Part shown: one piece after another, positions 1 through 64,000 of the stretch
How positions within the stretch are numbered: the first letter of the stretch is position 1
Layout: every line of letters begins with the position of its first letter
Translations under genes and position numbers: made by a program
The notes under the pieces: generated by a model
Told to the model about the DNA's origin: nothing
What the model saw: only the letters and a program-made list of their open reading frames with translations
Database searches by the model: none
Assembly: GCA_032718475.1 (NCBI GenBank)
Contig: JAUCBJ010006694.1
Span: 29,167 to 93,166 of the forward strand
Length of the DNA stretch: 64,000 bases
DNA from: Nemertoderma westbladi
Lineage: Eukaryota > Animalia > Xenacoelomorpha
Direction: 5' to 3'

Positions 1-76
1 TAAAGTATATTTATAAATCAAAAGACATATAAATTTTGGCAGGTTAAACTGCTAAAGGTCTTCAAAAGCGCGTACA
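1..76 (+). repeat. 3' end (U5) of the 5' LTR of element A
   Basis: Near-identical to 10629-10704 and to the end of C's LTR (to 31339); ends ...GCGCGTACA. Confidence 0.9.
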
Positions 77-87
77 ATAACAGTCAT
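77..87 (+). promoter_or_regulatory. Putative primer-binding site, complementary to an LTR-internal 11-mer (self-priming type)
   Basis: ATAACAGTCAT directly abuts the LTR-terminal CA, has no TGG, and is the exact reverse complement of ATGACTGTTAT at 9948-9958 and 30563-30573. Confidence 0.7.
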
Positions 88-354
88 TGACTTTATTGCA
101 GTAAGCAATAAAGTTGAAAGTACCGGTCAAAACCGGTACTTCTGTAGGTCTGTAGGCAGGTAGGCCCAACTGTCCTAACCGGTACTTCCAGTATAAGTAC
201 ATTAGTATTATTTCGATTGTGATCTATAGTATATTGTAGGCTACCAGAGGAATAGGGATTGATCACCCCTCATTCTTTTGTATAGTTTACTTATTTCTGT
301 CAGTTTTATTTCCTAGTAAGTTAATATTGAGCTGAAGACGTGTAAGTCTGCTCA

Positions 355-935
355 GATTGTTCAGATAATTGTAGGCCAGACTGTTGTCGGATTGTTGTTG
401 AGTTTGGAGAGATTACGGCGTGTGTAGAGTTTGTCTGATAGAGTGCCGTTAGTAAGTTGGGGCAGCCATATGCTGCAAGGTCAATCCCCTCTTAAAGAAT
501 AAGTCGTACTACCGTGTTAGAACGCATACTAACTAACTATTTCAGAATCTGCATATACTGTAGTTTATTTAGGCTTGATCGTAGTCTGCCAACGTTTTGG
601 CCTGTGTTTGTTTGTGTGGTCTGTTCAGGTACCGTAATAGTTATTGCTCAGATATTTTGTAGGCTGGATTGTTGTCTAGCTATTATTAGGTCTGAAGAGA
701 TTGCTGCTTGTGTAGAGTTGTCTGATAAAGTGCCAGTTAGTAAGTTGGGGTAGTCATAACTGTAAGGTCAATCCCCTCTTAAAGAATAAGTCGTACTACC
801 GTGTTAGAACGCATACTAACTAACCGTTTTGGAATCTGCACATACAGTAGTTTATTTAGGCTTGGTGGTAGTCTGCCAGCGTTTTGGTTTGTATTTGTTT
901 GAGTATTCTGTACGGGTAGCGTAATATTTATTATT
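355..935 (+). repeat. Diverged tandem duplication (~287-bp unit, 2 copies) in the 5' leader of element A
   Basis: TCAATCCCCTCTTAAAGAATAAGTCGTACTACCGTGTTAGAACGCATACTAACTAAC occurs at 481 and 768, with similar flanks. Confidence 0.85.
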
Positions 936-1864
936 CAGAGTTTATGCGATTATTCGCAACATTCATGTCCCCAAGTTTATTCCTACAGTAATTGTGCTTG
1001 TTATACATACCGTTATAGTTAAACTAACCCCGGTACTACATCAGGGCTGCTCGGCGTAGGTAAAGACTGGAGATTTTGTGCTTCGGTCACTCCAGCAGAT
1101 GCCGTGGTTCTTTTAACCATAGTATATTTAACTACTGATTATTTGTTATACCGGTACTTGTACCTAATTTAGGGTTTAGTGTACAGTGCTTTCCGAAGTA
1201 ATTAGTGTAGGCAGTATATTTGTGTTGTAAAGTGGTTGATAGGCACATTCGTTAGCTCTATTAGCTTCTGGGTAGGAACAATCCGTGATACATAACGTAG
1301 TACCTATAGCGATACGGTTATAGGTCGTCAGGCGGTGGTATTTTCCTATCTGGACAGTACAATATATTTACTACTACTTATTATTTCAAATACCGTAGTA
1401 CCCTGTCCGTTGTAATAACCAGAATTCTAACCCTTTGTTAGGCTGGTTTGTAGACTTCCTGTAAAATTACCCTAAAAATTTCGTACGTAATATTTTGTTG
1501 TGTTTAATTAGAGAATTAATCTCACCCGTATCGTAAGTAATTTGTAGTATTAAGTAACTTAGGTAAATTAGAATTATCAGTTTTAGTGTCAAATAAATAG
1601 CACTTCACTGAGAGGCGTTCAGCTTCTGTGTAGTGACTCCCCCAGAAATAATAACATTTATTTCAAATATTGACAAAAAACCCATTTAAACGGGTATATA
1701 TCTATTATAAATCAACTCAAACGATTTATAAATAGTAGGCCTGCCAGACAACAACTAGGTCTCAATATCAGTTGGACTGCTGCTTAAATAACGGTAATAA
1801 AGTAAGTTAAAGTAACCAAGTAACCCTAAAAATATTCAGAAATTCAATTATTCTAAAATAATTG

Positions 1865-2110
1865 ACATACCGGTATTTACCATAGGCTTATTATATTTAT
1901 TTCTATAAATTTGAGCTGAAATCATACCGGTATTCTGTAATTAATTCTAGTAATAATTATACTTATATATACTATAAGTGTCAGCTGTATACCGGTATTC
2001 ACGATAGGCCTATTATATATTTATATATTTGTGCTAAAATTATATACCGGTACTCTGTGACAAATCTAGTCTGTAATAGTACTTATATATATATTATAAG
2101 CATACCGGTA
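1865..2110 (+). repeat. ~120-bp tandem repeat (~60-bp sub-period) with TACCGGTA palindromes
   Basis: TACCGGTA at 1868, 1925, 1990, 2045 and 2103 with repeated intervening sequence. Confidence 0.75.
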
Positions 2111-2247
2111 TTTTAATATATTATATATATATCACGCTACACTGAGTAGCAGTATCGGTAATTAATTATTAGGCTAACAGTGATACTGAATTACTAGACT
2201 TGCTTTAACTGTAATATAGCAGTGGGCATTCGACTGTACAATCAAAC

Positions 2248-3918
2248 ATGGCTGACACAAGGCAAACTCTGTCAGATAGTCTTTTAGAAACAACAGCCTG
2301 TTTCTCAGATCAAAGTGTAGAGAATCCCAGACCGAGGTCTGAGACCCCTCCTACTGTAAGAAGGGCAACCCCTGCAGTAGTTGTGTCAGAACCTAGGTTG
2401 GTAGAAGCGATTTCGCAATTTGCGAAGTTAGTGAAGCGCCGTAGGTCTGCCATAGGCACTCGGGCCCAAGTTAAGCGGGATCAGGAAGCAGCTGTCAAAC
2501 AGCAGCGACATCCTAGCCAAGAACCTAGTTCCCAGCAGCCCGATAGCTCCAGTAGTTCGGAGACTGTTGAGCGGACGCCCGAACGCGGAGCGAAGATGGC
2601 GGATACGGTTTATGATGAGCGGCCAACCTTTGAAGAATCAACCGACGCCACTTCTTCTCAAGTGGAAAGCGAAGTGGAAAGCGAAGTGGAAAGCCAAGTG
2701 GAAAGCGAAGTGGAAAGTGAAGTGGAAAGCGAATTAACAGCAGCAGAGAAGCCACGAACTAGAGATGCCATTGACATCTATCTGTCAGACTATCAGCGAT
2801 TCGTAGGAGACGAAGAGTTGAGGAGACGACTGTCTGGACTTCGCCCTAATAGTGAAGGAACCAAGCTTGTGTTAGACGCAATCGATGCGGAAATGTTAGC
2901 TGCAAACAAAGCTAAATTTGATGAACAACTCCGCATCACTAGAGTCCAAGAAGAACAAGTAAGGGGAAAACTAATCGAAAGCAGAAAGACAGCAGCAGCG
3001 GCAGTGGCAGAAGCAGACAGAAAGGCGGCAGAAGCAATGGCAGAAGCAGACAGAAAGGCGGCAGAAGCAATAGCAGAAGCAGACAGAAAAGCGGCAGCGG
3101 CAGTGGAAGCAGCAAAAGCAGCAGCAGCAATGGCATTGGCAGAAGCAGAACAGAGAGCGTCTGAAGAGACCACCCAAATGGAGTTGGAAAATCTTCAAGA
3201 GACGCAAGACAGCATAAATAAACAGTTAACTGCTAGTCAAATGCAGATGATGAGTCGATCTACTCCCAAACGCCAAGGATACACATCATCGGAGGAAGGC
3301 GAGACCACCGATCCTGAAGGCAGAGGAAATAGATCTCGTCTCAGTAGGCGTAGAAAGACATCTCACCGTCATAAATTGCCCGATTTGCCCCCCGCTGTTA
3401 GAAGACAAATAGCTAGCACAGACTTAAGTAGTACAGAACCCACAGACCAAATTATTACCGTAAATAGACTCCCTACTATAGTAGATGAGCCTGAAATAAT
3501 TAGGCCTGTCGTTCCCAAAGTCACTTCTGTGTTAGAGACCCCTGTACTTCCAGAGCTTAACTCTAAATTCCCTTTACATAGTACTACACTGCCTGTACCC
3601 GGTGGAACAGTCCAAGAGAATATCCCTGTCCAGATAGCAGAGAGAGAAATCAATAATTTGTCTCCCGTCGTCCCGCGTCAGCCCGCTACTATGTTGGCGA
3701 CTCCCGCTTCGGCGGTTGAGTGGGTGGAAGAGGGACGGCGGGGGATGAATCTCCTGCTAGGACAGATGCAGGAGACTGTCCACCAACTTAAGGGAACAGT
3801 GAGGGAAGGTAGAGCAGAGTTGCAAGAAGTGCAGCAAAGTATCGCGCTAGAACGCGATAAATTAGTCAATATCCAAAAGGGCATACCAATACCCCCTGTA
3901 ACACCTGTAACCCTGTAA
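2248..3918 (+). CDS. gag: Bel/Pao Gag N-terminal part (coiled-coil, low complexity), element A; frameshifted from the downstream ORF
   Basis: Collinear with the in-frame Gag of copy C; 12-bp (VESE) and 33-bp (AEADRKAAEA) coding repeats; frame broken by a CCTGTAAC repeat expansion at ~3893-3938. Confidence 0.8.
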   Translation: MADTRQTLSDSLLETTACFSDQSVENPRPRSETPPTVRRATPAVVVSEPRLVEAISQFAKLVKRRRSAIGTRAQVKRDQEAAVKQQRHPSQEPSSQQPDSSSSSETVERTPERGAKMADTVYDERPTFEESTDATSSQVESEVESEVESQVESEVESEVESELTAAEKPRTRDAIDIYLSDYQRFVGDEELRRRLSGLRPNSEGTKLVLDAIDAEMLAANKAKFDEQLRITRVQEEQVRGKLIESRKTAAAAVAEADRKAAEAMAEADRKAAEAIAEADRKAAAAVEAAKAAAAMALAEAEQRASEETTQMELENLQETQDSINKQLTASQMQMMSRSTPKRQGYTSSEEGETTDPEGRGNRSRLSRRRKTSHRHKLPDLPPAVRRQIASTDLSSTEPTDQIITVNRLPTIVDEPEIIRPVVPKVTSVLETPVLPELNSKFPLHSTTLPVPGGTVQENIPVQIAEREINNLSPVVPRQPATMLATPASAVEWVEEGRRGMNLLLGQMQETVHQLKGTVREGRAELQEVQQSIALERDKLVNIQKGIPIPPVTPVTL

Positions 3919-3965
3919 CCCCCCTGTAACCCCCTGTTAGGTCTGAAGTATTACATGCGCAAGGT

Positions 3966-6461
3966 GTGGAGCCTACACGCATCTATACTGCTAGTGAAGT
4001 TGAAACTCCTATAGCAAACTCTATTAAGGGTGATTATAGACCTGTTATTAATGATATTCCCTATAGACCTGATAATGATCCGAGAAATTTATATACCGAT
4101 AATTCGATATTAAATAACACGATGGCCCAAGAAAGCTTTACGCGTCAGATGGCTAGAACAGAAGCCCGCCAAGCGGTCAAAGTGGGAGAGATCGTCAAAT
4201 TCAATGGAGATGAGATGAAATGGTTACCTTTCAACGAATATTACAAAGATAGCATACAGAACTCTGTACTATCTAACGGAGAGAAACTTAGATTCCTCAT
4301 CAAGTGCTTGGAAGGACCTCCCAAGTTAATGGCGTTAAAGTTTATTGGACATCCAGATGGATTAAGACAAGTTTGGGATACATTAAACATCAGGTATGGT
4401 AACAAGGATAACATAGCTAAGTATTTGTATGCAAAATTAGTAGCCCCCCGACACTTCCTTAGTAGCGGGATTATAGAGTTTTCCGATGAGATTCAGGAAA
4501 TCTGTAGACAATTGGACTGGTTAGGTAAGTCTCATGAATATCAGAGTTCCATGGTTATTGGAGCCGTAGTCTCTACTTTACCAAAGGGTGGAGTATGTAC
4601 GCGCTGGGACAAGAAAGTGTTGTACATGAATGAACAACAACAACGAAGTCCTACCATGGCTGATCTCATGTCTTTCTTAGATAGTGAAGTAAAATTACAA
4701 CTCATAAGGCAGTCCAGAGAGAAAACATCGGAAAATAAGGTAAGTGAGAAACCCGTTTCTAGGAGAAGGATAATACCAGTGTGTTATACTGACGACGGCG
4801 AAAGCCAAGCTTCTCAAGAAGAGGACAGCGGGAAAGACACAGCAAATTCTTACTATGACAACAAGAACTATAAAGACGTAAGTAAACACAAGTCTCGAAC
4901 CAGTGACAGGAGAGAACAGGTAACAACAACTCCTCCTACGTCTCCTAAGAGAATTCACGGAAGAAAGCCCGAAGAAAGAACGAGAGTGCAGAACGTTAAC
5001 CAAGTTAAGGTGAGTAACATCAAACCAAAATGTGCGCTGTGCGACGGGCCCCACCGTTTGAGTGCGTGTGCAGAATTCCTAAAGAAATCCATGGCAGATA
5101 GACGTGGAGTCCTGTGGGATAAGCGGTTATGTTATAACTGTCTCAGACGCGGACACCAGCGGCGAACCTGTTACTCTGACGCAAGGTGTGCTAAGTGCGG
5201 CGCGAAACATCATAGCTTGTTGCACACGGAATTCGAACGAAACAGCCCGAGTCAGGTAAGTGAGCCCAAATCACATGTCCAATTCAGTGATGTGAACGAC
5301 ACTGACCAAAGTTCTGAGTGGGAAGGATTCTATACGGACGAATTCTCCGATGCCAACGAATCCTGTTATCTAATAAATACCGCAGTGTATCGAGCACTTA
5401 CTTACGAAAAGGACATCAACGATGAGTTTCCCCCAACTACTTTCGCCAAACAACCATCTTGGAAAGCTCCAGCTTCCAACGTAGGAATCAGAGAATTTCC
5501 TGTAGTTCAAGTAAGAGTTCACGGTCTTAACAAAAGCTACATAGTGAACGCCCTCCTTGACTCCGGCAGCACAGGAACATTCATCGATCAAGAACTAGCC
5601 GAAGATATCTTTGCTGGACAACCCAAGTTCCGGACTAAATTGAATATGTCAGGAATTATGCAGGTTTGGAAATCTACCCTAACGGTAGATTACTATGTAG
5701 GTGTGTTGTCCACCCCCCAGGATAAGTTAGGAACACAAGGTATAAGGTCAGTAAAAATGGTGGCCATAAAGAACTTTGCTACTACTCAAGCAGAACCTTA
5801 TAACTGGGACGAGGACGAGTGCATCCAACATCTTGAGATACCTCGATTCCAAACCGATTATCCTGGAGTGCAAATCCTCATCGGCCAAAACGCGCATGAG
5901 GCGCTCGAGACATTGGAGAAACGGCCTGCTCAACCGCAGCCATTACAAACTTATGCGGTAAGAACTAGAGTAGGTTGGTACTTCACTGGCCCTTCCCGTA
6001 GAACTCTCAAAGAGAGATTACCTCAACAACAGGTATACCAAGTAAAGGGGGAAGTGGAGAGCAGTGATGTGGACGATCCAACTGAGGGAACACCATACTC
6101 CTCAGATAATGACGATATTAACTCCAATGTAGATCAATGGAGACATTGCCTTGGGACGATTAATCCAGCCGACATCGATTCCAGAGGAGCAACTCCTCAA
6201 GAACTGATAGATACTCCAGGCTGGTTAGGTGGATCCGACTCCTTAAGTAAGGAAGAAGAAGAATGGCCTCCTCATCTTACCACGGCAGAAATTAGACAGG
6301 CCAAGGGAGCGGAGAAAGTAACACAACAACTCAATCGCCCAGCTAGTCGTTTATGTTTACTGGAAAGAGACCGAAAACTGTCCGGAAACTATGGAAGGCA
6401 AGATACTCTTCCTACGACTACTTCCCTAATCCGACAAATATCTAGGGACTCCATAACGTGA
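3966..6461 (+). CDS. Bel/Pao Gag (DUF1759-like, 3 zinc knuckles) + aspartic protease, fused in frame to RNase H and integrase C-terminal remnants
   Basis: FNGDEMKWLPF; CALCDGPH..C, CYNCLRRGH..C, CAKCGAKHHSLLH; protease LLDSGS; in-frame deletions at ~6120 and ~6320 relative to copies B and C. Confidence 0.9.
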   Translation: MEPTRIYTASEVETPIANSIKGDYRPVINDIPYRPDNDPRNLYTDNSILNNTMAQESFTRQMARTEARQAVKVGEIVKFNGDEMKWLPFNEYYKDSIQNSVLSNGEKLRFLIKCLEGPPKLMALKFIGHPDGLRQVWDTLNIRYGNKDNIAKYLYAKLVAPRHFLSSGIIEFSDEIQEICRQLDWLGKSHEYQSSMVIGAVVSTLPKGGVCTRWDKKVLYMNEQQQRSPTMADLMSFLDSEVKLQLIRQSREKTSENKVSEKPVSRRRIIPVCYTDDGESQASQEEDSGKDTANSYYDNKNYKDVSKHKSRTSDRREQVTTTPPTSPKRIHGRKPEERTRVQNVNQVKVSNIKPKCALCDGPHRLSACAEFLKKSMADRRGVLWDKRLCYNCLRRGHQRRTCYSDARCAKCGAKHHSLLHTEFERNSPSQVSEPKSHVQFSDVNDTDQSSEWEGFYTDEFSDANESCYLINTAVYRALTYEKDINDEFPPTTFAKQPSWKAPASNVGIREFPVVQVRVHGLNKSYIVNALLDSGSTGTFIDQELAEDIFAGQPKFRTKLNMSGIMQVWKSTLTVDYYVGVLSTPQDKLGTQGIRSVKMVAIKNFATTQAEPYNWDEDECIQHLEIPRFQTDYPGVQILIGQNAHEALETLEKRPAQPQPLQTYAVRTRVGWYFTGPSRRTLKERLPQQQVYQVKGEVESSDVDDPTEGTPYSSDNDDINSNVDQWRHCLGTINPADIDSRGATPQELIDTPGWLGGSDSLSKEEEEWPPHLTTAEIRQAKGAEKVTQQLNRPASRLCLLERDRKLSGNYGRQDTLPTTTSLIRQISRDSIT

Positions 6462-6982
6462 TAGCATGTGGAGTGGGCGTGTGACTATATCATTTTATAT
6501 TTGTTTTTATTTTATATTTATGTATGTATTATTATGTAATTTTATTATAATCGTTTTCTTTAATTTTATTTAGTAGAATGTTATTTTAGAGATTATTTAG
6601 TAGATTAGTGCAATATATTAGTGTTTATTACGTATGTAATTACTTATAATATATATTTAGTGCGACGGCGAGAAATAATTATTTTTCTCTTTCCTTACTG
6701 TCCGTATCATATTATAAATACGTGACTACAGTAAGATGAAATGTCCGTACTTATTAAAGTACAATAAAGCCGCTACTATATTTAAGTATTATTGGTAGGC
6801 AGAGTATTAGGAATGCAAAGTTCAGATCCTCGTGTCTCGGCTAAACCAAGCTCTGTGTAGACCTTGGAAACGACTTGCCTCTTCACACTGACATTGCTTC
6901 GTGCGATATTGCTCTTCTACCTTATAACAAATAATACATATAGTAGCGTGATGTCCCTCTAACAGTAGCGTAGATCGCAAAT

Positions 6983-7300
6983 AAATCTGTTAAACCTTTT
7001 GACCATCTGTAATTCTAGTCGATTAAGATATCGCGGCACCCACCGATATACTTGAAAGACAAATTCTAGAATCAGTGGTTAACGTCCCCAGACAAGTTCT
7101 GGAATAAATCGGTGCCCATCTTAAATATTAATTTAATATTTATTAAAATCTGTAAAATTCAGATCCTTTAAAATTTCTAGTCAATTAAGATATCGCAGCA
7201 CTTACCGATACTCTTAAAAGACAATTTTATAGAATTAAGGATCCTAAGTCCCCAGACATGCTCTGGAATAAAAATTGTGTCAAATTTAACATCAAATAAT
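6983..7300 (+). repeat. Tandem ~163-bp duplicated unit in the pol-ORF3 spacer, kept in copies A, B, C and D
   Basis: TTCTAGTC(G/A)ATTAAGATATCGC...CCCAGACA...CTGGAATAAA occurs twice (from ~7013 and ~7175); also at ~15100-15365, ~28020-28280 and ~57060-57330. Confidence 0.8.
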
Positions 7301-8089
7301 AAAATTCACGGGAATAAATTTAAATTCATATTTTAAATTAATTTCATAAATTGTCATTTTGTGCAATTTATAACATTCTCAAAATTCCATTAATTAATAG
7401 ATCATGGGAGCGGAGATTCATCCTATTGAGTGTATTAGAGTGCGAGAATCTCCAACATATAGTCAATAGCCGATAAAATTAATAAAATCATGTATAAAGA
7501 GGATATTGACAATTAAAGAATTACTATTAAATAGCATTCCAGATCTGTATGCATGAGAATTACCCTAATTCTACCGCTAGCATTCCATAATGTCACCATA
7601 GCAACACCCACGCTAGAATTAGAAGCAAGTTAAGAAAACAATAGAAAGCTTGTCACATTGCATAGCATAGAGAATATAGCACACTGTTAGTATCCAAGGA
7701 TACACAGTAATAACGTGACATTCTGGAAGGCACTGACTAACGGACAAATGGCCTGTATGTGTACAATTGGTGACAGTTGTGTGGAATTTGTGCGTTTATA
7801 GGTGAATGTTACTGCTAAGGTGTGTTTACAGTAGCTAGTCGCAATTGTGAAAGTAACCCAACTCTCCTATAGAAAGAACCTAAAGTGGATTCAAGCCTTT
7901 GGGACGGACAGTGGAGTGACTTGTGCCGGTTATCGTTGTCGTACTGTTGCTACATGTTGGCGTAAACACCGCGACAACGGTACATCGGCGCTGAGGATCC
8001 CACTGTCCGGGGGCAAAGAGAGGTAGGCAGCGACGTCCGCTCGCCTAAACATAAACTCATTTCGATATTAACAAACTCAGATAGCAGAT

Positions 8090-9368
8090 ATGACGGAGTT
8101 GATAGAAGATGATCTTGGTATCAGGGAGCGATATACTCTACCTTTACAAGCATTTGTGGATAGCTTGATACGCGGTGAAACCGATCCAACCATTACGGAG
8201 GACGATGGTCGTTATATCGAACTGCCGACGTCCCAAGAGCAACTTATGCGTGAATTGGACTATCGAAAATTCACCGCTCGCTATACGCATCGTAATAATA
8301 CGTATATGGACCTCCTAACTACCGGCCATCCTATCGATTTACATGATACGGACGATGTAGACACCGAAAGGGAAATGGTTCTATTTAAATATCATACCCA
8401 GCGGCGTCGTAACGATAAATCGAGAATAGATCACGAAAATTCTATTCGTAACAGACTGGGAAGACGAACCAATATGCCTAGAATCTGAGGAGATTCAGCC
8501 TATCGCGCTCGGAACAGCGACAACGATTACATCCTGGAATGGTATCAAGGTCCACTGCGTACGATTATCGCCATGACAACTGTGTTTCTCGGCAACGTTG
8601 TCGGTTATGCGCATCGAGAGACCATGTTACGCCCATGGACACAGACGTCCGCTGTTCCTATTTCCACGAACAACCGGCGATGGAAATTTATTGCGCGTAT
8701 TGCAGATTTAATGATTTGCACGTTTTTGCGGTTTGCCCTCAATTTGTGACTCAATGTCACCATTGTCAACTGGGGGGACACGCCAGTTTCGATTGCCCTT
8801 TTAATCGCAATTTGGAGGGCGTGGATGAAATGATCACACTACGTTACATTAGAGCTTGGGAAGCGAAGGCTGATTTACATCGTGATTCGCGCCATCGCTA
8901 TTATCCTGGACGCGCTTACGAAGGAATTTATGCGTTCCATTCTTATCTATTCGCTTCTGTCGAACAGAAATCACGCATATCGAGTTACAGGAAGTATATC
9001 GACGGCCTTACGAGTACAGAGCCCGCAAATGCGAGTTGGAAAGAACCATTAAACCAAGGAAGTTTCTAACTGCCTATGGTCCACCCACGGCCCTCGTTCA
9101 GACCACTCGTAAAGGACCCGTAAGAGCGGCTGTCTTGAAACGAGCTCTCAAAGCCGTTAGACCCCTCTCACCTGACGTTGATGTCAATCAACCCGGTACT
9201 TCGACTGGCGGATACACCGACCATAATCCTACACCCTCTGATGCAATCATATTGCACCCTTCACCCAGGAGTTATAGCCCTCCTTGTAAAGTGGCTCGCC
9301 CCAAAGAGAAAGGGACTCTGGCTAGCTTTAAAAAACTGCGTAAACGCCGTCCGCGCAAGAAAGACTAA
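8090..9368 (+). pseudogene. 3' accessory ORF region of element A (frameshifted and deleted relative to B and C)
   Basis: ORFs 8090-8488, 8539-9069 and 9036-9368 match pieces of the B/C ORFs; 8-bp deletion near 8553 and a deletion between two GAGTTAC copies at ~8985. Confidence 0.75.
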
Positions 9369-9446
9369 CTGTTTAGAGTATTTACGTATATTAGAAACTG
9401 TGATTTTGTATATTTCATAGACTCAAATCCCATTTTCTGGGAGCGG

Positions 9447-10704
9447 TGTAAAAGCTTCTGTGGGATATAACTGGCCCCTTTGCTTCGCAATCCAGTTTCC
9501 CCCCAGGCGCTGGAATACTCTAAAAGGGTTCTCTAACTGTATATATATTCCCCTCGCCCGCAAGGTACCGTTACAGGTGTTTTAACGGACATAAAAGTCA
9601 TTCTGTTATATACGTGTTTTAGCGGACATGGTAAGGCAAAAAACCTGCAATGCACCAAATACCTTTCACAGCTTAGCCGTGATGATTCACATTACGACAT
9701 CTAACAGCTGGTTGCTGACATGGAAACAGCCATTGGACGCATGGTTCTTTGTTTGGCTTGAGCCAATCAGAGCGTTTTTTCCTGTCGACGTGTAGCTTTT
9801 CGGCCGATCATAAGGAGAGTGTTCAGTCTTACTGTTTTTTACTTGATACTTTGTTGTTATTGCTGTCTAAGCCAGAAACACCGGCTCTAGAGTTAATTCT
9901 TTTCATACTTTAAGAAGAAACATTAGTAGGCTTAAATTATAGAGCGTATGACTGTTATCAGTCAAATCCATTCACAATTCAATACTTTGTTGTTATTACT
10001 GTTCAACATACATTATTATACTGCTATTTACTGTTGTGTTTGGTTGAATATTATTTGGAGAACATATATAAAGAACCCAAATTTCCCAATTTTCTTGATA
10101 CACTACAGGTTAGAGAGACGGGTTATATATATAGCGATTGCGACTTATATTGTTGTGGTTTGTAGTGAATTTAATGCTATTTGATAAGCACTACATTGGT
10201 CCGTTGCTGTTCCCTTTATATATGATAAAATTCATTGACGGTCGGCAAATTAGTGAGCAGTATTGTGTGTTACCGGTAGTGTGCATGATTGTGATTGATA
10301 ACTAAGCATTTCCTAAAGAATGCGCCTCATACGTGAATCTTAAGCCTTACCGACTTACCGTTGTGATTAGTGTAAGTCATATCTCTGTTTACCTAGATAG
10401 AGCGCCACGTCCTAAAGGAACTGTTAATATTTCCCGAAAGTAAATAATATTAGTCAGAAATTAATTATTAACGATCAATCGAATAATACAATACCGTAAG
10501 CTTCACTGCAATAATAATTTAAGCCCTCAGAATCCAGTCTCCCGGGATTATCCAGCGGGTGAATGGACGCGCACTAGGCTGGCTTCTGCTAATGTTGTGT
10601 TTGTTGGTATTAAATATTTGTCATCTTCTAAAGTATATTTATAAACCAAAAGACATATAAATTTTGGCAGGTTAAACTGCTAAAGGTCTTCAAAAGCACG
10701 TACA
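9447..10704 (+). repeat. 3' LTR of element A (1258 bp)
   Basis: Starts TGTAAAAGC after the PPT and ends TACA; CCAAT box AGCCAATCAG at ~9761; homologous to 42909-44061 and 53438-54603. Confidence 0.9.
10090..10704 (+). ncRNA. Putative large conserved RNA structure in R-U5 of the LTR
   Basis: Conserved blocks with variable-length hairpin inserts and compensatory changes among three diverged LTRs (see findings). Confidence 0.55.
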
Positions 10705-11293
10705 ATAACAGTCATACGCTCTATAATTTAAGCCTACTAATGTTTCTTCTAAAAGTATGAAATGAATTGACTCTAGAGCCGTTGTTTCTGGCCTAGACAG
10801 CAATAACAACAAAGTATCAAGAAAAAACAGTAAGACTGAACACTCTCCCTATGATCGACCGAAAAGCTACACGTCGACAGGAAAAATCGCTCTGATTGGT
10901 TCAAGCCAAACAAAGAACCATGCGTCCAATGGCTGTTTCCATGTCAGCAACCAGCTGTTAGATGTCGTAATATGAATCATCACGGCTAAGCTATGAAAGG
11001 TATTTGTCGCATTGCAGGTTTTTTGTCTTACCATGTCCGCTAAAACACGTATATAGCAGAATGACTTTTATGTCCGTTAAAACACCTGTAACGGTACCTT
11101 GAGGGCGAGGGGAATATTTATACAGTTAGAGAACCTTTTTAGAGTATTCCAGCGCCTGGGGGGAAACTGGATTGCGAAGCAAAGGGGCCAGTTATATCCC
11201 ACAGAAGCTTTTACACCGCTCCCAGAAAATGGGATTTGAGTCTATAAAATATACAAAATCACAGTTTCTAATATACGTAAATACTCTAAACAG

Positions 11294-12187
11294 TTAGTCT
11301 TTCTTGCGCGGACGGCGTTTACGCAGTTTTTTAAAGCTAGCAAGAGTCCTTTTCTCTTTGGAGCGAGCCACTTTACAAGGAGGGCTATAACTCCTGGGTG
11401 AAGGGTGCAATATGATTGCATCAGAGGGTGTAGGATTATGGTCGGTGTATCCGCCAGTCGAAGTACCGGGTTGATTGACATCAACGTCAGGTGAGAGGGG
11501 TCTAACGGCTTTGAGAGCTCGTTTCAAGACAGCCGCTCTTACGGGTCCTTTACGAGTGGTCTGAACGAGGGCCGTGGGTGGACCATAGGCAGTTAGAAAC
11601 TTCCGGGGTTTAATGGTCCTTTCCAACTCGCGTTCGCGGGCTCGGTATTCGTAAGGCCTTCGATGTACTTCCTGCAACTCGGGATGTGAGTTAACAAACA
11701 AGTCTCCATAGTCCGGATCCTGACGGATATAATTGATTAAGTTATAGGAATGAAGGTCGCTAGGATTAACACTCCTGAGAAATTTGCGTACGAATTTAGT
11801 TGAAATACATTCTCCGACGCGCTTCAGTAGCTCGTAACTCGATATGCGTGATTTCTGTTCAACAGAAGCGAATAGATAAGGATGGAACGCATAAACTCCT
11901 TCGTAAGCGCGTCCGGGATAATAGCGATGGCGCGAATCACAATGTAAATCAGCGTTCGCTTCCCAAGCTCTGATGTAACGTAGTGTGATCATTTCATCTA
12001 CGCTTTCCAAATCGTGATTAAAAGGGCAATCGAAACTGGCGTGTCCCTTTAGTTGACAATGGTGACATTGAGTCATAAATTGAGGGCAAACCGCAAAAAC
12101 GTGCAAATTATTAAATCTGCAATACGCGCAATAAATTTCCATCGCCGGTTGTTCGTGGAAATAGGAACAGCGGACGTTTGTGTCCAT
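11294..12187 (-). CDS. Accessory zinc-knuckle protein (CCHC array, basic NLS-like C-terminus), element B
   Basis: CAYCRFNNLHVFAVC and CHHCQLKGHASFDC (Cx2Cx4Hx4C); C-terminal KKLRKRRPRKKD; open frame extends upstream to the TGA at 12344-12346. Confidence 0.65.
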   Translation of the reverse strand: MDTNVRCSYFHEQPAMEIYCAYCRFNNLHVFAVCPQFMTQCHHCQLKGHASFDCPFNHDLESVDEMITLRYIRAWEANADLHCDSRHRYYPGRAYEGVYAFHPYLFASVEQKSRISSYELLKRVGECISTKFVRKFLRSVNPSDLHSYNLINYIRQDPDYGDLFVNSHPELQEVHRRPYEYRARERELERTIKPRKFLTAYGPPTALVQTTRKGPVRAAVLKRALKAVRPLSPDVDVNQPGTSTGGYTDHNPTPSDAIILHPSPRSYSPPCKVARSKEKRTLASFKKLRKRRPRKKD

Positions 12188-12343
12188 GGGCGTAACATGG
12201 TCTCTCGATGCGCATAACCGACAACGTTGCCGAGAAACATAGTTGGCATGGCGATAATTGTACGCAGTGAGACACTGTGGACCTTGATACCATTCTAGGA
12301 TATAATCGTTGTCGCTGTTCCGGGCGCGATAGGCTGAATCTCC

Positions 12344-12742
12344 TCAGATTCTAGGCATATTGGTTCGTCTTCCCAGTCTGTTACGAATAGAATTTTCGTG
12401 ATCTATTTTCGGTTTATCGTTACGACTCCGCTGGGTATGATATTTAAATAGAACCATTTCCCTTTCGGTGTCTACATCGTCCGTATCATGTAAATCGATA
12501 GGATGGCCGGTAGTTAGGAAGTCCATATACGTACCATTACGATGCGTATAGCGAGCGGTGAATTTTCGATAGTCCAATTCACGCGCAAGTTGCTCTTGGG
12601 ACATCGGCGGTTCGATATAACGACCATCGTCCTCCGTAATGGTTGGATCGGCTTCACCGCGTATTAAGCTATCCACAAATGCTTGTAAAGGTAGAGTATA
12701 TCGCTCCCTAATACCAAGATCATCTTCTATTAACTCCGTCAT
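12344..12742 (-). CDS. Accessory ORF3 N-terminal part (132 aa, unknown function), element B
   Basis: Start MTELIEDDLGIRERY conserved in all four copies (MIELIEDD in D). Confidence 0.6.
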   Translation of the reverse strand: MTELIEDDLGIRERYTLPLQAFVDSLIRGEADPTITEDDGRYIEPPMSQEQLARELDYRKFTARYTHRNGTYMDFLTTGHPIDLHDTDDVDTEREMVLFKYHTQRSRNDKPKIDHENSIRNRLGRRTNMPRI

Positions 12743-13203
12743 ATCTGCTATCTGAGTTTATTAATATCAAATAAGTTTGTATTTAGGCGAGCGGGCGTCG
12801 CTGCCTACTTTTCTTTGCCCCCGGACAGTGGGATTCTCAGCGCCGATGTACCGTCGTCGCGGTGTTTACGCCAACATGTAGCAACAGCACGACAACGATA
12901 ACCGGCACAAGTCACTCCACTGTCCGTCCCAAAGGCTTGGATCCACTTAGGTTCTTTCTATAGGAGAGTTGGGCTATTTTTACAATTGCGACTAGCTACT
13001 GTAAACATACTTTAGCAGTAACATTCACCTATAAACGCACAAATTCCACACAACTGTCAACAACTGCACACACACAGGCCATTTGTCCGTTAGTCAGTGC
13101 CTTCCAGAATGTCACTTTATTACTGTGTATCCTTGGATACTAACAGTGTGCTATGTATTCTCTATGCTAGGCAATGGGACAAGCTTTCTATTGTTCTTTT
13201 AAC

Positions 13204-14739
13204 GTTCGCGCTATTCATTAATGATTTAGAGGCGGAACTACGGGATGGAGGAATTCAGGGCCTGGATGTAGGTGCGCTCAAACTTTTCCTGTTACTTTAT
13301 GCTGATGATATCGTGTTGGTTAGTGAAAGTATTAGTGGACTACAGGGTGCACTCGATATCCTTGGTTGCTATGCCGACTATTGGGGTTTGCGGGTTAACA
13401 TGGACAAGTCCAATATTATGATTTTTAAAAACGGTGGGAATCTTGCACAGCGTGAACGGTGGACTTTCCACAATCGTGAACTCAAAATTGTCTCTGACTA
13501 TACTTACCTAGGAGTAATATTTTCTCCCTCTGGCGGATTCAGGAAAGCGGAGTGTTCTCTTGCAGAGAAGGCCTCTAAAGCATATTTTGTACTCTTAAAA
13601 TATTTTTCGAAATTCCCAAACATTTCACTGAGCTTAAAAGTTCATATCTTCAATACACTTGTGAAACCGATCCTGGAATATGGAAGTGAAATCTGGGGTT
13701 TCCACAGCGCTCCAGAGTGCGAACGAGTTCAACTTAAATTTCTAAAACGGTTATTGGGGGTAAAGTCAGGAACACCTAACTTCATGAGTTATGGTGAAAC
13801 TGGAGTATTCCCGCTAGCATTGTCTAGGGAAATTCGTATAGTAAAATATTGGATTAAAATTATTAATTTACCAGACTCGCGTTTAGTCAAGCAGGCGTAT
13901 CTTATGCTACTTCAGGACTGTCTGACTTTCAATGACAGTAACTGGGTTTCTGGTGTGCGCGATCTGCTTAATAAGTCTGGTAAAAGTTGGGCGTGGGTCA
14001 ACCAGTCGGTCAGCTGTAATAAAATGTTTATTAAATCTCTAGAACGTACATTACAGGATAACTTCATCCAGTCTTGGTGGAGTGCGATAGAAAATTCTCC
14101 CAAGGGAATTTGGTATTTCAAGAGGGTGTTTGGGGCAGAAAACTACTTAAACTCACTTAGTGGTTACCCTACACTGTGTAAGACTGTGAGCCGCCTAAGG
14201 TGTTCCTCACACGATCTACAATTTGAATACGGACGTTGGCATAATGTACCGCGTAACGATAGATTATGCCAGCTCTGTAACCTCCAAGAAGTGGAGGATG
14301 AATACCACTTTGTACTTAAATGTCCGCTCTATCATGATCTACGCATTAAATTTTTGGCAGTAAGATATCATAGAAATCCTTCATCGGTCAAATTTCTTGA
14401 ACTCCTCAGTCTGACGTCGGATTCCAAAATTAAGCAGTTTGGTGTGTTTTTATATCACGCCTTTAAATTACGACTGGAGGCTAAAACCTAGTTAGTACGT
14501 ATTACGTGTGTTGAATGTTTGTGGTGTGAGTATGTGTTGGTAGTTCTTCGGTTTAGGTTGTTATTATGTAGATATAATATATATTATGTTCCTACTTTAC
14601 GCACTGGGTTCACCTATGTATTTCTTTTCTAAATGTATTTGTACTCCGGTATTGTAGCGTGCAGTTGATACTACATACTTTGCTCTCAACAATAGCCTTA
14701 ATTGGCTTGTTGTGATTAACAATAAACATTATAACATTA
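13204..14739 (+). mobile_element. 5'-truncated non-LTR retrotransposon (RT C-terminal half; RTEX-like) inserted in element B
   Basis: LLYADDIVL, YLGV, C-terminal RLCQLC...EDEYHF..C; coding to 14491; AATAAA plus short AACATTAT tail; TSD TTTAAC at 13198-13203 and 14740-14745. Confidence 0.85.
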
Positions 14740-15907
14740 TTTAACTTGTTTCTAATTCTAGCGTGGGTGTTGCTATGGTGACATTATGGAATGCTAGCGG
14801 TAGAATTAGGGTAATTCTCATGCATACAGATCTGGGATGCTATTTAGTAATAATTCTTTAATTGTCAATATCCTCTTTATGCATGATTTTGTTAATTTTA
14901 TCGGCTATTGACTATATGTTGGAGATTCTCGCACTCTAATACACTCAATAGGATGAATCTCCGCTCCCATGATCTATTAATTAATAGAATTTTGGGAATG
15001 TTATAAATTGTACAAAATGACAATTTATGAAATTCATTTAAAATATGAATTTAAATTTATTCCCGTGAATTTTATTATTTGATGTTAAAATTGACACAAT
15101 TTGATTCCAGAGCAGGTCTGGGGACATAGGATCCTTAATTCTATGAAATTTGTCTTTTAAGAGTATCGGGAAGTGCTACGATATCTTAATCGACTAGAAT
15201 TGTTAACGGATCCGAATTTTACAGATTTTAATAAATATTAAGTTAATATTTAAGATAGGCACCGATTTATTCCAGAACTTGTCTGGGGACGTTAACCACT
15301 GATTCTAGAATTTGTCTTTCAAGTATATCGGTGGGTGCCGCGATATCTTAATCGACTAGAATTACAGATGGTCAAAAAGTTTAACAGATTTATTTGCGTT
15401 TTACGCTACTGTTAGAGGGACATCACGCTACTATATGTATTATTTAATATAAGGTAGAAGAGCAATATCGCACGAAGCAATGTCAGTGTGAAGAGGCAAG
15501 TCGTTTCCAAGGTCTACCCAGAGCTTGGCTTAGCCGAGACACGAGGATCTGAACTTTGCATTCCTAATACTCTGCCTACCAATAATACTTGAATATAGTA
15601 GTGGCTTTATTGTACTTTAAGAAGTACGGACATTTCATCTTACTGTAGTCACGTATTTATAATATGATACTGACAGTAAGAAAAGAGAAAAAATTATTTC
15701 TCGCCGTCGCACTAAATATATATTATAAGTAATTACGTACGTAATAAACACTAATATATTGCACTAATCTACTAAATAATACTAAAATAACATTCTACTA
15801 AATAAAATTGAATAAAAACGATTATAATAAAGTACATAATAAAGTTCGCATGTAAAAATATAATAAAATAGATAAAACAATATAGTCATACACCCACTCC
15901 AGACGTA

Positions 15908-18900
15908 TCACGTTAGGGAGTCCCTAGATGTTTGAGGAATTAGGGAGGTGGTCGTGGGAAGAGTGTCTTGCCTTCCATAGTTTCCAGAGAGTTCCCTGTC
16001 TCTTTCCAGTAAACATAAACGACCAACTGGGCGATTGAGTTGTTGCGTCTCAAAGATGATGCCTGGTTTCTTGAAGTTACGCCGCATGACGATGAGTTCT
16101 ACTGAGCGTACTAAACCATCATCTGAAATGTGTGTCTCGATGATACGACCTGTCTGCCACCGTTTACGTGGGAGGTCTGGATCTACAATAAGCACCATAT
16201 CTCCGGCGCTGACGTTTTCTTGCTGCGCAAACCACTTAGTTCGAAGTTGTAGCGTGGGCAGATAATGTTTCTCGAAATGGTCAGCGAAACGACGGGATAG
16301 CAACTGCATAAGTTGCCAAGTTCGATGGCAGTATTCGTCTCCGTCGGCAATCTCCGATCGTGGGAGCATGGCTACGGGTTTCTTCAGTAGGAAGTGCGCG
16401 GGTGTTAGCGCTTCCAGGGAATTGGGACTCGATGAGACTGGCATAAGCGGTCTCTCGTTGAGATAGGCAGCGATTTCCTCCATTAACGTCCGCAAAAGTT
16501 CGTCGGTGAGATACGCGCGGCATGGCACTATAAAGTGAAATGCGGTTTTGACACTTCGAATTAATCTCTCCCAACTTCCTCCCCACCAAGGGGCGTCGGC
16601 AGCGTTGAAGGTCCAGCTAGACGCTGTTATCCTTAGCTGGTCGTCCACCTGTGTTTGGTTCCAGTCCTTCACGTAAGCCTGTATCTCGTTGTTGGCACCT
16701 ATGAAGTTCGTTCCTTTATCCGATCTCATGGTATTACTTGTCCCGAAGCGAGCGATCTGTCGTCGTAAACTTAAGACGAAGCTGTTAGTAGATAGATCGT
16801 TCACCATATCGAGATGGATGGCTCTACAAGTCATGCACACGAAAATGACACACCATCTCTTGACTATAGTCCTCGCACGATATACTTCAATAGGGCCAAA
16901 TAAATCTACACCAGTATTAGTAAAAGGTGGTTCATAGAAGCTTACTCGTTCCCTAGGTAATTCTGCCTCTCGCTGTGTTAAAGGCCTACTGAATGCTTTC
17001 CTACAGGGTATGCAGTTCCTAAGAACTTGGTTCAGAGCTCTACGGGGTTTATCAAAATAATAGCGAGTTCGAATTTCGCTAAGAATTCGTTCTCTACCAG
17101 CATGGTAAAGTTTACCGTGAACGTCTACAATCATCTTGATTTGTACTTCAAGATTTCTAATAAGTATGGGGAATTTGGTGTCAAAGGATAAGGGCGCGTT
17201 GGTGAGTCTTCCTCCAACACGTATTAACCCATCTATCATTGTGCTCGAGAATCGATCCCTTAAGCGCATCTGTGGATTTCTCAACAACAGGAAGTACTTT
17301 TCGGAATCCTCATAGCATTGCAGGAGTCTCAGTATCTGTTTATTTGTTTCTTCATACTCCTGGTGACTAATTTTCTCTTTTAGAAAATGATCAGATATCT
17401 TATATTTGGGTAAATTCTTAATAACATGAACTTGTGCAGATGTCAATGGAGCGTGATCACTAATGGTCTTCGTCCTGGAGTAGTGATGATGAAAACATCG
17501 TCTTAAATATGTGACGGCTTTACAGAGCCGATTCCAGGAACTGTAATGATGCATTGCTCTCTGCAGCATGGGTGAGATTCCTTGCGAGACGTCTGGTATT
17601 CCAGATTTCCAATCTCTATCTCTAATTTCCACAACAGACTTATTTGTGTTGAGGGATTGTGGATCCGAAACATCATTCCCGGAAGTGTGTAATACTGATA
17701 GATCGATAGTCGGTTTAAATAACTTCGATTTACTCGCCCGGGTTTTAGGTTTGACGGTCTCCGCTCCCTTGGCTTGTCTAATCTCTGCCGTAGTAAGGTG
17801 AGGAGGCCATTCATCCTCTTCCTTGCTCAGGAAGTCGGGTCCACCCAACCAATCTGGAGTATCTATCAGTTCCTGTGGAGTTGCTCCCCTGGAGGCGATA
17901 TCGGCTGGATTAATCGTACCAGGGCAATGTCTCCATTGATCTATCTTTGTGCGACTAAGAATAATAGCTACTCGGTTAGTAACAAAAACGCTAAACTGAC
18001 AGACTTCATTGGTGAGATACTCCAACACGAGTAAAGCGTCGGTCCAATAAACCGTTTTCTCCAGTGGATAGTCGATTTGTTCCGTTACGTTCCGGCCGAT
18101 GGCTGTAGCGTATAAAGCCGCCTTTAACTCCGCTCGAGGAACCTTTAACTTGTTGTTAATCAATGCCTTAGAGGTAACCAAGGCGACCTTGATTCCATCC
18201 GGAGTTTCGACTCGCAGATATGCTACTATACCTATTCCCATATCGCTGGCGTCTCCAAACACATGGAGTTGATAAGAATACTTAGGAAGAACATGGCCAA
18301 AATATGCATGGGAAATTATAAAGTTCTCGATGGCAGGTAGAGAATCTTCCCATTTCATCCATTTCTTCAACAATTCTCCCTTAAGCGGATCGTCCCATGA
18401 GTGGTTTTCAAGCCACATCTGTTGTACTAAACTCCGAGCAATCAATATAACTGGGCTAATAAATCCCAATGGGTCGAAATAAGTGCTCAGGATACTTAAA
18501 CAAATCCGTTTGGTCCGAACTGGATTATCTCGCTGTTTCAACTGAAAAAACAGGATGTCTCTTTCAGTGTCCCACTTCAAGCCTAGCGTCTTGGTTTCAG
18601 GAAGATCGTCCTTTATTAAGTCTAGATCTTTCGCTCCGCGGTCTTCTACCGGTATCGCTTCCAGAAACTCACGGGAGTTGCTAGTGAATTTCGTCAGTCG
18701 AAATCCACCTCTTTTCAAACACTCTACCGTTCCTTTCGCGACAGCTATGGCTTCTTCTACTGATGGAAGGGACCTTAAATTGTCGTCCATGTATATATTG
18801 CGTTTTATGTTGTCTATCACTTCTTTGGAGAAGGAGTCTCGGTTATCATTCGCAGTGGTTCGCACCACGGAGCAGGCGTTGGAAGGGCTTGATATGATCC

Positions 18901-19135
18901 CAAAAGCCTGGATGGTCATCCAGTACTCTACCGGTTTCTGGTTGAGGTCTCCTTCAGGCCACCACAGAAATCTCAGGCTATCTCTATCTCTATCCAGCGC
19001 CTTGACTTGTAAGAACATTCCTTCTATATCAGAGGCGAACGCGATGGAATATTGTCTTAATCTTAATAGTATTCCCAACAAAGATTGGAGTAAGTTGGGT
19101 CCTGGTAACAACTCGGAATTGAGGGATTGGCCCAT
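15908..19135 (-). CDS. pol: Bel/Pao Pol (RT-RNase H-integrase), N-terminally truncated, element B
   Basis: DIEGMFLQV, YMDD, VFGDASDMG, WTDA, NPADIASRG, H..H..CIPC, GVDLFGP, SDKGTNF, PWWGGSWERL. Confidence 0.95.
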   Translation of the reverse strand: MGQSLNSELLPGPNLLQSLLGILLRLRQYSIAFASDIEGMFLQVKALDRDRDSLRFLWWPEGDLNQKPVEYWMTIQAFGIISSPSNACSVVRTTANDNRDSFSKEVIDNIKRNIYMDDNLRSLPSVEEAIAVAKGTVECLKRGGFRLTKFTSNSREFLEAIPVEDRGAKDLDLIKDDLPETKTLGLKWDTERDILFFQLKQRDNPVRTKRICLSILSTYFDPLGFISPVILIARSLVQQMWLENHSWDDPLKGELLKKWMKWEDSLPAIENFIISHAYFGHVLPKYSYQLHVFGDASDMGIGIVAYLRVETPDGIKVALVTSKALINNKLKVPRAELKAALYATAIGRNVTEQIDYPLEKTVYWTDALLVLEYLTNEVCQFSVFVTNRVAIILSRTKIDQWRHCPGTINPADIASRGATPQELIDTPDWLGGPDFLSKEEDEWPPHLTTAEIRQAKGAETVKPKTRASKSKLFKPTIDLSVLHTSGNDVSDPQSLNTNKSVVEIRDRDWKSGIPDVSQGISPMLQRAMHHYSSWNRLCKAVTYLRRCFHHHYSRTKTISDHAPLTSAQVHVIKNLPKYKISDHFLKEKISHQEYEETNKQILRLLQCYEDSEKYFLLLRNPQMRLRDRFSSTMIDGLIRVGGRLTNAPLSFDTKFPILIRNLEVQIKMIVDVHGKLYHAGRERILSEIRTRYYFDKPRRALNQVLRNCIPCRKAFSRPLTQREAELPRERVSFYEPPFTNTGVDLFGPIEVYRARTIVKRWCVIFVCMTCRAIHLDMVNDLSTNSFVLSLRRQIARFGTSNTMRSDKGTNFIGANNEIQAYVKDWNQTQVDDQLRITASSWTFNAADAPWWGGSWERLIRSVKTAFHFIVPCRAYLTDELLRTLMEEIAAYLNERPLMPVSSSPNSLEALTPAHFLLKKPVAMLPRSEIADGDEYCHRTWQLMQLLSRRFADHFEKHYLPTLQLRTKWFAQQENVSAGDMVLIVDPDLPRKRWQTGRIIETHISDDGLVRSVELIVMRRNFKKPGIIFETQQLNRPVGRLCLLERDRELSGNYGRQDTLPTTTSLIPQTSRDSLT

Positions 19136-19169
19136 ATATAGAGCAGAGCCATCAAATACGACTCGTACT

Positions 19170-20392
19170 ATAGTGCAAGGGAGTCACTGAAGGCCCTCGT
19201 GTCTAGCGAACCATGAATCAACATGGTGCCGTGGTACCGTCTAGTTGGCCTGTTGCCGTACTGCCAGTCCTGTACACAGTAGGGGTGGTGGCATGGCGTG
19301 ATTTGTGGTTTATGTGGTCTATGTGGTAGGTCTATGTGTGGTATGTATGAGTTGACCAGACTCTTTACTGTCTCCAATCGGTTGCCAAAACGTGTCTTTT
19401 CCCAGGGTAGCACTATTGGAATGGAGGTGTTGCATCGGAATGGACAGGTTCCTGATGATTCTGTTGGTACTACTATTGGAATGGAGGTGGCACCCGGAAT
19501 ATCGGCTGCAAGGAGGGGTTAGTGTTGTAGTGTGGTCCGAGTGAATGATACTCTGGAATCTGTGGTTTGTGTGTGTACGTGGTATACGTGAGTGTATGTA
19601 TGGCCACTGCGAGTGGGTATGGGAACCCTTACCGGTTGGTTCAGTCGCCGCTGGTTATTAGTAGGACCATATTTTACTGCGCCTCAGCATACTTTGTGCA
19701 CACAAAGTTATTTTACCCTGTCGGTAAAATAAAGTACTCTCGACTTTTTATTAGTCGATACAATTTTGACCCCTCTTATTTTGTCACCGATTTTGTCTTC
19801 CCCGATTATGTCCTCTGTGTGTGCGTGGTATGCGTCAGATTTTGTGTTTACCGTAGTGTACTTAATATTGTGAACATCTATTGAGTACACGTGTACAGTG
19901 ACTGGTAAGTGGTTACTTGTTCCTAGCTTTCGAGCTAGTCAGTATTGTTTGCGGAACCGACTTCCCCTCAATACTGCCGGCGAGGCGGGTGAAAACGGTC
20001 AATATTCCATGTGGGTAGCGCAAGCCCGCTTGGGACAAGACCGTCGGTTTGGCTCAAGGGCGACCTTGATGCTCGATCGCTATCGACTGGTCCACCCGCC
20101 GGTTGACTCTCTGAGTTGGCTCAATGTACAGTCAGGCCACAGTAAGTTGACAGTAGCCGACCATCTGGCTACACCGACGAGCTGTGCCGGTGTGATCGGG
20201 GGATTGAAAAGTGAACCCGGGAAGCATCGGGCTACCCTCCGGCCCAGTCTGATCGGAGTCGGACTGGCCCCAAGGGTGGTGGGACAGCGTCCGCCTCATG
20301 GGTGCGCCTCGGAGTCATCAGAGAGGAGCCCAGAAGGACGCAAGCGAGGTCTCCAAGTACAAGAAACAGACCAGTGGAAATCCCAGCTGTCT
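19170..20392 (+). mobile_element. Unrelated fragment, probably the 3' end, PPT and LTR of another LTR element, wedged between B and C
   Basis: Purine tract AAGGAGGGG followed by TGTTGTAG at 19523; AATAAA at ~19728; GC-rich, hairpin-dense segment at 19970-20330; no similarity to A's leader. Confidence 0.4.
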
Positions 20393-23300
20393 GAGAGACT
20401 AACTTATGAAGAACCAACCGATGCCACTCTTTCTCAAGTGGAAGGCGAAGAGACCTCAGAGAAACCACGAACGAGAGACGCCATAGACATTTATCTGTCC
20501 GACTATCAGCGATTCCTAGGAGACGAAGAATTGAGGAGACGGCTGTCTGGACTTTCCCCCAATAGTGAAGGAACCCAGCGTGTGTTAGATTCAATCGATG
20601 CTGAAATGTTAGCTGCTAACCAAGCAGAATTTGATGAAAAACTCCGCCTCGCTAGAGTCCAAGAAGAAAGGGTAAAGAAAAGATGGATAGAGGAACAAAA
20701 GGCGGCGGCCACGGCAGAAGCAGAAGCAGAAAGAAAAGCAGCGGCGGTAGAAGTAGAAGCAGAAAGAATAGCAGCAAAGGCAGCAGCGGCAGAAGCAGAA
20801 GCAAAAAGAAAGGCAGCGGCGGCAGAAGTAAAGGCGGAAAGGGGAGTGGCAGAAGCAGAACGGAGAGCGTCTGAGCAGACTACCCAACTGGAGTTGGAAA
20901 ATCTGCAAGAGACGCAAGACAACATAAATAAACAGTTAACTGCTAGTCACATGCAGATGATGAGAAAATCTACTCCTAAACGCCAGGGATATACGTCATC
21001 GGAGGAAAGCGAAACCACCGATCCTGAAGGCGGAGGAAATAGATCTCGTCTAAGCAGGCGTAGAAAAACATCTTACCGTCACAAATTGCCTGATTTGCCC
21101 CCAGCTGTTAAAAGACAGCTAGCTAGCACAGACTTAGGTAGTACGGAACCCATAGACCAAACTGTTCAGGTCAAAAGACTCCCTACAATAGTTGATGAGC
21201 CTGAAATAATTAGGCCTGTCGTTCCCAAAGTCATTTCTGTGTTAGAGACCCCTGTACTTCCAGAGCTTCACTCTAAATTCCCTTTACACAGTACTACACT
21301 GCCTGTACCCGGTAGAACAGTCCATGAGAATATCCCTGTCCTGGAAGCTGAGAGAGAAATCAAAGATTTGTCTCCCGTCGTCCCGCGTCAGCCCGCTACT
21401 ATGTTGGCGACTCCCGCTTCGGCGGTCGAGTGGGTAGAGGAGGGACGGCGGGGGATGAATCTCCTGCTCGGACAGATGCAGGAGACTGTCCACCAGCTTA
21501 AGGGAACAGTAAGGGAAAGTAGGGCCGAATTGCAAGAAGTGCAGCAAAGTATCGCGCTAGAACGCGACAAATTAGTCAATATACAAAAGGGAATACCAAT
21601 ACCCCCTGTAACATTGTGTCAACCTGTTAGGTCTGAAGTATTACATGCGCAAGGTGTGGAGCCTACACGCATCTATACTGCTAGTGAAGTTGAAACTCCT
21701 ATAGCAAACCCTATTAAGGGTGATTATAGACCTGTTATTAATGATATTCCCTATAGACCTGATAATGATCCGAGAAATTTATATACCGATAATTCGATAT
21801 TAAATAACACGATGGCCCAAGAAAGCTTTACGCGTCAGATGGCTAGAACAGAAGCCCGCCAAGCGGTCAAAGTGGGAGAGATCGTCAAATTCAATGGAGA
21901 TGAGATGAAATGGTTACCTTTCAACGAATATTACAAAGACAGCATACAGAATTCTGTACTATCTAACGGAGAGAAACTTAGGTTCCTCATCAAGTGCTTG
22001 GAAGGACCTCCCAAGTTAATGGCGTTAAAGTTTATTGGACATCCAGAAGGATTAAGACAAGTATGGGATACATTAAACATCAGGTATGGTAACAAGGATA
22101 ACATAGCTAAGTATTTGTATGCAAAATTAGTAGCCCCCCGACACTTCCTTAGTAGCGGGATTATAGAGTTTTCCGATGAAATTCAGGAAATCTGTAGACA
22201 ATTGGACTGGTTAGGTAAGTCTCATGAATATCAGAGTTCAATGGTTATTGGAGCCGTAGTCTCTACTTTACCAAAGGGTGGAGTATGTACACGCTGGGAC
22301 AAGAAAGTGTTGTACATGAATGAACAACAACAACGAAGTCCTACCATGGCTGATCTCATGTCCTTCTTAGATGGTGAGGTAAAACTACAACTCATCAAGC
22401 AGTCCAGAGAGAAAACATCGGAAAATAAGGTAAGTGAGAAACCCGCTTCTAGGAGAAGAATAACACCGGTGTGTTACACTGACGACGGCGAAAGCCAAGT
22501 TTCTCAAGAAGAGGACAGCGGGAAAGATACTGAGCGATCTTACTACGTCGACAAAACCTCAAAAGATGTAAGTAAATACAAGGCTCGAAACAACGATAGG
22601 AGAGAACAGGTTGCCAAGACCCCTCCTCAGTCTCCTAACAGAATGCACCGAAGAAAACCCGAAGAAAAAACGAGAGTGCATCAAGTTACCCAAGGTAAAG
22701 TGAGTAACATAAAACCTAACTGTGCGCTGTGCGACGGGACCCACCGTTTGAGTGCGTGTGCTGAATTTCTAAAGAAATCCCTTGTAGACAGACGTGCAGT
22801 TGTGTGAGACAAGCGGTTATGCTATAATTGCCTCAGACCAGGACACCAACGGCGAACCTGTTACTCCGACATAAAGTGTGCAAAGTGTGGCGCGAAACAT
22901 CACATCTTGTTACACAGTGAGTTCGAACGAGACAAACAGAGTCAGGTAAGTGAGCCCGAACTACATGTCCAATTCAGTGATGTAAACGACACTGATCAGG
23001 AGTCTGAGATGGAAGGATTCTATACTGACGAATTCTCCGACGCCAACGAATCCTGTTATCTAATCAATACCGCAGTGTATCGAGCACTTACTTATGAAAA
23101 GGACACCAACAATGAGTTTCCCCCAACTACTTTTGCCAAACAACCATCTTGGAAAGCTCCAACTTCCAACGTAGGAATCAGAGAATTTCCTGTGGTGCAG
23201 GTAAGAGTTCACGGTCTTAACAAAAGTTACATAGTGAACGCCCTCCTTGACTCCGGCAGCACAGGAACATTCATCGATCAAGAACTAGCCGAGGATATCT

Positions 23301-26300
23301 TTGCTGGACAACCCAAGTTCCGGACTAAATTGAATATGTCAGGAATTATGCAGGTTTGGAAATCTACCTTAACGGCAGATTACTATGTAGGTGTGTTGTC
23401 CACCCCCCAGGATAAGTTAGGAACACAAGGTATAAGGTCGGTAAAAATGGTGGCTATAAAGAACTTCGCTACTACTCAAGCAGACCTTTATAATTGGGAC
23501 GAGGATGAGAGCATCCAACATCTTGAGATACCTCGATTCCAGACAGATTATCCTGGAGTGCAAATCCTCATCGGCCAAAACGCGCATGAGGCGCTCGAAA
23601 CATTGGAGAAACGGCCTGCTCAACCACAGCCACTGCAAACCTATGCAGTAAGAACTAGAGTAGGTTGGTACTTTACTGGCCCTTCCCGCAGGACTCTCGA
23701 AGAGAGAATGCCACAAGAACACACATACCAAGTACACGATTGGGAAGTGGAGAGCAGTGAGGTGGACGAACTAACTGAGGGAACACCATACTCCTCAGAT
23801 AATGACGACATCTACCAACTCTTCGATGAAGAGAACACAATCGACCTACTTACAGAAAACCAAACTTGGAAAAGTCAAGTGAACCTATGTCAACTGATTC
23901 ACCCATCGGAACCCATCGCTTACAATGACGAACTAAACGATGAGATAGAGCGCTGCAACGCTAGAACTCGGGACGAACTAGCCGTACGATTCTTTACTCA
24001 GGAACTGGTAGAGCCCAATTCATATGATAAGGCTCTATCGATAGAAGAAGAAAGAGCCAAGCAAATCCAGGAAACAACCACACGTTTTTTAAAGGACCAA
24101 GGTAGGTATGAAATCGGCCTACCATTTCGAAAACGAGAACCTAGATTTATAAATAACAGACCCTTGGCGGAGAAAAGAATCGCTCAATTACATCGACGAC
24201 TTACAGCTAATGCTTCAGCGAAAGAAATGTACCAAACTCAGCTGAAGAAATTTATAACAAAGGGATACGCGGAGCGAGTACCGGAAGGAACACCAGTGAC
24301 TGAGAGAACGTATTATTTAACACATCATTACGTTCCCAAACCCGGTAAACCCCATGAAGTACGAGTCGTATTTGATGGCTCTGCTCTATATATGGGCCAA
24401 TCCCTCAATTCCGAGTTGTTACCAGGACCCAACTTACTCCAATCTTTGTTGGGAATACTATTAAGATTAAGACAATATTCCATCGCGTTCGCCTCTGATA
24501 TAGAAGGAATGTTCTTACAAGTCAAGGCGCTGGATAGAGATAGAGATAGCCTGAGATTTCTGTGGTGGCCTGAAGGAGACCTCAACCAGAAACCGGTAGA
24601 GTACTGGATGACCATCCAGGCTTTTGGGATCATATCAAGCCCTTCCAACGCCTGCTCCGTGGTGCGAACCACTACGAATGATAACCGAGACTCCTTCTCC
24701 AAAGAAGTGATAGACAACATAAAACGCAATATATACATGGACGACAATTTAAGGTCCCTTCCATCAGTAGAAGAAGCCATAGCTGTCGCGAAAGGAACGG
24801 TAGAGTGTTTGAAAAGAGGTGGATTTCGACTGACGAAATTCACTAGCAACTCCCGTGAGTTTCTGGAAGCCATACCGGTAGAAGACCGCGGAGCGAAAGA
24901 CTTAGATTTAATAAAGGACGATCTTCCTGAAACCAAGACGCTAGGCTTGAAGTGGGACACTGAAAGAGACATCCTGTTTTTTCAGTTAAAACAGCGAGAT
25001 AATCCAGTTCGGACCAAACAGATTTGTTTAAGTATCCTGAGCACTTATTTCGACCCATTGGGATTTATTAGCCCAGTTATATTGATTGCTCGGAGTTTAG
25101 TACAACAGATGTGGCTTGAAAACCACTCATGGGACGATCCGCTTAAGGGAGAATTGTTGAAGAAATGGATGAAATGGGAAGATTCTCTACCTGCCATTGA
25201 GAACTTTATAATTTCCCGTGCATATTTTGGCCATGTTCTTCCTACGTATTCCTATCAACTCCATGTGTTTGGAGACGCCAGCGACATGGGAATAGGTATA
25301 GTAGCATATCTGCGAGTCGAAACTCCGGATGGAATCAAGGTCGCCTTGGTTACCTCTAAGGCATTGATTAACAACAAGTTAAAGGTTCCTCGAGCGGAGT
25401 TAAAGGCGGCTTTATACGCTACAGCCATCGGCCGGAACGTAACGGAACAAATCGACTATCCACTGGAGAAAACGGTTTATTGGACCGACGCTTTACTCGC
25501 TTTACAGGAACTGATAGATACTCCAGATTGGTTGGGTGGACCCGACTTCCTGAGCAAGGAAGAGGATGAATGGCCTCCTCACCTTACTACGGCAGAGATT
25601 AGACAAGCCAAGGGAGCGGAGACAGTCAAACCTAAAACCCGGGCGAGTAAATCGAAGTTATTTAAACCGACTATCGATCTATCTGTATTACATACTTCCG
25701 GGAATGATGTTTCGGATCTACAATCCCTCAACACAAATAAGTCTGTTGTGGAAATTAGAGATAGAGATTGGAAATCTGGAATACCAGACGTCTCGCAAAG
25801 AATCTCACCCATGCTGCAGAGAGCAATGCATCATTACAGTTCCTGGAATCGGCTCTGTAAAGCCGTCACATATTTAAGACGATGTTTTCATCATCACTAC
25901 TCCAGGACGAAGACCACTAGTGATCACGCTCCATTGACATCTGCACAAGTTCATGTTATTAAGAATTTACCCAAATATAAGATATCTGATCGTTTTCTAA
26001 AAGTGAAAATTAGTCACCAGGAGTATGAAGAAACAAATAAACAGATACTGAGACTCCTGCAATGCTATGAGGATTCCGAAAAGTACTTCCTGTTGTTGAG
26101 AAATCCACAGATGCGCTTAAGGGATCGATTCTCGAGCACAATGATAGATGGGTTAATACGTGTTGGAGGAAGACTCACCAACGCGCCCTTATCCTTTGAC
26201 ACCAAATTCCCCATACTTATTAGAAATCTTGAAGTACAAATCAAGATGATTGTAGACGTTCACGGTAAACTTTACCATGCTGGTAGAGAACGAATTCTTA

Positions 26301-27471
26301 GCGAAATTCGAACTCGCTATTATTTTGATAAACCCCGTAGAGCTCTGAACCAAGTTCTTAGGAACTGCATACCCTGTATGAAAGCATTCAGTAGGCCTTT
26401 AACACAGCGAGAGGCAGTATTACCTAGGGAACGAGTAAGCTTCTATGAACCACCTTTTACTAATACTGGTGTAGATTTATTTGGCCCTATTGAAGTATAT
26501 CGTGCGAGGACTATAGTCAAGAGATGGTGTGTCATCTTCGTGTGCATGACTTGTAGAGCCATCCATCTCGATATGGTGAACGATCTATCTACCAACAGCT
26601 TCGTCTTAAGTTTACGACGACAGATCGCTCGCTTCGGGACGAGTAATACCATGAGATCGGATAAAGGAACGAACTTCATAGGTGCCAACAACGAGATACA
26701 GGCTTACGTGAAGGACTGGAACCAAAGACAGGTGGACGACCAGCTAAGGATAACAGCGTCTAGCTGGACCTTCAACGCTGCCGACGCCCTTGGTGGGGAG
26801 GAAGTTGGGAGAGATTAATTCGAAGTGTCAAAACCGCATTTCACTTTATAGTGCCATGCCGCGCGTATCTCACCGACGAACTTTTGCGGACGTTAATGGA
26901 GGAAATCGCTGCCTATCTCAATGAGAGACCGCTTATGCCAGTCTCGTCGAGTCCCGATTCCCTGGAAGCGCTAACACCCGCGCACTTCCTACTGAAGAAA
27001 CCTGTAGCCATGCTCCCACGATCGGAGATTGCCGACGGAGATGAATACTGCCGTCGAACTTGGCAACTTATGCAGTTGCTATCCCGTCGTTTCGCTGACC
27101 ATTTCGAGAAACATTATCTGCCCACGCTACAACTTCGAACTAAGTGGTTTGCGCAGCAAGAAAACGTCAGCGCTGGAGATATGGTGCTTATTGTAGATCC
27201 AGACCTCCCACGTAAACGGTGGCAGACAGGTCGTATCATCGAGACACACATCTCAGATGATGGTTTAGTACGCTCGGTAGAACTCATCGTCATGCGGCGT
27301 AACTTCAAGAAGCCAGGCATCATCTTTGAGACGCAACAACTCAATCGCCCAGTTGGTCGTTTATGTTTACTGGAAAGAGACAGAGAACTCTCCGGGAACT
27401 ATGGAAGGCAAGACACTCTTCCCACGACCACCTACCTAATTCCTCAAACATCTAGGGAGTCCCCAATGTGA
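20393..27471 (+). pseudogene. Single-frame gag-pol of copy C with lesions
   Basis: TGG>TGA stop at 22805-22807; in-frame RNase H deletion at ~25500 versus B; frameshift at ~26790 (APWWGG); PR LLDSGS, RT YMDD and integrase DDE motifs present. Confidence 0.9.
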
Positions 27472-29097
27472 TACGTTTGGAGTGGGTGTATGACTATATT
27501 GTTTTATCTATTTTATTATATTTTTATATGCGAACTTTATTATGTACTTTATTATAATCGTTTTTATTCAATTTTATTTAGTAGAATGTTATTTTAGTGA
27601 TTATTTAGTAGATTAGTGCAATATATTAGTGTTTATTACGTACGTAATTACTTATAATATATATTTAGTGCGACGGCGAGAAAATAATTATTTTTCTCTT
27701 TCCTTACTGTCCGTATCATATTATAAATACGTGACTACAGTAAGATGAAATGTCCGTACTTATTAAAGTACAATAAAGCCACTACTATATTCAAGTATTA
27801 TTGGTAGGCAGAGTATTAGGAATGCAAAGTTCAGATCCTCGTGTCTCGGCTAAACCAAGCTCTGGGTAGACCTTGGAAACGACTTGCCTCTTCACACTGA
27901 CATTGCTTCGTGCGATATTGCTCTTCTATCTTATATTAAATAATACATATAGTAGCGTGATGTCCCTCTAACAGTAGCGTAAAACGCAAATTAATCTGTT
28001 AAACCTTTTGACCATCTGTAATTCTAGTCGATTAAGATATCGTGGCACCCACCGATATACTTGAAAGACAAATTCTAGAATCAGTGGTTAACGTCCCCAG
28101 ACAAGTTCTGGAATAAATCGGTGCCCATCTTAAATATTAATGTAATATTTATTAAAATCTGTAAAATTCAGATCCGTTAACAATTCTAGTCGATTAAGAT
28201 ATCGTAGCACTTCCCGATACTCTTAAAAGACAAATTTCATAGAATTAAGGATCCTATGTCCCCAGACCTGCTCTGGAATCAAATTGTGTCAATTTTAACA
28301 TCAAATAATAAAATTCACGGGAAAAAATTTAAATTCATATTTTTAAATGAATTTCATAAATTGTCATTTTGTACAATTTATAACATTCCCAAAATTCCAT
28401 TAATTACTAGATCATGGGAGCGGAGATTCATCCTGTTGAGTGTATTAGAGTGCGAGAATCTCCAACATATAGTCAATAGCCGATAAAATTAACAAAATCA
28501 TGCATAAAGAGGATATTGACAATTAAAGAATTATTATTAAATAGCATCCCAGATCTGTATGCATGAGAATTACCCTAATTCTACCGCTAGCATTCCATAA
28601 TGTCACCATAGCAACACCCACGCTAGAATTAGAAGCAAGTTAAAAGAACAATAGAAAGCTTGTCCCATTGCATAGCATAGAGAACATACCACACTGTTAG
28701 TATCCAAGGATACACAGTAATAACGTGACATTCTGGAAGGCACTGACTAACGGACAAATGGCCTGTGTGTGTGCAGTTGTTGACAGTTGTGTGGAATTTG
28801 TGCGTTTATAGGTGAATGTTACTGCTAAAGTATGTTTACAGTAGCTAGTCACAATTGTAAAAATAGCCCAACTCTCCTATAGAAAGAACCTAAGTGGATC
28901 CAAGCCTTTGGGACGGACAGTGGAGTGACTTGTGCCGGTTATCGTTGTCGTGCTGTTGCTACATGTTGGCGTAAACACCGCAACGACGGTACATCGGCGC
29001 TGAGAATCCCACTGTCCGGGGGCAAAGAAAAGTAGGCAGCGACGCCCGCTTGCCTAAATACAAACTTATTTGATATTAATAAACTCAGAAAGCAGAT

Positions 29098-29496
29098 ATG
29101 ACGGAGTTAATAGAAGATGATCTCGGTATTAGGGAGCGATATACTCTACCTTTACAAGCATTTGTGGATAGCTTAATACGCGGTGAAGCCGATCCAACCA
29201 TTACGGAGGACGATGGTCGTTATATCGAACCGCCGATGTCCCAAGAGCAACTTGCGCGTGAATTGGACTATCGAAAATTCACCACTCGCTATACGAATCG
29301 TAATGGTACGTATATGGACTTCCTAACGACCGGCCATCCTATCGATTTACATGATACGGACGATGTAGACACCGAAAGGGAAATGGTTCTATTTAAATAT
29401 CATACCCAGCGGAGTCGGAACGATAAACCGAGAATAGATCACGAAAATTATATTCGTAACAGACTGGGAAGACGAACCAATATGCCTAGAATCTGA
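29098..29496 (+). CDS. Accessory ORF3 N-terminal part, element C
   Basis: Nearly identical to 12344-12742. Confidence 0.6.
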   Translation: MTELIEDDLGIRERYTLPLQAFVDSLIRGEADPTITEDDGRYIEPPMSQEQLARELDYRKFTTRYTNRNGTYMDFLTTGHPIDLHDTDDVDTEREMVLFKYHTQRSRNDKPRIDHENYIRNRLGRRTNMPRI

Positions 29497-29652
29497 GGAG
29501 ATTCAGCCTATCGCGCCCGGAACAGCGACAACGATTACATCCTAGAATGGTATCAAGGTCCACAGTGTCTCACTGCGTACAATTATCGCCATGCCAACTA
29601 TGTTTCTCGGCAACGTTGTCGGTTATGCGCATCGAGAGACCATGTTACGCCC

Positions 29653-30588
29653 ATGGACACAAACGTCCGCTGTTCCTATTTCCACGAACAACCGGTGATG
29701 GAAATTTATTGTGCGTATTGCAGACTCAATAACTTGCACATTTTTGCGGTTTGCCCTCAATTTATGACTCAATGTCACCATTGTCAACTAAAGGGACACG
29801 CCAGTTTCGATTGCCCTTTTAATCACGATTTGGAAAGCGTAGATGAAATGATCACACTACGTTACATCAGAGCTTGGGAAGCGAACGCTGATTTACATTG
29901 TGATTCGCGCCATCGTTATTATCCTGGACGCGCTTACGAAGGAATTTATGCGTTCCATCCTTATCTATTCGCTTCTGTCGAACAGAAATCACGCATATCG
30001 AGTTACGAACTACTGAAGCGCGTCGGAGAATGTATTTCAACTAAATTCGTACTCAAATTTCTCAGGAGTGTTAATCCTAGCGACCTTCATTCCTATAACT
30101 TAATCAATTATATCCGTCAGGATCCGGACTATGGAGACTTGTTTGTTAACTCACACCCCGAGTTACAGGAAGTACATCGACGGCCTTACGAATACCGAGC
30201 CCGCGAACGCGAGTTGGAAAGGACCATTAAACCACGGAGGTTTCTAACTGCCTATGGTCCACCCACGGCCCTCGTTCAGACCACTTGTAAAGGACCCGTA
30301 AGAGCGGCTGTCTTGAAACGAGCTCTCAAAGCCGTTAGACCCCTCTCCCCGGACGTTGATGTCAATCAACCCGGTACTTCGACTGGCGGATACACCGACC
30401 ATAATCCTACACCCTCTGATGCAATCATATTGCACCCTTCACCCAGGAGTTATAGCCCTCCTTGTAAAGTGGCTCGCCCCAAAGAGAAAAGGACTCTGGC
30501 TAGCTTTAAAAAACTGCGTAAACGCCATCCTAGGCCATCCATAGGCTTAAATTATAGAGCGTATGACTGTTATCAGTCCAATTCATAA
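29653..30588 (+). CDS. Accessory zinc-knuckle protein, element C (C-terminus altered by deletion)
   Basis: Nearly identical to 11294-12187; same frame as 29098-29496. Confidence 0.6.
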   Translation: MDTNVRCSYFHEQPVMEIYCAYCRLNNLHIFAVCPQFMTQCHHCQLKGHASFDCPFNHDLESVDEMITLRYIRAWEANADLHCDSRHRYYPGRAYEGIYAFHPYLFASVEQKSRISSYELLKRVGECISTKFVLKFLRSVNPSDLHSYNLINYIRQDPDYGDLFVNSHPELQEVHRRPYEYRARERELERTIKPRRFLTAYGPPTALVQTTCKGPVRAAVLKRALKAVRPLSPDVDVNQPGTSTGGYTDHNPTPSDAIILHPSPRSYSPPCKVARPKEKRTLASFKKLRKRHPRPSIGLNYRAYDCYQSNS

Positions 30589-31339
30589 CACATCATATAT
30601 CAAGTTATATCAACTTGTTTCTATTCTTGTATTATCGGTTCAATATACATTATTATACTGCTGTTTACTATTGTGTTTGGTTGAATATCATTTGGAGAAC
30701 ATATATAAAGAACCCAAATTTCCCAATTTTCTTGATACACTACAGGTTAGAGAGACGGGTTATATATAGCGATTGCGACTTATATTGTTGTGGTTTGTAG
30801 TGAATTTAATGCTATTTGATAAGCACTACATTGGTCCGTTGCTATTCCCTTTATATATGATAAAATTCATTGACGGTCGGCAAATTAGTGAGCAGTATTG
30901 TGTGTTACCGGTAGTGTGCATGATTGTGACTGATAACTAAGCATTTCCTAAAGAATGCGCCTCATACGTGAATCTTAAGCCTTACCGACTTACCATTGTG
31001 ATTAGTATAAGTCATATCTCTGTTTACTTAGATAGAGCGCCACGTCCTAAAGGAACTGTTAATATTTCCCGAAAGTAAATAATATTAGTCTGAAATTAAT
31101 TATTAACGATCAATCGAATAATACAATACCGTAAGCTTCACTGCAATAATAATTTAAGCCCTCAGAATCCAGTCTCCCGGGATTATCCAGCGGGTGAATG
31201 GACGCGCACTAGGCTGGCTTCTGCTAATGTTGTGTTTATTGGTATTAAATATTTGTCATCTTCTAAAGTATATTTATAAACCAAAAGACATATAAATTTT
31301 GGCAGGTTAAACTGCTAAAGGTCTTCAAAAGCGCGTACA
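30542..31339 (+). repeat. Partial 3' LTR (R-U5) of element C
   Basis: Matches ~9927-10704. Confidence 0.9.
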
Positions 31340-32350
31340 CTCTGGTTCACCAACTCCCTCTCTTTCTCAATCCTCTCTGCTTCCCTCGCAGCCCTCTCTA
31401 TATACTCTCTTACCACCCTCTCTTTATACTCTCTCGCTAATTCCCTTTCCATCTCTAACAATGCAGTCCCATCATCCAGCTGTCTCTCTAATTCCTTTTG
31501 ATCTAACGCGGCTATGTCTAGCTGACACACCAGATCTATCTCTAACACCCTTCTTGCTTTCGCGGAGGGTGTAGAGGACATTTCGGTTGCGACTCCCGTC
31601 GCCACCCGGTTTTACTGATTTTATCGTGCCTGCTAGCAGTTTCACTTATCAGTTTCAGTTATCTTCCGGGATAACCTCGAGTTCGGCGTCGTTCGAACCC
31701 GCCCATCCCACTAACCCCCTGCGCATCCACCAGATAAGGCCCTACGTACACTACACCATACCGTATAATCTCAGATCGCCACAATTCAAACAGTTCCGTA
31801 GCGACCCCCCTCGCCCTTTCACTTGCCATTTCCCCCTGCCCAAATCGGACTAGGTAGTGAAAATGTTTATTACACTCACTGAGTCTCCGAGTTAGTTTGG
31901 GTTCGTCTACCTTTCCTCCTGTCTTGGCATCCTTTAGCATCTCCCTCGTGGCGTTGTACGTGCGTCGTAGTCAATCGCTCGTCCCGACGTCCTCCTCCTC
32001 GACTTCTTGGCCTCCTCTCCTCGTCCGGCGTGGTACCGTCGGCCCCACCGTTACCATTCCAGTGGGCTGCTCGCCGCCTGTAGCCACTGGTTGGCTGGCG
32101 ACTCCGGTATTCCTCCCGCCATTCCCGTCCCGTGTCAACTCCCGCTTCTCGTCTCCTCGTACCCGTCCGCCTTCCTCCTCTACCACCGGGCCGTTGTCTC
32201 TCGGCGAATCCAGTGTGGCGGGCCGGTACCGCCTCGTCTCCGCTTCCCGAATCGTTTGGTCTCTGTCGCTCGGGGTTCGCAGCAGACTTCCACCCCTCTC
32301 TGAACCCTGGGGCATTCGTTCGCTCATTGTTGGCGTGTCACAGTTCACTC
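31340..32350 (-). pseudogene. Degraded gag-like N-terminal region of another LTR element, interrupted by C and by the CR1/L2 LINE
   Basis: Broken minus-strand ORFs (31971-32348, 31659-31940, 31340-31605), low-complexity then coiled-coil; probable upstream continuation at 36318-36822. Confidence 0.45.
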
Positions 32351-32351
32351 G

Positions 32352-35300
32352 TAGTCTGATTTTTAACTCAAAGATAGCTGTAGGCCTGCCGACAATAAGA
32401 CCAAGAAAGATACCAGTACTAGGCCTATCCAGATTTTATATTTTGAGTCAGACTACAGCCAGACAGCACAATGTCACCGCTCTTAATCTCCACAGTTGCC
32501 ATCGTTCTGGGCCGTTTCGTTGTGGCAGAACCATCCGATCCATGGGGTAACCCTGCAACCCACCCAATACCGGTATTGGACTGGTTTGCCGAACACCCTG
32601 TCGATACCGTTTCGAACTGCCGCGCCGAATCGACGGAGATGTGGTCGACGAGTGGATTTAGCCTCTACTGCTCTCATCGGGGAAGAAGATCTTGGGTCTC
32701 CTCTCCACGAACTAGAGGCCTAATCGCCAAACTCTGTCTTCTGTCTCTGGTTGGGGATATTGAAACCAACCCAGGACCCAGCAGGACGCGGGCCCCGAAG
32801 ATCAACTGTCCCGTCTGTCAACGAGGAACAAACTCTCGGAGTAAGATCATCCAATGCGAGAGTTGTGACACATTTGTACATTTAAAATGTTACCGTAGGA
32901 AAAGCAGTAATTTATTCTCCACCAGAAACAATCTTGAGCCAAGTTTTCTCTGCAATAGCTGTATTTTTACCGAACTTCCCTTTCATGATACTATTTTAGA
33001 ATCAGAAACCGACGATTCATTCCTCACATCGCCTCTGCAAACTCCAAGTGATGCTGAGAGTGAAACTTTTACATTTTTTAAGAAAAAAGGTCTGCATTTT
33101 TTGCATTTAAATGCACGATATCTTCTTCCCAAATTTTCCGAAATTCGTATTTTAATCAATAAATCCAATCCAGCAGTTTTAACAATCTCTGAAACTTGGC
33201 TCGATGATAGCGTTTCTTTATATATGTATATTTATATTGATAATTACGTAGTTTTACGTAAGGATAGGGACAGACAAGGTGGTGGTGTCCGTACTTACAT
33301 TCGATGTGATTTAGCTTTTAATCGTAGGGAAGATTTAGAGACTTGTGACGAAGTTTTACTGATGGAACTTTTACTTCCTAAAACTAAACATATTTTAATT
33401 GGTACTTTATATCGGCCCCCTAAACAATCAGATTTTTTGCAAAGTTTTGAAAGTACAATTTTATGTAATCTTAGTTCAGACTGTGAAATATATTTCTATT
33501 ATATAGTGATTTTAATATCTGTTACCATCACAAAGCATCCCCCATCCGTAAACAGTAACAAAGTATTTTAAATTTGTTTGGTTTAAAACAAATTATTCGA
33601 GATTCTACCAGAATTACCAGTAAAACTTCTACTTTACTAGATCACATCCTTTGTAATAATACCGATATTATTTCTCAATCTGGGGTTTTACCTTTAGGTC
33701 TAAGCGATCATTTTATAGTTTTTTGCACAAGAAAGACACAACAATCTTTTTTCGGGGATCAAAAAACAGTAACTGTTAGGTCTATGAAAAATTACAGCAA
33801 GGAACGCTTTTTAAGTTTGTTAGTAAATTCTGACTGGGAACCCTGTTTTAAGGCCGCTGACATTAACCTTGCCTACACTGTTTTTCAAGATATATTTCTA
33901 AAGGCACTTAATACTGTAGCACCAATTAAAGAAATTAGTCTTAAACAACGCACTGAGCCCTGGATGACCTCGGGTATTCTTAGTAATATCAGAGAAAGAG
34001 ATAACTTTTTGTATAAATTTAGGAAATACCGTATTTTAGCTGATTATAATAAATACTGCAAATATAGAAACCTTGTCCAACGGGAAATAAAAAAAGCGAA
34101 ATCTGAATATTTGTACAACAAAATAAGTGAGAATAAAGATAATCCTAAAAGTCTATGGTCTACCCTAAAATCTTTAGGTTATAAAAACCTTAAATCTAAA
34201 TCGAATATTGTTCTGCAAGATAACGGTGAGCTGATTCATGATCATACTCTAGTTAGTAATTTATTTAATAATTATTTTACTAATGTTGCCTCTAATTTAG
34301 TTAAGAAGTTACCGTTATCAAGTAATTAATATAGTATAGGGTCCGAAACTCTAAATAATTTTTATTTAGAAAAGTTACAAAATTCAGAAAAGTTATTTTT
34401 AAAACCCGTTTCTGAGGATTTCGTTTTTCAAAATCTACTTAGCCTATCAGCCTCAAAAAGTACCGGTCTAGACCTAATACCTGCCCGTTATCTTAAGGAT
34501 GGTGCTGAAGTACTTAAAGTGCCTATTACTTTTATTATTAATTACTCTATCGTAGATAATGTAGTACCAGACGAACTGAAATTAGCTAAGGTTGTTCCTC
34601 TGTATAAAAAGAATAGTAAAGTAGAACCCTGTAATTACAGACCTGTTAGTATCTTAAGTATTGTATCTAAAATTCTAGAACGTTCTGTTTTTCTACAGCT
34701 GGAAGCACATCTGAGTAGGCTAAATTTGATCTATGAACTTCAGTCCGGTTTTCGTAAATCATATTCTACAGACACCTGCTTTATTAACTTAACTGATACA
34801 ATTAGATGTAATAACGCAAAGGGTTTATATACTGGTATGGTAATGTTGGACTTGCAAAAGGCTTTCGATACTGTAGATCACGAAATTCTGCTTGGTAAGT
34901 TAGGCCTGATGGGTGTAGGTTCTATAGACTGGTTCATGTCCTACCTGTCAGACAGAGGTCAAACTGTAGTCATTAGCAAATCGCAGACTACTGTACAAGA
35001 GATTACCTGTGGTGTACCGCAAGGTAGTATATTAGGTCCTCTGCTTTTTGTATGCTATGTAAATGATATGATAAGTAGTATAGATCCCGATTTTAAACTC
35101 ATTTTATATGCCGACGACAGTGCTCTTATTTTCTCTTATAAAGATCCTATCCATATTTCCCAAAAGTTAAGTGCAGTTCTAGAATCCTGTAATGAGTGGT
35201 TGGTTGATAATAAGCTATCCATTCACTACGGTAAGACTGAAAGTATTTTGTTTGGTTCCAAAAGAAAGTTAAAGAAGGTAACTAAGTTTGATGAAGTCAC

Positions 35301-36317
35301 TAGTAATGGACATAAGATTGAAAATAAAAAGGAAGTTAAATATTTAGGCGCCACATTGGATAACTGCTTATCAGGAGAAAGTACAGTGAAAAATATTTTC
35401 TCGAAAGTTAACAGTAGGCTTAGGTTTCTATACAGAAATAAAAATAGTTTGAACACCAACTCCCGCAAGTTACTTTGCTCTTCTTTAATACAGTGTCACA
35501 TGGACTATGCGTGCTCTTCTTGGTATGAAGGCTTAACCAAACAGTTTAAATGTAAATTACAAGTAGCTCAGAATAAAGTAGTACGATTTATTAAAGACTA
35601 CAAACCTAGGCACCACCTAACTCCAGATGACTTTTCTGAATCTGGACTACTTAACATAGATAGTAGAGTTAAGCAGCTACGCATTAACCATGTGCATAAA
35701 GTGTATAATGGTAAATGTCCCAATAATTACCTAAAACAAAAATTCAACAGAGTACGCGATACACACTCTTATAGTACCAGAGCTAGTGCTTCAAACTTCT
35801 ACCTCCCGAATTGTAAATCCTTTGAATCTGATACTTTCTTTTTTAACGGCATTAAAAATTGGAACGCTCTGCCTAATGAAATTAAAAACCTAGATAATCA
35901 ACATTCTTTTAAATCAGCAGTTAAATCTCACCTCCGTGTGCAATGTAAAAATAGGTACAATAGTCCTACAGTAAGTTATTAGTTTATTAATTATTTACTA
36001 TTTATACTGTAAATACGTTTTATATTAAATTGTTCTGTACATTACATCTTTATCGTTGAATCGGACATTGTCACGCGCTCGGTAAAGTAGTACTTGTACA
36101 TAGTGTAATTACGTTTTATATTGTTTTTTTTTTACATTGTTAGCGTAGTGTAATATTGTATTTGTAACCAAGTAACATAAAGAACGCCCTTGGAAATAAG
36201 CTGCAAAGCTTTAGGGGTAATCCTATATGTTATGTTGGACAATACCTTTATACCGGTACATTGTTTGGTGTATTTGTTATTGTTTTTACATAATGTATAA
36301 ATAAATCTATCTATCTA
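32352..36317 (+). mobile_element. CR1/L2-group LINE (2A-PHD-APE-RT), with stop and frameshift lesions
   Basis: GDIETNPGP; PHD CPVC..CESC..H..C..CNSC; APE HLNARYL, SETWL, SDH; [29 protein letters not shown]; 3' AATAAA(TCTA)n tail at ~36299-36317. Confidence 0.9.
32756..32779 (+). other. 2A-like ribosomal skipping motif DIETNPGP
   Basis: Matches D(V/I)ExNPGP and is preceded by hydrophobic LCLLSLVG. Confidence 0.8.
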
Positions 36318-36822
36318 CAAAGTTCGGGGTTTCAACTGTGACGGGATCCCTGAGTTGGTGAGGGAATCCCGACCGGGTTTTGTCTTGGTTTAATACGCGT
36401 CGCCGCGTCCGCTTGCTGTGGTTGAATGACTGAAAGGCCGGTATAATAAACTGAGTTTGGTGTTAATGTTGTTAATTTCAGATAAGTATACAAGTACCGG
36501 TAGATGGCACAATCAGTAATCACAATGATAACAGACAACGACAGTGGTTGAAAACCATCCGACTTCTGCTCACCCAATATACCAACTAAAGTACAATTGA
36601 CAGAGTAACGGTTATATATTACATGGGACACATTAATTACCTAGGTGTGGCCAACCAGTGGACGCGCTGTAATTGGACATGGACATTGGACACATGCTGT
36701 CCCTCCATTGGTCGATCTATCCCCTGTTCCTATGCTAACTTCTACCCTGTGATAAGCTGTGTGCTGGTATCTCTCCCTGTGGCTGGCACTGTATATTGCT
36801 AGGTGCAAATTGTTAGGTGACA
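36318..36822 (-). mobile_element. Probable leader, degenerate tRNA-Leu-like PBS (~36557-36575) and 5' LTR of the element whose gag lies at 31340-32350
   Basis: Minus-strand GGGTGAGCAGAAGTCGGAT resembles the TGGTGTCAGAAGTGGGAT-type PBS; possible TGTCAC LTR start at 36822. Confidence 0.35.
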
Positions 36823-37979
36823 TTATATGTGTAATGTCACCTAATCAACCATAATTGGTAAAAAGCCACTTTCTCCATTTTCCACTGGGTAGTGCAACGA
36901 ATTGGATACGCTAACATTCACGAAGGTGTCATTTAAGATTTCATGTCATTTAATTTAAACGAAACTTCTGGGTACCATTTAACTTTATCTAATGTCATTT
37001 TACACTTAGAAATTTTACAGAAAGACTGAAAGAAGAATACAACAGACATACATATTTAGTAGTTGAAAACGAGATAAGGCTGCGTTCACACTGGTATTTT
37101 TTGAGAGATTGAAAAACGACCAAAAGTCTAAATTTACCAATATTCATTAACAAGAGATACTTGGAAAAAACACTAGCTAGCATAAACAACAAGAAATAAT
37201 ACCAAACATAGATAGTACATAGATAAACATAAGAAGATATTTTTTTATGTCTTAATTCAGTGCAACCCCACCCCCCTCTGAATCTTAATGAAATTGAGTG
37301 GTATATTAGCATTCGGAAGTTGCAAGTTTTAGCATCGTCTCGAGGCTATTTAATTGCTAAACAATCTACTGTAGAACACTCTAAAAATGAATGTAATAAA
37401 AACTGTGTCCTAATAGATAGTAATTAAATAGGCTCAATAAAACACTTTTCAAACCCTTGTAGTTAAGGATTGAAAGCGAAAATAAATATTCTGACGCACC
37501 CAGTATGGATGAGGGAGGTAAAACAATATATATTTCAAATTTCATGCAATCTCATTAAGATTTGTAGAAAAATTGGTGGCCAAGTCACTGAATTAAGACA
37601 ATATTCCAGATGGTGTAGGCACGCACCAACGAAGTGGAACTGGCATTTACCAATAATAAGAATAGCTATTAAAAATAAGTTGTTTCAAAATTATAATACT
37701 TACTATTGAAATGAATCATAAAAATATGTTCAAGAAGACTTTTATTATAAAATCCTTCATTAACTATTTGCATTATTGTGTGCAAAATAGCACTTTGCAG
37801 CGTTATGACCCGAGTTTATTTATGTACCGAGCGAGTGCAGCGAGGGAGGTTTACATAAATAAACACGAAGTGGGGCCTTCGCGCAGCACGTGACTTAAAT
37901 TTAATTTAAGTACTAATTCGAAAGTATTACTGTATTAGCAAATTTTAAGCAGATTTCGCCTAATCACTTTTTACCTCTT

Positions 37980-38790
37980 TCATTTCTATTCAGACATTTC
38001 TGACTCTAGCGGTATAGTGAGAACTGAAGATGGATTAGGGTCTCCAGCCCCACAAAGACACAGCCTATGGATGAATAGTACATACGTACATCGGCCAAGT
38101 TTCATCTTGAATAACGGATAACGAAATGAGAGACGGATCTCACTTTCAGAAATTTCGTCGTATAGCGGCAGACCGATTAAATCTCCCCCCCCCCCCCCCC
38201 CCCCCCCCACAAAGACGCAGTAAAAGTAGATAAAGTAGTCCTATAGCGGGTGACTGTTGAACTGATTTTCAACAAAACAAATTTTCAACTTGGCAGCTTT
38301 AAATTCGACAAAGTTATAAGCATGTCAATATCATAACGACGACAACGATTTCACTTTCAGAAATTTGGCCCTCTAGCGGCAGACTGGAGAACTGCAGATG
38401 GATTCGCCTCCTTTGAAAGTCACAGCTAATGGTCTAATACATATCTGCCAAGTTTCAGCTTAAACGGATTAAAAGCAAAGAAATGGGAGGGCATTTAATG
38501 TTTAGACATGTGGCCCTCTAGCGGGAGACCATTGCACTGATGGTGTCTGAAAGTCTCTCAAAAATCTCAACTTTTGCTCATATTGATACCTACAAATTTT
38601 CAACTTGGCAGCTTTAAATCCGACAAAGTTATTAGCATGTCAAAATCGTAACGACGACAACGACGACGACGACGACGACGACAACGACGACGACGACGAC
38701 GACAACTATTTGCATAAATTGACCCACCCCCTAACAGTGTCAATTCGCTAAGGCTCCGCCAACTTCGTGGCTCGCCCCACAAGGGTCTTT
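37980..38790. repeat. Non-coding repeat with internal duplications, a poly-C run and a (CGA/CAA)n microsatellite; probably a non-autonomous DNA or rolling-circle element
   Basis: TTTTCAACTTGGCAGCTTTAAAT at ~38282 and ~38597; CACTTTCAGAAATTT twice; microsatellite at 38651-38706. Confidence 0.5.
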
Positions 38791-39774
38791 AACGCTGAAA
38801 AGTGACCTTTGCACACAATGATATATATGGAATTTTGTTACATTATCTCAACTTATCAGCGTTCGGTATGCGAAGAAACGATTTTATGGATATTACATTT
38901 ATACATTTTAATCATGTAGGCTACTATGTCTAATATAAGTGAAATTTATTAACAGGTACACAGTATTAATTATACACTTAAATCTAATTAAAGTTTATTG
39001 GAAGTTATCTCCTGCATGGATGTGATAAATCATTAACCCATCTTGACTTTAGTCGACTGAAGCAAACTTAGTCACGTCTGTGTCCGTTAAGTTTTACTGA
39101 ACATTGTCGCCATTTTCTTTGGTCAATTTCTGTTTCTTCTATTAGATGTTTCAACATATTGGATTACAGTACACGTTAAACAATTATTTACATACAGTAG
39201 CTAGTCCCGTCACTGCAAACTGGATAATAAAGCAGCACGTATTAATATAAATGGAAATAATACATTCTGGAATACGGTAATTGGAGTTGTTTCCTTGTCA
39301 TTGATTACTTTGTAGCGTTCCGTCCTATAGGCCGCAACGCTGCAAAGTAGTACTTTGCAGCGTTACGAGTAATTCACCAGAACGCTGTTAAGTTGACATA
39401 ATGTAACAAAATATATTAAAAATTACTAGAAAAGCATTTCACGAAGCTAAGGAATATTAAACACACTTTGACTAATCAGATTAATGTTTTACCGAGTTAA
39501 AAGTCATATGTCTTAATTCAACTGCCATTACCATGGGAACTGTACTTTTCTAGAACTGCTCGGTTTTACATTAAGATCCAGTTTGTGGTTCCAGGTGAAC
39601 CAAATCGACTTCAAGGAAGTTTCATTGAGTAGTTGATGTCCAAAATTAAGGATGTATTTGTTAAAACATATGTTTGCAGTGGTTGTCATGGAAACTGATA
39701 AATATAACAACGATAATTGGATGCAGAATAAGTGATATAGTGAGGGTAGGGGTTGATACCAAGTCGTAATACTA

Positions 39775-40055
39775 GTAAAGTAAAGTAAAGTAAATTTTCT
39801 TCGGCCACTAGGCCAGGGATTACGCACAAAGTCTGACGACTTATTTCCAGTGCGCTCCCCCCAGAACTTTACTCCCCAGAGGAAACTCCAGTACTCATTT
39901 AGCTACCACTTAAGGATGCAAGGCAGAGATGCGCCCTGGCTGGTCCCTTTAAAGCATTCGTGTCGAAACGAAAACTGCCCTGGCCCATGTGAGGATCAAA
40001 CCCACGACCTACGGGAGATGTGAATTCAATGCAACCACTACACCAAGGTGGAACC
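39775..40055 (-). mobile_element. tRNA-derived SINE
   Basis: A box TGGTGTAGTGG, B box GGTTTGATCC, (TTTAC)n tail; second copy at 63382-63494. Confidence 0.8.
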
Positions 40056-40986
40056 TTGGTGTATCTTAATGTTATGGTTTTTTGCTGCCAATGCTAACTG
40101 TATACAGAAATCTTATATTTTCATCGGGTTATTATTCGGTTTCAGTGCATATAATATTTGTGCTTCGAATGTATTGAATAGCCCATAAGGTTGTTTATAT
40201 TGTTGCCTAACAACGGTTGTAGTTTTGCTGAACTCTCATTGGTAGCTACCGAATATTCTATATAGCCGGTATTCTTGCGTCTTATTGGCTGTTCTATCTT
40301 TACTGAACATTGTGTATTCATATATAACTGTTCTTAGCCTCGCTAAGGCAGGGCTTAACCTGATAACATCTCAGGTAATTTACATCGATTTTATAGCCTA
40401 GTAAGTCACGTTAGTTATAGTGGCCTACGATATTTTACCTAATCACTTGTATTAACAACTAATTGCTTGCATTAACAACTAATCATTTGCAATCTATTAT
40501 ATTTGCACTACTTGTTGATGAATATATTGGACTAAAGATCAAACCAACTTGATTTCCACACGATAAACGTAAGTGCGCCCTGTCAATAATAAGATTCGGT
40601 TCATTTAATGCGAATGTGTGAGTCCTCAGTATTGTTATATTATTCCCAACTAGTAACTATTATTTACCAGCGATGCAAGTGATTCGAGTAAATTGTGCGC
40701 TTACCACGCACTAGGCAAAGTAGCGTCCTACCTGTGATATATGTAAGTCATACGTACATTTACTAGCCAACAACACAATATAACGGAACGGTTTACACGT
40801 AACTATTGTACCCCTTTGAAGCAGTTTGTAAGTGCTGAGGCCTTATACTTACAGTAACTAATTCTAGATCTCGTTAAGATATATATATTAGATAATATAG
40901 TTAAAAAATTCAAAATTTACATGGCAATATAATTATGATCATTAAACATTAAATTCTTAAAAGTAATTAAAAACAAATAAATAAGT

Positions 40987-41040
40987 AAACCAGATATTAA
41001 AAACGTTAATGCATTTCAAAATCTTCAGAACGTCTGGTTT
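40987..41040 (-). ncRNA. Minimal (Penelope-type) hammerhead ribozyme
   Basis: Minus strand AAACCAGA-CGTT-CTGAAGA-TTTT-GAAA-TGCA-TT-AACG...TCTGGTTT: core boxes, no helix II, palindromic helix III, closed helix I; ~100 nt downstream of the Penelope ORF. Confidence 0.7.
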
Positions 41041-41140
41041 TAAAAATAATAAAGTAACATTATTGGAAACTCAATAAGGTTTATATAGTTTATGAGATCG
41101 ACAAAATCTGGGCCCACTTTACAACAATTGGTTCTTAGTT

Positions 41141-41914
41141 CTATTGTTGGCTGTTCAAAGAAGATTGGTATTTATCAATGAAATGTTGTTCGTAGCCTTC
41201 TAATAAGTTTTCATGTCGACAACAGAAGAATGGGGCCACTTTAAATTGGTTTTCCCCGCAGTTGTGAAAGTGTTTGCTACACCTTAAATGTCTATAACGT
41301 TCATTGAGTATTTGGTTTCTGTGGAGATTAATTCGGTGTCTGAAGTCCATGGTCTGACCAATATAATTTACGGGACAGTTCTGACAATACATGACGTATA
41401 CAACATTGGTGCTTCTGCAGGAAAGTTCGTGCTTAATTTTAAAAGTTTCCCCATTCTGCATAGTCAGGCTATCTCCCTCGACTAAAATGTCGCAAATGTC
41501 ACAAAGTGAGTGTTTGCACTTAGTAATGCCAGGTGTAATCACTTTCTTTTGGCGGCCCAAAATGCTTTTTAGTGAAGGAGGTTGTCTAAACGCACAGATT
41601 AGTCTTTTATTTTTCAAATTGTTCCCGATTCTCCCATTCCCCACAGATAGTAAGTTAACCGCTGTCTGAGATCCGTATTTATTCATTATGATTTTCTCAA
41701 TTTTATCTTCTAATTCGGCAAGTGTTAGGTTAGCATAGGGGACTGCACATTTGGTACCCATGGCGGTGCCCTTCTTCTGATTGTGATACGATTTAGCACC
41801 TGTTACAGCTGAAGTAAAAGTAAAAAAATTGTTTTTCAGAACAATTTCTAGGCCATCGATAATAAATTCTTTGGTAAAGCGGTCAAGTTTCGATCTATTA
41901 CGGTTGTGGTACAA
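41141..41914 (-). pseudogene. Penelope-like element remnant: RT fragment fused by deletion to a GIY-YIG endonuclease
   Basis: KGTAMGTKCAVPYANL (Penelope RT); C..C..C, NVVYVMYCQNC, YIGQT, R...H (GIY-YIG). Confidence 0.85.
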
Positions 41915-42449
41915 ATAGAGTTAATAACTTAGACTTGAATGATGTAGACTTTAATAAACTCCAGTTACCAAGGTAACTAGATATTTCTTGAATGTTTTGA
42001 GTTTTACAAAAAGTTCCAAAGAGGAGTCCAGATAACACATAGGGGCCATCCATAAATGACGTCACGCTGGACAGGGGGGGGGGGGGGGGTTTGGTATTTC
42101 GTGACGATTTGTGACGAGGGGGAGGGGGGGGGGGGGGGGTGTCCGCAATTTCGTGACGTCACATTATAAGTTTCCGATAAAAATTACTGCATATTAAATA
42201 CATAACATGTATTTATACTTGTATACTATAAAACGTGTATACTATTAACGTGTTTACTATTAAACTATTACCTCTTCCAATGATAACCATTAAAATCTTA
42301 CATTACGACCTCTACTGCCCTTCCATAATTGGTAAAATTAGAGAGCGTGTTTGTAAAGAATGTCATATTTACTTTGCATCGAAAGTTTTACTAAAAATCT
42401 TACATCCCTTCATGGTAGCGGTAGTTCCAAAACCCGTTTTGATTATCAA

Positions 42450-42810
42450 TCCCCTGCGACTACTACTAGGATCGGCATGCTGCATTGCAGCTGCATTTTT
42501 AAGAATGCTGTACCGGCTTGTCGACAAAATTGCGCCGCTACAAATCCCTATCACCCATAACATTTGCTAGATCATCCGCATCTTCAAGGCCAGTGTCCTT
42601 TAAGATGCGTCTCAAGAATGTCATGGGCTGTCCACCATGCTTATTCACTACATGAGGCTGCCAAAGTACAAGATTATGCACTGGCAGGTCCTCACGCCGA
42701 AAGCAATGTCCTGCAAAGCGGAGGCCGATCCCCTGCAAACCCAGTAGCTGATGTCTCAACAAGGGCCATTATAAGCATGATAGACCACCTGTCGTACCCA
42801 TGGGAGCATG
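42450..42810 (-). mobile_element. RTE-clade LINE 3' fragment
   Basis: LRFAGHCFRREDLPVHNLVLWQP; similar to ~62170-62400. Confidence 0.65.
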
Positions 42811-42908
42811 TCTGAAAAAACTCGTATTACTGTAATTTGTAATGTTGGTTTATAGCTATAGTTGACAAATTTATTCCAGATTTATTGTTCTAATAATATA
42901 AGAGTAAT

Positions 42909-44061
42909 TGTTCGCGCTTTTAGACCTTTAGCAGTTTAACCTGCCAATTTTAGTTGTCTTTTTTTTTATAGATCGACTTTAGCCTAGACCAATTATTTAA
43001 TGTACGGAAGTTACATCCGCCGAAGCCAGTCTGTGCGCGACCATTCACCCACAGTTAAGGGAGACTGGATTCGGATGCTTTGATAGTGATTGCAGTGTAG
43101 ACCTACTGTATTATTCGATTGATCGTTAATATATAATCTCTGACAATATATTTACTTTCGGGGAAATATTAACAGTTCCTTTAGGACGTGGCGCTTTAAG
43201 TATAAAAACAGAGTTATGACTTATACTAATCACAACAAGATGGCCAAAGAGTTTCGTAAAAAGCGCATTCTTTAGGAGATGCTTTATTAACCCTCACACT
43301 ACTTCACACGGCTTCACACTACTTCACACTACCTCACACTGATCTGCCGACCGTCACTGAATTTGATCATATATAAGGAGGATCGCAACTGACACATGTA
43401 GGGATTATGAAATAGCATTTAATTCACACTGAAACCACTATAATGTAAGTCGCAGTTGCTACCGGTAAACCTGTTCCTCTAACCTTCAGTCATCAAGAAG
43501 ATTGGGGGTTTTATGATTATTTATCGGTATTCTCCAAATATATCAGCAATATACAATTAACATAACACCAATTAATAACAGAAGCAAATAATGCGGTGAA
43601 CAGTCAGTATGTGTTACTTATGCAGTGTTCCATGTGCAGCAATGCATGAATTGCGGTGTGATGCTGTAGTTGAATCGTTAATAGTTTTACGTTCTTGTAA
43701 TCAAAGCCATCAGATGAGATGTTTAGGCCAAAGTCTGAAACTTCTACACAGAAGCACAGAAGAATTCCAAGCCGGTGTTCTGAGGCTCAGAAATGGTTAA
43801 CAAAGACCGTAATGCATTGCGCGGGTTTCCTGTAGGCCCTTGTCCAACATAAAGTAAAAATCGCTCTGATTGGCTGTGCTAGGCAGAACAAAGAAAGGTT
43901 CCACGTTTACAGTAAATCAGCTGACAGATTTCGTCATCTGAGCTCCAGTCTTTTAGAGTATTAGGCGCATTGCGGCAAAAATGACTTGTTACGTCCGCTA
44001 AAGCACCTACACGGTACATTGCGGGGAAAAATGACTTGTTATGTCCGCAAAAGCTTTTACA
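42909..44061 (-). repeat. Solo LTR of a diverged subfamily of the A-D Bel/Pao family
   Basis: TG...CA termini; perfect 5-bp TSD GTAAT (42904-42908 and 44062-44066); conserved blocks shared with 9447-10704. Confidence 0.9.
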
Positions 44062-45230
44062 GTAATAATTTAATTTTATATAGTGTGACGTGACATTGGG
44101 GGGGGGGGGGGGGGGTAGCCATTTCGTGACAAATTGTGACGAAAGGGGGGGAGGGGGTCAACAATGTCTTTAAAAAACGTGACGTCATTTATGGATGTCC
44201 CCCATTCACAGTTTCAGAGATTGTTATCGTGAAGTCTATGTTCAAAATGAACATTCACATTTTGTGCAGAGCAGGTGCACAATTTGTAATTTCACTATTT
44301 TTGAGAAACCACCTAAGGGACCTAGCGTTCTAATATATAAAACACAATGAAGCACACTAACTAAATTACTATAAACTACCTACCTAACTATATACAAAAG
44401 TACAAAATCAGTCTAACCCGCTGTGTCAGTAGGGGGCGCGGGGACAGCTGGCGACAAAACCTCGTCGTAGAGGCCGTTGGACAGAGGGTCCATGGAGCCG
44501 AGGATGGAGGCCATGTTGCCGATCAAGATGGCTACGAGGAGGCACTCACACAAGATAGTCCGTGGAGACCATCTGGTCTTACTTCGGATCCGCACCGGGA
44601 GCACCTGTGGGGTTCGGTTACCTTGCAACCGAGGTGTGTGGCGACTGAAACCCTGAACTGGGAGTCTGTGAGTTTCAGCCCCAGCGAGCTGATGGGAATT
44701 GCGTCCAGCCAACAACCGGATACCAGGTCGTCGACGACGTTAAGGTAGGCAATCTCGAGCGGCATTGTTGTGGCCGCCCACAGTGCCGCGCGGTTCGCCT
44801 CATGGAGTGGATCCATCCAGGCCCTCTGTATGGTGGTGTCGGTTGGTGTGGTGGTTCCGGCGGGGAGGGCGGCATTCCACACCTCGTGGGCATGTGGTAC
44901 CGAGGCGGGTTGTCTGGAGGGCTTAAATAAGCGGCTCGAGAGAGCTGTGCACGCAGCAGCTGAAGCCAAAATGCGGAAGGTGCTAGCTGCAGTGCAGAGC
45001 TCAACCCGAGGCCACCCATTGCCGGGAAACAGGCCTGAGATCCGGGTGTTCGCGATCTCCTGGAGGGCACCCCGCAGAGTTGAGTTGTACTCCTCCAGGA
45101 GTCCCGGGTGCTGGAAGCAAGGCGTGGCACGGAGGAAGTAGGTGAGCCGGGGGATGGCGAAGAAATGACGGAGGAGGAAGTATGCGTGGTGAGAGTCGAG
45201 GAGGTGCAGCTGGCTGGCGAGCGTGGCAAG

Positions 45231-48200
45231 AGATGTAGAAGGGTGGTTTAGGTTCAACTCTAAATGGGTGCAAAGATGATTCAGTTGGTTGACAAGGTAA
45301 AGCATTGTATCGTAAGCATTTGGTACATCCATGTACTATAGATCGTACTAAGGAACGGCCACTGGGGATCCAATAATCACGACGAATTAGGGCTAATGTC
45401 GCTTCAGATCCTTGGTGCATTAAGCAGGAATGCATAGCATTGGCAATCAAGCGAGTCAAATGACTCTTACTGGGTAAGATTGGAAGCAATTTCTCACAAG
45501 TTCGAGGTGACATCATCAAAATTCCATCCTTGATTTGGGGATGAAGTCGCCATATACTTGAGGATCGGGGAAGTGGTGTTGATTTATTTCCCAAATGTTT
45601 GATCTCACTGTCATAGAAAAGAGATTATTCATTGCAGATTAGTAAGTTCTTAGATTCACTTACTTCTGAGCGTAGAGATGTTATGTATAAACCGTCTCAC
45701 CCATGATAGTACATTGATTAAGCGAGATAATGTGGAAAAGTTACGAATCGTAATAACCTGTTCTAAATCCATAGGATTCAGGGTCTCAACAATGAGGAGC
45801 TGAGGTGGAGGCAATGGTTCTTGAGGCCAATATTCTGGGCCATGACGATATAAATGGCTAGACTGGAGTATATATAAAGAACATCCACGAGATGGAATGT
45901 CGGCAGGATTGTCTGCAGTTGGTACAAAATGCCATTGGGAAGACTCAGTTAGAGAGTTTATTTCCAACAAACGATTACGGACAAAGATATCTTTCTTCGA
46001 TGTTCCCTTTCTTATGCACTGAAGGGCACACATTGAGTCACTCCAAAGGTGTAAGGATCGAGGAGTAAGTAATTTCTTAGTGATATGATTAGAGAATCGA
46101 GCCCCCAAAAGACAAGCCATTATCTCCAGGCGAGGAGTGGAAAGAGTTGTTGGCTTCAATGGAGCAATGGTAAATCTACCATAAAGCAATACAGGAATCC
46201 CTAAAGGGGGGACTACATAAACCAGAAATGCATATGCCAACAATGATGCGTCGCAAAAGACATGGATATCGCAGTCAGAGTTAAGATGAATGCATCTGGG
46301 GAAAGTAACAGAAATCTGGGCATCTGCAACCCATCGGGTCAGTTTATCACATAATTGATCAGGTAGGGGATGGTTCCAACCATGGCCGGTTTGCCAAGAT
46401 TGCTGGAGAATCAAACGGCCTTGCAAAATCCAGGGGCTTAGTAGGCCAAGAGGATCAAAAACTAAACAAATAACACGAAGTACAGCTCGGCGCGTCAAGA
46501 CTGGGGGTAATACAACCTTAGATGTATCAATCGAGATAGCATCGGCATGGCTATCCCAACATAACCCGAGAACCTTTTGAGGGTTTACTACAGGTTTCAA
46601 GGCCATACCAGCAGTAGCTAATAAATCAATAACATGGGCTAGGAAGGTATGTAACTCATTTTGATTATTAGATGAACGGTAAAAATCATCACAATAAAGA
46701 TGTTTAATAATCTCAGAGGCTGTACTGGGGTCCGTGTTTGATACAATATGATGTTGTACAGTAGAATGTAACAAATATCCACTTGGAGTTATTCCAAAGG
46801 GAACTCTAGTAAATTCACATTCTTGGTTATTGCAAATATATTTTAACCACTTCCTATCGTTAGGATGAACCTCCACTTGATGGTAAGCGGCGGTAATATC
46901 AGCGGCCACAACATATTTATAGAATCGGAATCGTAATAAAACATCAACTAGTGATGATAGAAGGTTAGGACCTGGATCCAGACATGCATTGAGGCTAATA
47001 CCATCAGGATCCCCAGCTGACCCATTAAATACCACCCGAGGCTTAGTATCTTTCCGAGCAAGGTGGTGTGGGAGATAAAATCCAGTATCAGGGGGACTGG
47101 TTGCCGTGGTAACAATACCATCAGTCTGTAATTTACTCATTTTTGTCTGGTAAATATCGAGCTCGGATGGTTTCAGTTGGGAAATAATTCGCTTTTGTTG
47201 CCGCTGAACTATGGAAAAGTTCGATTTTGGGCGAAGGAGACACCGGAAGGGAAGTCGAACTCGATATCGTGATGGATCATCAGGAGAACGCTCAGGTATA
47301 GGGTAAGGAGTGCAATCCACTTCATCCTTTTTTATACCTACAGTTTCTAAATTCCAGAATTGTATAACTTCTATAGGTTCGGTAAGTAACATGGATGGGT
47401 TAGATCCTGACAGAGAGACGGGTATATGGGTACTACCAGGAGAAGTGGCACCAGATAAAACACAACCAAAAAATGTGTCAATAACTGCTGGCTGGTTAGG
47501 GAAATTCTGTACAAAATTTGTGACATTCCAAATCTGGTCTGCTCCTATAATTAAGGATATGTGCCTATCCCCACCATCAAAAGTATCTGCCCATTGGGTT
47601 AAATGGGATAGGCTATTTGGTATTGAGGACATAGTTTCTTGTTTAATGGGAGGACATAATTTCTCAGTAGTCCATGCATTTAGTTGGATTGGTGCCTGAG
47701 AAAACTGGCTGAAAAGGTTAAACTGGACAAGATTGGATTGCTGCGTTGTGCAGTTTCCACCAAAGGATCCAGTTGTCATAAGCTGTGATTGTAAACAAGG
47801 CAGGTCAAGAGCTTGACTAAGATCATATTGAATATAAGATCGTTTCGATCCATCATCAAGGTAAATATGTATCCAATAACCATTATTAATATATGGATGT
47901 GTAATAAAACATAGGGCTAGTTTTATAAAAATGGCAGAAGTGTGCATGATTATGCTCGAATCGGTAGTGTTCACAGGGTTTACAGAGATTGCTGTATCAC
48001 CCTGCCGAGCATCACCCTGCCGGGGAGGTGGATAAAATCTTTTCTGATGAAAGTTATTACGTTTGTAATGGTTATGGGGATGGGTAGCTTCTGAAGTGGA
48101 ATTATTTTGGTGGTCAGATCGGTTACTTCCCGTTTTGGGGATTGTAGCAGTAGCTGCTTTATCCCTTTCATTGCGGTAGCATAATAAGGTGTGATGTAAT

Positions 48201-50012
48201 TTACCACAATGGTGGCATAATTCTGAAGATGGACATTCATATGTAGGATGTGGTCCAAAACAATTACTACAAAGTTTGGCAGTGCGAATTATTGAAATAC
48301 GACCATCAACCATTTTGTTCATAAAGGTAGTGCAGGTTTTGAGTTTATGGGTTGCCCCTTTACATGCAGGGCACATTAAATTGGGTTTATACTGAGCCAA
48401 ATTATCACCGGTAGCTAGGGCAATTGTTGAGGCAAAATTACCCCTAGTATTATAAGGTACGTATGTTTTACCTGTATTATTGGTATATTTGGGACTAGAC
48501 CGAGGTATGGTGTTAGTCGCTCCATAAGCTACTGACTCGAGCGATTCTAGTTCTGAGTTTACAAAGGTTAATAACGCCCCCAAATTAAATCGTTCAGAGG
48601 CATGGTTACGGTTCCAGATAAGAACTAAATCTATTGGGAGTTTCTGTAAAAGTAGAGGGGCTAATAGAAGTGAAGTTAAATCTGGCGATTTATCACTCAA
48701 AGGAGTTCCACTTGGAGAAATTTCTGTAGATAAATGTCGGATTTCCCGCAATGCGCCCTCAAAAGAATCAATAGTTTCACGGAATACTTTAAGGTTGGTT
48801 GTCTGGATCATTGGCAATGAGCATAGGCGGCTCGCATATAATCCTATAAGTAGGTTAGGATTACCATAACGGCGTTTTAGTATAGTAATAGCATCGTTAT
48901 AATTACTGGCCGTCAATGATATACCTGAAAGGGCCTCTTTAGCGTCATTAATCAGAGAACTACGGAGGTAGACAAACTTCTGAACCTCAGATAAACCTGG
49001 TCGGTTATGGATCAATGCTTCATATTGATCCCAGAAGGGACGCCAAGACATAAATTCGCCATCAAACGTTGGGACAGCAATTTTAGGTAATCCATGGGTA
49101 CTACTGGCAATGCCATGGTTGGAGGAATGGTGCGACTGGCTGCCGGAATTTGTAGAAGAATTCGAGTTTGTTCTCTCAATCCGGGATAAAATTCGATTGG
49201 ATTTAAATAAAGTTTTATCCAAGTCGCGGTCGTAGTTAGAAGGTTCCGGAGAATATCCAAGGTCAATTAACTCCGAATCTATCGAGTTTAATATTTTACG
49301 TTGTCTGTCCACGAGTTCGATTTGGTACGCCAACTCATCCGAGTCAATATCTTCCTCGTTCTTACACCATAAAGTCTCAAGTTCTGTTATGAGTTTACGA
49401 GCTTTTGTGCGTTCTATCCCTCGAGTACGTTTTATCGCATTGATTTCAGTGGTTAGGTTGGGAGGGCCACCGGTATCCACACCCCCACGGTTGCGGGTTG
49501 GAGATGTAGGTGGGTTAGTGTCGTCGTCCGACATAACCGCTGTACCAGTTATTTACCGGTAGGTCAGTAGGTATTAAATATAACATGGAAATTACAGCTT
49601 TCTGGCATTACAGTATTTTCGTGTTAGGTTAGGCTAAACTGTCCAATATTTCAGTATTTATTTATTAGGTGCGATTCAGATCCGGTTCGAAGAGTGTGCG
49701 GATCCCAATAGATCCGACTGGTCCAGGACTGTATAGTGGAGAGGGCAAATGGTGTGATGAAAAACATAACATAATATGTTTGGTTCAATATCAATAATGT
49801 AAGATAATGGATGGCGGTAACTCATATAAACAATAAACCATCAGACAATAAACACCAATACTGGTGAACGGTACAATAAAATATACAATGAATGGTAGGC
49901 CTATAGGGAGACCGGTAATACTGCTGTACATATAAACAACAAAAGTGTGAAAGGGGGGGGGGGGGCATGGCCTATAATAGAGTCCATGGAGATCTGTAGG
50001 GGAGCTGGAACA
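45231..50012 (-). mobile_element. Conventional Bel/Pao element E, 3'-truncated in integrase; 5' LTR ~49695-50012
   Basis: LTR starts TGTTCCAGC and ends ..CACA; followed by CTCTTCGAACCGGAT (tRNA-Tyr-type PBS lacking the TGGT) at 49680-49694. Confidence 0.85.
45656..49534 (-). CDS. Bel/Pao Gag-Pol polyprotein of element E (integrase zinc-finger fragment continues at 45231-45594)
   Basis: LPKIAVPTFDG, three zinc knuckles, YLDDGS protease, YCDD RT, VFCDAS/NPADIPSRG RNase H. Confidence 0.93.
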   Translation of the reverse strand: MSDDDTNPPTSPTRNRGGVDTGGPPNLTTEINAIKRTRGIERTKARKLITELETLWCKNEEDIDSDELAYQIELVDRQRKILNSIDSELIDLGYSPEPSNYDRDLDKTLFKSNRILSRIERTNSNSSTNSGSQSHHSSNHGIASSTHGLPKIAVPTFDGEFMSWRPFWDQYEALIHNRPGLSEVQKFVYLRSSLINDAKEALSGISLTASNYNDAITILKRRYGNPNLLIGLYASRLCSLPMIQTTNLKVFRETIDSFEGALREIRHLSTEISPSGTPLSDKSPDLTSLLLAPLLLQKLPIDLVLIWNRNHASERFNLGALLTFVNSELESLESVAYGATNTIPRSSPKYTNNTGKTYVPYNTRGNFASTIALATGDNLAQYKPNLMCPACKGATHKLKTCTTFMNKMVDGRISIIRTAKLCSNCFGPHPTYECPSSELCHHCGKLHHTLLCYRNERDKAATATIPKTGSNRSDHQNNSTSEATHPHNHYKRNNFHQKRFYPPPRQGDARQGDTAISVNPVNTTDSSIIMHTSAIFIKLALCFITHPYINNGYWIHIYLDDGSKRSYIQYDLSQALDLPCLQSQLMTTGSFGGNCTTQQSNLVQFNLFSQFSQAPIQLNAWTTEKLCPPIKQETMSSIPNSLSHLTQWADTFDGGDRHISLIIGADQIWNVTNFVQNFPNQPAVIDTFFGCVLSGATSPGSTHIPVSLSGSNPSMLLTEPIEVIQFWNLETVGIKKDEVDCTPYPIPERSPDDPSRYRVRLPFRCLLRPKSNFSIVQRQQKRIISQLKPSELDIYQTKMSKLQTDGIVTTATSPPDTGFYLPHHLARKDTKPRVVFNGSAGDPDGISLNACLDPGPNLLSSLVDVLLRFRFYKYVVAADITAAYHQVEVHPNDRKWLKYICNNQECEFTRVPFGITPSGYLLHSTVQHHIVSNTDPSTASEIIKHLYCDDFYRSSNNQNELHTFLAHVIDLLATAGMALKPVVNPQKVLGLCWDSHADAISIDTSKVVLPPVLTRRAVLRVICLVFDPLGLLSPWILQGRLILQQSWQTGHGWNHPLPDQLCDKLTRWVADAQISVTFPRCIHLNSDCDIHVFCDASLLAYAFLVYVVPPLGIPVLLYGRFTIAPLKPTTLSTPRLEIMACLLGARFSNHITKKLLTPRSLHLWSDSMCALQCIRKGTSKKDIFVRNRLLEINSLTESSQWHFVPTADNPADIPSRGCSLYILQSSHLYRHGPEYWPQEPLPPPQLLIVETLNPMDLEQVITIRNFSTLSRLINVLSWVRRFIHNISTLRSK

Positions 50013-50334
50013 CACCGCGATGGGGAGGACTCCACCCCCTTGCTTGGAGAAACCAAACAGGTTGGCGCCAAAGAACGTGGGGCGAACAGATTCCGGAATG
50101 GTGCCGGCGGCCATGACGTCGATGAACCGGGAGAGACTGGAGACAAGTCGGTTTCCAGCTTCTCCGTTCGTGTGGCCGATAAGATCTTTCAAGATCTGCG
50201 GCCGCATTCCGTCGGGGCCACTGGCGCTGCCGCACGGGAACGACGCAACGAGCTTCCTGACTGTTGCCCGCATGATATTGTTCCCTGAGAATGCCTCTGC
50301 ATCTGTTAACTTACCACGAGCTGTCAATCAGGAA

Positions 50335-50590
50335 TACCTCGGAGTTTATTTTCTCAAAGAATTCAAAGTGCCGCAACCTAACTCAAAGTGACATTTCTCA
50401 AAGAATTCAAAGAATTCAAAGTGCCTAAAAGCAGGAAATCACTTTGAGATTCCCAACTAAAAGTGTCTACAAGAATTCAAAGCGGCCGTTGGGAGTAATG
50501 TAATGACTTTTAGACAAATGACTTTTAGACACTTTTAGAAAAACTTTGAGAAAATCTCAAAGAACAGATGCACTTTGAGACCCCGACTGT
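50335..50590. repeat. Short repeat array (CTCAAAGAATTCAAAGTG and inverted CACTTTGAGA units), MITE-like
   Basis: Several direct and inverted copies visible. Confidence 0.55.
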
Positions 50591-51724
50591 ATGGTTACTT
50601 CAATTTAGTGTCCATACAGCCTTCACAGATCATTTAAACCTTATAGCAGGCTTATGTATTGACTATACATTATATGGTTAAATAGCAGGTACTTTGAAAA
50701 TACAGTATAACAAAAAATATAGATTCAACGTATTATACTGCTGATTAAAACGATATTTGTTCTTAATGCAAAAAGCTGAGTAGTGACATCAACAAATTCC
50801 GCATCCCCCCTCGCTATTCTTTTCTGTACATGTATTACTATAAGGCCTGTACTGTATTAACATAAGGCAAACATGTGTGCAACATATAAAATCCATGAAC
50901 TGGATTACACAATTACGAATTGAATAGTTTATGGATTTAAATTTAACTTCGGAGTCTTGGCTATGGCTATTTCACTTTCACATATGCTCGACATATATTA
51001 TTCACATGCGCATTCTCACACATTTATTTATGATAAATTCATATGTTCAACATATAAATACCATAAATGGCGATACACACATTCTAAGTGTATGTAACAC
51101 CGCATGCGTGACATGTATTATTCATACATGAGCATAAAAACCCAATTTCCAGACACACCTATTCCATACAACATATATATACCACATATGAAATATAAGT
51201 TCATGTTTAACTGGGTACCGCGGACGAGCAGGGGGAAGTTGTTGGGGTCACCATGGGAGGTGGAGGAGTCCGTTGGTCGTCCGGTCGGGAGGGGTGCTTC
51301 AACTTCAGCCTCTCCAAAGTCTCTGGTGTGTTAGGCGCCATGGAGTCTTTAGAAGACGCCAGGCAAATGGTGCCCTTCACATCGCCATCCTCAATCTTCT
51401 CTACCACAGCTGCAGCAAGACGGATGGAGTCGTCTCGTTTCTTGGGCCGGCGGGATCCGGTGGTGGTGGATCGGGATTCCGGAGGTTGGTGTAGGTTGCT
51501 CCAGTACTCGCGTACCAGCCCGTTGATCTGGGACGCGAGGGATCGAGTGTGTCGTCAGCCCCCACGCTTAGGGGCAGGAATACCTGAATACAGCGATGGC
51601 AGACAAGGAGGAGGTTGACCCATGAGTCGACGCAGTTGGGGTTGCTGACGATTGTGGAGAGAACTTCGGAGAGGAGGTCCGCGAGGTTGTTCCGCGCCGG
51701 CCCCTAATGAAAAGTTTTATTTTC

Positions 51725-51970
51725 TGCGCCGAACGCTGTGCCGGGTGCCAAAAATCCTGCGCTGGCTCTGAGCAAAACCACGCCGGGTGCAAAAAATCCT
51801 GCACCGGCTCTGTGCAAAACCACGCCGGGTGCAAAAAAATCCTGCGCCGGCTCTGTCTGTCTGTGCAAACCCACGCCCATGCCAGGTGCAAAAATCCTGC
51901 GCCGGCTCTGTGCAATGCAAAATGCTGCGCCGGGTGAAAAATCTTCCACCGGCTCGTCAAAGCTGCACCG
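51725..51970. repeat. GC-rich minisatellite, ~42-bp unit, ~5-6 copies
   Basis: CCTGCGCCGGCTCTGTGCAAAACCACGCCGGGTGCAAAAAAT repeated. Confidence 0.85.
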
Positions 51971-53129
51971 GGCTGACTGGTATAAAACATAAAATCTGCC
52001 TGTTATACTGTACAGTACCTGTAGTTTATTCGGTTATCTATAATATTGCAGCTGCACTAATCCGAGTTGTTTCTTAAACAAACGAAAGTTGTGGGTGGGT
52101 GAACAGGTGAAATGAAAATAAGGATACAGAGACGGAAAACCTTAATAAAGACAAATGCAACAAGTACAGTAGGTACGTTGTTTTATTCCAAAACTGTAAC
52201 ATTACGAAACAACTACTTAAGAAACACTGCATGTAAATTTATGTTGTAAAATAAAGTGTACATTTTTTGAAATTACTCAAATGTTACAATATGAATTATA
52301 GAAAGAATATTAAAGACTACATCAGTAGGCCTAGTCCTTGTATTTATGTACTACGTTCTACTTTATTACATACTACGTACTGACGTACTGTGGTCCTACG
52401 TCTATGCTACAGATACGGTATGTCTGAATGAATAATGACTAGCTGTATGTTATGTTTATTAATATCGCCAGAATAATAATAAAATATTAATTTTTGCACA
52501 TGTACGTACACGTACAGTAGATTAAAATAAAATGAACACATATCTGGTAAAGTACGCTAATAAGCGTATGTACTATTGTAAGAAAAATACGGATAATGGT
52601 ATTAAGGTAAAATTAGTAAAATAATTAAAATTATAGTTTATTTACAGTACAGTTGGTGGATATTAATTATTAAAAAAAAACGATATTACAGCAAAATTAA
52701 ATTAAAAACCGGCAAAGCATACTTACAGTAGGTTTAAGGGCTTCAACAACATACAGTACTAAAGGCAAACATATTAATAAGGACAAGTTTACAATACTCT
52801 ATAGGATACAACACAACAATACATAGTTATACGGAACATAAATTTGGTACCGTAGGTATGTCGCATAAGTAAAATATTACTGCTGAAATAAAACGCGCAA
52901 AGTAAAGTAACTACAAAAGATAGGAAAACAATTAAACATAAAAAAACACTATTTTAAAATTTAACACAAAAAAATGTTTTTTTTGGGATTGAAAAAATGA
53001 TAATAATAGGTACTGTAGCTAGATTTTAATAAAGAAATCGTTGTATCCGAAAGATATCCAAAAGATATCGCTTTCGCTACTGCCACTTGGCGCACAGGAG
53101 TATCACTATATATTCATTTTAAGGGACAT

Positions 53130-53437
53130 TTCGCAGTCTAGTCTATTTTTGAATGTGTTCAAGCATGGAGTACCAAGGGTATTACGTGCAATAACAACAC
53201 TTTCCGGTAATGCTAAAGGATTCCAAATGTTTACAACGCTGTCTGCAAAGTTGTTGCGTGTTAGCATTGGTGGAGTTAGGAACGAAACTGGAAGAAATTA
53301 CTTCGCTCAATTTTGTCAATCGGGTTGATAAACTTGTATGTTGTTATAAGGTCGGCTAGTACACGGCGATATATTAATGTCGGTAGTTTGAGTGCAAGTA
53401 GTCGGTTTTCATATGACAACTCAGCCATAGCGATAGT
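53130..53437 (-). mobile_element. Degraded 3' end of a CR1-like LINE
   Basis: Minus-strand peptide SVVNIWNPLALPESVVIA resembles the CR1 ORF2 C-terminal WN.LP..VV motif. Confidence 0.45.
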
Positions 53438-54603
53438 TGTTTGCGCTTTTAAGACCTTTGACAGTTTAACCTGCCAAAATTAGAATGTCTTTTGGATGAT
53501 AGATAGTCTTTAGCCTATGACGAGTATTTGATACACTACATTAGCCGAAGCCAGTCTATGCGCAATCATTCACCCGTTGGATATACCCGGGAGACTGAGT
53601 TCGGAGCTTAATGATTGATGGTGTAAGCCTAATGTATTATTCGACTGATCGTAATATATAATCTCTGACAAAGATTATTCACTTTCGGGAAATATTAACA
53701 GTTCCTTTAGGACGTGGCGCTCTAAATATGTAAACAGAGTTATGGCTTAAACTAGACACAACGAAAAGGCTATAGATTCACGTATATGGCGCATTCTTTA
53801 GGAGATGCTTTGTTATCAGTTACACTCATACACAATGCTGCACAATACTGCACACTAATCTGCCGACCTTCACTAATTTTAGTCACGTATAAAGAGAGCA
53901 ACAGACAATTTATGTTGGGCATATGAAATAGCATTAGATTCACTTCAAACCACTTAACATAGGTTGCAATCGTTTATCTGTAACCGGTCTCTCTAACCTT
54001 TAGTATATCAAGAAGGTGGGGTATCTGACTATCGATCAGTATTCCGATATAATATTTCATCAACCAATATAATGAATAACCGACAGTAAAGCAGTAATAT
54101 TAATGTATAAATGATTATTAAGTGAATGAGTTAACTTGTGTAACTCGTGATAACAGATATACGTTCTATAATTAAGCCTACTAATGTAAGACTAAAGACT
54201 GAAAACACGGAGGTGCCAAAAGCCGATGTTCTTAGGCTCTGGGCAAAAACATAACACTGAACTACTGAGTTCTGTATACACCTCCAACACAGAGACAAAA
54301 AACGCTCTGATTGGTCAACCGAACAACGAGAGAACAAAGAAACAAAGAAATGTCGACGTGGCAATATCAGCTGTTAGCCGTCGTCATGGTAGCGACACTG
54401 TTTTCAAGAGTATCTAGCTTATCGCGTCACGAGATTGCGGATTATGTCCTCTAAAGTACAAATACAGTACAAATACAGAAGAAATGACTTTTATGTCCTC
54501 TAAAACACCAGTACAGCAAGGACACGGCCTTTTTATGCCTGGCAAACCAACTACAGAGTACTTTAAGGGAAAATAACCGGTTAATGACGCAAAAGCTTTT
54601 ACA
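53438..54603 (-). repeat. 3' LTR of element D (1166 bp)
   Basis: TGTAAAAGC...GCGCAAACA, following the same PPT as A and B. Confidence 0.9.
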
Positions 54604-55095
54604 CCGCTCCCAGAAAATGGGATTTAAGTCTATAAAATATAACAAATCACAGTTTCTAAAATATAAAGATACTCTAAACAGTTAGTCTTTCTTACGCAGA
54701 CGGCGTTTACGCAGTTTTTTGAGGCTAGCAAGAGTCCTTTTCTCTTTGGGGCGAGCCACTTTACTAGGAAGGCTATAAATCCTGGGTGAAGGGTGCAATA
54801 TGATTGCATCAGAAGGTGTAGGATTATGGTCGGGGTATCCGCCGTTTCGATATGCTTCTCCTCGAGCTGATTTTCCTCCGCTCGTAGCTTGATACGTTCA
54901 TCCAAAACTCTCGCAGAGAATGGGGTTGTCTAAGTTCGATATCTTCTTAGAGATTCTGGATTTCACAATCGAACTGAGATAAAGACAATTCGTTTATCGC
55001 TTGGACTTGCTGTTACAACTTACGTTTATCTGAACAAACGCAGGTTTACTTTCTGATCCTTCCTTCTTTCCTTTCTGATCTTTGTAGAATAGCGT

Positions 55096-56226
55096 TTAAC
55101 TCGTTTGGTACAACGTTCTCCGCCACTTTGGTGACAGGTTATATCGTGTTAAGCCGGGACGATGGTAAGGGTTAAACGGCGATATTAAATGTCCGCGTCC
55201 CAATCCGGCTAGGTAGAATGGGCTAATATCTAGGAAGCCCACAACTAGGGTGCCACCGACTAATTGTTCAGGTAACACTAGATCTTTGAGCAGTGAGTAC
55301 AGCTCGGGAGGATCCGTCATACTAATAGGATCAAGAGTCTGAAGTCTCACTAGGGAATGAGGAGTTCTGATCGAGTATTCCGAAACTCTGATCATTGGTT
55401 TATTTAAGGATCGTCTGAGTCGAACGAGCGTAGGTGATACATCGAACAAGTTTCGCTCGAAACTCCCGTAAGTATAGCGAGTAAAACCGTGTTTAAAGCA
55501 ACGTCTCCGCGGATGTTTATGTCTTTCCGTTTGTTGGTTGGGTCTTGGGCATTCATCGCAATAATACCCAAAAACGTACGTCTTGTAGGGGAAACGCGAG
55601 TGATCTTTCTCCAGCTTACAATATTCCTCCATCCGTTCGAAGCTATTCGGTACAACAGGTAGCGGTCGATCGGCGGTAAGATACATCATAGAGGAATAGA
55701 GCCGTTTGAGTTCTACCATGCGGTCATGATGTATACCTTGAGGATATCGAGTTTCTAGATTTTGTTGACTGGCAATATTGAGATATGTTTCTATCAGGAA
55801 TTCCAGATAATCGTTGAAGTCGCTGCGTTTATCCGGCTCCTCAACGTCTTCTCTTTCGAGTCTGTTTCGAATAGAATTCTCGTGTTCCATTCTCGGTTTA
55901 TCGTTCCACCTCCGCTGGGTAGGATATTTCAATCGTACCATTTCCCTTTTGGTGTCGACATTGTCCGTATCGTGTAAATCGATAGGATGACCAGTAGTTA
56001 AGAAGTCCACATACGTACCATTACGATGCGTATAGCGAGCGGTGAATTTCTTATAGTCCAACTCACGCGTGAGCTGCTCTTGGGACATTGGCGGTTCGAT
56101 ATAACGACTATCGTCCTCCGCAGCAGTTGGACCAGCGTTGCCGTGTATCAAGCTATCAACAAACGCTTGTAAAGGTAGAGTATATCGCTCCCTGATACCA
56201 AGATCATCTTCTATCAACTCAATCAT
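55096..56226 (-). CDS. Accessory ORF3, long 376-aa version (unknown function, putative Cys/His metal site)
   Basis: First ~122 aa match the A/B/C ORF3; unique continuation includes YYCDEC...HKHP...CFKH. Confidence 0.65.
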   Translation of the reverse strand: MIELIEDDLGIRERYTLPLQAFVDSLIHGNAGPTAAEDDSRYIEPPMSQEQLTRELDYKKFTARYTHRNGTYVDFLTTGHPIDLHDTDNVDTKREMVRLKYPTQRRWNDKPRMEHENSIRNRLEREDVEEPDKRSDFNDYLEFLIETYLNIASQQNLETRYPQGIHHDRMVELKRLYSSMMYLTADRPLPVVPNSFERMEEYCKLEKDHSRFPYKTYVFGYYCDECPRPNQQTERHKHPRRRCFKHGFTRYTYGSFERNLFDVSPTLVRLRRSLNKPMIRVSEYSIRTPHSLVRLQTLDPISMTDPPELYSLLKDLVLPEQLVGGTLVVGFLDISPFYLAGLGRGHLISPFNPYHRPGLTRYNLSPKWRRTLYQTS

Positions 56227-57874
56227 ATCTGCTATATAAATTTATCCATATTATAATGAGTTTATATTTAGGCGAGCGGGCGTCGCTGCCTACCCCTCTC
56301 TGCCCCCGGACAGTGCGAGATCCTCAGCGCTGGTGTACTTTCGCCGATGTGCCTATCGCCAACGTCGTAGCTGCACAACGACTACAACAACCAGCACGAG
56401 CCACTCCACCGTCCGTCCCAAAGGCTTAGATATACTTCAGGTTCTTACTGGAGAGTTAGGGTTACTTTCACAATTGCGACTCGCTACTGTAAACACACCT
56501 TAGTAGTAACATTCACCTACAAACGCACAAATTCCACGTAACAGTCACAAATGGTACACATTCTATCACACATTCGGGTCATTTGTCCGTTAGTCAAGTG
56601 CCTTCCAGAATGTCACGTTGTTATTATGTATCCTTGGATACTAGCAGTGCGCTATTTATTCCCTATGCTATTCAATGGGGCATGCCTTTCTATTGTTCTT
56701 TTAACTCACTTCTAATTCTAGCGTGGTTGTTGCCATGGTGACATTATGGAAAGCTAGCGGTAGAATTAGGGTAATTCTCATGCATACAGATCTGGGATGC
56801 TATTTAATAGTAATTCTTTAATGGTCAATATCCCCTTTATACATGATTCTATGAATTTTATCGGCTATTGACTATGCATTGGAGATTCTCGCACACAAAT
56901 ACACTTAATAAAGTGAATCTCCGCTCCCATGATCTATTAATTAATGGAATTTTGGGAATGTTATAAATTGTACAAAATGACAATTTATTAAATTCATTGA
57001 AATATCTGAATTTAAATTTATTCCCGTAAATTTTATTATTTAATGTTAAATAGACACAATTTTATTCCAGAACGTGTCTGGGGACTGGGATCCTTGATTC
57101 TAGGAATTTTGTCCTTTTAAGAGTATCGGTAAATGCTACGATATCTTAATCGACTAGAATTTTAAAGGATCTGATATTTGACAGATTTTTGTAAATATTA
57201 ATAATTAATATTTAGGATGGGCACCAGTTTATTCCAGAACTTGTCTGGGGACGTTAACCATTGATTCTAGAAATTTGTCTTTCAAGTATATCGGTGGGTG
57301 CCGCGATATCTTAATCGACTAGAATTACAGATGGTCAAAGGGTTTAACAGATTTATTTTGCGTTATACGCTACTGTTAAAGGGACATCACGCTACTATAT
57401 GTATTATTTAATATACGGTATGAGAGCAATATCGCACGAAGCAATGTCAGTGTGAAGAGGCAAGTCGTTTCCAAGGTCTACCCAGAGCTTGGTTTAGCCG
57501 AGACACGAGGATCTGAACTTTGCATTCCTAATACTCTGCCTACCAATAATACTTGAATATAGTAGTGGCTTTATTGTACTTTAATAAGTACGGATATTTC
57601 ATCTTACTGTAGTCACGTATTTATAATATGATACGGGCAGTAAGGAAAGAGAAAAAGAATTATTTCTCGCCGTCGCACTAAATATATAATATACGTAATT
57701 AAATAATAAACGCGAATATATATTGCACTAATCTACTAAATAATCTCTAAAATACCATACTACTAAATAAAATTAAATAAAACGATTAAAATAAAATTAC
57801 ATAATAATACATACATAAATATAAAAATAAAACAAATACAAAATAATAGAGTCACACACCCACTCCATATGTTG

Positions 57875-60496
57875 TTACGTTATGGAGTCCCTAGATGTTT
57901 GAAGGATTAGGGAGGTGGTCGTGGGAAGAGAATCTTGCCTTCCACAGTTTCCGGAGAGTCCTCCATTCCCTTCCGGTAAACACAAACGACCGACTGGGTG
58001 ATTGAGTCGCTGCATCCCGAATACAATTCCAGGTTTCCTCTTCGTCCTGGAATAGTGACGATAGAAACATCGCTCTAGGTACACGACGGCCTTACAAAGC
58101 CGATTCCAGGAGCTATAGTGGTCCGTCGCTCCCTGCAGGAGAGGTGAGAGTCCCTGCGAGACGTCTGATGTTCCAGAGCTCCAATCGCTCTCTCTGATCT
58201 TCATGAAGGATCCACTCGCGGTGGGGAGGTCCAGATCCACGGCGTCGTCCCTGGCAATATGTAATACCGACAGATCTATCCCGGGTTCAAATAACTCCGA
58301 TCCACCCGTCCGGGTTTTAGGTTTGACTTTCTCCGCTCCCTTGGCTGGTCTAATCTCAGTCGGAGTAAGATGGGGAGGCCATTCATCCTCCTTACTCAGG
58401 AAGTCGGGTTCACCTAACCGGTCTGTAGTATCTGTCAGTTCTTGAGGAGTTGCTCCTCTGGAAGCGATGTCAGTTGGATTAAACTTCTTGGGGCAATATC
58501 TCCATTGATCTACATTGGAGCTAATATCGTCATTATCTGAGGAGTATGGTGTTCCCTCAGTTGGGTCGTCTCCCTCACTAGTATCATCTTCCCATTCACT
58601 CACTTGGCAGACGCGATCTTGAAGCAGTCTTTCTCTGAGCGTTCTTCGGGAAGGTCCAGTAAGGTACCAACCTACTCTAGTTCTTACCGCATAGGTCTGA
58701 AGTGGTTGCGGTTGAGCAGGTCGTTTCTCCAATGTCTCCAGCGCCTCATGCGCGTTTTGACCGATTAATATTTGTACTCCAGGATAATCGGTGTCGAATC
58801 TAGGAATGTTAAGTTGTTGGGCATGATCATCTTCGTCCCAATTATAAGGTTCCACTTGGGTGGTAGCGAAGTTCTTTATTGCCACCATTTTGACTGACCT
58901 TATACTGTATTCTCCTAGTTTATCCTGTGGAGTGGACAACTCACCTATATAATAGTCGGCAGCCACAGCAGATTTCCAAACCTGCATGATCCCTGACATG
59001 TTTAGCTTGGTTCGGAACTTGGGTTGTCCAGCAAAGATGTCTTCGGCTAGTTCTTTATCGATGAATGTTCCTGTGCTGCCGGAGTCCAGGAGGGCGTTCA
59101 CTATATAGCTCTTCTGAGGTCCGTGGACCCGTAACTGGACTACAGGAAATTCTCGGATTCCTACATTTGAAGTTGGCGCTTTCCAAGATTGTTGTTGATC
59201 TGAAGTAGTTAGGGTGAGGTCGCTGTCTGTATCTTTTTCATGAGTGAGTGCTCGATACACTGCGGTATTTATCATGTAACAGGATTCGTTTTCGTCGGAG
59301 AACTCGTCCGTATAGAATCCTTCCATCTCAGATTGATCAGTGTCGTTCACATCACTGAATTGGACATGTAGTTCGGAATCACTCACCTGACTCGGACTAT
59401 TTCGCTCGAATTCAGTGTGCAACAAGATATGATGTTTCGCACCGCACTTTGCACACCTTGCGTCGGAGTAACAGGTTCGCCGTTGGTGTCCTCGTCTGAG
59501 GCAATTATAACACAACCGCTTATCCCACATGACTTCACGTCTGTCCTTTAGAGATTTCCTCAGGAATTCATCACACGCACTTAAACGGTGGGGCCCATCG
59601 CACAGCACACATTTGGGCTTGATGTTACTTACTTTAACATGTGCTGTGTGGTGCACGTTCGTTCTTTCCTCGGGCTTTCTCACCTGAATTCTCTTGGGAG
59701 ACGTAGGAGGAGTTTTTCTTACCTGTTCTCTCCTGTCATTGGTTCGAGACTTGAATTTACTTACCTGGTCTTTAGGCGTTTTGTTGTCATAGTAAGATCT
59801 TTCAGTGTCTTTCCCGCTATCCTCTCCTTGAGAAGTCTGGCTTTTGCTGTCGTCTGTATAACACACTGGTATTACCCTTCTCCTAGAAACGGGTTTCTCA
59901 CTTACCTTGTTTTCCAGTGTCTTCTCTCTGGACTGCCTTAGGAGCTGTAATTTCACTTCTCCATCTAGGAATGACATGAGATCAGCCATGGTAGGGTCTC
60001 GTCGTTGTTGTTCCATCATATATAACACTTTCTTATCCCAGCGTGTACCTACTCCACCCTTCGGTAAAGTAGAAGCCACTGCTCTAATAACCATAGCACT
60101 CTGATACTCATGAGACTTACCTAGCCAATCTAATTGTCTGCAGATCTCCTGAATTTCATCGGAAAACTCTATAATCCCGCTGCTAATAAACTTTCGGGGC
60201 GCTACCAACTTTGCATACAAATACCCAGCTATGTTATTCCTATTACCATACCTGATGTTTAGTGTATCCCAAACTTGTCTTAATCCGTCTGGATGTCCAA
60301 TAAACTTTAACGCCATTAACTTGGGAGATCCTTCCAAGCACTCGATGAGGAATCTAAGTTTCTCTCCATTAGATAGTACAGAGTTCTGTATGTTATCTTT
60401 GTAATATTCATTAAAAGGTAACCATTTCATCTCATCTCCATTGAACTTGACGATCTCTCCCACCTTTACCGCTTGACGGGCTTCGGTTCTAGCCAT
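57875..60496 (-). CDS. Gag-protease with in-frame RT/RNase H and integrase deletions, element D
   Basis: Same Gag, knuckle and LLDSGS motifs; first deletion junction DNDDI-SSNVDQWR equivalent to A's DNDDI-NSNVDQWR. Confidence 0.9.
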   Translation of the reverse strand: MARTEARQAVKVGEIVKFNGDEMKWLPFNEYYKDNIQNSVLSNGEKLRFLIECLEGSPKLMALKFIGHPDGLRQVWDTLNIRYGNRNNIAGYLYAKLVAPRKFISSGIIEFSDEIQEICRQLDWLGKSHEYQSAMVIRAVASTLPKGGVGTRWDKKVLYMMEQQRRDPTMADLMSFLDGEVKLQLLRQSREKTLENKVSEKPVSRRRVIPVCYTDDSKSQTSQGEDSGKDTERSYYDNKTPKDQVSKFKSRTNDRREQVRKTPPTSPKRIQVRKPEERTNVHHTAHVKVSNIKPKCVLCDGPHRLSACDEFLRKSLKDRREVMWDKRLCYNCLRRGHQRRTCYSDARCAKCGAKHHILLHTEFERNSPSQVSDSELHVQFSDVNDTDQSEMEGFYTDEFSDENESCYMINTAVYRALTHEKDTDSDLTLTTSDQQQSWKAPTSNVGIREFPVVQLRVHGPQKSYIVNALLDSGSTGTFIDKELAEDIFAGQPKFRTKLNMSGIMQVWKSAVAADYYIGELSTPQDKLGEYSIRSVKMVAIKNFATTQVEPYNWDEDDHAQQLNIPRFDTDYPGVQILIGQNAHEALETLEKRPAQPQPLQTYAVRTRVGWYLTGPSRRTLRERLLQDRVCQVSEWEDDTSEGDDPTEGTPYSSDNDDISSNVDQWRYCPKKFNPTDIASRGATPQELTDTTDRLGEPDFLSKEDEWPPHLTPTEIRPAKGAEKVKPKTRTGGSELFEPGIDLSVLHIARDDAVDLDLPTASGSFMKIRESDWSSGTSDVSQGLSPLLQGATDHYSSWNRLCKAVVYLERCFYRHYSRTKRKPGIVFGMQRLNHPVGRLCLPEGNGGLSGNCGRQDSLPTTTSLILQTSRDSIT

Positions 60497-60699
60497 TTGA
60501 CGCGTAAAACTTTCTTGGTTCTACGTTTTCCCATATCTTGCTTAGTTTTCGAGATATCTGTGATAGAAAATACTGGCTCCGATATATCGCGATATCGGTA
60601 AAGGCGATGAAGTTTGGGGTTTGCATTCAATTTCTGCAAATTTCTGTGCTCAGTGGTGCTAATTGGATGTCTCCACGAGAAAGAGCACAAAGTTTTAAT

Positions 60700-62420
60700 T
60701 GAGAAGGAATTTTTTTATGATTATTGGACCTACTGATCAGTTTATAAGACAACTTCAAGTCTCCAGAATGAGGATGGGACTCCAATAAGCGACTCTGTGG
60801 TCTTTGCGGGATTACACGGAATAGACTTACCAGTCATCGGAGATCTTCAAAATGTACAGTATAATCTCCAGTTCTAGTGGTCGTACGGAGTTTGTTTTGG
60901 GCTTATTCGAAAGCTCTTTTCTCAGAGACGAAAGTTCTGAGAAAAGCTGCTTCAAAGAGCATTAAGTATAGTGGAGTATATGGTGTCCTCCCTGAGGTCT
61001 TTAAAATATCACAGTGTTTAGAGCACATTTACCCCGTCATAGTAGACATGTAAAGAACAAGAGTCCCACAAGAAATAAAAACAAATATGTTGGTACCAGT
61101 TCCCAAGAAGGGCAACCTAACACTCTATGGTTCTTTTCGGGGAATTTCATTGATCTCGATTGCAGCAAAGCTATACAATAAAATTATATTAAATCACATC
61201 AGGGATCCCATTGAGAGACTGCTCCATGAAAATCAGAATGGGTTCCATCAAGGTCGTGGGACCATGGAGCCCATTTTGGCACTTAGACGGCTAATTGAAG
61301 AGTTATCAAAAAAGAAAGACAGGCATCTAGCTGTTATCTTTGTTGACTTCTTCAAGGCCTTTGATTCAGTCTCTCGCTCACGTATGTTCAGCATACTTTC
61401 ATTATATGGGATTCCTGATGAAATTATTGCAGCAATCAGATCAGTATACAATGGTTGGACGACATTTGTGTCTACTGTTGAAGGTGACACAGAACCATTT
61501 GAAGTGTTATGGGGAGTCCTCAGGGTGACACACTTGTACAATTCTCATTTTTATAATTTTGTTTGACCATGTTATTCTACGCATGTCCTTAGATCATCAT
61601 AATGATGATGGGGTGATGGTAACTCCACCACTGGCTCCAGAAGTCGAGGAAATCCAGCCATAAACCTAACTGATCTAGACTTTGCTGATGACGTAGGGGT
61701 ACTCTCAGAATCACTAGAGGGAATCCCAAGGTTCTTCAACTCATTATAATAGGTTGCTTCTTGTGACCATATATATTGTATATTGTTATATATACATATA
61801 TTGACCATGTGGACGACTTCTGTTACCTGGGATCACAGATCCGGAAGTCAGGTCAGGATCTTCGAATACTTAAGGAAAAGGCATGGGCATGCTTGGATAG
61901 GCTTTCGAGGATTTGGAAGTGACACAGAAAACATCGGAAACTTAAGTTCCGAATATTTAGAGCAGCAATAGAACATGTACTGCTCTATGGGAGATCATGC
62001 TGTGCTCTAACTGCACAGGACACCAAATCTTTGGATGGCATATTTACAAACATTCTACACCGGGTTTACTGTGCCAAGTACAATGCACTGAACACATCTC
62101 CATCCAGACACTATATAAAATAAAATTGGAGGTGTTTCAATGGTTTCCCCAAGCTTGGCTCTTAAACAAACCCGCCTCCGCTTTGTAGGATATTGTTTTC
62201 GTCGTAAGCACCAGCCTGTGCACAATCTTGCCCCGTGGAGAAAATTAGCATGGTGGATAGCTCAAGACTTTCTTGAGACGCCTCTTTAAAGTGCACTCGC
62301 ACTGGCCTTGAAGATGCGGATAATCGCGCTAAAGTTATATGGATTGGGAGTTGTGGTGGCGCAACTTTGTTGATAAGACGGCATAGCATTCTTAATGCAC
62401 TCAGCATTCGGTATGCCAAT
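60700..62420 (+). mobile_element. Degraded RTE-clade LINE
   Basis: VPVPKKGNL..FRGISLISIAAKLYNKI, QNGF..GR, FVDFFKAFDSV, and later DLDFADD. Confidence 0.8.
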
Positions 62421-63381
62421 TGTGGATTGCATGGTGGTGACAAAAAGTTTTTGTGAAGCTGGCATAGAATATCAATGTGCAGTTTCAATGCAGCAGACCG
62501 ATTATAGTAGTAATCTTAAAAGATCGAATTTTGAATCGCAATCGTAGGACTATGTTAAATTTAGATCTCAAATCAATATAAAAAATGTAATGTTTTATTT
62601 ATTAGAGTTTTCTGGCAAACAAGATTATTTGAAAGTGACCCATGACCCATAACTTATATATTACATATATATTAGTAACCAGATGTTCCAAGTCAACTAA
62701 TTTATTATCGTTATTACTATGCGGTGTATACGTACTACAGTAAATAGGTACTTCGAAGTGATCACTACGGTATTTAGTATACGCCCCAATAGCCCAATAC
62801 TTATGCCATTCCTGTAATTGAATAAAGCTGCAACCTAGCATACTGCGAGTTAGCGAGTTATATATTACTTTGTTGGGAATTAATTTCGCATTAAAAAATC
62901 GCAGAGGGCGACATATATTTTTTAACTCTATTAGCCCGGGGGGGGGGGGGTTTAATATATAACACTTCCCTTGGTTTTGTTGTTATAACTCTGAAACAAC
63001 GGTAGCTAGAAATCTGGCATTTTATGACTTTGCCTAAAAATCTATTGTCTTCGTAATAATGAAAACGGTTTGATGGGGAAATATTGAGAACCTTTCTAGT
63101 TAGAGCACCATTTTGTAACCCTAATTTTAGCAATTTTTTTGAGACGTTATTGGAAAATTTTTAATGAAATATGATTTGTAACGACTCTACAGTATTTATG
63201 AGTTTCGCCGTTTTTTTTTGGTGTTTGCATTTCGATGGAATACGTCATATAAAATGAACTAGAAATTTCAAATCTCACCAAAAGTATATAGGTGTGGGTT
63301 TTTCCAGGTGATTGGTGCGATGTTAGTTTTTGCGCGTATTGCTGAAATTGACTAAAGCTGTAAAGCCAAGTTGTTGAAGCC

Positions 63382-63494
63382 ATGAGTACTGGAGTTTCCT
63401 CTGGGGAGTAAAGTTCTGGGGGGACCGCACTGGAAATAAGTCGTCAGACTTTGTTTGTAATCCCTGGCCTAGCAGCCGAAGAAAATTTACTTTT
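63382..63494 (+). mobile_element. 5'-truncated copy of the SINE at 39775-40055
   Basis: ATGAGTACTGGAGTTTCCTCTGGGGAGTAAAGTTCTGGGGGG...GAAAATTTAC, near-identical to the other copy. Confidence 0.85.
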
Positions 63495-64000
63495 GTTAAC
63501 GGAGATTTCGTTGAAGATAATTAGGTTGTTAATACATAATAATATAATAATAATAATCTCAATAAACAGTTAACAGAATCTCGTAACAAATGGTGAAGTT
63601 AGGGCACCATATAGATAGGTACTTTACCGGTACGGAAACAAACAACTTCTACACATGGGTTGATTGCTATATTTAGAATTCAGCAATGAATCTTGCTACC
63701 GGTACGGCTTTACTGATGAAGAAAAAACAGGGTTAATAATAATTAGGTCCTAAATGCTAAGAGTATATCGATTCGAATACAGCGTCTGAAAGTTAGTTTT
63801 GTTTGTCTCTATTTCTGTCAACTAAAAAATAAAAGAACAAAACCTCACCAAAAGCAAATAAACCTAGTAGCAATAATCCTACAAGCAATAAAACTATATA
63901 CCAATTATATTCTATAGCGTCGTTATAGTAACTAATATCTAAGCATTTCGTACAGACCCGTATAAATTTTTGTAATGGGCATTTCTTTGCAACATAAACA

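What the first reader, a model, noticed from the sequence alone, without database searches (positions are those of the whole stretch)
77..87. Candidate tRNA-independent, self-priming Bel/Pao family
Seen: the 5' LTR ends at 76 and is followed immediately by ATAACAGTCAT, with no TGG. This is the exact 11-nt reverse complement of ATGACTGTTAT inside the same LTR (9948-9958; also 30563-30573), ~750 nt upstream of the LTR end. Established: LTR elements normally prime on a tRNA 3' end, and Bel/Pao element E in this window shows a tRNA-Tyr-type PBS. Self-priming by an 11-nt duplex between the transcript's own 5' region and the PBS is known for Tf1/sushi-group Ty3/gypsy elements. Inference: this Bel/Pao lineage independently uses its own RNA as primer. 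I know of no such report, but could not search. The TSS is unknown and may lie upstream (CCAAT ~9761, TCAGT ~9823), in which case the primer would be an internally cleaved fragment.
Basis: partly seen in the sequence, partly recalled or inferred. Interest (0 to 1): 0.88.

Follow-up and report, generated by a model that had tools for sequence, protein, structure and literature searches.

The report
Self-priming Bel/Pao retrotransposon with mispriming fossil
A high-copy animal jumping gene of the Bel/Pao group carries, where a host tRNA normally lands to start DNA copying, 11 letters that match its own terminal repeat, so it likely starts copying with a piece of its own RNA, and a neighbouring upside-down copy fused at exactly those 11 letters is probably a frozen accident of that process.

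Summary
Observation confirmed. The 5' LTR ends at 76; 77-87 is the exact complement of LTR 9948-9958 (3/5000 shuffles), has no TGG, and is the family's real LTR-leader junction in other samples. That fits plus-strand synthesis copying a long self-primer; a DNA template switch is the rival. In 21 of 62 distant Bel/Pao loci (11 of 620 shuffles) the PBS is complementary to an exon-exon joint of an intron in the element's own LTR; the window family has a contiguous primer and no such intron. Against: the commonest PBS variant differs at base 85, within-family covariation, the transcription start and host tRNAs could not be tested, and the RT sits unresolved beside a tRNA-type element. Self-priming about 0.78. 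It works like Tf1 but is not a Tf1/sushi element. Ten paper searches found no Bel/Pao report; this scan noted Bel/Pao self-priming before in other genomes.

The parts
1..76 (+). 3' end of the 5' LTR of element A
   Evidence: 1-87 matches 10629-10715 at 97.7%; ends ...ACA like the solo LTR
77..87 (+). Primer-binding site, no TGG, complement of LTR 9948-9958
   Evidence: junction with the leader present in other runs
87..117 (+). Predicted 13-bp hairpin directly after the PBS
   Evidence: one X4 contig keeps the stem with a different loop
2215..6461 (+). gag region of A in two frames (DUF1759); most of pol is deleted
9439..9446 (+). Polypurine tract
   Evidence: directly before TGT in A, B and D
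9447..10704 (+). Complete LTR between A and the B-C unit
9929..9940 (+). Arm of a predicted long-range helix with 10514-10525
   Evidence: 12 perfect pairs in A and C (1 and 4 of 1000 shuffles); 8 pairs with two double changes in the solo LTR and 7 in D at the homologous place, not significant alone
9948..9958 (+). Candidate self-primer (3' 11 nt)
   Evidence: best PBS partner in the LTR, -12.7 against -8.2 kcal/mol for the next
10419..10426 (+). Rival 8-nt PBS partner, invariant in four LTRs
10514..10525 (+). Second arm of the long-range helix
10567..10701 (+). Predicted helix 10567-10572 with 10696-10701, ending 3 nt before the PBS position
   Evidence: 2 of 6 pairs with change on both sides among 4 LTRs
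10705..19169 (-). Inverted copy B, running from pol into the LTR and ending exactly at the primer's last base, fused to the LTR end; an unrelated RT fragment is inserted at about 13204-14739
   Evidence: 68 differences in 4282 columns to C in pol
19170..31339 (+). Copy C: different leader, gag, pol (Peptidase_A17, Integrase_H2C2, DUF5641), extra Cys/His-rich ORF 29497-30588, 3' LTR lacking PPT and U3; primer 11-mer at 30563-30573
42909..44061 (-). Solo LTR of a diverged subfamily, 5-bp target duplication; 11-mer variant at 43678-43688
53438..60520 (-). Diverged, 5'-truncated copy D with complete 3' LTR (53438-54603); 11-mer variant at 54150-54160

Best explanation
This is a high-copy Bel/Pao retrotransposon whose primer-binding site (77-87) is complementary to 11 bases of its own LTR (9948-9958), and it likely primes reverse transcription with its own RNA instead of a tRNA. 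Shown: the complementarity, its place at the LTR-leader junction, the exact inverted junction at 10704/10705, and self-complementary PBSs in relatives. Inferred steps: the transcript starts at or some tens of bases before 9948; 9948-9958 pairs with the PBS across a structured 746-nt stretch; the RNA is cut after 9958, probably by the element's RNase H as in Tf1; RT extends the new 3' end, and the minus strand jumps to the 3' repeat. Because the 3' LTR copy of the 11-mer must also be in the RNA, it could be cut and prime instead. Plus-strand synthesis would then copy that long primer, giving LTR, then inverted element, then element, which is the B-C unit (about 0.6 for this origin of B).
For: Chance 3/5000 shuffles, control 15/24,290. 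Best site in the LTR for both the window PBS and the common variant. No TGG, whereas ICTV describes an 18-nt tRNA PBS for the family (PMC8742986, whole text). B stops at the primer's last base and abuts the LTR end with no base lost or added; the PBS is 1 of 22 among 3390 LTR/leader 11-mers with an inverted match in C. The LTR is C-like downstream (8/642 differences in 10061-10704) and 18/479 from B upstream, which fits B-C being one unit joined to A. Relatives: 10 of 16 loci with a readable LTR end and 21 of 62 eligible loci against 11 of 620 shuffles (17 distinct junctions) have a PBS complementary over 11-16 nt to a splice joint of their own LTR, with matched changes between sister families (L011/L012, L038/L070, L043/L074). 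A helix with double changes sits 3 nt before the PBS, as in the Tf1 'pretzel' (PMC10085805, passages).
Against: Most contigs covering base 85 read T, not C (X1 54,594 of 74,814 summed depth; X3 all). That leaves a G-U pair (-10.2 against -12.4 kcal/mol) unless most LTRs differ too, which could not resolve. Single contigs in X4/X5 differ at further PBS bases (81, 84-87). D and solo 11-mers pair poorly with the common PBS (-6.2 and -2.2) and their own PBSs are unseen. The helix has p about 0.8 when folding starts at 9930-9948 but 0-0.29 from 9823-9927; it crosses the 9929-9940 helix, which the program cannot form together with it. The window family lacks the relatives' intron, and its RT is a long branch, unresolved beside L050, which has a TGG-type PBS, outside the 23-row group that holds the spliced-primer loci (88/81, unstarred). 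So the relatives support the mechanism by analogy only. The U5 mosaic could also reflect constraint.
Confidence: 0.78

Rival explanations
1. A host RNA fragment primes, for example a 5' half of tRNA-Asn, whose anticodon loop (recalled, no call) would pair with about 8 bases from 78 on with G-U pairs; the LTR match is a secondary structure or chance.
For: The PBS core 78-84 is the best conserved part and bases 85-87 vary; half-tRNA primers are known in Ty1/copia (PMC6317226, passages). Host tRNAs were not available.
Against: Shorter and weaker than the 11-bp self match; gives no reason for the 3/5000 match or for B ending at 9958; relatives show self-complementary PBSs of many different sequences.
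Confidence: 0.1
2. The 11-bp pairing is real but regulatory (it closes the 5' structured domain or masks the PBS), and the primer is something else.
For: The LTR is rich in predicted long-range helices; no cut site was observed.
Against: The pairing starts at the first base after the LTR, where priming has to start; no tRNA-type site lies beside it.
Confidence: 0.07
3. Self-priming, but from the invariant 8-mer at 10419-10426.
For: Identical in A, C, D and solo; pairs 8 bases of the common PBS variant (-8.5 kcal/mol).
Against: Weaker than the 9948 site for both PBS versions; p at most 0.01 in folds; B ends at 9958, not 10426.
Confidence: 0.05
4. For the B junction only: a DNA-level template switch at the 11-nt inverted microhomology made the inverted copy, not reverse transcription. 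Self-priming may still hold.
For: It gives the same sequence; the locus shows other repair-like scars (C's LTR deletion with a short templated filler); the second junction 19169/19170 cannot be checked because C's leader has no homologue here.
Against: About 14 separate sites (22 of 3390 11-mers) offer such homology (A's leader used as a stand-in for C's), so hitting the PBS is unlikely by chance.
Confidence: 0.4

Closest known systems
Tf1/Tf2/Tj1 and the Tf1/sushi group (Ty3/gypsy chromoviruses)
   Same: PBS directly after the 5' LTR is complementary to the element's own LTR; flanking helices beside the PBS (PMC10085805 and PMC4600332, passages).
   Different: Bel/Pao enzymes; primer and PBS lie 746 nt apart; the primer may not be the first bases of the RNA, since 9929-9940 also pairs; relatives build the primer across an intron.
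Ty1/copia TAR, Houba, Osr-1 and plant Tcn1 (predicted self-priming)
   Same: Self-priming called from a match of at least 10 nt between LTR and the 0-5 nt after it (PMC6317226, passages); the window element meets that criterion.
   Different: Other superfamilies, in plants.
Belpaoviridae / Bel/Pao
   Same: DUF1759, Peptidase_A17, Integrase_H2C2, DUF5641 in Bel/Pao order; TG...CA LTR; short PPT; 5-bp target duplication.
   Different: ICTV gives an 18-nt PBS for host tRNA-Arg or -Gly and calls replication poorly understood (PMC8742986, whole text). This family has no such PBS, no relative above about 45% RT identity, and a Cys/His-rich extra ORF.

Membership tests
Bel/Pao (Belpaoviridae) | Bel/Pao gag-pol domains, integrase after RT/RNase H | tested here: met
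   Pfam; 412 hits, the listed best 120 all carrying PF05380
Bel/Pao (Belpaoviridae) | TG...CA LTRs, PPT, target duplication | tested here: met
Bel/Pao (Belpaoviridae) | 18-nt PBS for a host tRNA 3' end (ICTV description) | tested here: not met
   no TGG after base 76; family membership rests on the enzymes, so this marks a variant
Bel/Pao named clade (Sinbad, Sparrow, Surcouf, Suzu, Dan and others) | RT/RNase H placement with reference elements | tested here: inconclusive
   no named references in hand; long unresolved branch
Tf1/sushi group | Ty3/gypsy chromovirus RT and integrase | tested here: not met
   Bel/Pao domains, no chromodomain hit
Tf1-type self-priming (mechanism) | PBS complementary to own LTR over at least 10 nt within 0-5 nt of the LTR end | tested here: met
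   11 nt at offset 0
Tf1-type self-priming (mechanism) | Primer is the 5' end of the transcript | not testable with these tools
   no RNA reads; folding is ambiguous
Tf1-type self-priming (mechanism) | Two flanking duplexes (pretzel) | tested here: inconclusive
   upstream helix has double changes in 4 LTRs; downstream duplex only 5 bp, -5.1 kcal/mol
Tf1-type self-priming (mechanism) | Cleavage by RNase H and covalent extension of the primer | not testable with these tools
   the B junction is indirect evidence only
Splice-built Bel/Pao primer (this scan's notes; relatives here) | Canonical intron in the LTR whose joint completes the primer | tested here: not met
   window scan empty; contiguous match 11 nt beats the best spliced match, 10 nt

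The most novel reading that the evidence does not exclude
A large part of Bel/Pao is tRNA-independent. Most members build the primer by splicing an intron in the 5' LTR, which keeps the 3' LTR copy from priming. This lineage carries a ready-made primer, so its 3' copy can be cut and prime, and the B-C unit is a genomic fossil in which reverse transcriptase copied about 7 kb of its own primer and marked the cut site to the base.
Probability: 0.4. Interest if true: 0.88.

Novelty: new variant of a known kind. Interest (0 to 1): 0.72.

Why it matters
The ICTV account has Belpaoviridae primed by host tRNA and admits that replication is poorly understood. Self-priming in this third LTR superfamily would mean the mechanism arose repeatedly or is ancient, and that PBS-based annotation misreads many animal elements. 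The junction at 10704/10705 predicts the cut site to the base, which makes the claim directly testable by RNA end mapping. It also suggests a way for retrotransposons to create long inverted duplications.

Tried and rejected
No whole genome is held, so no host tRNAs or full-length copies could be read; no tRNA gene in the window. An LTR-end pattern found 0 stretches in viral and in metagenome contigs; the alignment search of viral contigs gave 34 candidates, 0 confirmed. No RNA holder listed; X4 is only guessed to be RNA. No contig bridging 10704/10705 among the 30 pieces shown of 1149; the table keeps the longest pieces, so this is no evidence either way. One search also could not give variant frequencies at the LTR 11-mer, because alignments start there. 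Rfam: nothing at gathering score in the window and one noise hit in the LTR, so a known ribozyme making the cut is not supported. An extended primer-leader duplex was dropped because the leader bases form their own hairpin. A splice-made primer in the window family was rejected. C's LTR restarting near 9927 was considered as a mark of the transcription start, but the filler looks like DNA repair. The 'U5helix' column was one base out of register and is not used. LTR, leader and ORF3 have no match in the 79 loci. Blind scan without position limits: 24/79 against 31/237 shuffles, with about 4 hits inside coding regions that are chance; hence the constrained rerun. Three of the 16 readable loci showed no self match (L020, L039, L075; L020 gained one with a 4-base later LTR end). 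Papers on Bel/Pao (PMC3118150, PMC554778, PMC6238403, PMC8556966, PMC8220671; term look-ups only) say nothing on self-priming; PMC1563812 was not held.

Full report
Observation. The 11-mer ATAACAGTCAT stands at 77-87 and 10705-10715, and its complement at 9948-9958 and 30563-30573. The LTR is 9447-10704. Its 3' end is fixed by a solo LTR at 42909-44061 with a 5-bp target duplication and by copies C and D, so 77 is the first base after the 5' LTR. The match occurred in 3 of 5000 shuffles (11 with offsets 0-5) and in 15 of 24,290 control 11-mers. Laying four runs on 1-700 showed a very high-copy family (5217 contigs in X1) and contigs that span LTR end, 11-mer and leader in X1, X3 and X4 (32 of 6756 pieces shown). 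X1 may be the window's own sample; X3, X4 and X5 are other samples. So 77-87 occupies the PBS position.

Family. Pfam gives DUF1759, Peptidase_A17, Integrase_H2C2 and DUF5641: Bel/Pao. No close relative exists in two protein searches (about 27-44% identity). In RT-RNase H trees (90 rows FastTree; 29 chosen rows IQ-TREE) it is a long branch (1.1-1.3), unresolved beside L050 and P0094. No named clade references were in hand.

The LTR at 9447-10704 is also followed by the 11-mer, but there it is the start of an inverted copy, B (10705-19169). B runs from pol through the PPT into the LTR and stops at 9958's equivalent, abutting the LTR end with no base lost or added. B is not a fold-back of A: it differs from A at 18 of 479 LTR columns and from C at 68 of 4282 pol columns, while A's LTR is only 8 of 642 from C downstream of 10060. 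The simplest reading is one unit, LTR - inverted B - C, joined to A by LTR recombination. In reverse transcription the plus strand copies the LTR and then the primer (established for LTR elements; own knowledge). A primer that was a long element RNA ending at 9958 would give exactly this junction. The 3' LTR copy of the 11-mer must be in the RNA, because the minus-strand jump needs sequence beyond 9958. The rival is a DNA template switch at the same 11 bases; 22 of 3390 LTR/leader 11-mers, about 14 sites, offer such homology. I put 0.6 on the reverse-transcription origin. Recurrence could not be tested: no bridging contig among 30 of 1149 pieces shown.

RNA structure. The 9948 site is the best PBS partner in the LTR (-12.7 against -8.2 kcal/mol; -10.5 against -8.5 for the common variant). 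Folding the natural stretch up to 10715 gives the helix p about 0.8 from starts 9930-9948 and 0-0.29 from 9823-9927. The drop comes with a crossing helix, 9929-9940 with 10514-10525: 12 perfect pairs in A and C (1 and 4 of 1000 shuffles), 8 pairs with two double changes in the solo LTR and 7 in D at the homologous place (134 and, for D's longest match elsewhere, 502 of 1000, so not significant alone). If it forms in the 5' leader, the RNA starts at least 19 bases before the primer, unlike Tf1; it could equally form at the 3' end. A helix ending 3 bases before the PBS has double changes in 2 of 6 pairs across four LTRs, three of them independent (the structure was derived from these sequences). 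A 13-bp hairpin follows the PBS. Rfam finds no known ribozyme.

Variation that does not fit neatly. At base 85 most covering contigs read T (X1 54,594 of 74,814 summed depth, 26 contigs; X3 all, 16 contigs). That leaves a G-U pair or implies an LTR variant that could not count; five LTR-site pieces shown begin at 10705, four with one difference over 49-58 bases. Single X4/X5 contigs differ at 81 and 84-87. D and solo 11-mers pair weakly with the common PBS (-6.2, -2.2), and their own PBSs are not in the window. The within-family covariation test is therefore open. An 8-mer at 10419-10426, invariant in four LTRs, is a weaker rival site.

Relatives. Earlier notes of this scan (8 findings in at least 3 other genomes; unchecked AI notes) suggested primers made by splicing, so I tested that on other DNA. 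One search returned 79 loci (the best 80 of 483 confirmed hits, from 31 of 64 parts of the collection). Of these, 37 had distant direct repeats and 16 a readable 5' LTR end. Ten of the 16 had an 11-16-nt match between PBS and the joint of a GT-AG intron in their own LTR (0-1 of 20 shuffles each); L059 had 10 nt, L037 a contiguous 10 nt, L050 a TGG-type site (tRNA label recalled), and three had none. A position-constrained scan found 21 of 62 eligible loci against 11 of 620 shuffles, 17 distinct junctions, mostly with GTAAGT donors and pyrimidine-rich acceptors. Sister families keep the pairing with different letters (L011/L012, L038/L070, L043/L074). These loci share hosts and ancestry and are not 21 independent events. 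The window family has no such intron and falls outside their group with weak support, so they show that Bel/Pao can self-prime, not that this family inherited it.

Literature. Ten searches found no paper on self-priming in Bel/Pao; subscription journals, Repbase and supplements were not seen. Read: PMC8742986 whole (tRNA-primed Belpaoviridae); passages of PMC6317226 (self-priming in Tf1/sushi, Tcn1 and copia TAR), PMC10085805 (pretzel), PMC4600332 (Tj1), PMC5445492, PMC5443660, PMC3601003, PMC6238403, PMC8220671 and PMC554778; term look-ups with no occurrence in PMC3118150 and PMC8556966. The role of RNase H in Tf1 rests on a title in a reference list and on recall.

Verdict. A real feature. 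It works most likely like Tf1 self-priming (0.78) and is not a Tf1/sushi element: a new variant of a known mechanism in a superfamily described as tRNA-primed. Interest 0.72.

Noticed in passing
window 29497-30588 (+), 11294-12343 (-), 55096-56241 (-): Extra sense ORF after integrase, rich in Cys/His knuckle-like motifs, no Pfam hit; atlas leads to zinc-knuckle clusters score under 0.9.
   Followed up: partly
window 10052-10704: About 650 nt of the LTR stay about 75% identical across diverged subfamilies, with a nearly invariant 40-nt block and repeated CTAAAG motifs: probably a large structured RNA, no Rfam match.
   Followed up: partly
L001-L079 (21 loci): Bel/Pao LTRs with a 76-426-nt intron whose splice joint is complementary to the PBS.
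   Followed up: yes
L077 about 513-522: Exon 1 of this relative ends in the same 9 bases as the window's primer, followed by a splice donor; the tree does not place the two together.
   Followed up: no
window 19170-20391: C's leader and gag N-terminus have no similarity to A's, although the frame is open from 19874 into the shared gag: a swapped 5' module.
   Followed up: partly
window about 30527-30542: C lacks PPT and U3; the joint holds a short filler that repeats both flanks, like end-joining repair.
   Followed up: partly
window 3900-4500 against 21600-22200: Patch of 98-100% identity between A and C within 83-93% flanks: recombination or gene conversion.
   Followed up: no
window 45656-49552 (-), 49680-49725: Unrelated Bel/Pao element E; its TGG-type primer site is split by 27 nt and no LTR pair was found.
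   Followed up: partly
window 41141-41920 (-); 32447-35982 (+); 13094-14491 (+); 61054-61566 (+): GIY-YIG frame (Penelope-like), a PHD plus RT element (LINE-like) and two further RT fragments.
   Followed up: no
L055, L061: Contig with a perfect 6.1-kb tandem repeat of a Bel/Pao element: tandem elements or an assembly loop.
   Followed up: no

Follow-up and report, generated by a model that had tools for sequence, protein, structure and literature searches.

The Locus and Its Retrotransposons

The 64,000-nt stretch of DNA analysed here (the window) contains a BEL/Pao family in four copies, named A to D, together with a solo LTR, S. Their main features are:

Up to 10704, plus strand: copy A, with the end of its 5' LTR (1-76) at the window start
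88-2247, plus strand: AUG-poor leader before gag, 2160 nt
8072-9368, plus strand: accessory ORF region of A, between integrase and LTR in the family layout
9447-10704, plus strand: 3' LTR of A, TG...CA, 1258 nt, preceded by a purine-rich tract
10705-19169, minus strand: copy B, inverted, abutting the LTR end of A
11294-12757, minus strand: accessory ORF region of B, 3' of integrase, with zinc knuckles and a basic tail
Up to 31339, plus strand: copy C
29083-30588, plus strand: accessory ORF region of C
42909-44061, minus strand: solo LTR S, which begins with TG and ends with CA
53438-60520, minus strand: copy D, with its LTR at 53438-54603
55096-56241, minus strand: accessory ORF region of D

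The LTR ends could be fixed because S has TG and CA termini and is flanked by a 5-bp target duplication. Across the family the LTRs measure 1153-1258 nt; they are thus long, yet inside the published BEL/Pao range, with a median of 383 and a maximum of 2427 in the available part of the source (PMC3118150). A Gag with DUF1759, a Pao peptidase A17/RNase H, an integrase with DUF5641, the TG...CA LTRs, and the short target duplication place the family in BEL/Pao; the polyprotein of Ty3/gypsy elements (Tf1/sushi clade) was not found, all domains being those of BEL/Pao. The nearest database proteins share 36-38% identity across most of the query, the named matches coming from marine invertebrates and fish, and in the protein tree the element sits on a long branch. 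Copies A (2215-8988) and D (53438-60520) are internal-deletion derivatives in which gag-protease is kept and most of RT, RNase H, and integrase is gone. From one sequencing run, 9925 contig pieces map to 9400-10704; depth is not copy number, and the pieces indicate a family that is highly repeated and diverse in the organism.

In B and C, the accessory ORF is interrupted by an in-frame stop at an identical position. No Pfam family and no homologue were found for it, and its Atlas matches to CCHC proteins are all sub-0.9. Within its N-terminal part, third codon positions differ most (29 vs. 13 and 9); judged from sequence comparison, this part is under purifying selection and evolves like gag.

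Conserved Blocks in R-U5

The R-U5 portion of the LTR contains a set of conserved segments:

10090-10704, plus strand: conserved R-U5 region of copy A
30727-31339, plus strand: the same region of copy C
42909-43506, minus strand: the same region of solo LTR S
53438-54020, minus strand: the same region of copy D
10107-10115, 10173-10182, 10240-10247, 10304-10325, 10401-10441, 10472-10490, and 10664-10679, plus strand: seven invariant blocks in A

A first-pass annotation of this DNA had described a conserved, structured RNA domain of ~600 nt with near-invariant blocks, lying beside a U3 that can barely be aligned, and this observation is partly confirmed. All seven blocks were found and are common to A, C, S, and D, while U3 identity (55-62%) does not depart from that of shuffled sequence (56-60%), even though U3 retains short motifs such as a CCAAT box. 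The reported fourfold recurrence of CTAAAG in A was also recovered, and the motif occurs four times in each of C, S, and D as well, with about 0.2 expected per copy for a motif picked after the fact; GTGAAT is present two to four times per copy, again with about 0.2 expected. In copy D, sites of both motifs have been gained or have shifted, one of its four CTAAAG lying at a new place.

Among 568 gap-free columns of A, S, and D, invariant runs extend to 41 columns where permutations give 15.1, and runs of at least 8 take up 186 columns compared with 93.7 (0/20000 permutations in either case). The mean identity between lineages, however, is 77-79% (78.5% for A vs. D), equal to that of gag four-fold sites (193/249 identical between A and D, 77.5%); the blocks are thus constrained and the whole 600 nt is not, so that conservation, as first proposed, holds for the former and fails for the full length. 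Two sequencing runs gave 33 variant rows at 31 positions reaching 8%, and none of these 31 family-variable positions falls inside the 125 block positions (P about 9e-4), a test that is partly circular because S- and D-like alleles are among the variants.

A Putative Self-Primer

Two further features bear on how the element starts reverse transcription:

77-87, plus strand: PBS, directly after the 5' LTR end of A, without TGG
9948-9958, plus strand: putative self-primer of 11 nt, fully complementary to the PBS

The match between 9948-9958 and 77-87 is complete (11/11; chance about 3e-4), and pairing would therefore loop out 746 nt, the span from primer to LTR end. It is the match of copy A, no PBS being visible in S or D; the window contains no tRNA gene. 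A PBS that has no TGG and is complementary to 11 nt of its own LTR is the arrangement of Tf1, Tf2, and Tj1. The Tf1 RNA pairs its first 11 bases with the PBS, and RNase H cleaves it between bases 11 and 12 (available text of PMC7175516 and PMC4600332). As far as those sources describe it, the Tf1 11-mer is formed by the first bases of the RNA, whereas here the 11-mer is known from the LTR sequence and its place at the 5' end of the RNA is putative. These sequence features make it probable that the element uses its own RNA to prime reverse transcription.

The boundary between B and A also bears on priming. The two copies meet exactly at the 11-mer, and the order there is LTR end, PBS 11-mer, and then inverted U3 and internal sequence running into pol, to 19169, and the U3 of B is 96.3% identical to that of A. 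The inversion of B probably records a strand transfer that went astray: plus-strand strong-stop DNA annealing to the 11-mer rather than to the minus-strand PBS would give such a junction. Since a long RNA primer ending at 9958, or recombination at 11 nt of microhomology, fits the same junction, it is consistent with self-priming and no proof of it. The RNase H motifs are intact in the open frame of B.

The conserved region had been placed exactly between primer and PBS; it does lie inside the loop, but starts about 130 nt past the 3' end of the primer, and this linker (56-66% identity) is at the level of shuffled sequence (56-60%). The unusual length ascribed to R-U5 is borne out, the 746 nt comparing with 62-216 nt in six relatives that have a self-priming signature. 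A full-text search, with most subscription journals outside its scope, turned up no publication describing BEL/Pao self-priming or a structured R-U5 in such elements, and the available parts of two papers on BEL/Pao (PMC554778; PMC3118150) mention neither primers nor tRNA.

Predicted RNA Structure at the 3' End of the LTR

Folding and comparison among copies support a predicted RNA structure in the last ~200 nt of the LTR, composed of the following elements:

10505-10514, plus strand: U5 strand complementary to leader 93-102, with 10 Watson-Crick pairs and more past a bulge
10528-10588, plus strand: 12-bp stem with inner hairpin (10528-40:10576-88), showing one compensatory and two one-sided changes
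10564-10572, plus strand: 5' strand of a predicted pseudoknot, in the loop of the 12-bp stem
10663-10684, plus strand: terminal U5 hairpin, in which two one-sided changes preserve pairing
10696-10704, plus strand: 3' strand of the predicted pseudoknot, formed by the final 9 nt of the LTR and adjoining the PBS in the 5' LTR transcript

Folding z scores for 10520-10704 are -1.5, -2.3, and -3.8 on the sense strand, with no antisense signal, and for 10640-10704 they reach -3.2, -3.0, and -4.2 in sense against 0 to +1.2 in antisense. Five windows over 10080-10520 gave no z below -1.6, and the whole 9948-10715 stretch gave -1.59. A structured RNA of ~600 nt is thus upheld by folding and helices for 10520-10704, but not for the ~400 nt upstream.

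In the 12-bp stem, the helix 10528-32:10584-88 extends into 10534-40:10576-82, and the two positions of its compensated pair, 10529 and 10587, also vary in two sequencing runs (11/17% and 25/33%, unphased). Because the helix 10567-72:10696-701 starts in the loop of this stem, a pseudoknot is predicted; with two more pairs it extends to the final base of the LTR, and two compensatory changes are seen among C, S, and D. A first covariation test (A, S, and D; G-U allowed; at least 4 pairs) was null, with 25 compensated helices against 23.1 +/- 5.0; its alignment misplaced the LTR end, where the 3' LTR of A carries a private change. A second test, with criteria set after the first result (C, S, and D; alignment A1; Watson-Crick helices of at least 5 pairs), found 3/8 helices compensated against 0.25 in column shuffles (2/400) and 4 compensated pairs against 0.26 (0/400), the helices being 10308-12:10457-61, 10528-32:10584-88, and 10567-72:10696-701. 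A measure including G-U pairs was not significant in the same test (p 0.145), the covariation term of the RNAalifold consensus was positive, and the comparative structure as a whole draws on three independent LTR lineages only. A model of 98 pairs had a good score but was set aside, having been fitted to the same sequences with one mis-registered helix; its central helices clash with the compensated 10308-12:10457-61 helix.

The complementarity between U5 and leader was equalled in 13/1000 shuffles, and none of 105 other leader 20-mers offers 10 pairs; by eye only, it seems to be extended at 10490 in other family members. The leader strand 93-101 also resembles a splice-acceptor site, which folding could mask. 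Since the U5-leader helix begins 5 nt past the PBS and the pseudoknot ends on the last LTR base, the primer:PBS duplex would be framed on both sides. Helices flanking this duplex are a trait of Tf1, in which RNA structure is needed for primer-PBS pairing (available text of PMC7175516 and PMC4600332); here they stand as a prediction.

Relatives Beyond the Window

We collected 83 related loci with 30-46% identity, many of them contigs with only part of an LTR. Neither nhmmer nor blastn found the region in these loci beyond chance, and a covariance model of the 3' domain matched only the five copies of the window. Exact searches with core motifs gave 0 matches in metagenome contigs and 0 in viral contigs, the latter also holding no BEL/Pao relative. 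The R-U5 module is real and lineage-specific.

A PBS could be read in 12 distinct elements of the 83 loci (one false repeat, in L067, was left out), of which three have TGG and nine do not. In five (L005, L008, L018, L030, and L064), the PBS pairs over 10-15 nt with an exon junction in the element's own LTR, created by removal of a GTAAG...AG intron inside the LTR (0/40 shuffles each), and in L053 it has a contiguous 10-nt match to its own LTR; 3/9 non-TGG relatives show neither type of match. In the six elements with such a signature, the span from primer to LTR end lacks CTAAAG and GTGAAT, and helices like those predicted beside the duplex here are absent. Self-priming in the group thus does not need the domain, and the scaffold is not general. 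The expected co-occurrence of the domain with a lost tRNA PBS breaks down in one direction, since 0/9 relatives without a TGG site have it.

A Probable Priming Scaffold and a Possible Protein-Binding Module

We suggest, with somewhat better than even confidence, that in this probably self-primed BEL/Pao element the region works in cis as a noncatalytic RNA, acting as a priming scaffold and a protein-binding module. The primer at 9948-9958 would pair with the PBS across the loop of 746 nt, and the 12-bp stem, pseudoknot, terminal hairpin, and U5-leader helix would fold the last ~200 nt. On the model of Tf1, the RNase H of the element would then cut past the 11th paired base, and RT would extend the new 3'-OH. 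The interpretation originally put forward, in which the region scaffolds RT or generates the primer 3' end, is partly supported: a scaffold agrees with the 3' third, where predicted helices frame the PBS, but catalytic formation of the primer end is not supported by the data (see below). More tentatively, the upstream ~400 nt may be a protein-binding module of the unspliced genomic RNA. The bound protein could be Gag, in packaging or dimerisation, or, by analogy with other elements, the zinc-knuckle accessory protein, in export. Ribosomes would skip the region and scan the AUG-poor leader, through splicing, loading from a cap beside the leader, or internal entry.

Two features of this upstream part stand out:

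10107-10115, plus strand: invariant block with splice-donor-like AG|GTTAGA, donor candidate at 10109
10304-10461, plus strand: central module, two invariant CTAAAG blocks flanking a variable hairpin

The upstream ~400 nt starts at the splice-donor motif and carries the blocks with the strongest invariance, and AG|GTTAGA is the only donor-pattern match common to A, S, and D. The central module contains one compensated helix (10308-12:10457-61). A conserved upstream peptide from the AUG at 10174 was considered and rejected, changes being mostly nonsynonymous by eye and stop positions different. The leader has 4 AUGs against 36.3 expected, ATG being its most depleted trinucleotide, on the sense strand only; the depletion begins just past the PBS and is present in all five leader bins. 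The R-U5 region retains 6-7 AUGs per copy, several of them invariant, and AUG is also about halved there.

These AUGs are compatible with another reading, that the central and 5' blocks form an IRES or a shunt loading ribosomes onto the leader, on the view that the primer duplex engages the bases near the cap. The size of the region and its core-plus-periphery pattern fit what is generally held of such RNAs. Nevertheless, splicing at the 10109 donor motif, or a cap held near leader base 88, explains the AUGs equally, Rfam gave no IRES match, and the region is kept in nonautonomous copies without RT; we regard this reading as unlikely. A similarly low likelihood attaches to the central blocks being DNA elements (an internal promoter or enhancer with repeated transcription-factor sites), with only the 3' third acting as RNA. 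The missing folding signal upstream of 10520 and the gain and loss of sites among the repeated hexamers speak for it, as does family variation: 4/10 variant rows at modelled paired positions break a pair, all four in the central part. Yet an invariant run of 32-41 nt exceeds single factor sites, the central Watson-Crick helix is compensated, and U3 already has its CCAAT box. For the protein-binding module that we favor, short repeated motifs with turnover fit binding sites better than a single active site.

Is the Region Catalytic?

The suggestion that the domain might be catalytic is not supported. An Rfam scan of the window at the gathering threshold returned 0 matches. The Infernal/Rfam search that had been proposed as a check yielded nothing meaningful in A, S, or D even at E<=10, the weak matches, all far below cut-offs, being one miRNA in the U3 of A (E 0.32), one outside the LTR of S, and two in D (E 2.5 and 3.5). 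Strict patterns for the cores of hammerhead, HDV-like, twister, and pistol ribozymes were absent from the sense strand of all four copies, and the region could not be assigned to the small self-cleaving class (these four and hatchet); an HDV-like reading of 10532-10568 was discarded, as the remaining helices are missing. The earlier failure to recognise a group I/II intron or RNase P by eye agrees with both motif and Rfam scans, group I P7 and J8/7, group II domain V, and RNase P/MRP CR-I not being found.

A bolder version of the scaffold has a 600-nt RNA machine in which the pseudoknot clamps the self-primer on the PBS and which, alone or with the accessory protein, hydrolyses the RNA to yield the primer 3'-OH. 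Such a machine, if it exists, would represent a new class of large ribozyme, or of RNP nuclease, dedicated to reverse transcription; we hold it to be very improbable. Very improbable, too, is a new-class large ribozyme that hydrolyses the RNA after 9958 and leaves a 3'-OH for RT. It would account for the invariant single-stranded blocks, variable hairpins, and pseudoknot, and for the position in the primer-PBS loop; a long RNA primer with its end at 9958 would likewise suit the B/A junction, and a new class would be absent from Rfam. Small self-cleaving ribozymes, for their part, leave a cyclic phosphate, which cannot prime. Against catalysis stand the absence of any Rfam match or core motif, the lack of conservation over 130 nt past the would-be cut, the six relatives in which the domain is absent, and the intact RNase H motifs; from the last three in particular we put its likelihood very low. 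RNase H makes the same cut in Tf1 (available text of PMC7175516). Catalysis of the region is thus unsupported by its sequence. Finally, that R-U5 drifted neutrally and seems conserved only beside a fast-evolving or swapped U3 matches the regional identity at silent-site level, but is for the blocks largely refuted by their clumping, and is further opposed by their lack of variable positions and by the compensated helices, which makes it extremely improbable.

Comparison with Known Systems

Self-priming is already established for Tf1-like gypsy elements, and the present family extends a likely self-priming architecture to BEL/Pao. Tf1 belongs to the Tf1/sushi group of Ty3/gypsy, whereas the element here is BEL/Pao, with a looped-out R-U5 of 746 nt that has invariant blocks and a predicted pseudoknot, unlike Tf1. 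In this architecture the primer duplex, framed by the predicted pseudoknot and U5-leader helix, would close a loop whose length is three to twelve times that in relatives with a self-priming signature, and the element also has an accessory gene and a leader of 2.2 kb that is poor in AUG. A long-range pseudoknot beside the primer site recalls Ty1, whose pseudoknot is needed for reverse transcription (available text of PMC3592414). Ty1 is tRNA-primed, and its pseudoknot is formed by nucleotides 1-7 and gag sequence in the same account, whereas here both strands lie in the LTR.

For the putative protein-binding module, the available text of the sources offers three comparisons: the HTLV-1 Rex response element is a structured RNA in the LTR bound by an element-encoded protein (PMC12789967), the LTR retrotransposon Cer1 has an accessory protein, CERV, for export of unspliced RNA (PMC10309623), and long R regions show residual stem-loop conservation (PMC3601003). 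The likeness to the Rex and CERV systems is one of layout, and binding by the accessory ORF product, which is without known homologue, is suggested by this analogy. Retrozymes and other ribozyme-bearing retroelements, in the accounts available, likewise place an RNA element within a terminal repeat; theirs are small hammerhead, HDV-like, or twister motifs, none of which occurs in this family. With the present system, a short RNA construct could be used to study the positioning and cleavage of a self-primer, and the way in which such an RNA is divided between translation and packaging.

Besides this family, the window holds other mobile elements (13094-14491, 32447-35982, 41141-41920, and 45656-49552), comprising two LINE-like pieces with RT, a Penelope-like GIY-YIG fragment, and a second, distant BEL/Pao family.

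Follow-up and report, generated by a model that had tools for sequence, protein, structure and literature searches.

Among the described systems, the closest to the element analysed here is the LTR retrotransposon Tf1, which primes its own reverse transcription. As set out in the accessible part of PMC10085805, this self-priming needs three duplexes (the pretzel), namely that of primer with primer binding site (PBS), plus two more that join strands next to the PBS with LTR sequence downstream of the primer. Tf1 RNA is cut by RNase H between bases 11 and 12 (PMC7175516, part available), and insertion that is directed by the PBS and independent of integrase has also been described for Tf1 (PMC11042837, likewise in part). 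In Ty1, a pseudoknot beside the PBS affects reverse transcription and compensatory changes rescue it, according to the available portion of PMC3592414. BEL/Pao elements are described as using host tRNA for priming, their replication being little understood, and the ICTV account of Belpaoviridae gives an 18-nt PBS for host tRNA-Arg or tRNA-Gly and an LTR of 0.2-1.2 kb (PMC8742986).

The window, that is, the whole 64,000-nt stretch of Nemertoderma westbladi DNA that was analysed, is a cluster of animal BEL/Pao LTR retrotransposons. The domains DUF1759, Peptidase_A17, Integrase_H2C2 and DUF5641 follow each other in this order, and Pol has its best homologues in BEL/Pao polyproteins, with identities of about 37-45%. 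Gag and Pol domains of BEL/Pao are present with the integrase after RT/RNase H, the arrangement that defines Belpaoviridae, and the Pol of copy B carries acidic motifs that we take to be of the RNase H type. A chromodomain, as expected of Ty3/gypsy chromovirus Pol, gave no match in the domain search of the window. The LTR features are those of BEL/Pao as well, with TG...CA ends, a polypurine tract (PPT) and a target-site duplication. Contigs from public runs showed that the element family is abundant.

The window opens with the last 76 nt of the 5' LTR of element A, the remainder of which lies mostly upstream. The 3' LTR of A (9447..10704, plus strand) measures 1258 bp, runs from TGT to ACA and follows a PPT (9439..9446, plus strand); a PPT-like tract and then TG mark the left end at 9447 in A and likewise in B and D. 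Copy B (10705..19169, minus strand) comprises an inverted U3 and internal region. Copy C, with the loop 9-mer and LTR end discussed below at 31199..31339 (plus strand), has a partly deleted U3 and an intact helix. A homologous solo LTR of 1153 bp (42909..44061, minus strand) is flanked by a 5-bp target-site duplication, which bears out the label it had been given in an earlier note on this DNA, and the 3' LTR of copy D occupies 53438..54603 (minus strand). Four LTR copies span the helix region, namely the 3' LTR of A, C, the solo LTR and D. As A and C are 96.5% identical they were counted once, which leaves three independent sequences (n=3) from three subfamilies that are 70-76% identical.

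Several side observations concern the same cluster. A block of about 35 nt (10399..10433, plus strand, limits approximate as read from the alignment) is invariant in all four LTR copies, and exact patterns drawn from it gave 0 matches in the viral and metagenome contigs searched. Inside this block, PBS bases 78-84 have a complement in the invariant 7-mer 10420-10426, which may act on the PBS as a decoy or as another docking site. Between pol and the 3' LTR there is an additional ORF, about 350-380 aa long (29497-30585, plus strand; 8482-9368; 11297-12343, minus strand; 55099-56241, minus strand), which carries CCHC zinc-knuckle-like motifs. Pfam gave only a sub-threshold zf-CCHC_3 match, in the copy of A, the Atlas leads (0.78-0.84) were mostly zf-CCHC-type clusters, and neither search gave an env-like signal. 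Its product could be a nucleic-acid chaperone. The window also contains a second BEL/Pao family with no visible LTRs (45004-50327, minus strand), a LINE with PHD plus RT (32447-35982, plus strand) and a fragment of GIY-YIG (Penelope-type) (41141-41920, minus strand).

The PBS of A (77..87, plus strand, 11 nt) lies directly after the 5' LTR and is the exact complement of LTR positions 9948-58, a match held by 0 of 2000 shuffled LTRs. Complementarity of this PBS to the LTR copies is 11/11 in A and C, 7/11 in the solo LTR and 9/11 in D. The 11-bp primer duplex named earlier is predicted at full length with the element's own LTR, and it is the candidate for the primer/PBS duplex of a Tf1-type pretzel. 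Positions 9948..9958 (plus strand) are the predicted self-primer, with its predicted 3' end at 9958. TGG is absent from the first 25 nt after the 5' LTR, on which ground the element is judged to lack the 18-nt tRNA-type PBS of the ICTV description. ARAGORN detected no tRNA gene in the window, hence no element-encoded tRNA is available there. The leader (88..116, plus strand) offers a further duplex: its positions 93-102, which start 5 nt after the PBS, match LTR positions 10505..10514 (plus strand) by 10 Watson-Crick pairs (P 0.017 in 2000 shuffles), or else fold into a hairpin of the leader itself (-12.3 kcal/mol). The LTR strand is the predicted 5' strand of a third pretzel duplex, and the window holds one leader and one PBS for this comparison.

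Copy B is joined to the LTR end of A exactly through the PBS 11-mer. A junction of this kind would result from a cDNA end with the PBS on it, via read-through or annealing. Copy B could have arisen from plus-strand read-through into a long RNA primer or from integrase-independent insertion at PBS homology, and its sequence fits both origins.

Around the primer, the hexamer TCAGTC at 9958-63, found in A and C only, is initiator-like. The transcript could therefore start after the primer, in which case the 5' primer copy would be untranscribed. In A, C and D the primer is preceded at 5 nt by a splice-acceptor-like TTATAG (9937-9942), which reads TTACAAG in the solo LTR; by eye, no conserved splice donor was seen upstream of it. 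The window's LTR gave no sign of a primer assembled across a splice junction (4 nt, P 0.65).

The earlier note had claimed that a 9-mer in a loop pairs with the last 9 nt of the LTR and that the two change together. All nine 9-mers that it listed were recovered at their positions and strands: in A the loop 9-mer at 10564..10572 and the LTR end at 10696..10704 (plus strand), with the intact last 9 nt of the 5' LTR at 68..76 (plus strand); in C 31199-31207 and 31331-31339; in the solo LTR 43043-43035 and 42917-42909; and in D 53568-53560 and 53446-53438. In the alignment of the four LTR copies, the helix 10564-72/10696-704 has the described form of 6 bp, a purine-A mismatch and 2 bp. Its 8 pairs divide into 5 invariant, 2 changed on both sides and 1 broken. 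The two-sided changes, A-U/U-A and C-G/U-A, fall on different branches (A/C against the solo LTR and D; D against the rest), and the two compensatory pairs are independent as the note had it. The broken pair occurs only in the 3' LTR of A, by a G10698A substitution within a CpG, and the G is kept in its 5' LTR. The mismatch is present in all four copies and changes from G to A among them, still never paired. The loop 9-mer is 132 nt upstream of the last 9 nt of the LTR, and the helix contains no G-U pairs. Covariation among three subfamilies stood as far as there are three independent sequences, A and C counting once; the 2-bp tip is invariant and contributes no covariation.

The frequency of such a helix by chance was evaluated with copies C, solo and D over 849 columns; three shuffling schemes were used, with 1000 column shuffles for each. 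Helices of at least 6 bp that carry at least 2 two-sided changes and terminate within the last 6 columns appeared in 1-4 of 1000 shuffles, a significance that depends on an end position picked after the helix had been seen. Within the 185 columns that the finding spans, any such helix occurred in 0.6% of 5000 shuffles; for one anywhere in the LTR the figure was 19-23%. The same alignment, scanned exhaustively, returned 22 helices of at least 6 bp, exactly 3 of which have at least 2 two-sided changes. Each of these involves the primer or the LTR end, and at least 3 such helices were obtained in 1-2 of 1000 shuffles. In view of this covariation and these shuffle frequencies, the LTR-end helix is probably real, on thin data (n=3).

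RNAalifold, which cannot represent pseudoknots, did not choose the LTR-end helix over the whole R-U5 region and did choose it in a short region, with 10576-80 given another partner. In copy C the helix has a pair probability of 0.31-0.45 in the nested-only ensemble, displacing the enclosing stem. The variant table from the public contigs, which are short and unphased, has no entry at either 9-mer; since it also omits the known difference at 10698, the table is blind at these positions.

The loop 9-mer is enclosed by a stem of 12 bp with a 1x1 mismatch (10528-40/10576-88, feature 10528..10588, plus strand), which closes a small hairpin together with the loop 9-mer. Because the 9-mer lies inside this stem, the LTR-end helix crosses it, and an H-type pseudoknot is predicted with the enclosing stem as stem 1, the LTR-end helix as stem 2 and linkers of 17-23, 2-3 and 98-107 nt. 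The 12 pairs of the enclosing stem show 1 two-sided change, 2 one-sided changes to wobble pairs and 0 broken pairs. Its reported covariation was thus upheld by one two-sided change, while the G/A change in the CAGTCT stem proved to be one-sided (wobble) and not compensatory. The G-U pairs are consistent with the plus-strand RNA and not with its complement. In a contig of run X4, pair 10528-10588 changes from C-G to U-A, a further two-sided change, read by eye in a contig whose two loose ends, by their lengths, seem to come from one record; the public-run contigs hint in this way at additional pair-keeping changes in the stem. The long loop of the pseudoknot holds a conserved stem and hairpin (10648..10690, plus strand) with 10 pairs counted, 0 broken and no two-sided change. 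As a separate observation, a conserved AAGC at 10521-10525 could pair in all copies with 10581-10585 on the 3' strand of the enclosing stem; one contig variant changes both sides, and the contact would be an alternative or a triple-strand one.

Of the proposal that a long-range helix or pseudoknot is stacked against the primer duplex, the stem-crossing helix, ending at the last LTR base beside the PBS, is supported by covariation. As the 2-bp tip needed for stacking is invariant, we infer the stacking on the primer duplex and the positioning of the cleavage by analogy with the Tf1 pretzel (PMC10085805, available part).

The other two covarying helices of the LTR both bind the primer (9945-51/10327-33 and 9954-59/10297-10302). 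Together they form a primer clamp (10297..10333, plus strand), whose arms 10297-10302 and 10327-10333 pair with 9954-9959 and 9945-9951 and flank a nearly invariant hairpin (10306-10323). With 5 of its 13 pairs changed on both sides and 0 broken, the clamp shows the strongest covariation in the LTR, and a 7-bp helix like its own, with 3 two-sided changes, was seen in 3-8 of 1000 shuffles. The clamp helix spans the predicted cut, and its pairing implies that 9945-47 are transcribed as well. Neither the clamp nor the third duplex with the leader had been mentioned earlier, and the clamp covaries better than the LTR-end helix. Since the clamp excludes pairing of the primer with the PBS, a two-state switch is suggested. 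Rough duplex energies, loops not counted, are -12.4 and -11.8 kcal/mol for the state with primer and leader paired (ON) and about -15.2 and -12.3 kcal/mol for the clamped state (OFF); by this rough measure the two states lie within about 3 kcal/mol of each other. When the natural stretch 9935-10715 is folded as a nested ensemble, the primer 3' end is divided between PBS and clamp. Copy C lacks a following PBS, and there the probability of the upstream clamp helix is about 0.65. The bulged base of the clamp hairpin at 10310 (T/C) was also seen to change together with 10459 (A/G), a possible 5-bp contact with one two-sided change only.

Taken by analogy with Tf1, the LTR-end helix is rather probably the LTR-end duplex of a pretzel, reached by a switch from the clamp, stacked on the 11-bp self-primer/PBS duplex and followed by an RNase H cut after 9958. 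The sequence-level support comprises the covarying helix, the H-type pseudoknot topology, the non-tRNA PBS, the 10-bp LTR/leader match, the covarying clamp and the PBS junction of copy B. The LTR-end duplex joins the strand 5' of the PBS to LTR sequence downstream of the primer, as in a Tf1-type pretzel, and the predicted duplexes follow each other along the element in the same order as in Tf1. In the OFF state the clamp would hold the primer and the leader would remain in its own hairpin; in the ON state the primer would be on the PBS and the leader on 10505-14. The LTR-end helix would be compatible with both states, and stacking would favour ON. The strand made up of 10696-10704, PBS and leader would then run unbroken along three successive pairing partners, the scissile bond at the joint, and the element's RNase H would cut after base 9958 as in Tf1 to free the primer. 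In the 3' copy of R, with no adjoining PBS, the clamp would mask the second primer copy and leave it unused. Stacking, cutting, the switch and the transcript start are predicted steps throughout.

An alternative that we consider unlikely, yet deserving of attention, is that the helix is real, as RNA or single-strand structure, and serves another step, such as a dimer contact of two genomes, packaging, masking of a poly(A) signal within the 5' LTR, or a fold of the minus-strand strong-stop DNA that serves strand transfer. Watson-Crick covariation is blind to whether a helix is intra- or intermolecular and to whether it forms in RNA or in its DNA complement, and the LTR-end helix has no G-U pair to tell these apart; moreover, both of its strands contain the self-complementary GCGC, which would suit a dimer contact. 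Poly(A)-signal-like hexamers are found in the long loop of A and the solo LTR, but D has none there. Such roles have been proposed for the pseudoknot and palindromes near the PBS of Ty1 (PMC3592414, in the part available). The 3' strand of the helix, however, runs to the final base of the LTR and directly abuts a non-tRNA PBS, which is the place of the duplex required in Tf1 (PMC10085805, in part).

It is distinctly improbable that the cut is instead made in the clamp state, with the three-way junction at 10297-10333 guiding cleavage by RNase H or by the RNA itself, the primer handed to the PBS afterwards and the LTR-end helix only docking. The clamp does carry the strongest covariation, with the 5/13 pairs and the 3-8 of 1000 shuffles given above, and its helix crosses the predicted cut; its hairpin and the 35-nt block are almost invariant against a background identity of 70-76%. 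Small ribozymes leave a cyclic phosphate and not the 3'-OH that priming requires, which argues against cutting of this kind. No Rfam family matches any LTR copy at E up to 1, the single match in the window (E 0.18) being in the gag ORF of D. Compared by eye with consensus features, the junction does not fit a hammerhead, HDV-like, hairpin, group I or group II core, and the H/ACA template was rejected in the same comparison. We regard as still more doubtful a bolder version of this reading, in which the 760-nt R-U5 RNA is a two-state priming machine: the three-way junction would hold the primer and itself cut it out with a 3'-OH, and the LTR-end pseudoknot would then receive it at the PBS in a rod of about 40 stacked bp. 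Were this self-cutting true, a family described as tRNA-primed would contain a primer RNA that processes itself and belongs to none of the described classes.

A chance match, or correction of an inverted repeat by template switching with no selected function, is very unlikely. Three sequences are few, and such a helix turns up somewhere in the LTR in about 20% of shuffles; on the other hand, the end-anchored P is 0.001-0.004, and correction would be expected to remove the purine-A mismatch, which persists in all copies even through its change from G to A. Finally, the 9-mers could scarcely be the terminal inverted repeats of a 141-bp LTR starting at 10564, even though the loop 9-mer begins with TG after a purine-rich stretch and is an imperfect inverse of the LTR end: this reading was rejected by the LTR boundaries (a PPT precedes the left end, 9447, in A, B and D) and by the 5-bp target-site duplication of the 1153-bp solo LTR, and no pile of loose contig ends stands at 10564 among the 24 of 52 rows listed.

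Distant relatives were surveyed among 80 BEL/Pao loci from metagenomes, 13 of which have a readable LTR and leader. The window's LTR itself has no real match among the 80 loci (best E 0.049). In 8 of the 13 relatives (L033, L030, L034, L038, L044, L046, L016 and L040), the LTR contains a complement of the PBS of 10-15 nt only across a GT...AG junction, that is, a splice-like one, with P 0.033 or less in 60 shuffles each. In L033, L038 and L044, and also in L046, a near copy of the PBS makes a second primer-complementary site 36-67 nt ahead of the LTR end. It reaches P under 0.03 in 3 of these 8 loci and a combined P of 0.005, for an idea formed after two of the sites were seen. This second site may parallel the clamp of the window's element. 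An LTR-end duplex in 11 distant relatives gave P 0.095-0.98 against shuffles in a single-sequence test; as the window's own copies also fail it (0.23-0.30), the test is without power. In an alignment of three divergent copies (L044, L041 and L066) the LTR end is invariant, and no covarying LTR-end helix was found.

A literature search, which covered mainly the main texts of articles outside subscription journals, found no paper on self-priming or an LTR-end helix in BEL/Pao. By term search, PMC3118150, PMC554778, PMC11181671 and PMC12789967 contain no passage on priming or the U5-IR, and in the part of PMC3651342 available only the title of a reference bears on them. If the pretzel holds, a second, distant LTR lineage shares the three-duplex geometry of Tf1, and its occurrence in two distant lineages would suggest that RNase H generally requires this geometry to turn an RNA duplex into a primer. 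The clamp is relevant to a difficulty that every self-priming element with its primer in R must face, namely that the 3' primer copy has to stay unused. The copies also yield exact predictions, namely the paired bases, the primer end and two competing states.

Compared with the known systems, the element agrees with Belpaoviridae in its Gag-PR-RT-RH-IN order, TG...CA LTRs, PPT and animal host; it differs in having no tRNA-type 18-nt PBS and an LTR of 1258 bp, at or just above the range of 0.2-1.2 kb (PMC8742986). As in Ty1, a pseudoknot adjoins the PBS, here a predicted one, but Ty1 uses a tRNA primer, and there the pseudoknot links the very first bases of the RNA with gag sequence instead of a loop with the LTR end (PMC3592414, available part).

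The likeness is greatest to the Tf1/sushi group (Tf1, Tf2, Tj1 and Tosmo, chromoviruses of Metaviridae). In both, a non-tRNA PBS of 11 nt follows the CA of the LTR and is complementary to the element's own LTR (PMC10085805 and PMC7175516, parts available), and two more duplexes join PBS-adjacent strands to LTR sequence downstream of the primer, the leader duplex being only a candidate here (PMC10085805, same part). The PBS begins with ATAAC in Tf1 (PMC11042837, in part) as it does here. The element would thus work like Tf1 yet lie outside the Tf1/sushi group, its domains being those of BEL/Pao and not of Ty3/gypsy, and its primer is 746 nt before the LTR end. Here the strands of the LTR-end duplex flank 123 nt of structured RNA, and the duplex crosses a 12-bp stem. 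Its counterpart in Tf1 is reportedly a simple 7-bp stem with a 25-nt loop. A covarying clamp competes for the primer here, unlike in Tf1, and a primer at the 5' end of the transcript, a Tf1-type trait, is only putative in this element. The U5-IR stem of Rous sarcoma virus and Tf1 is said, in work attributed to Lin and Levin 1998 and Miller et al. 1997, to be a local hairpin that places the U5 terminal bases in a helix beside the PBS. The terminal bases are paired beside the PBS here as well, but their partner is a long-range strand from the loop of another stem, and a purine-A mismatch stands two pairs in from the end. Among the described systems compared, none matches the pseudoknot topology or the covarying clamp on the primer. 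The earlier idea of the helix as an unusual device gave way, since its position is that of a duplex known from Tf1-type self-priming. By this analogy, the LTR-end helix would be the counterpart of the Tf1-type duplex, a new variant of a known mechanism.
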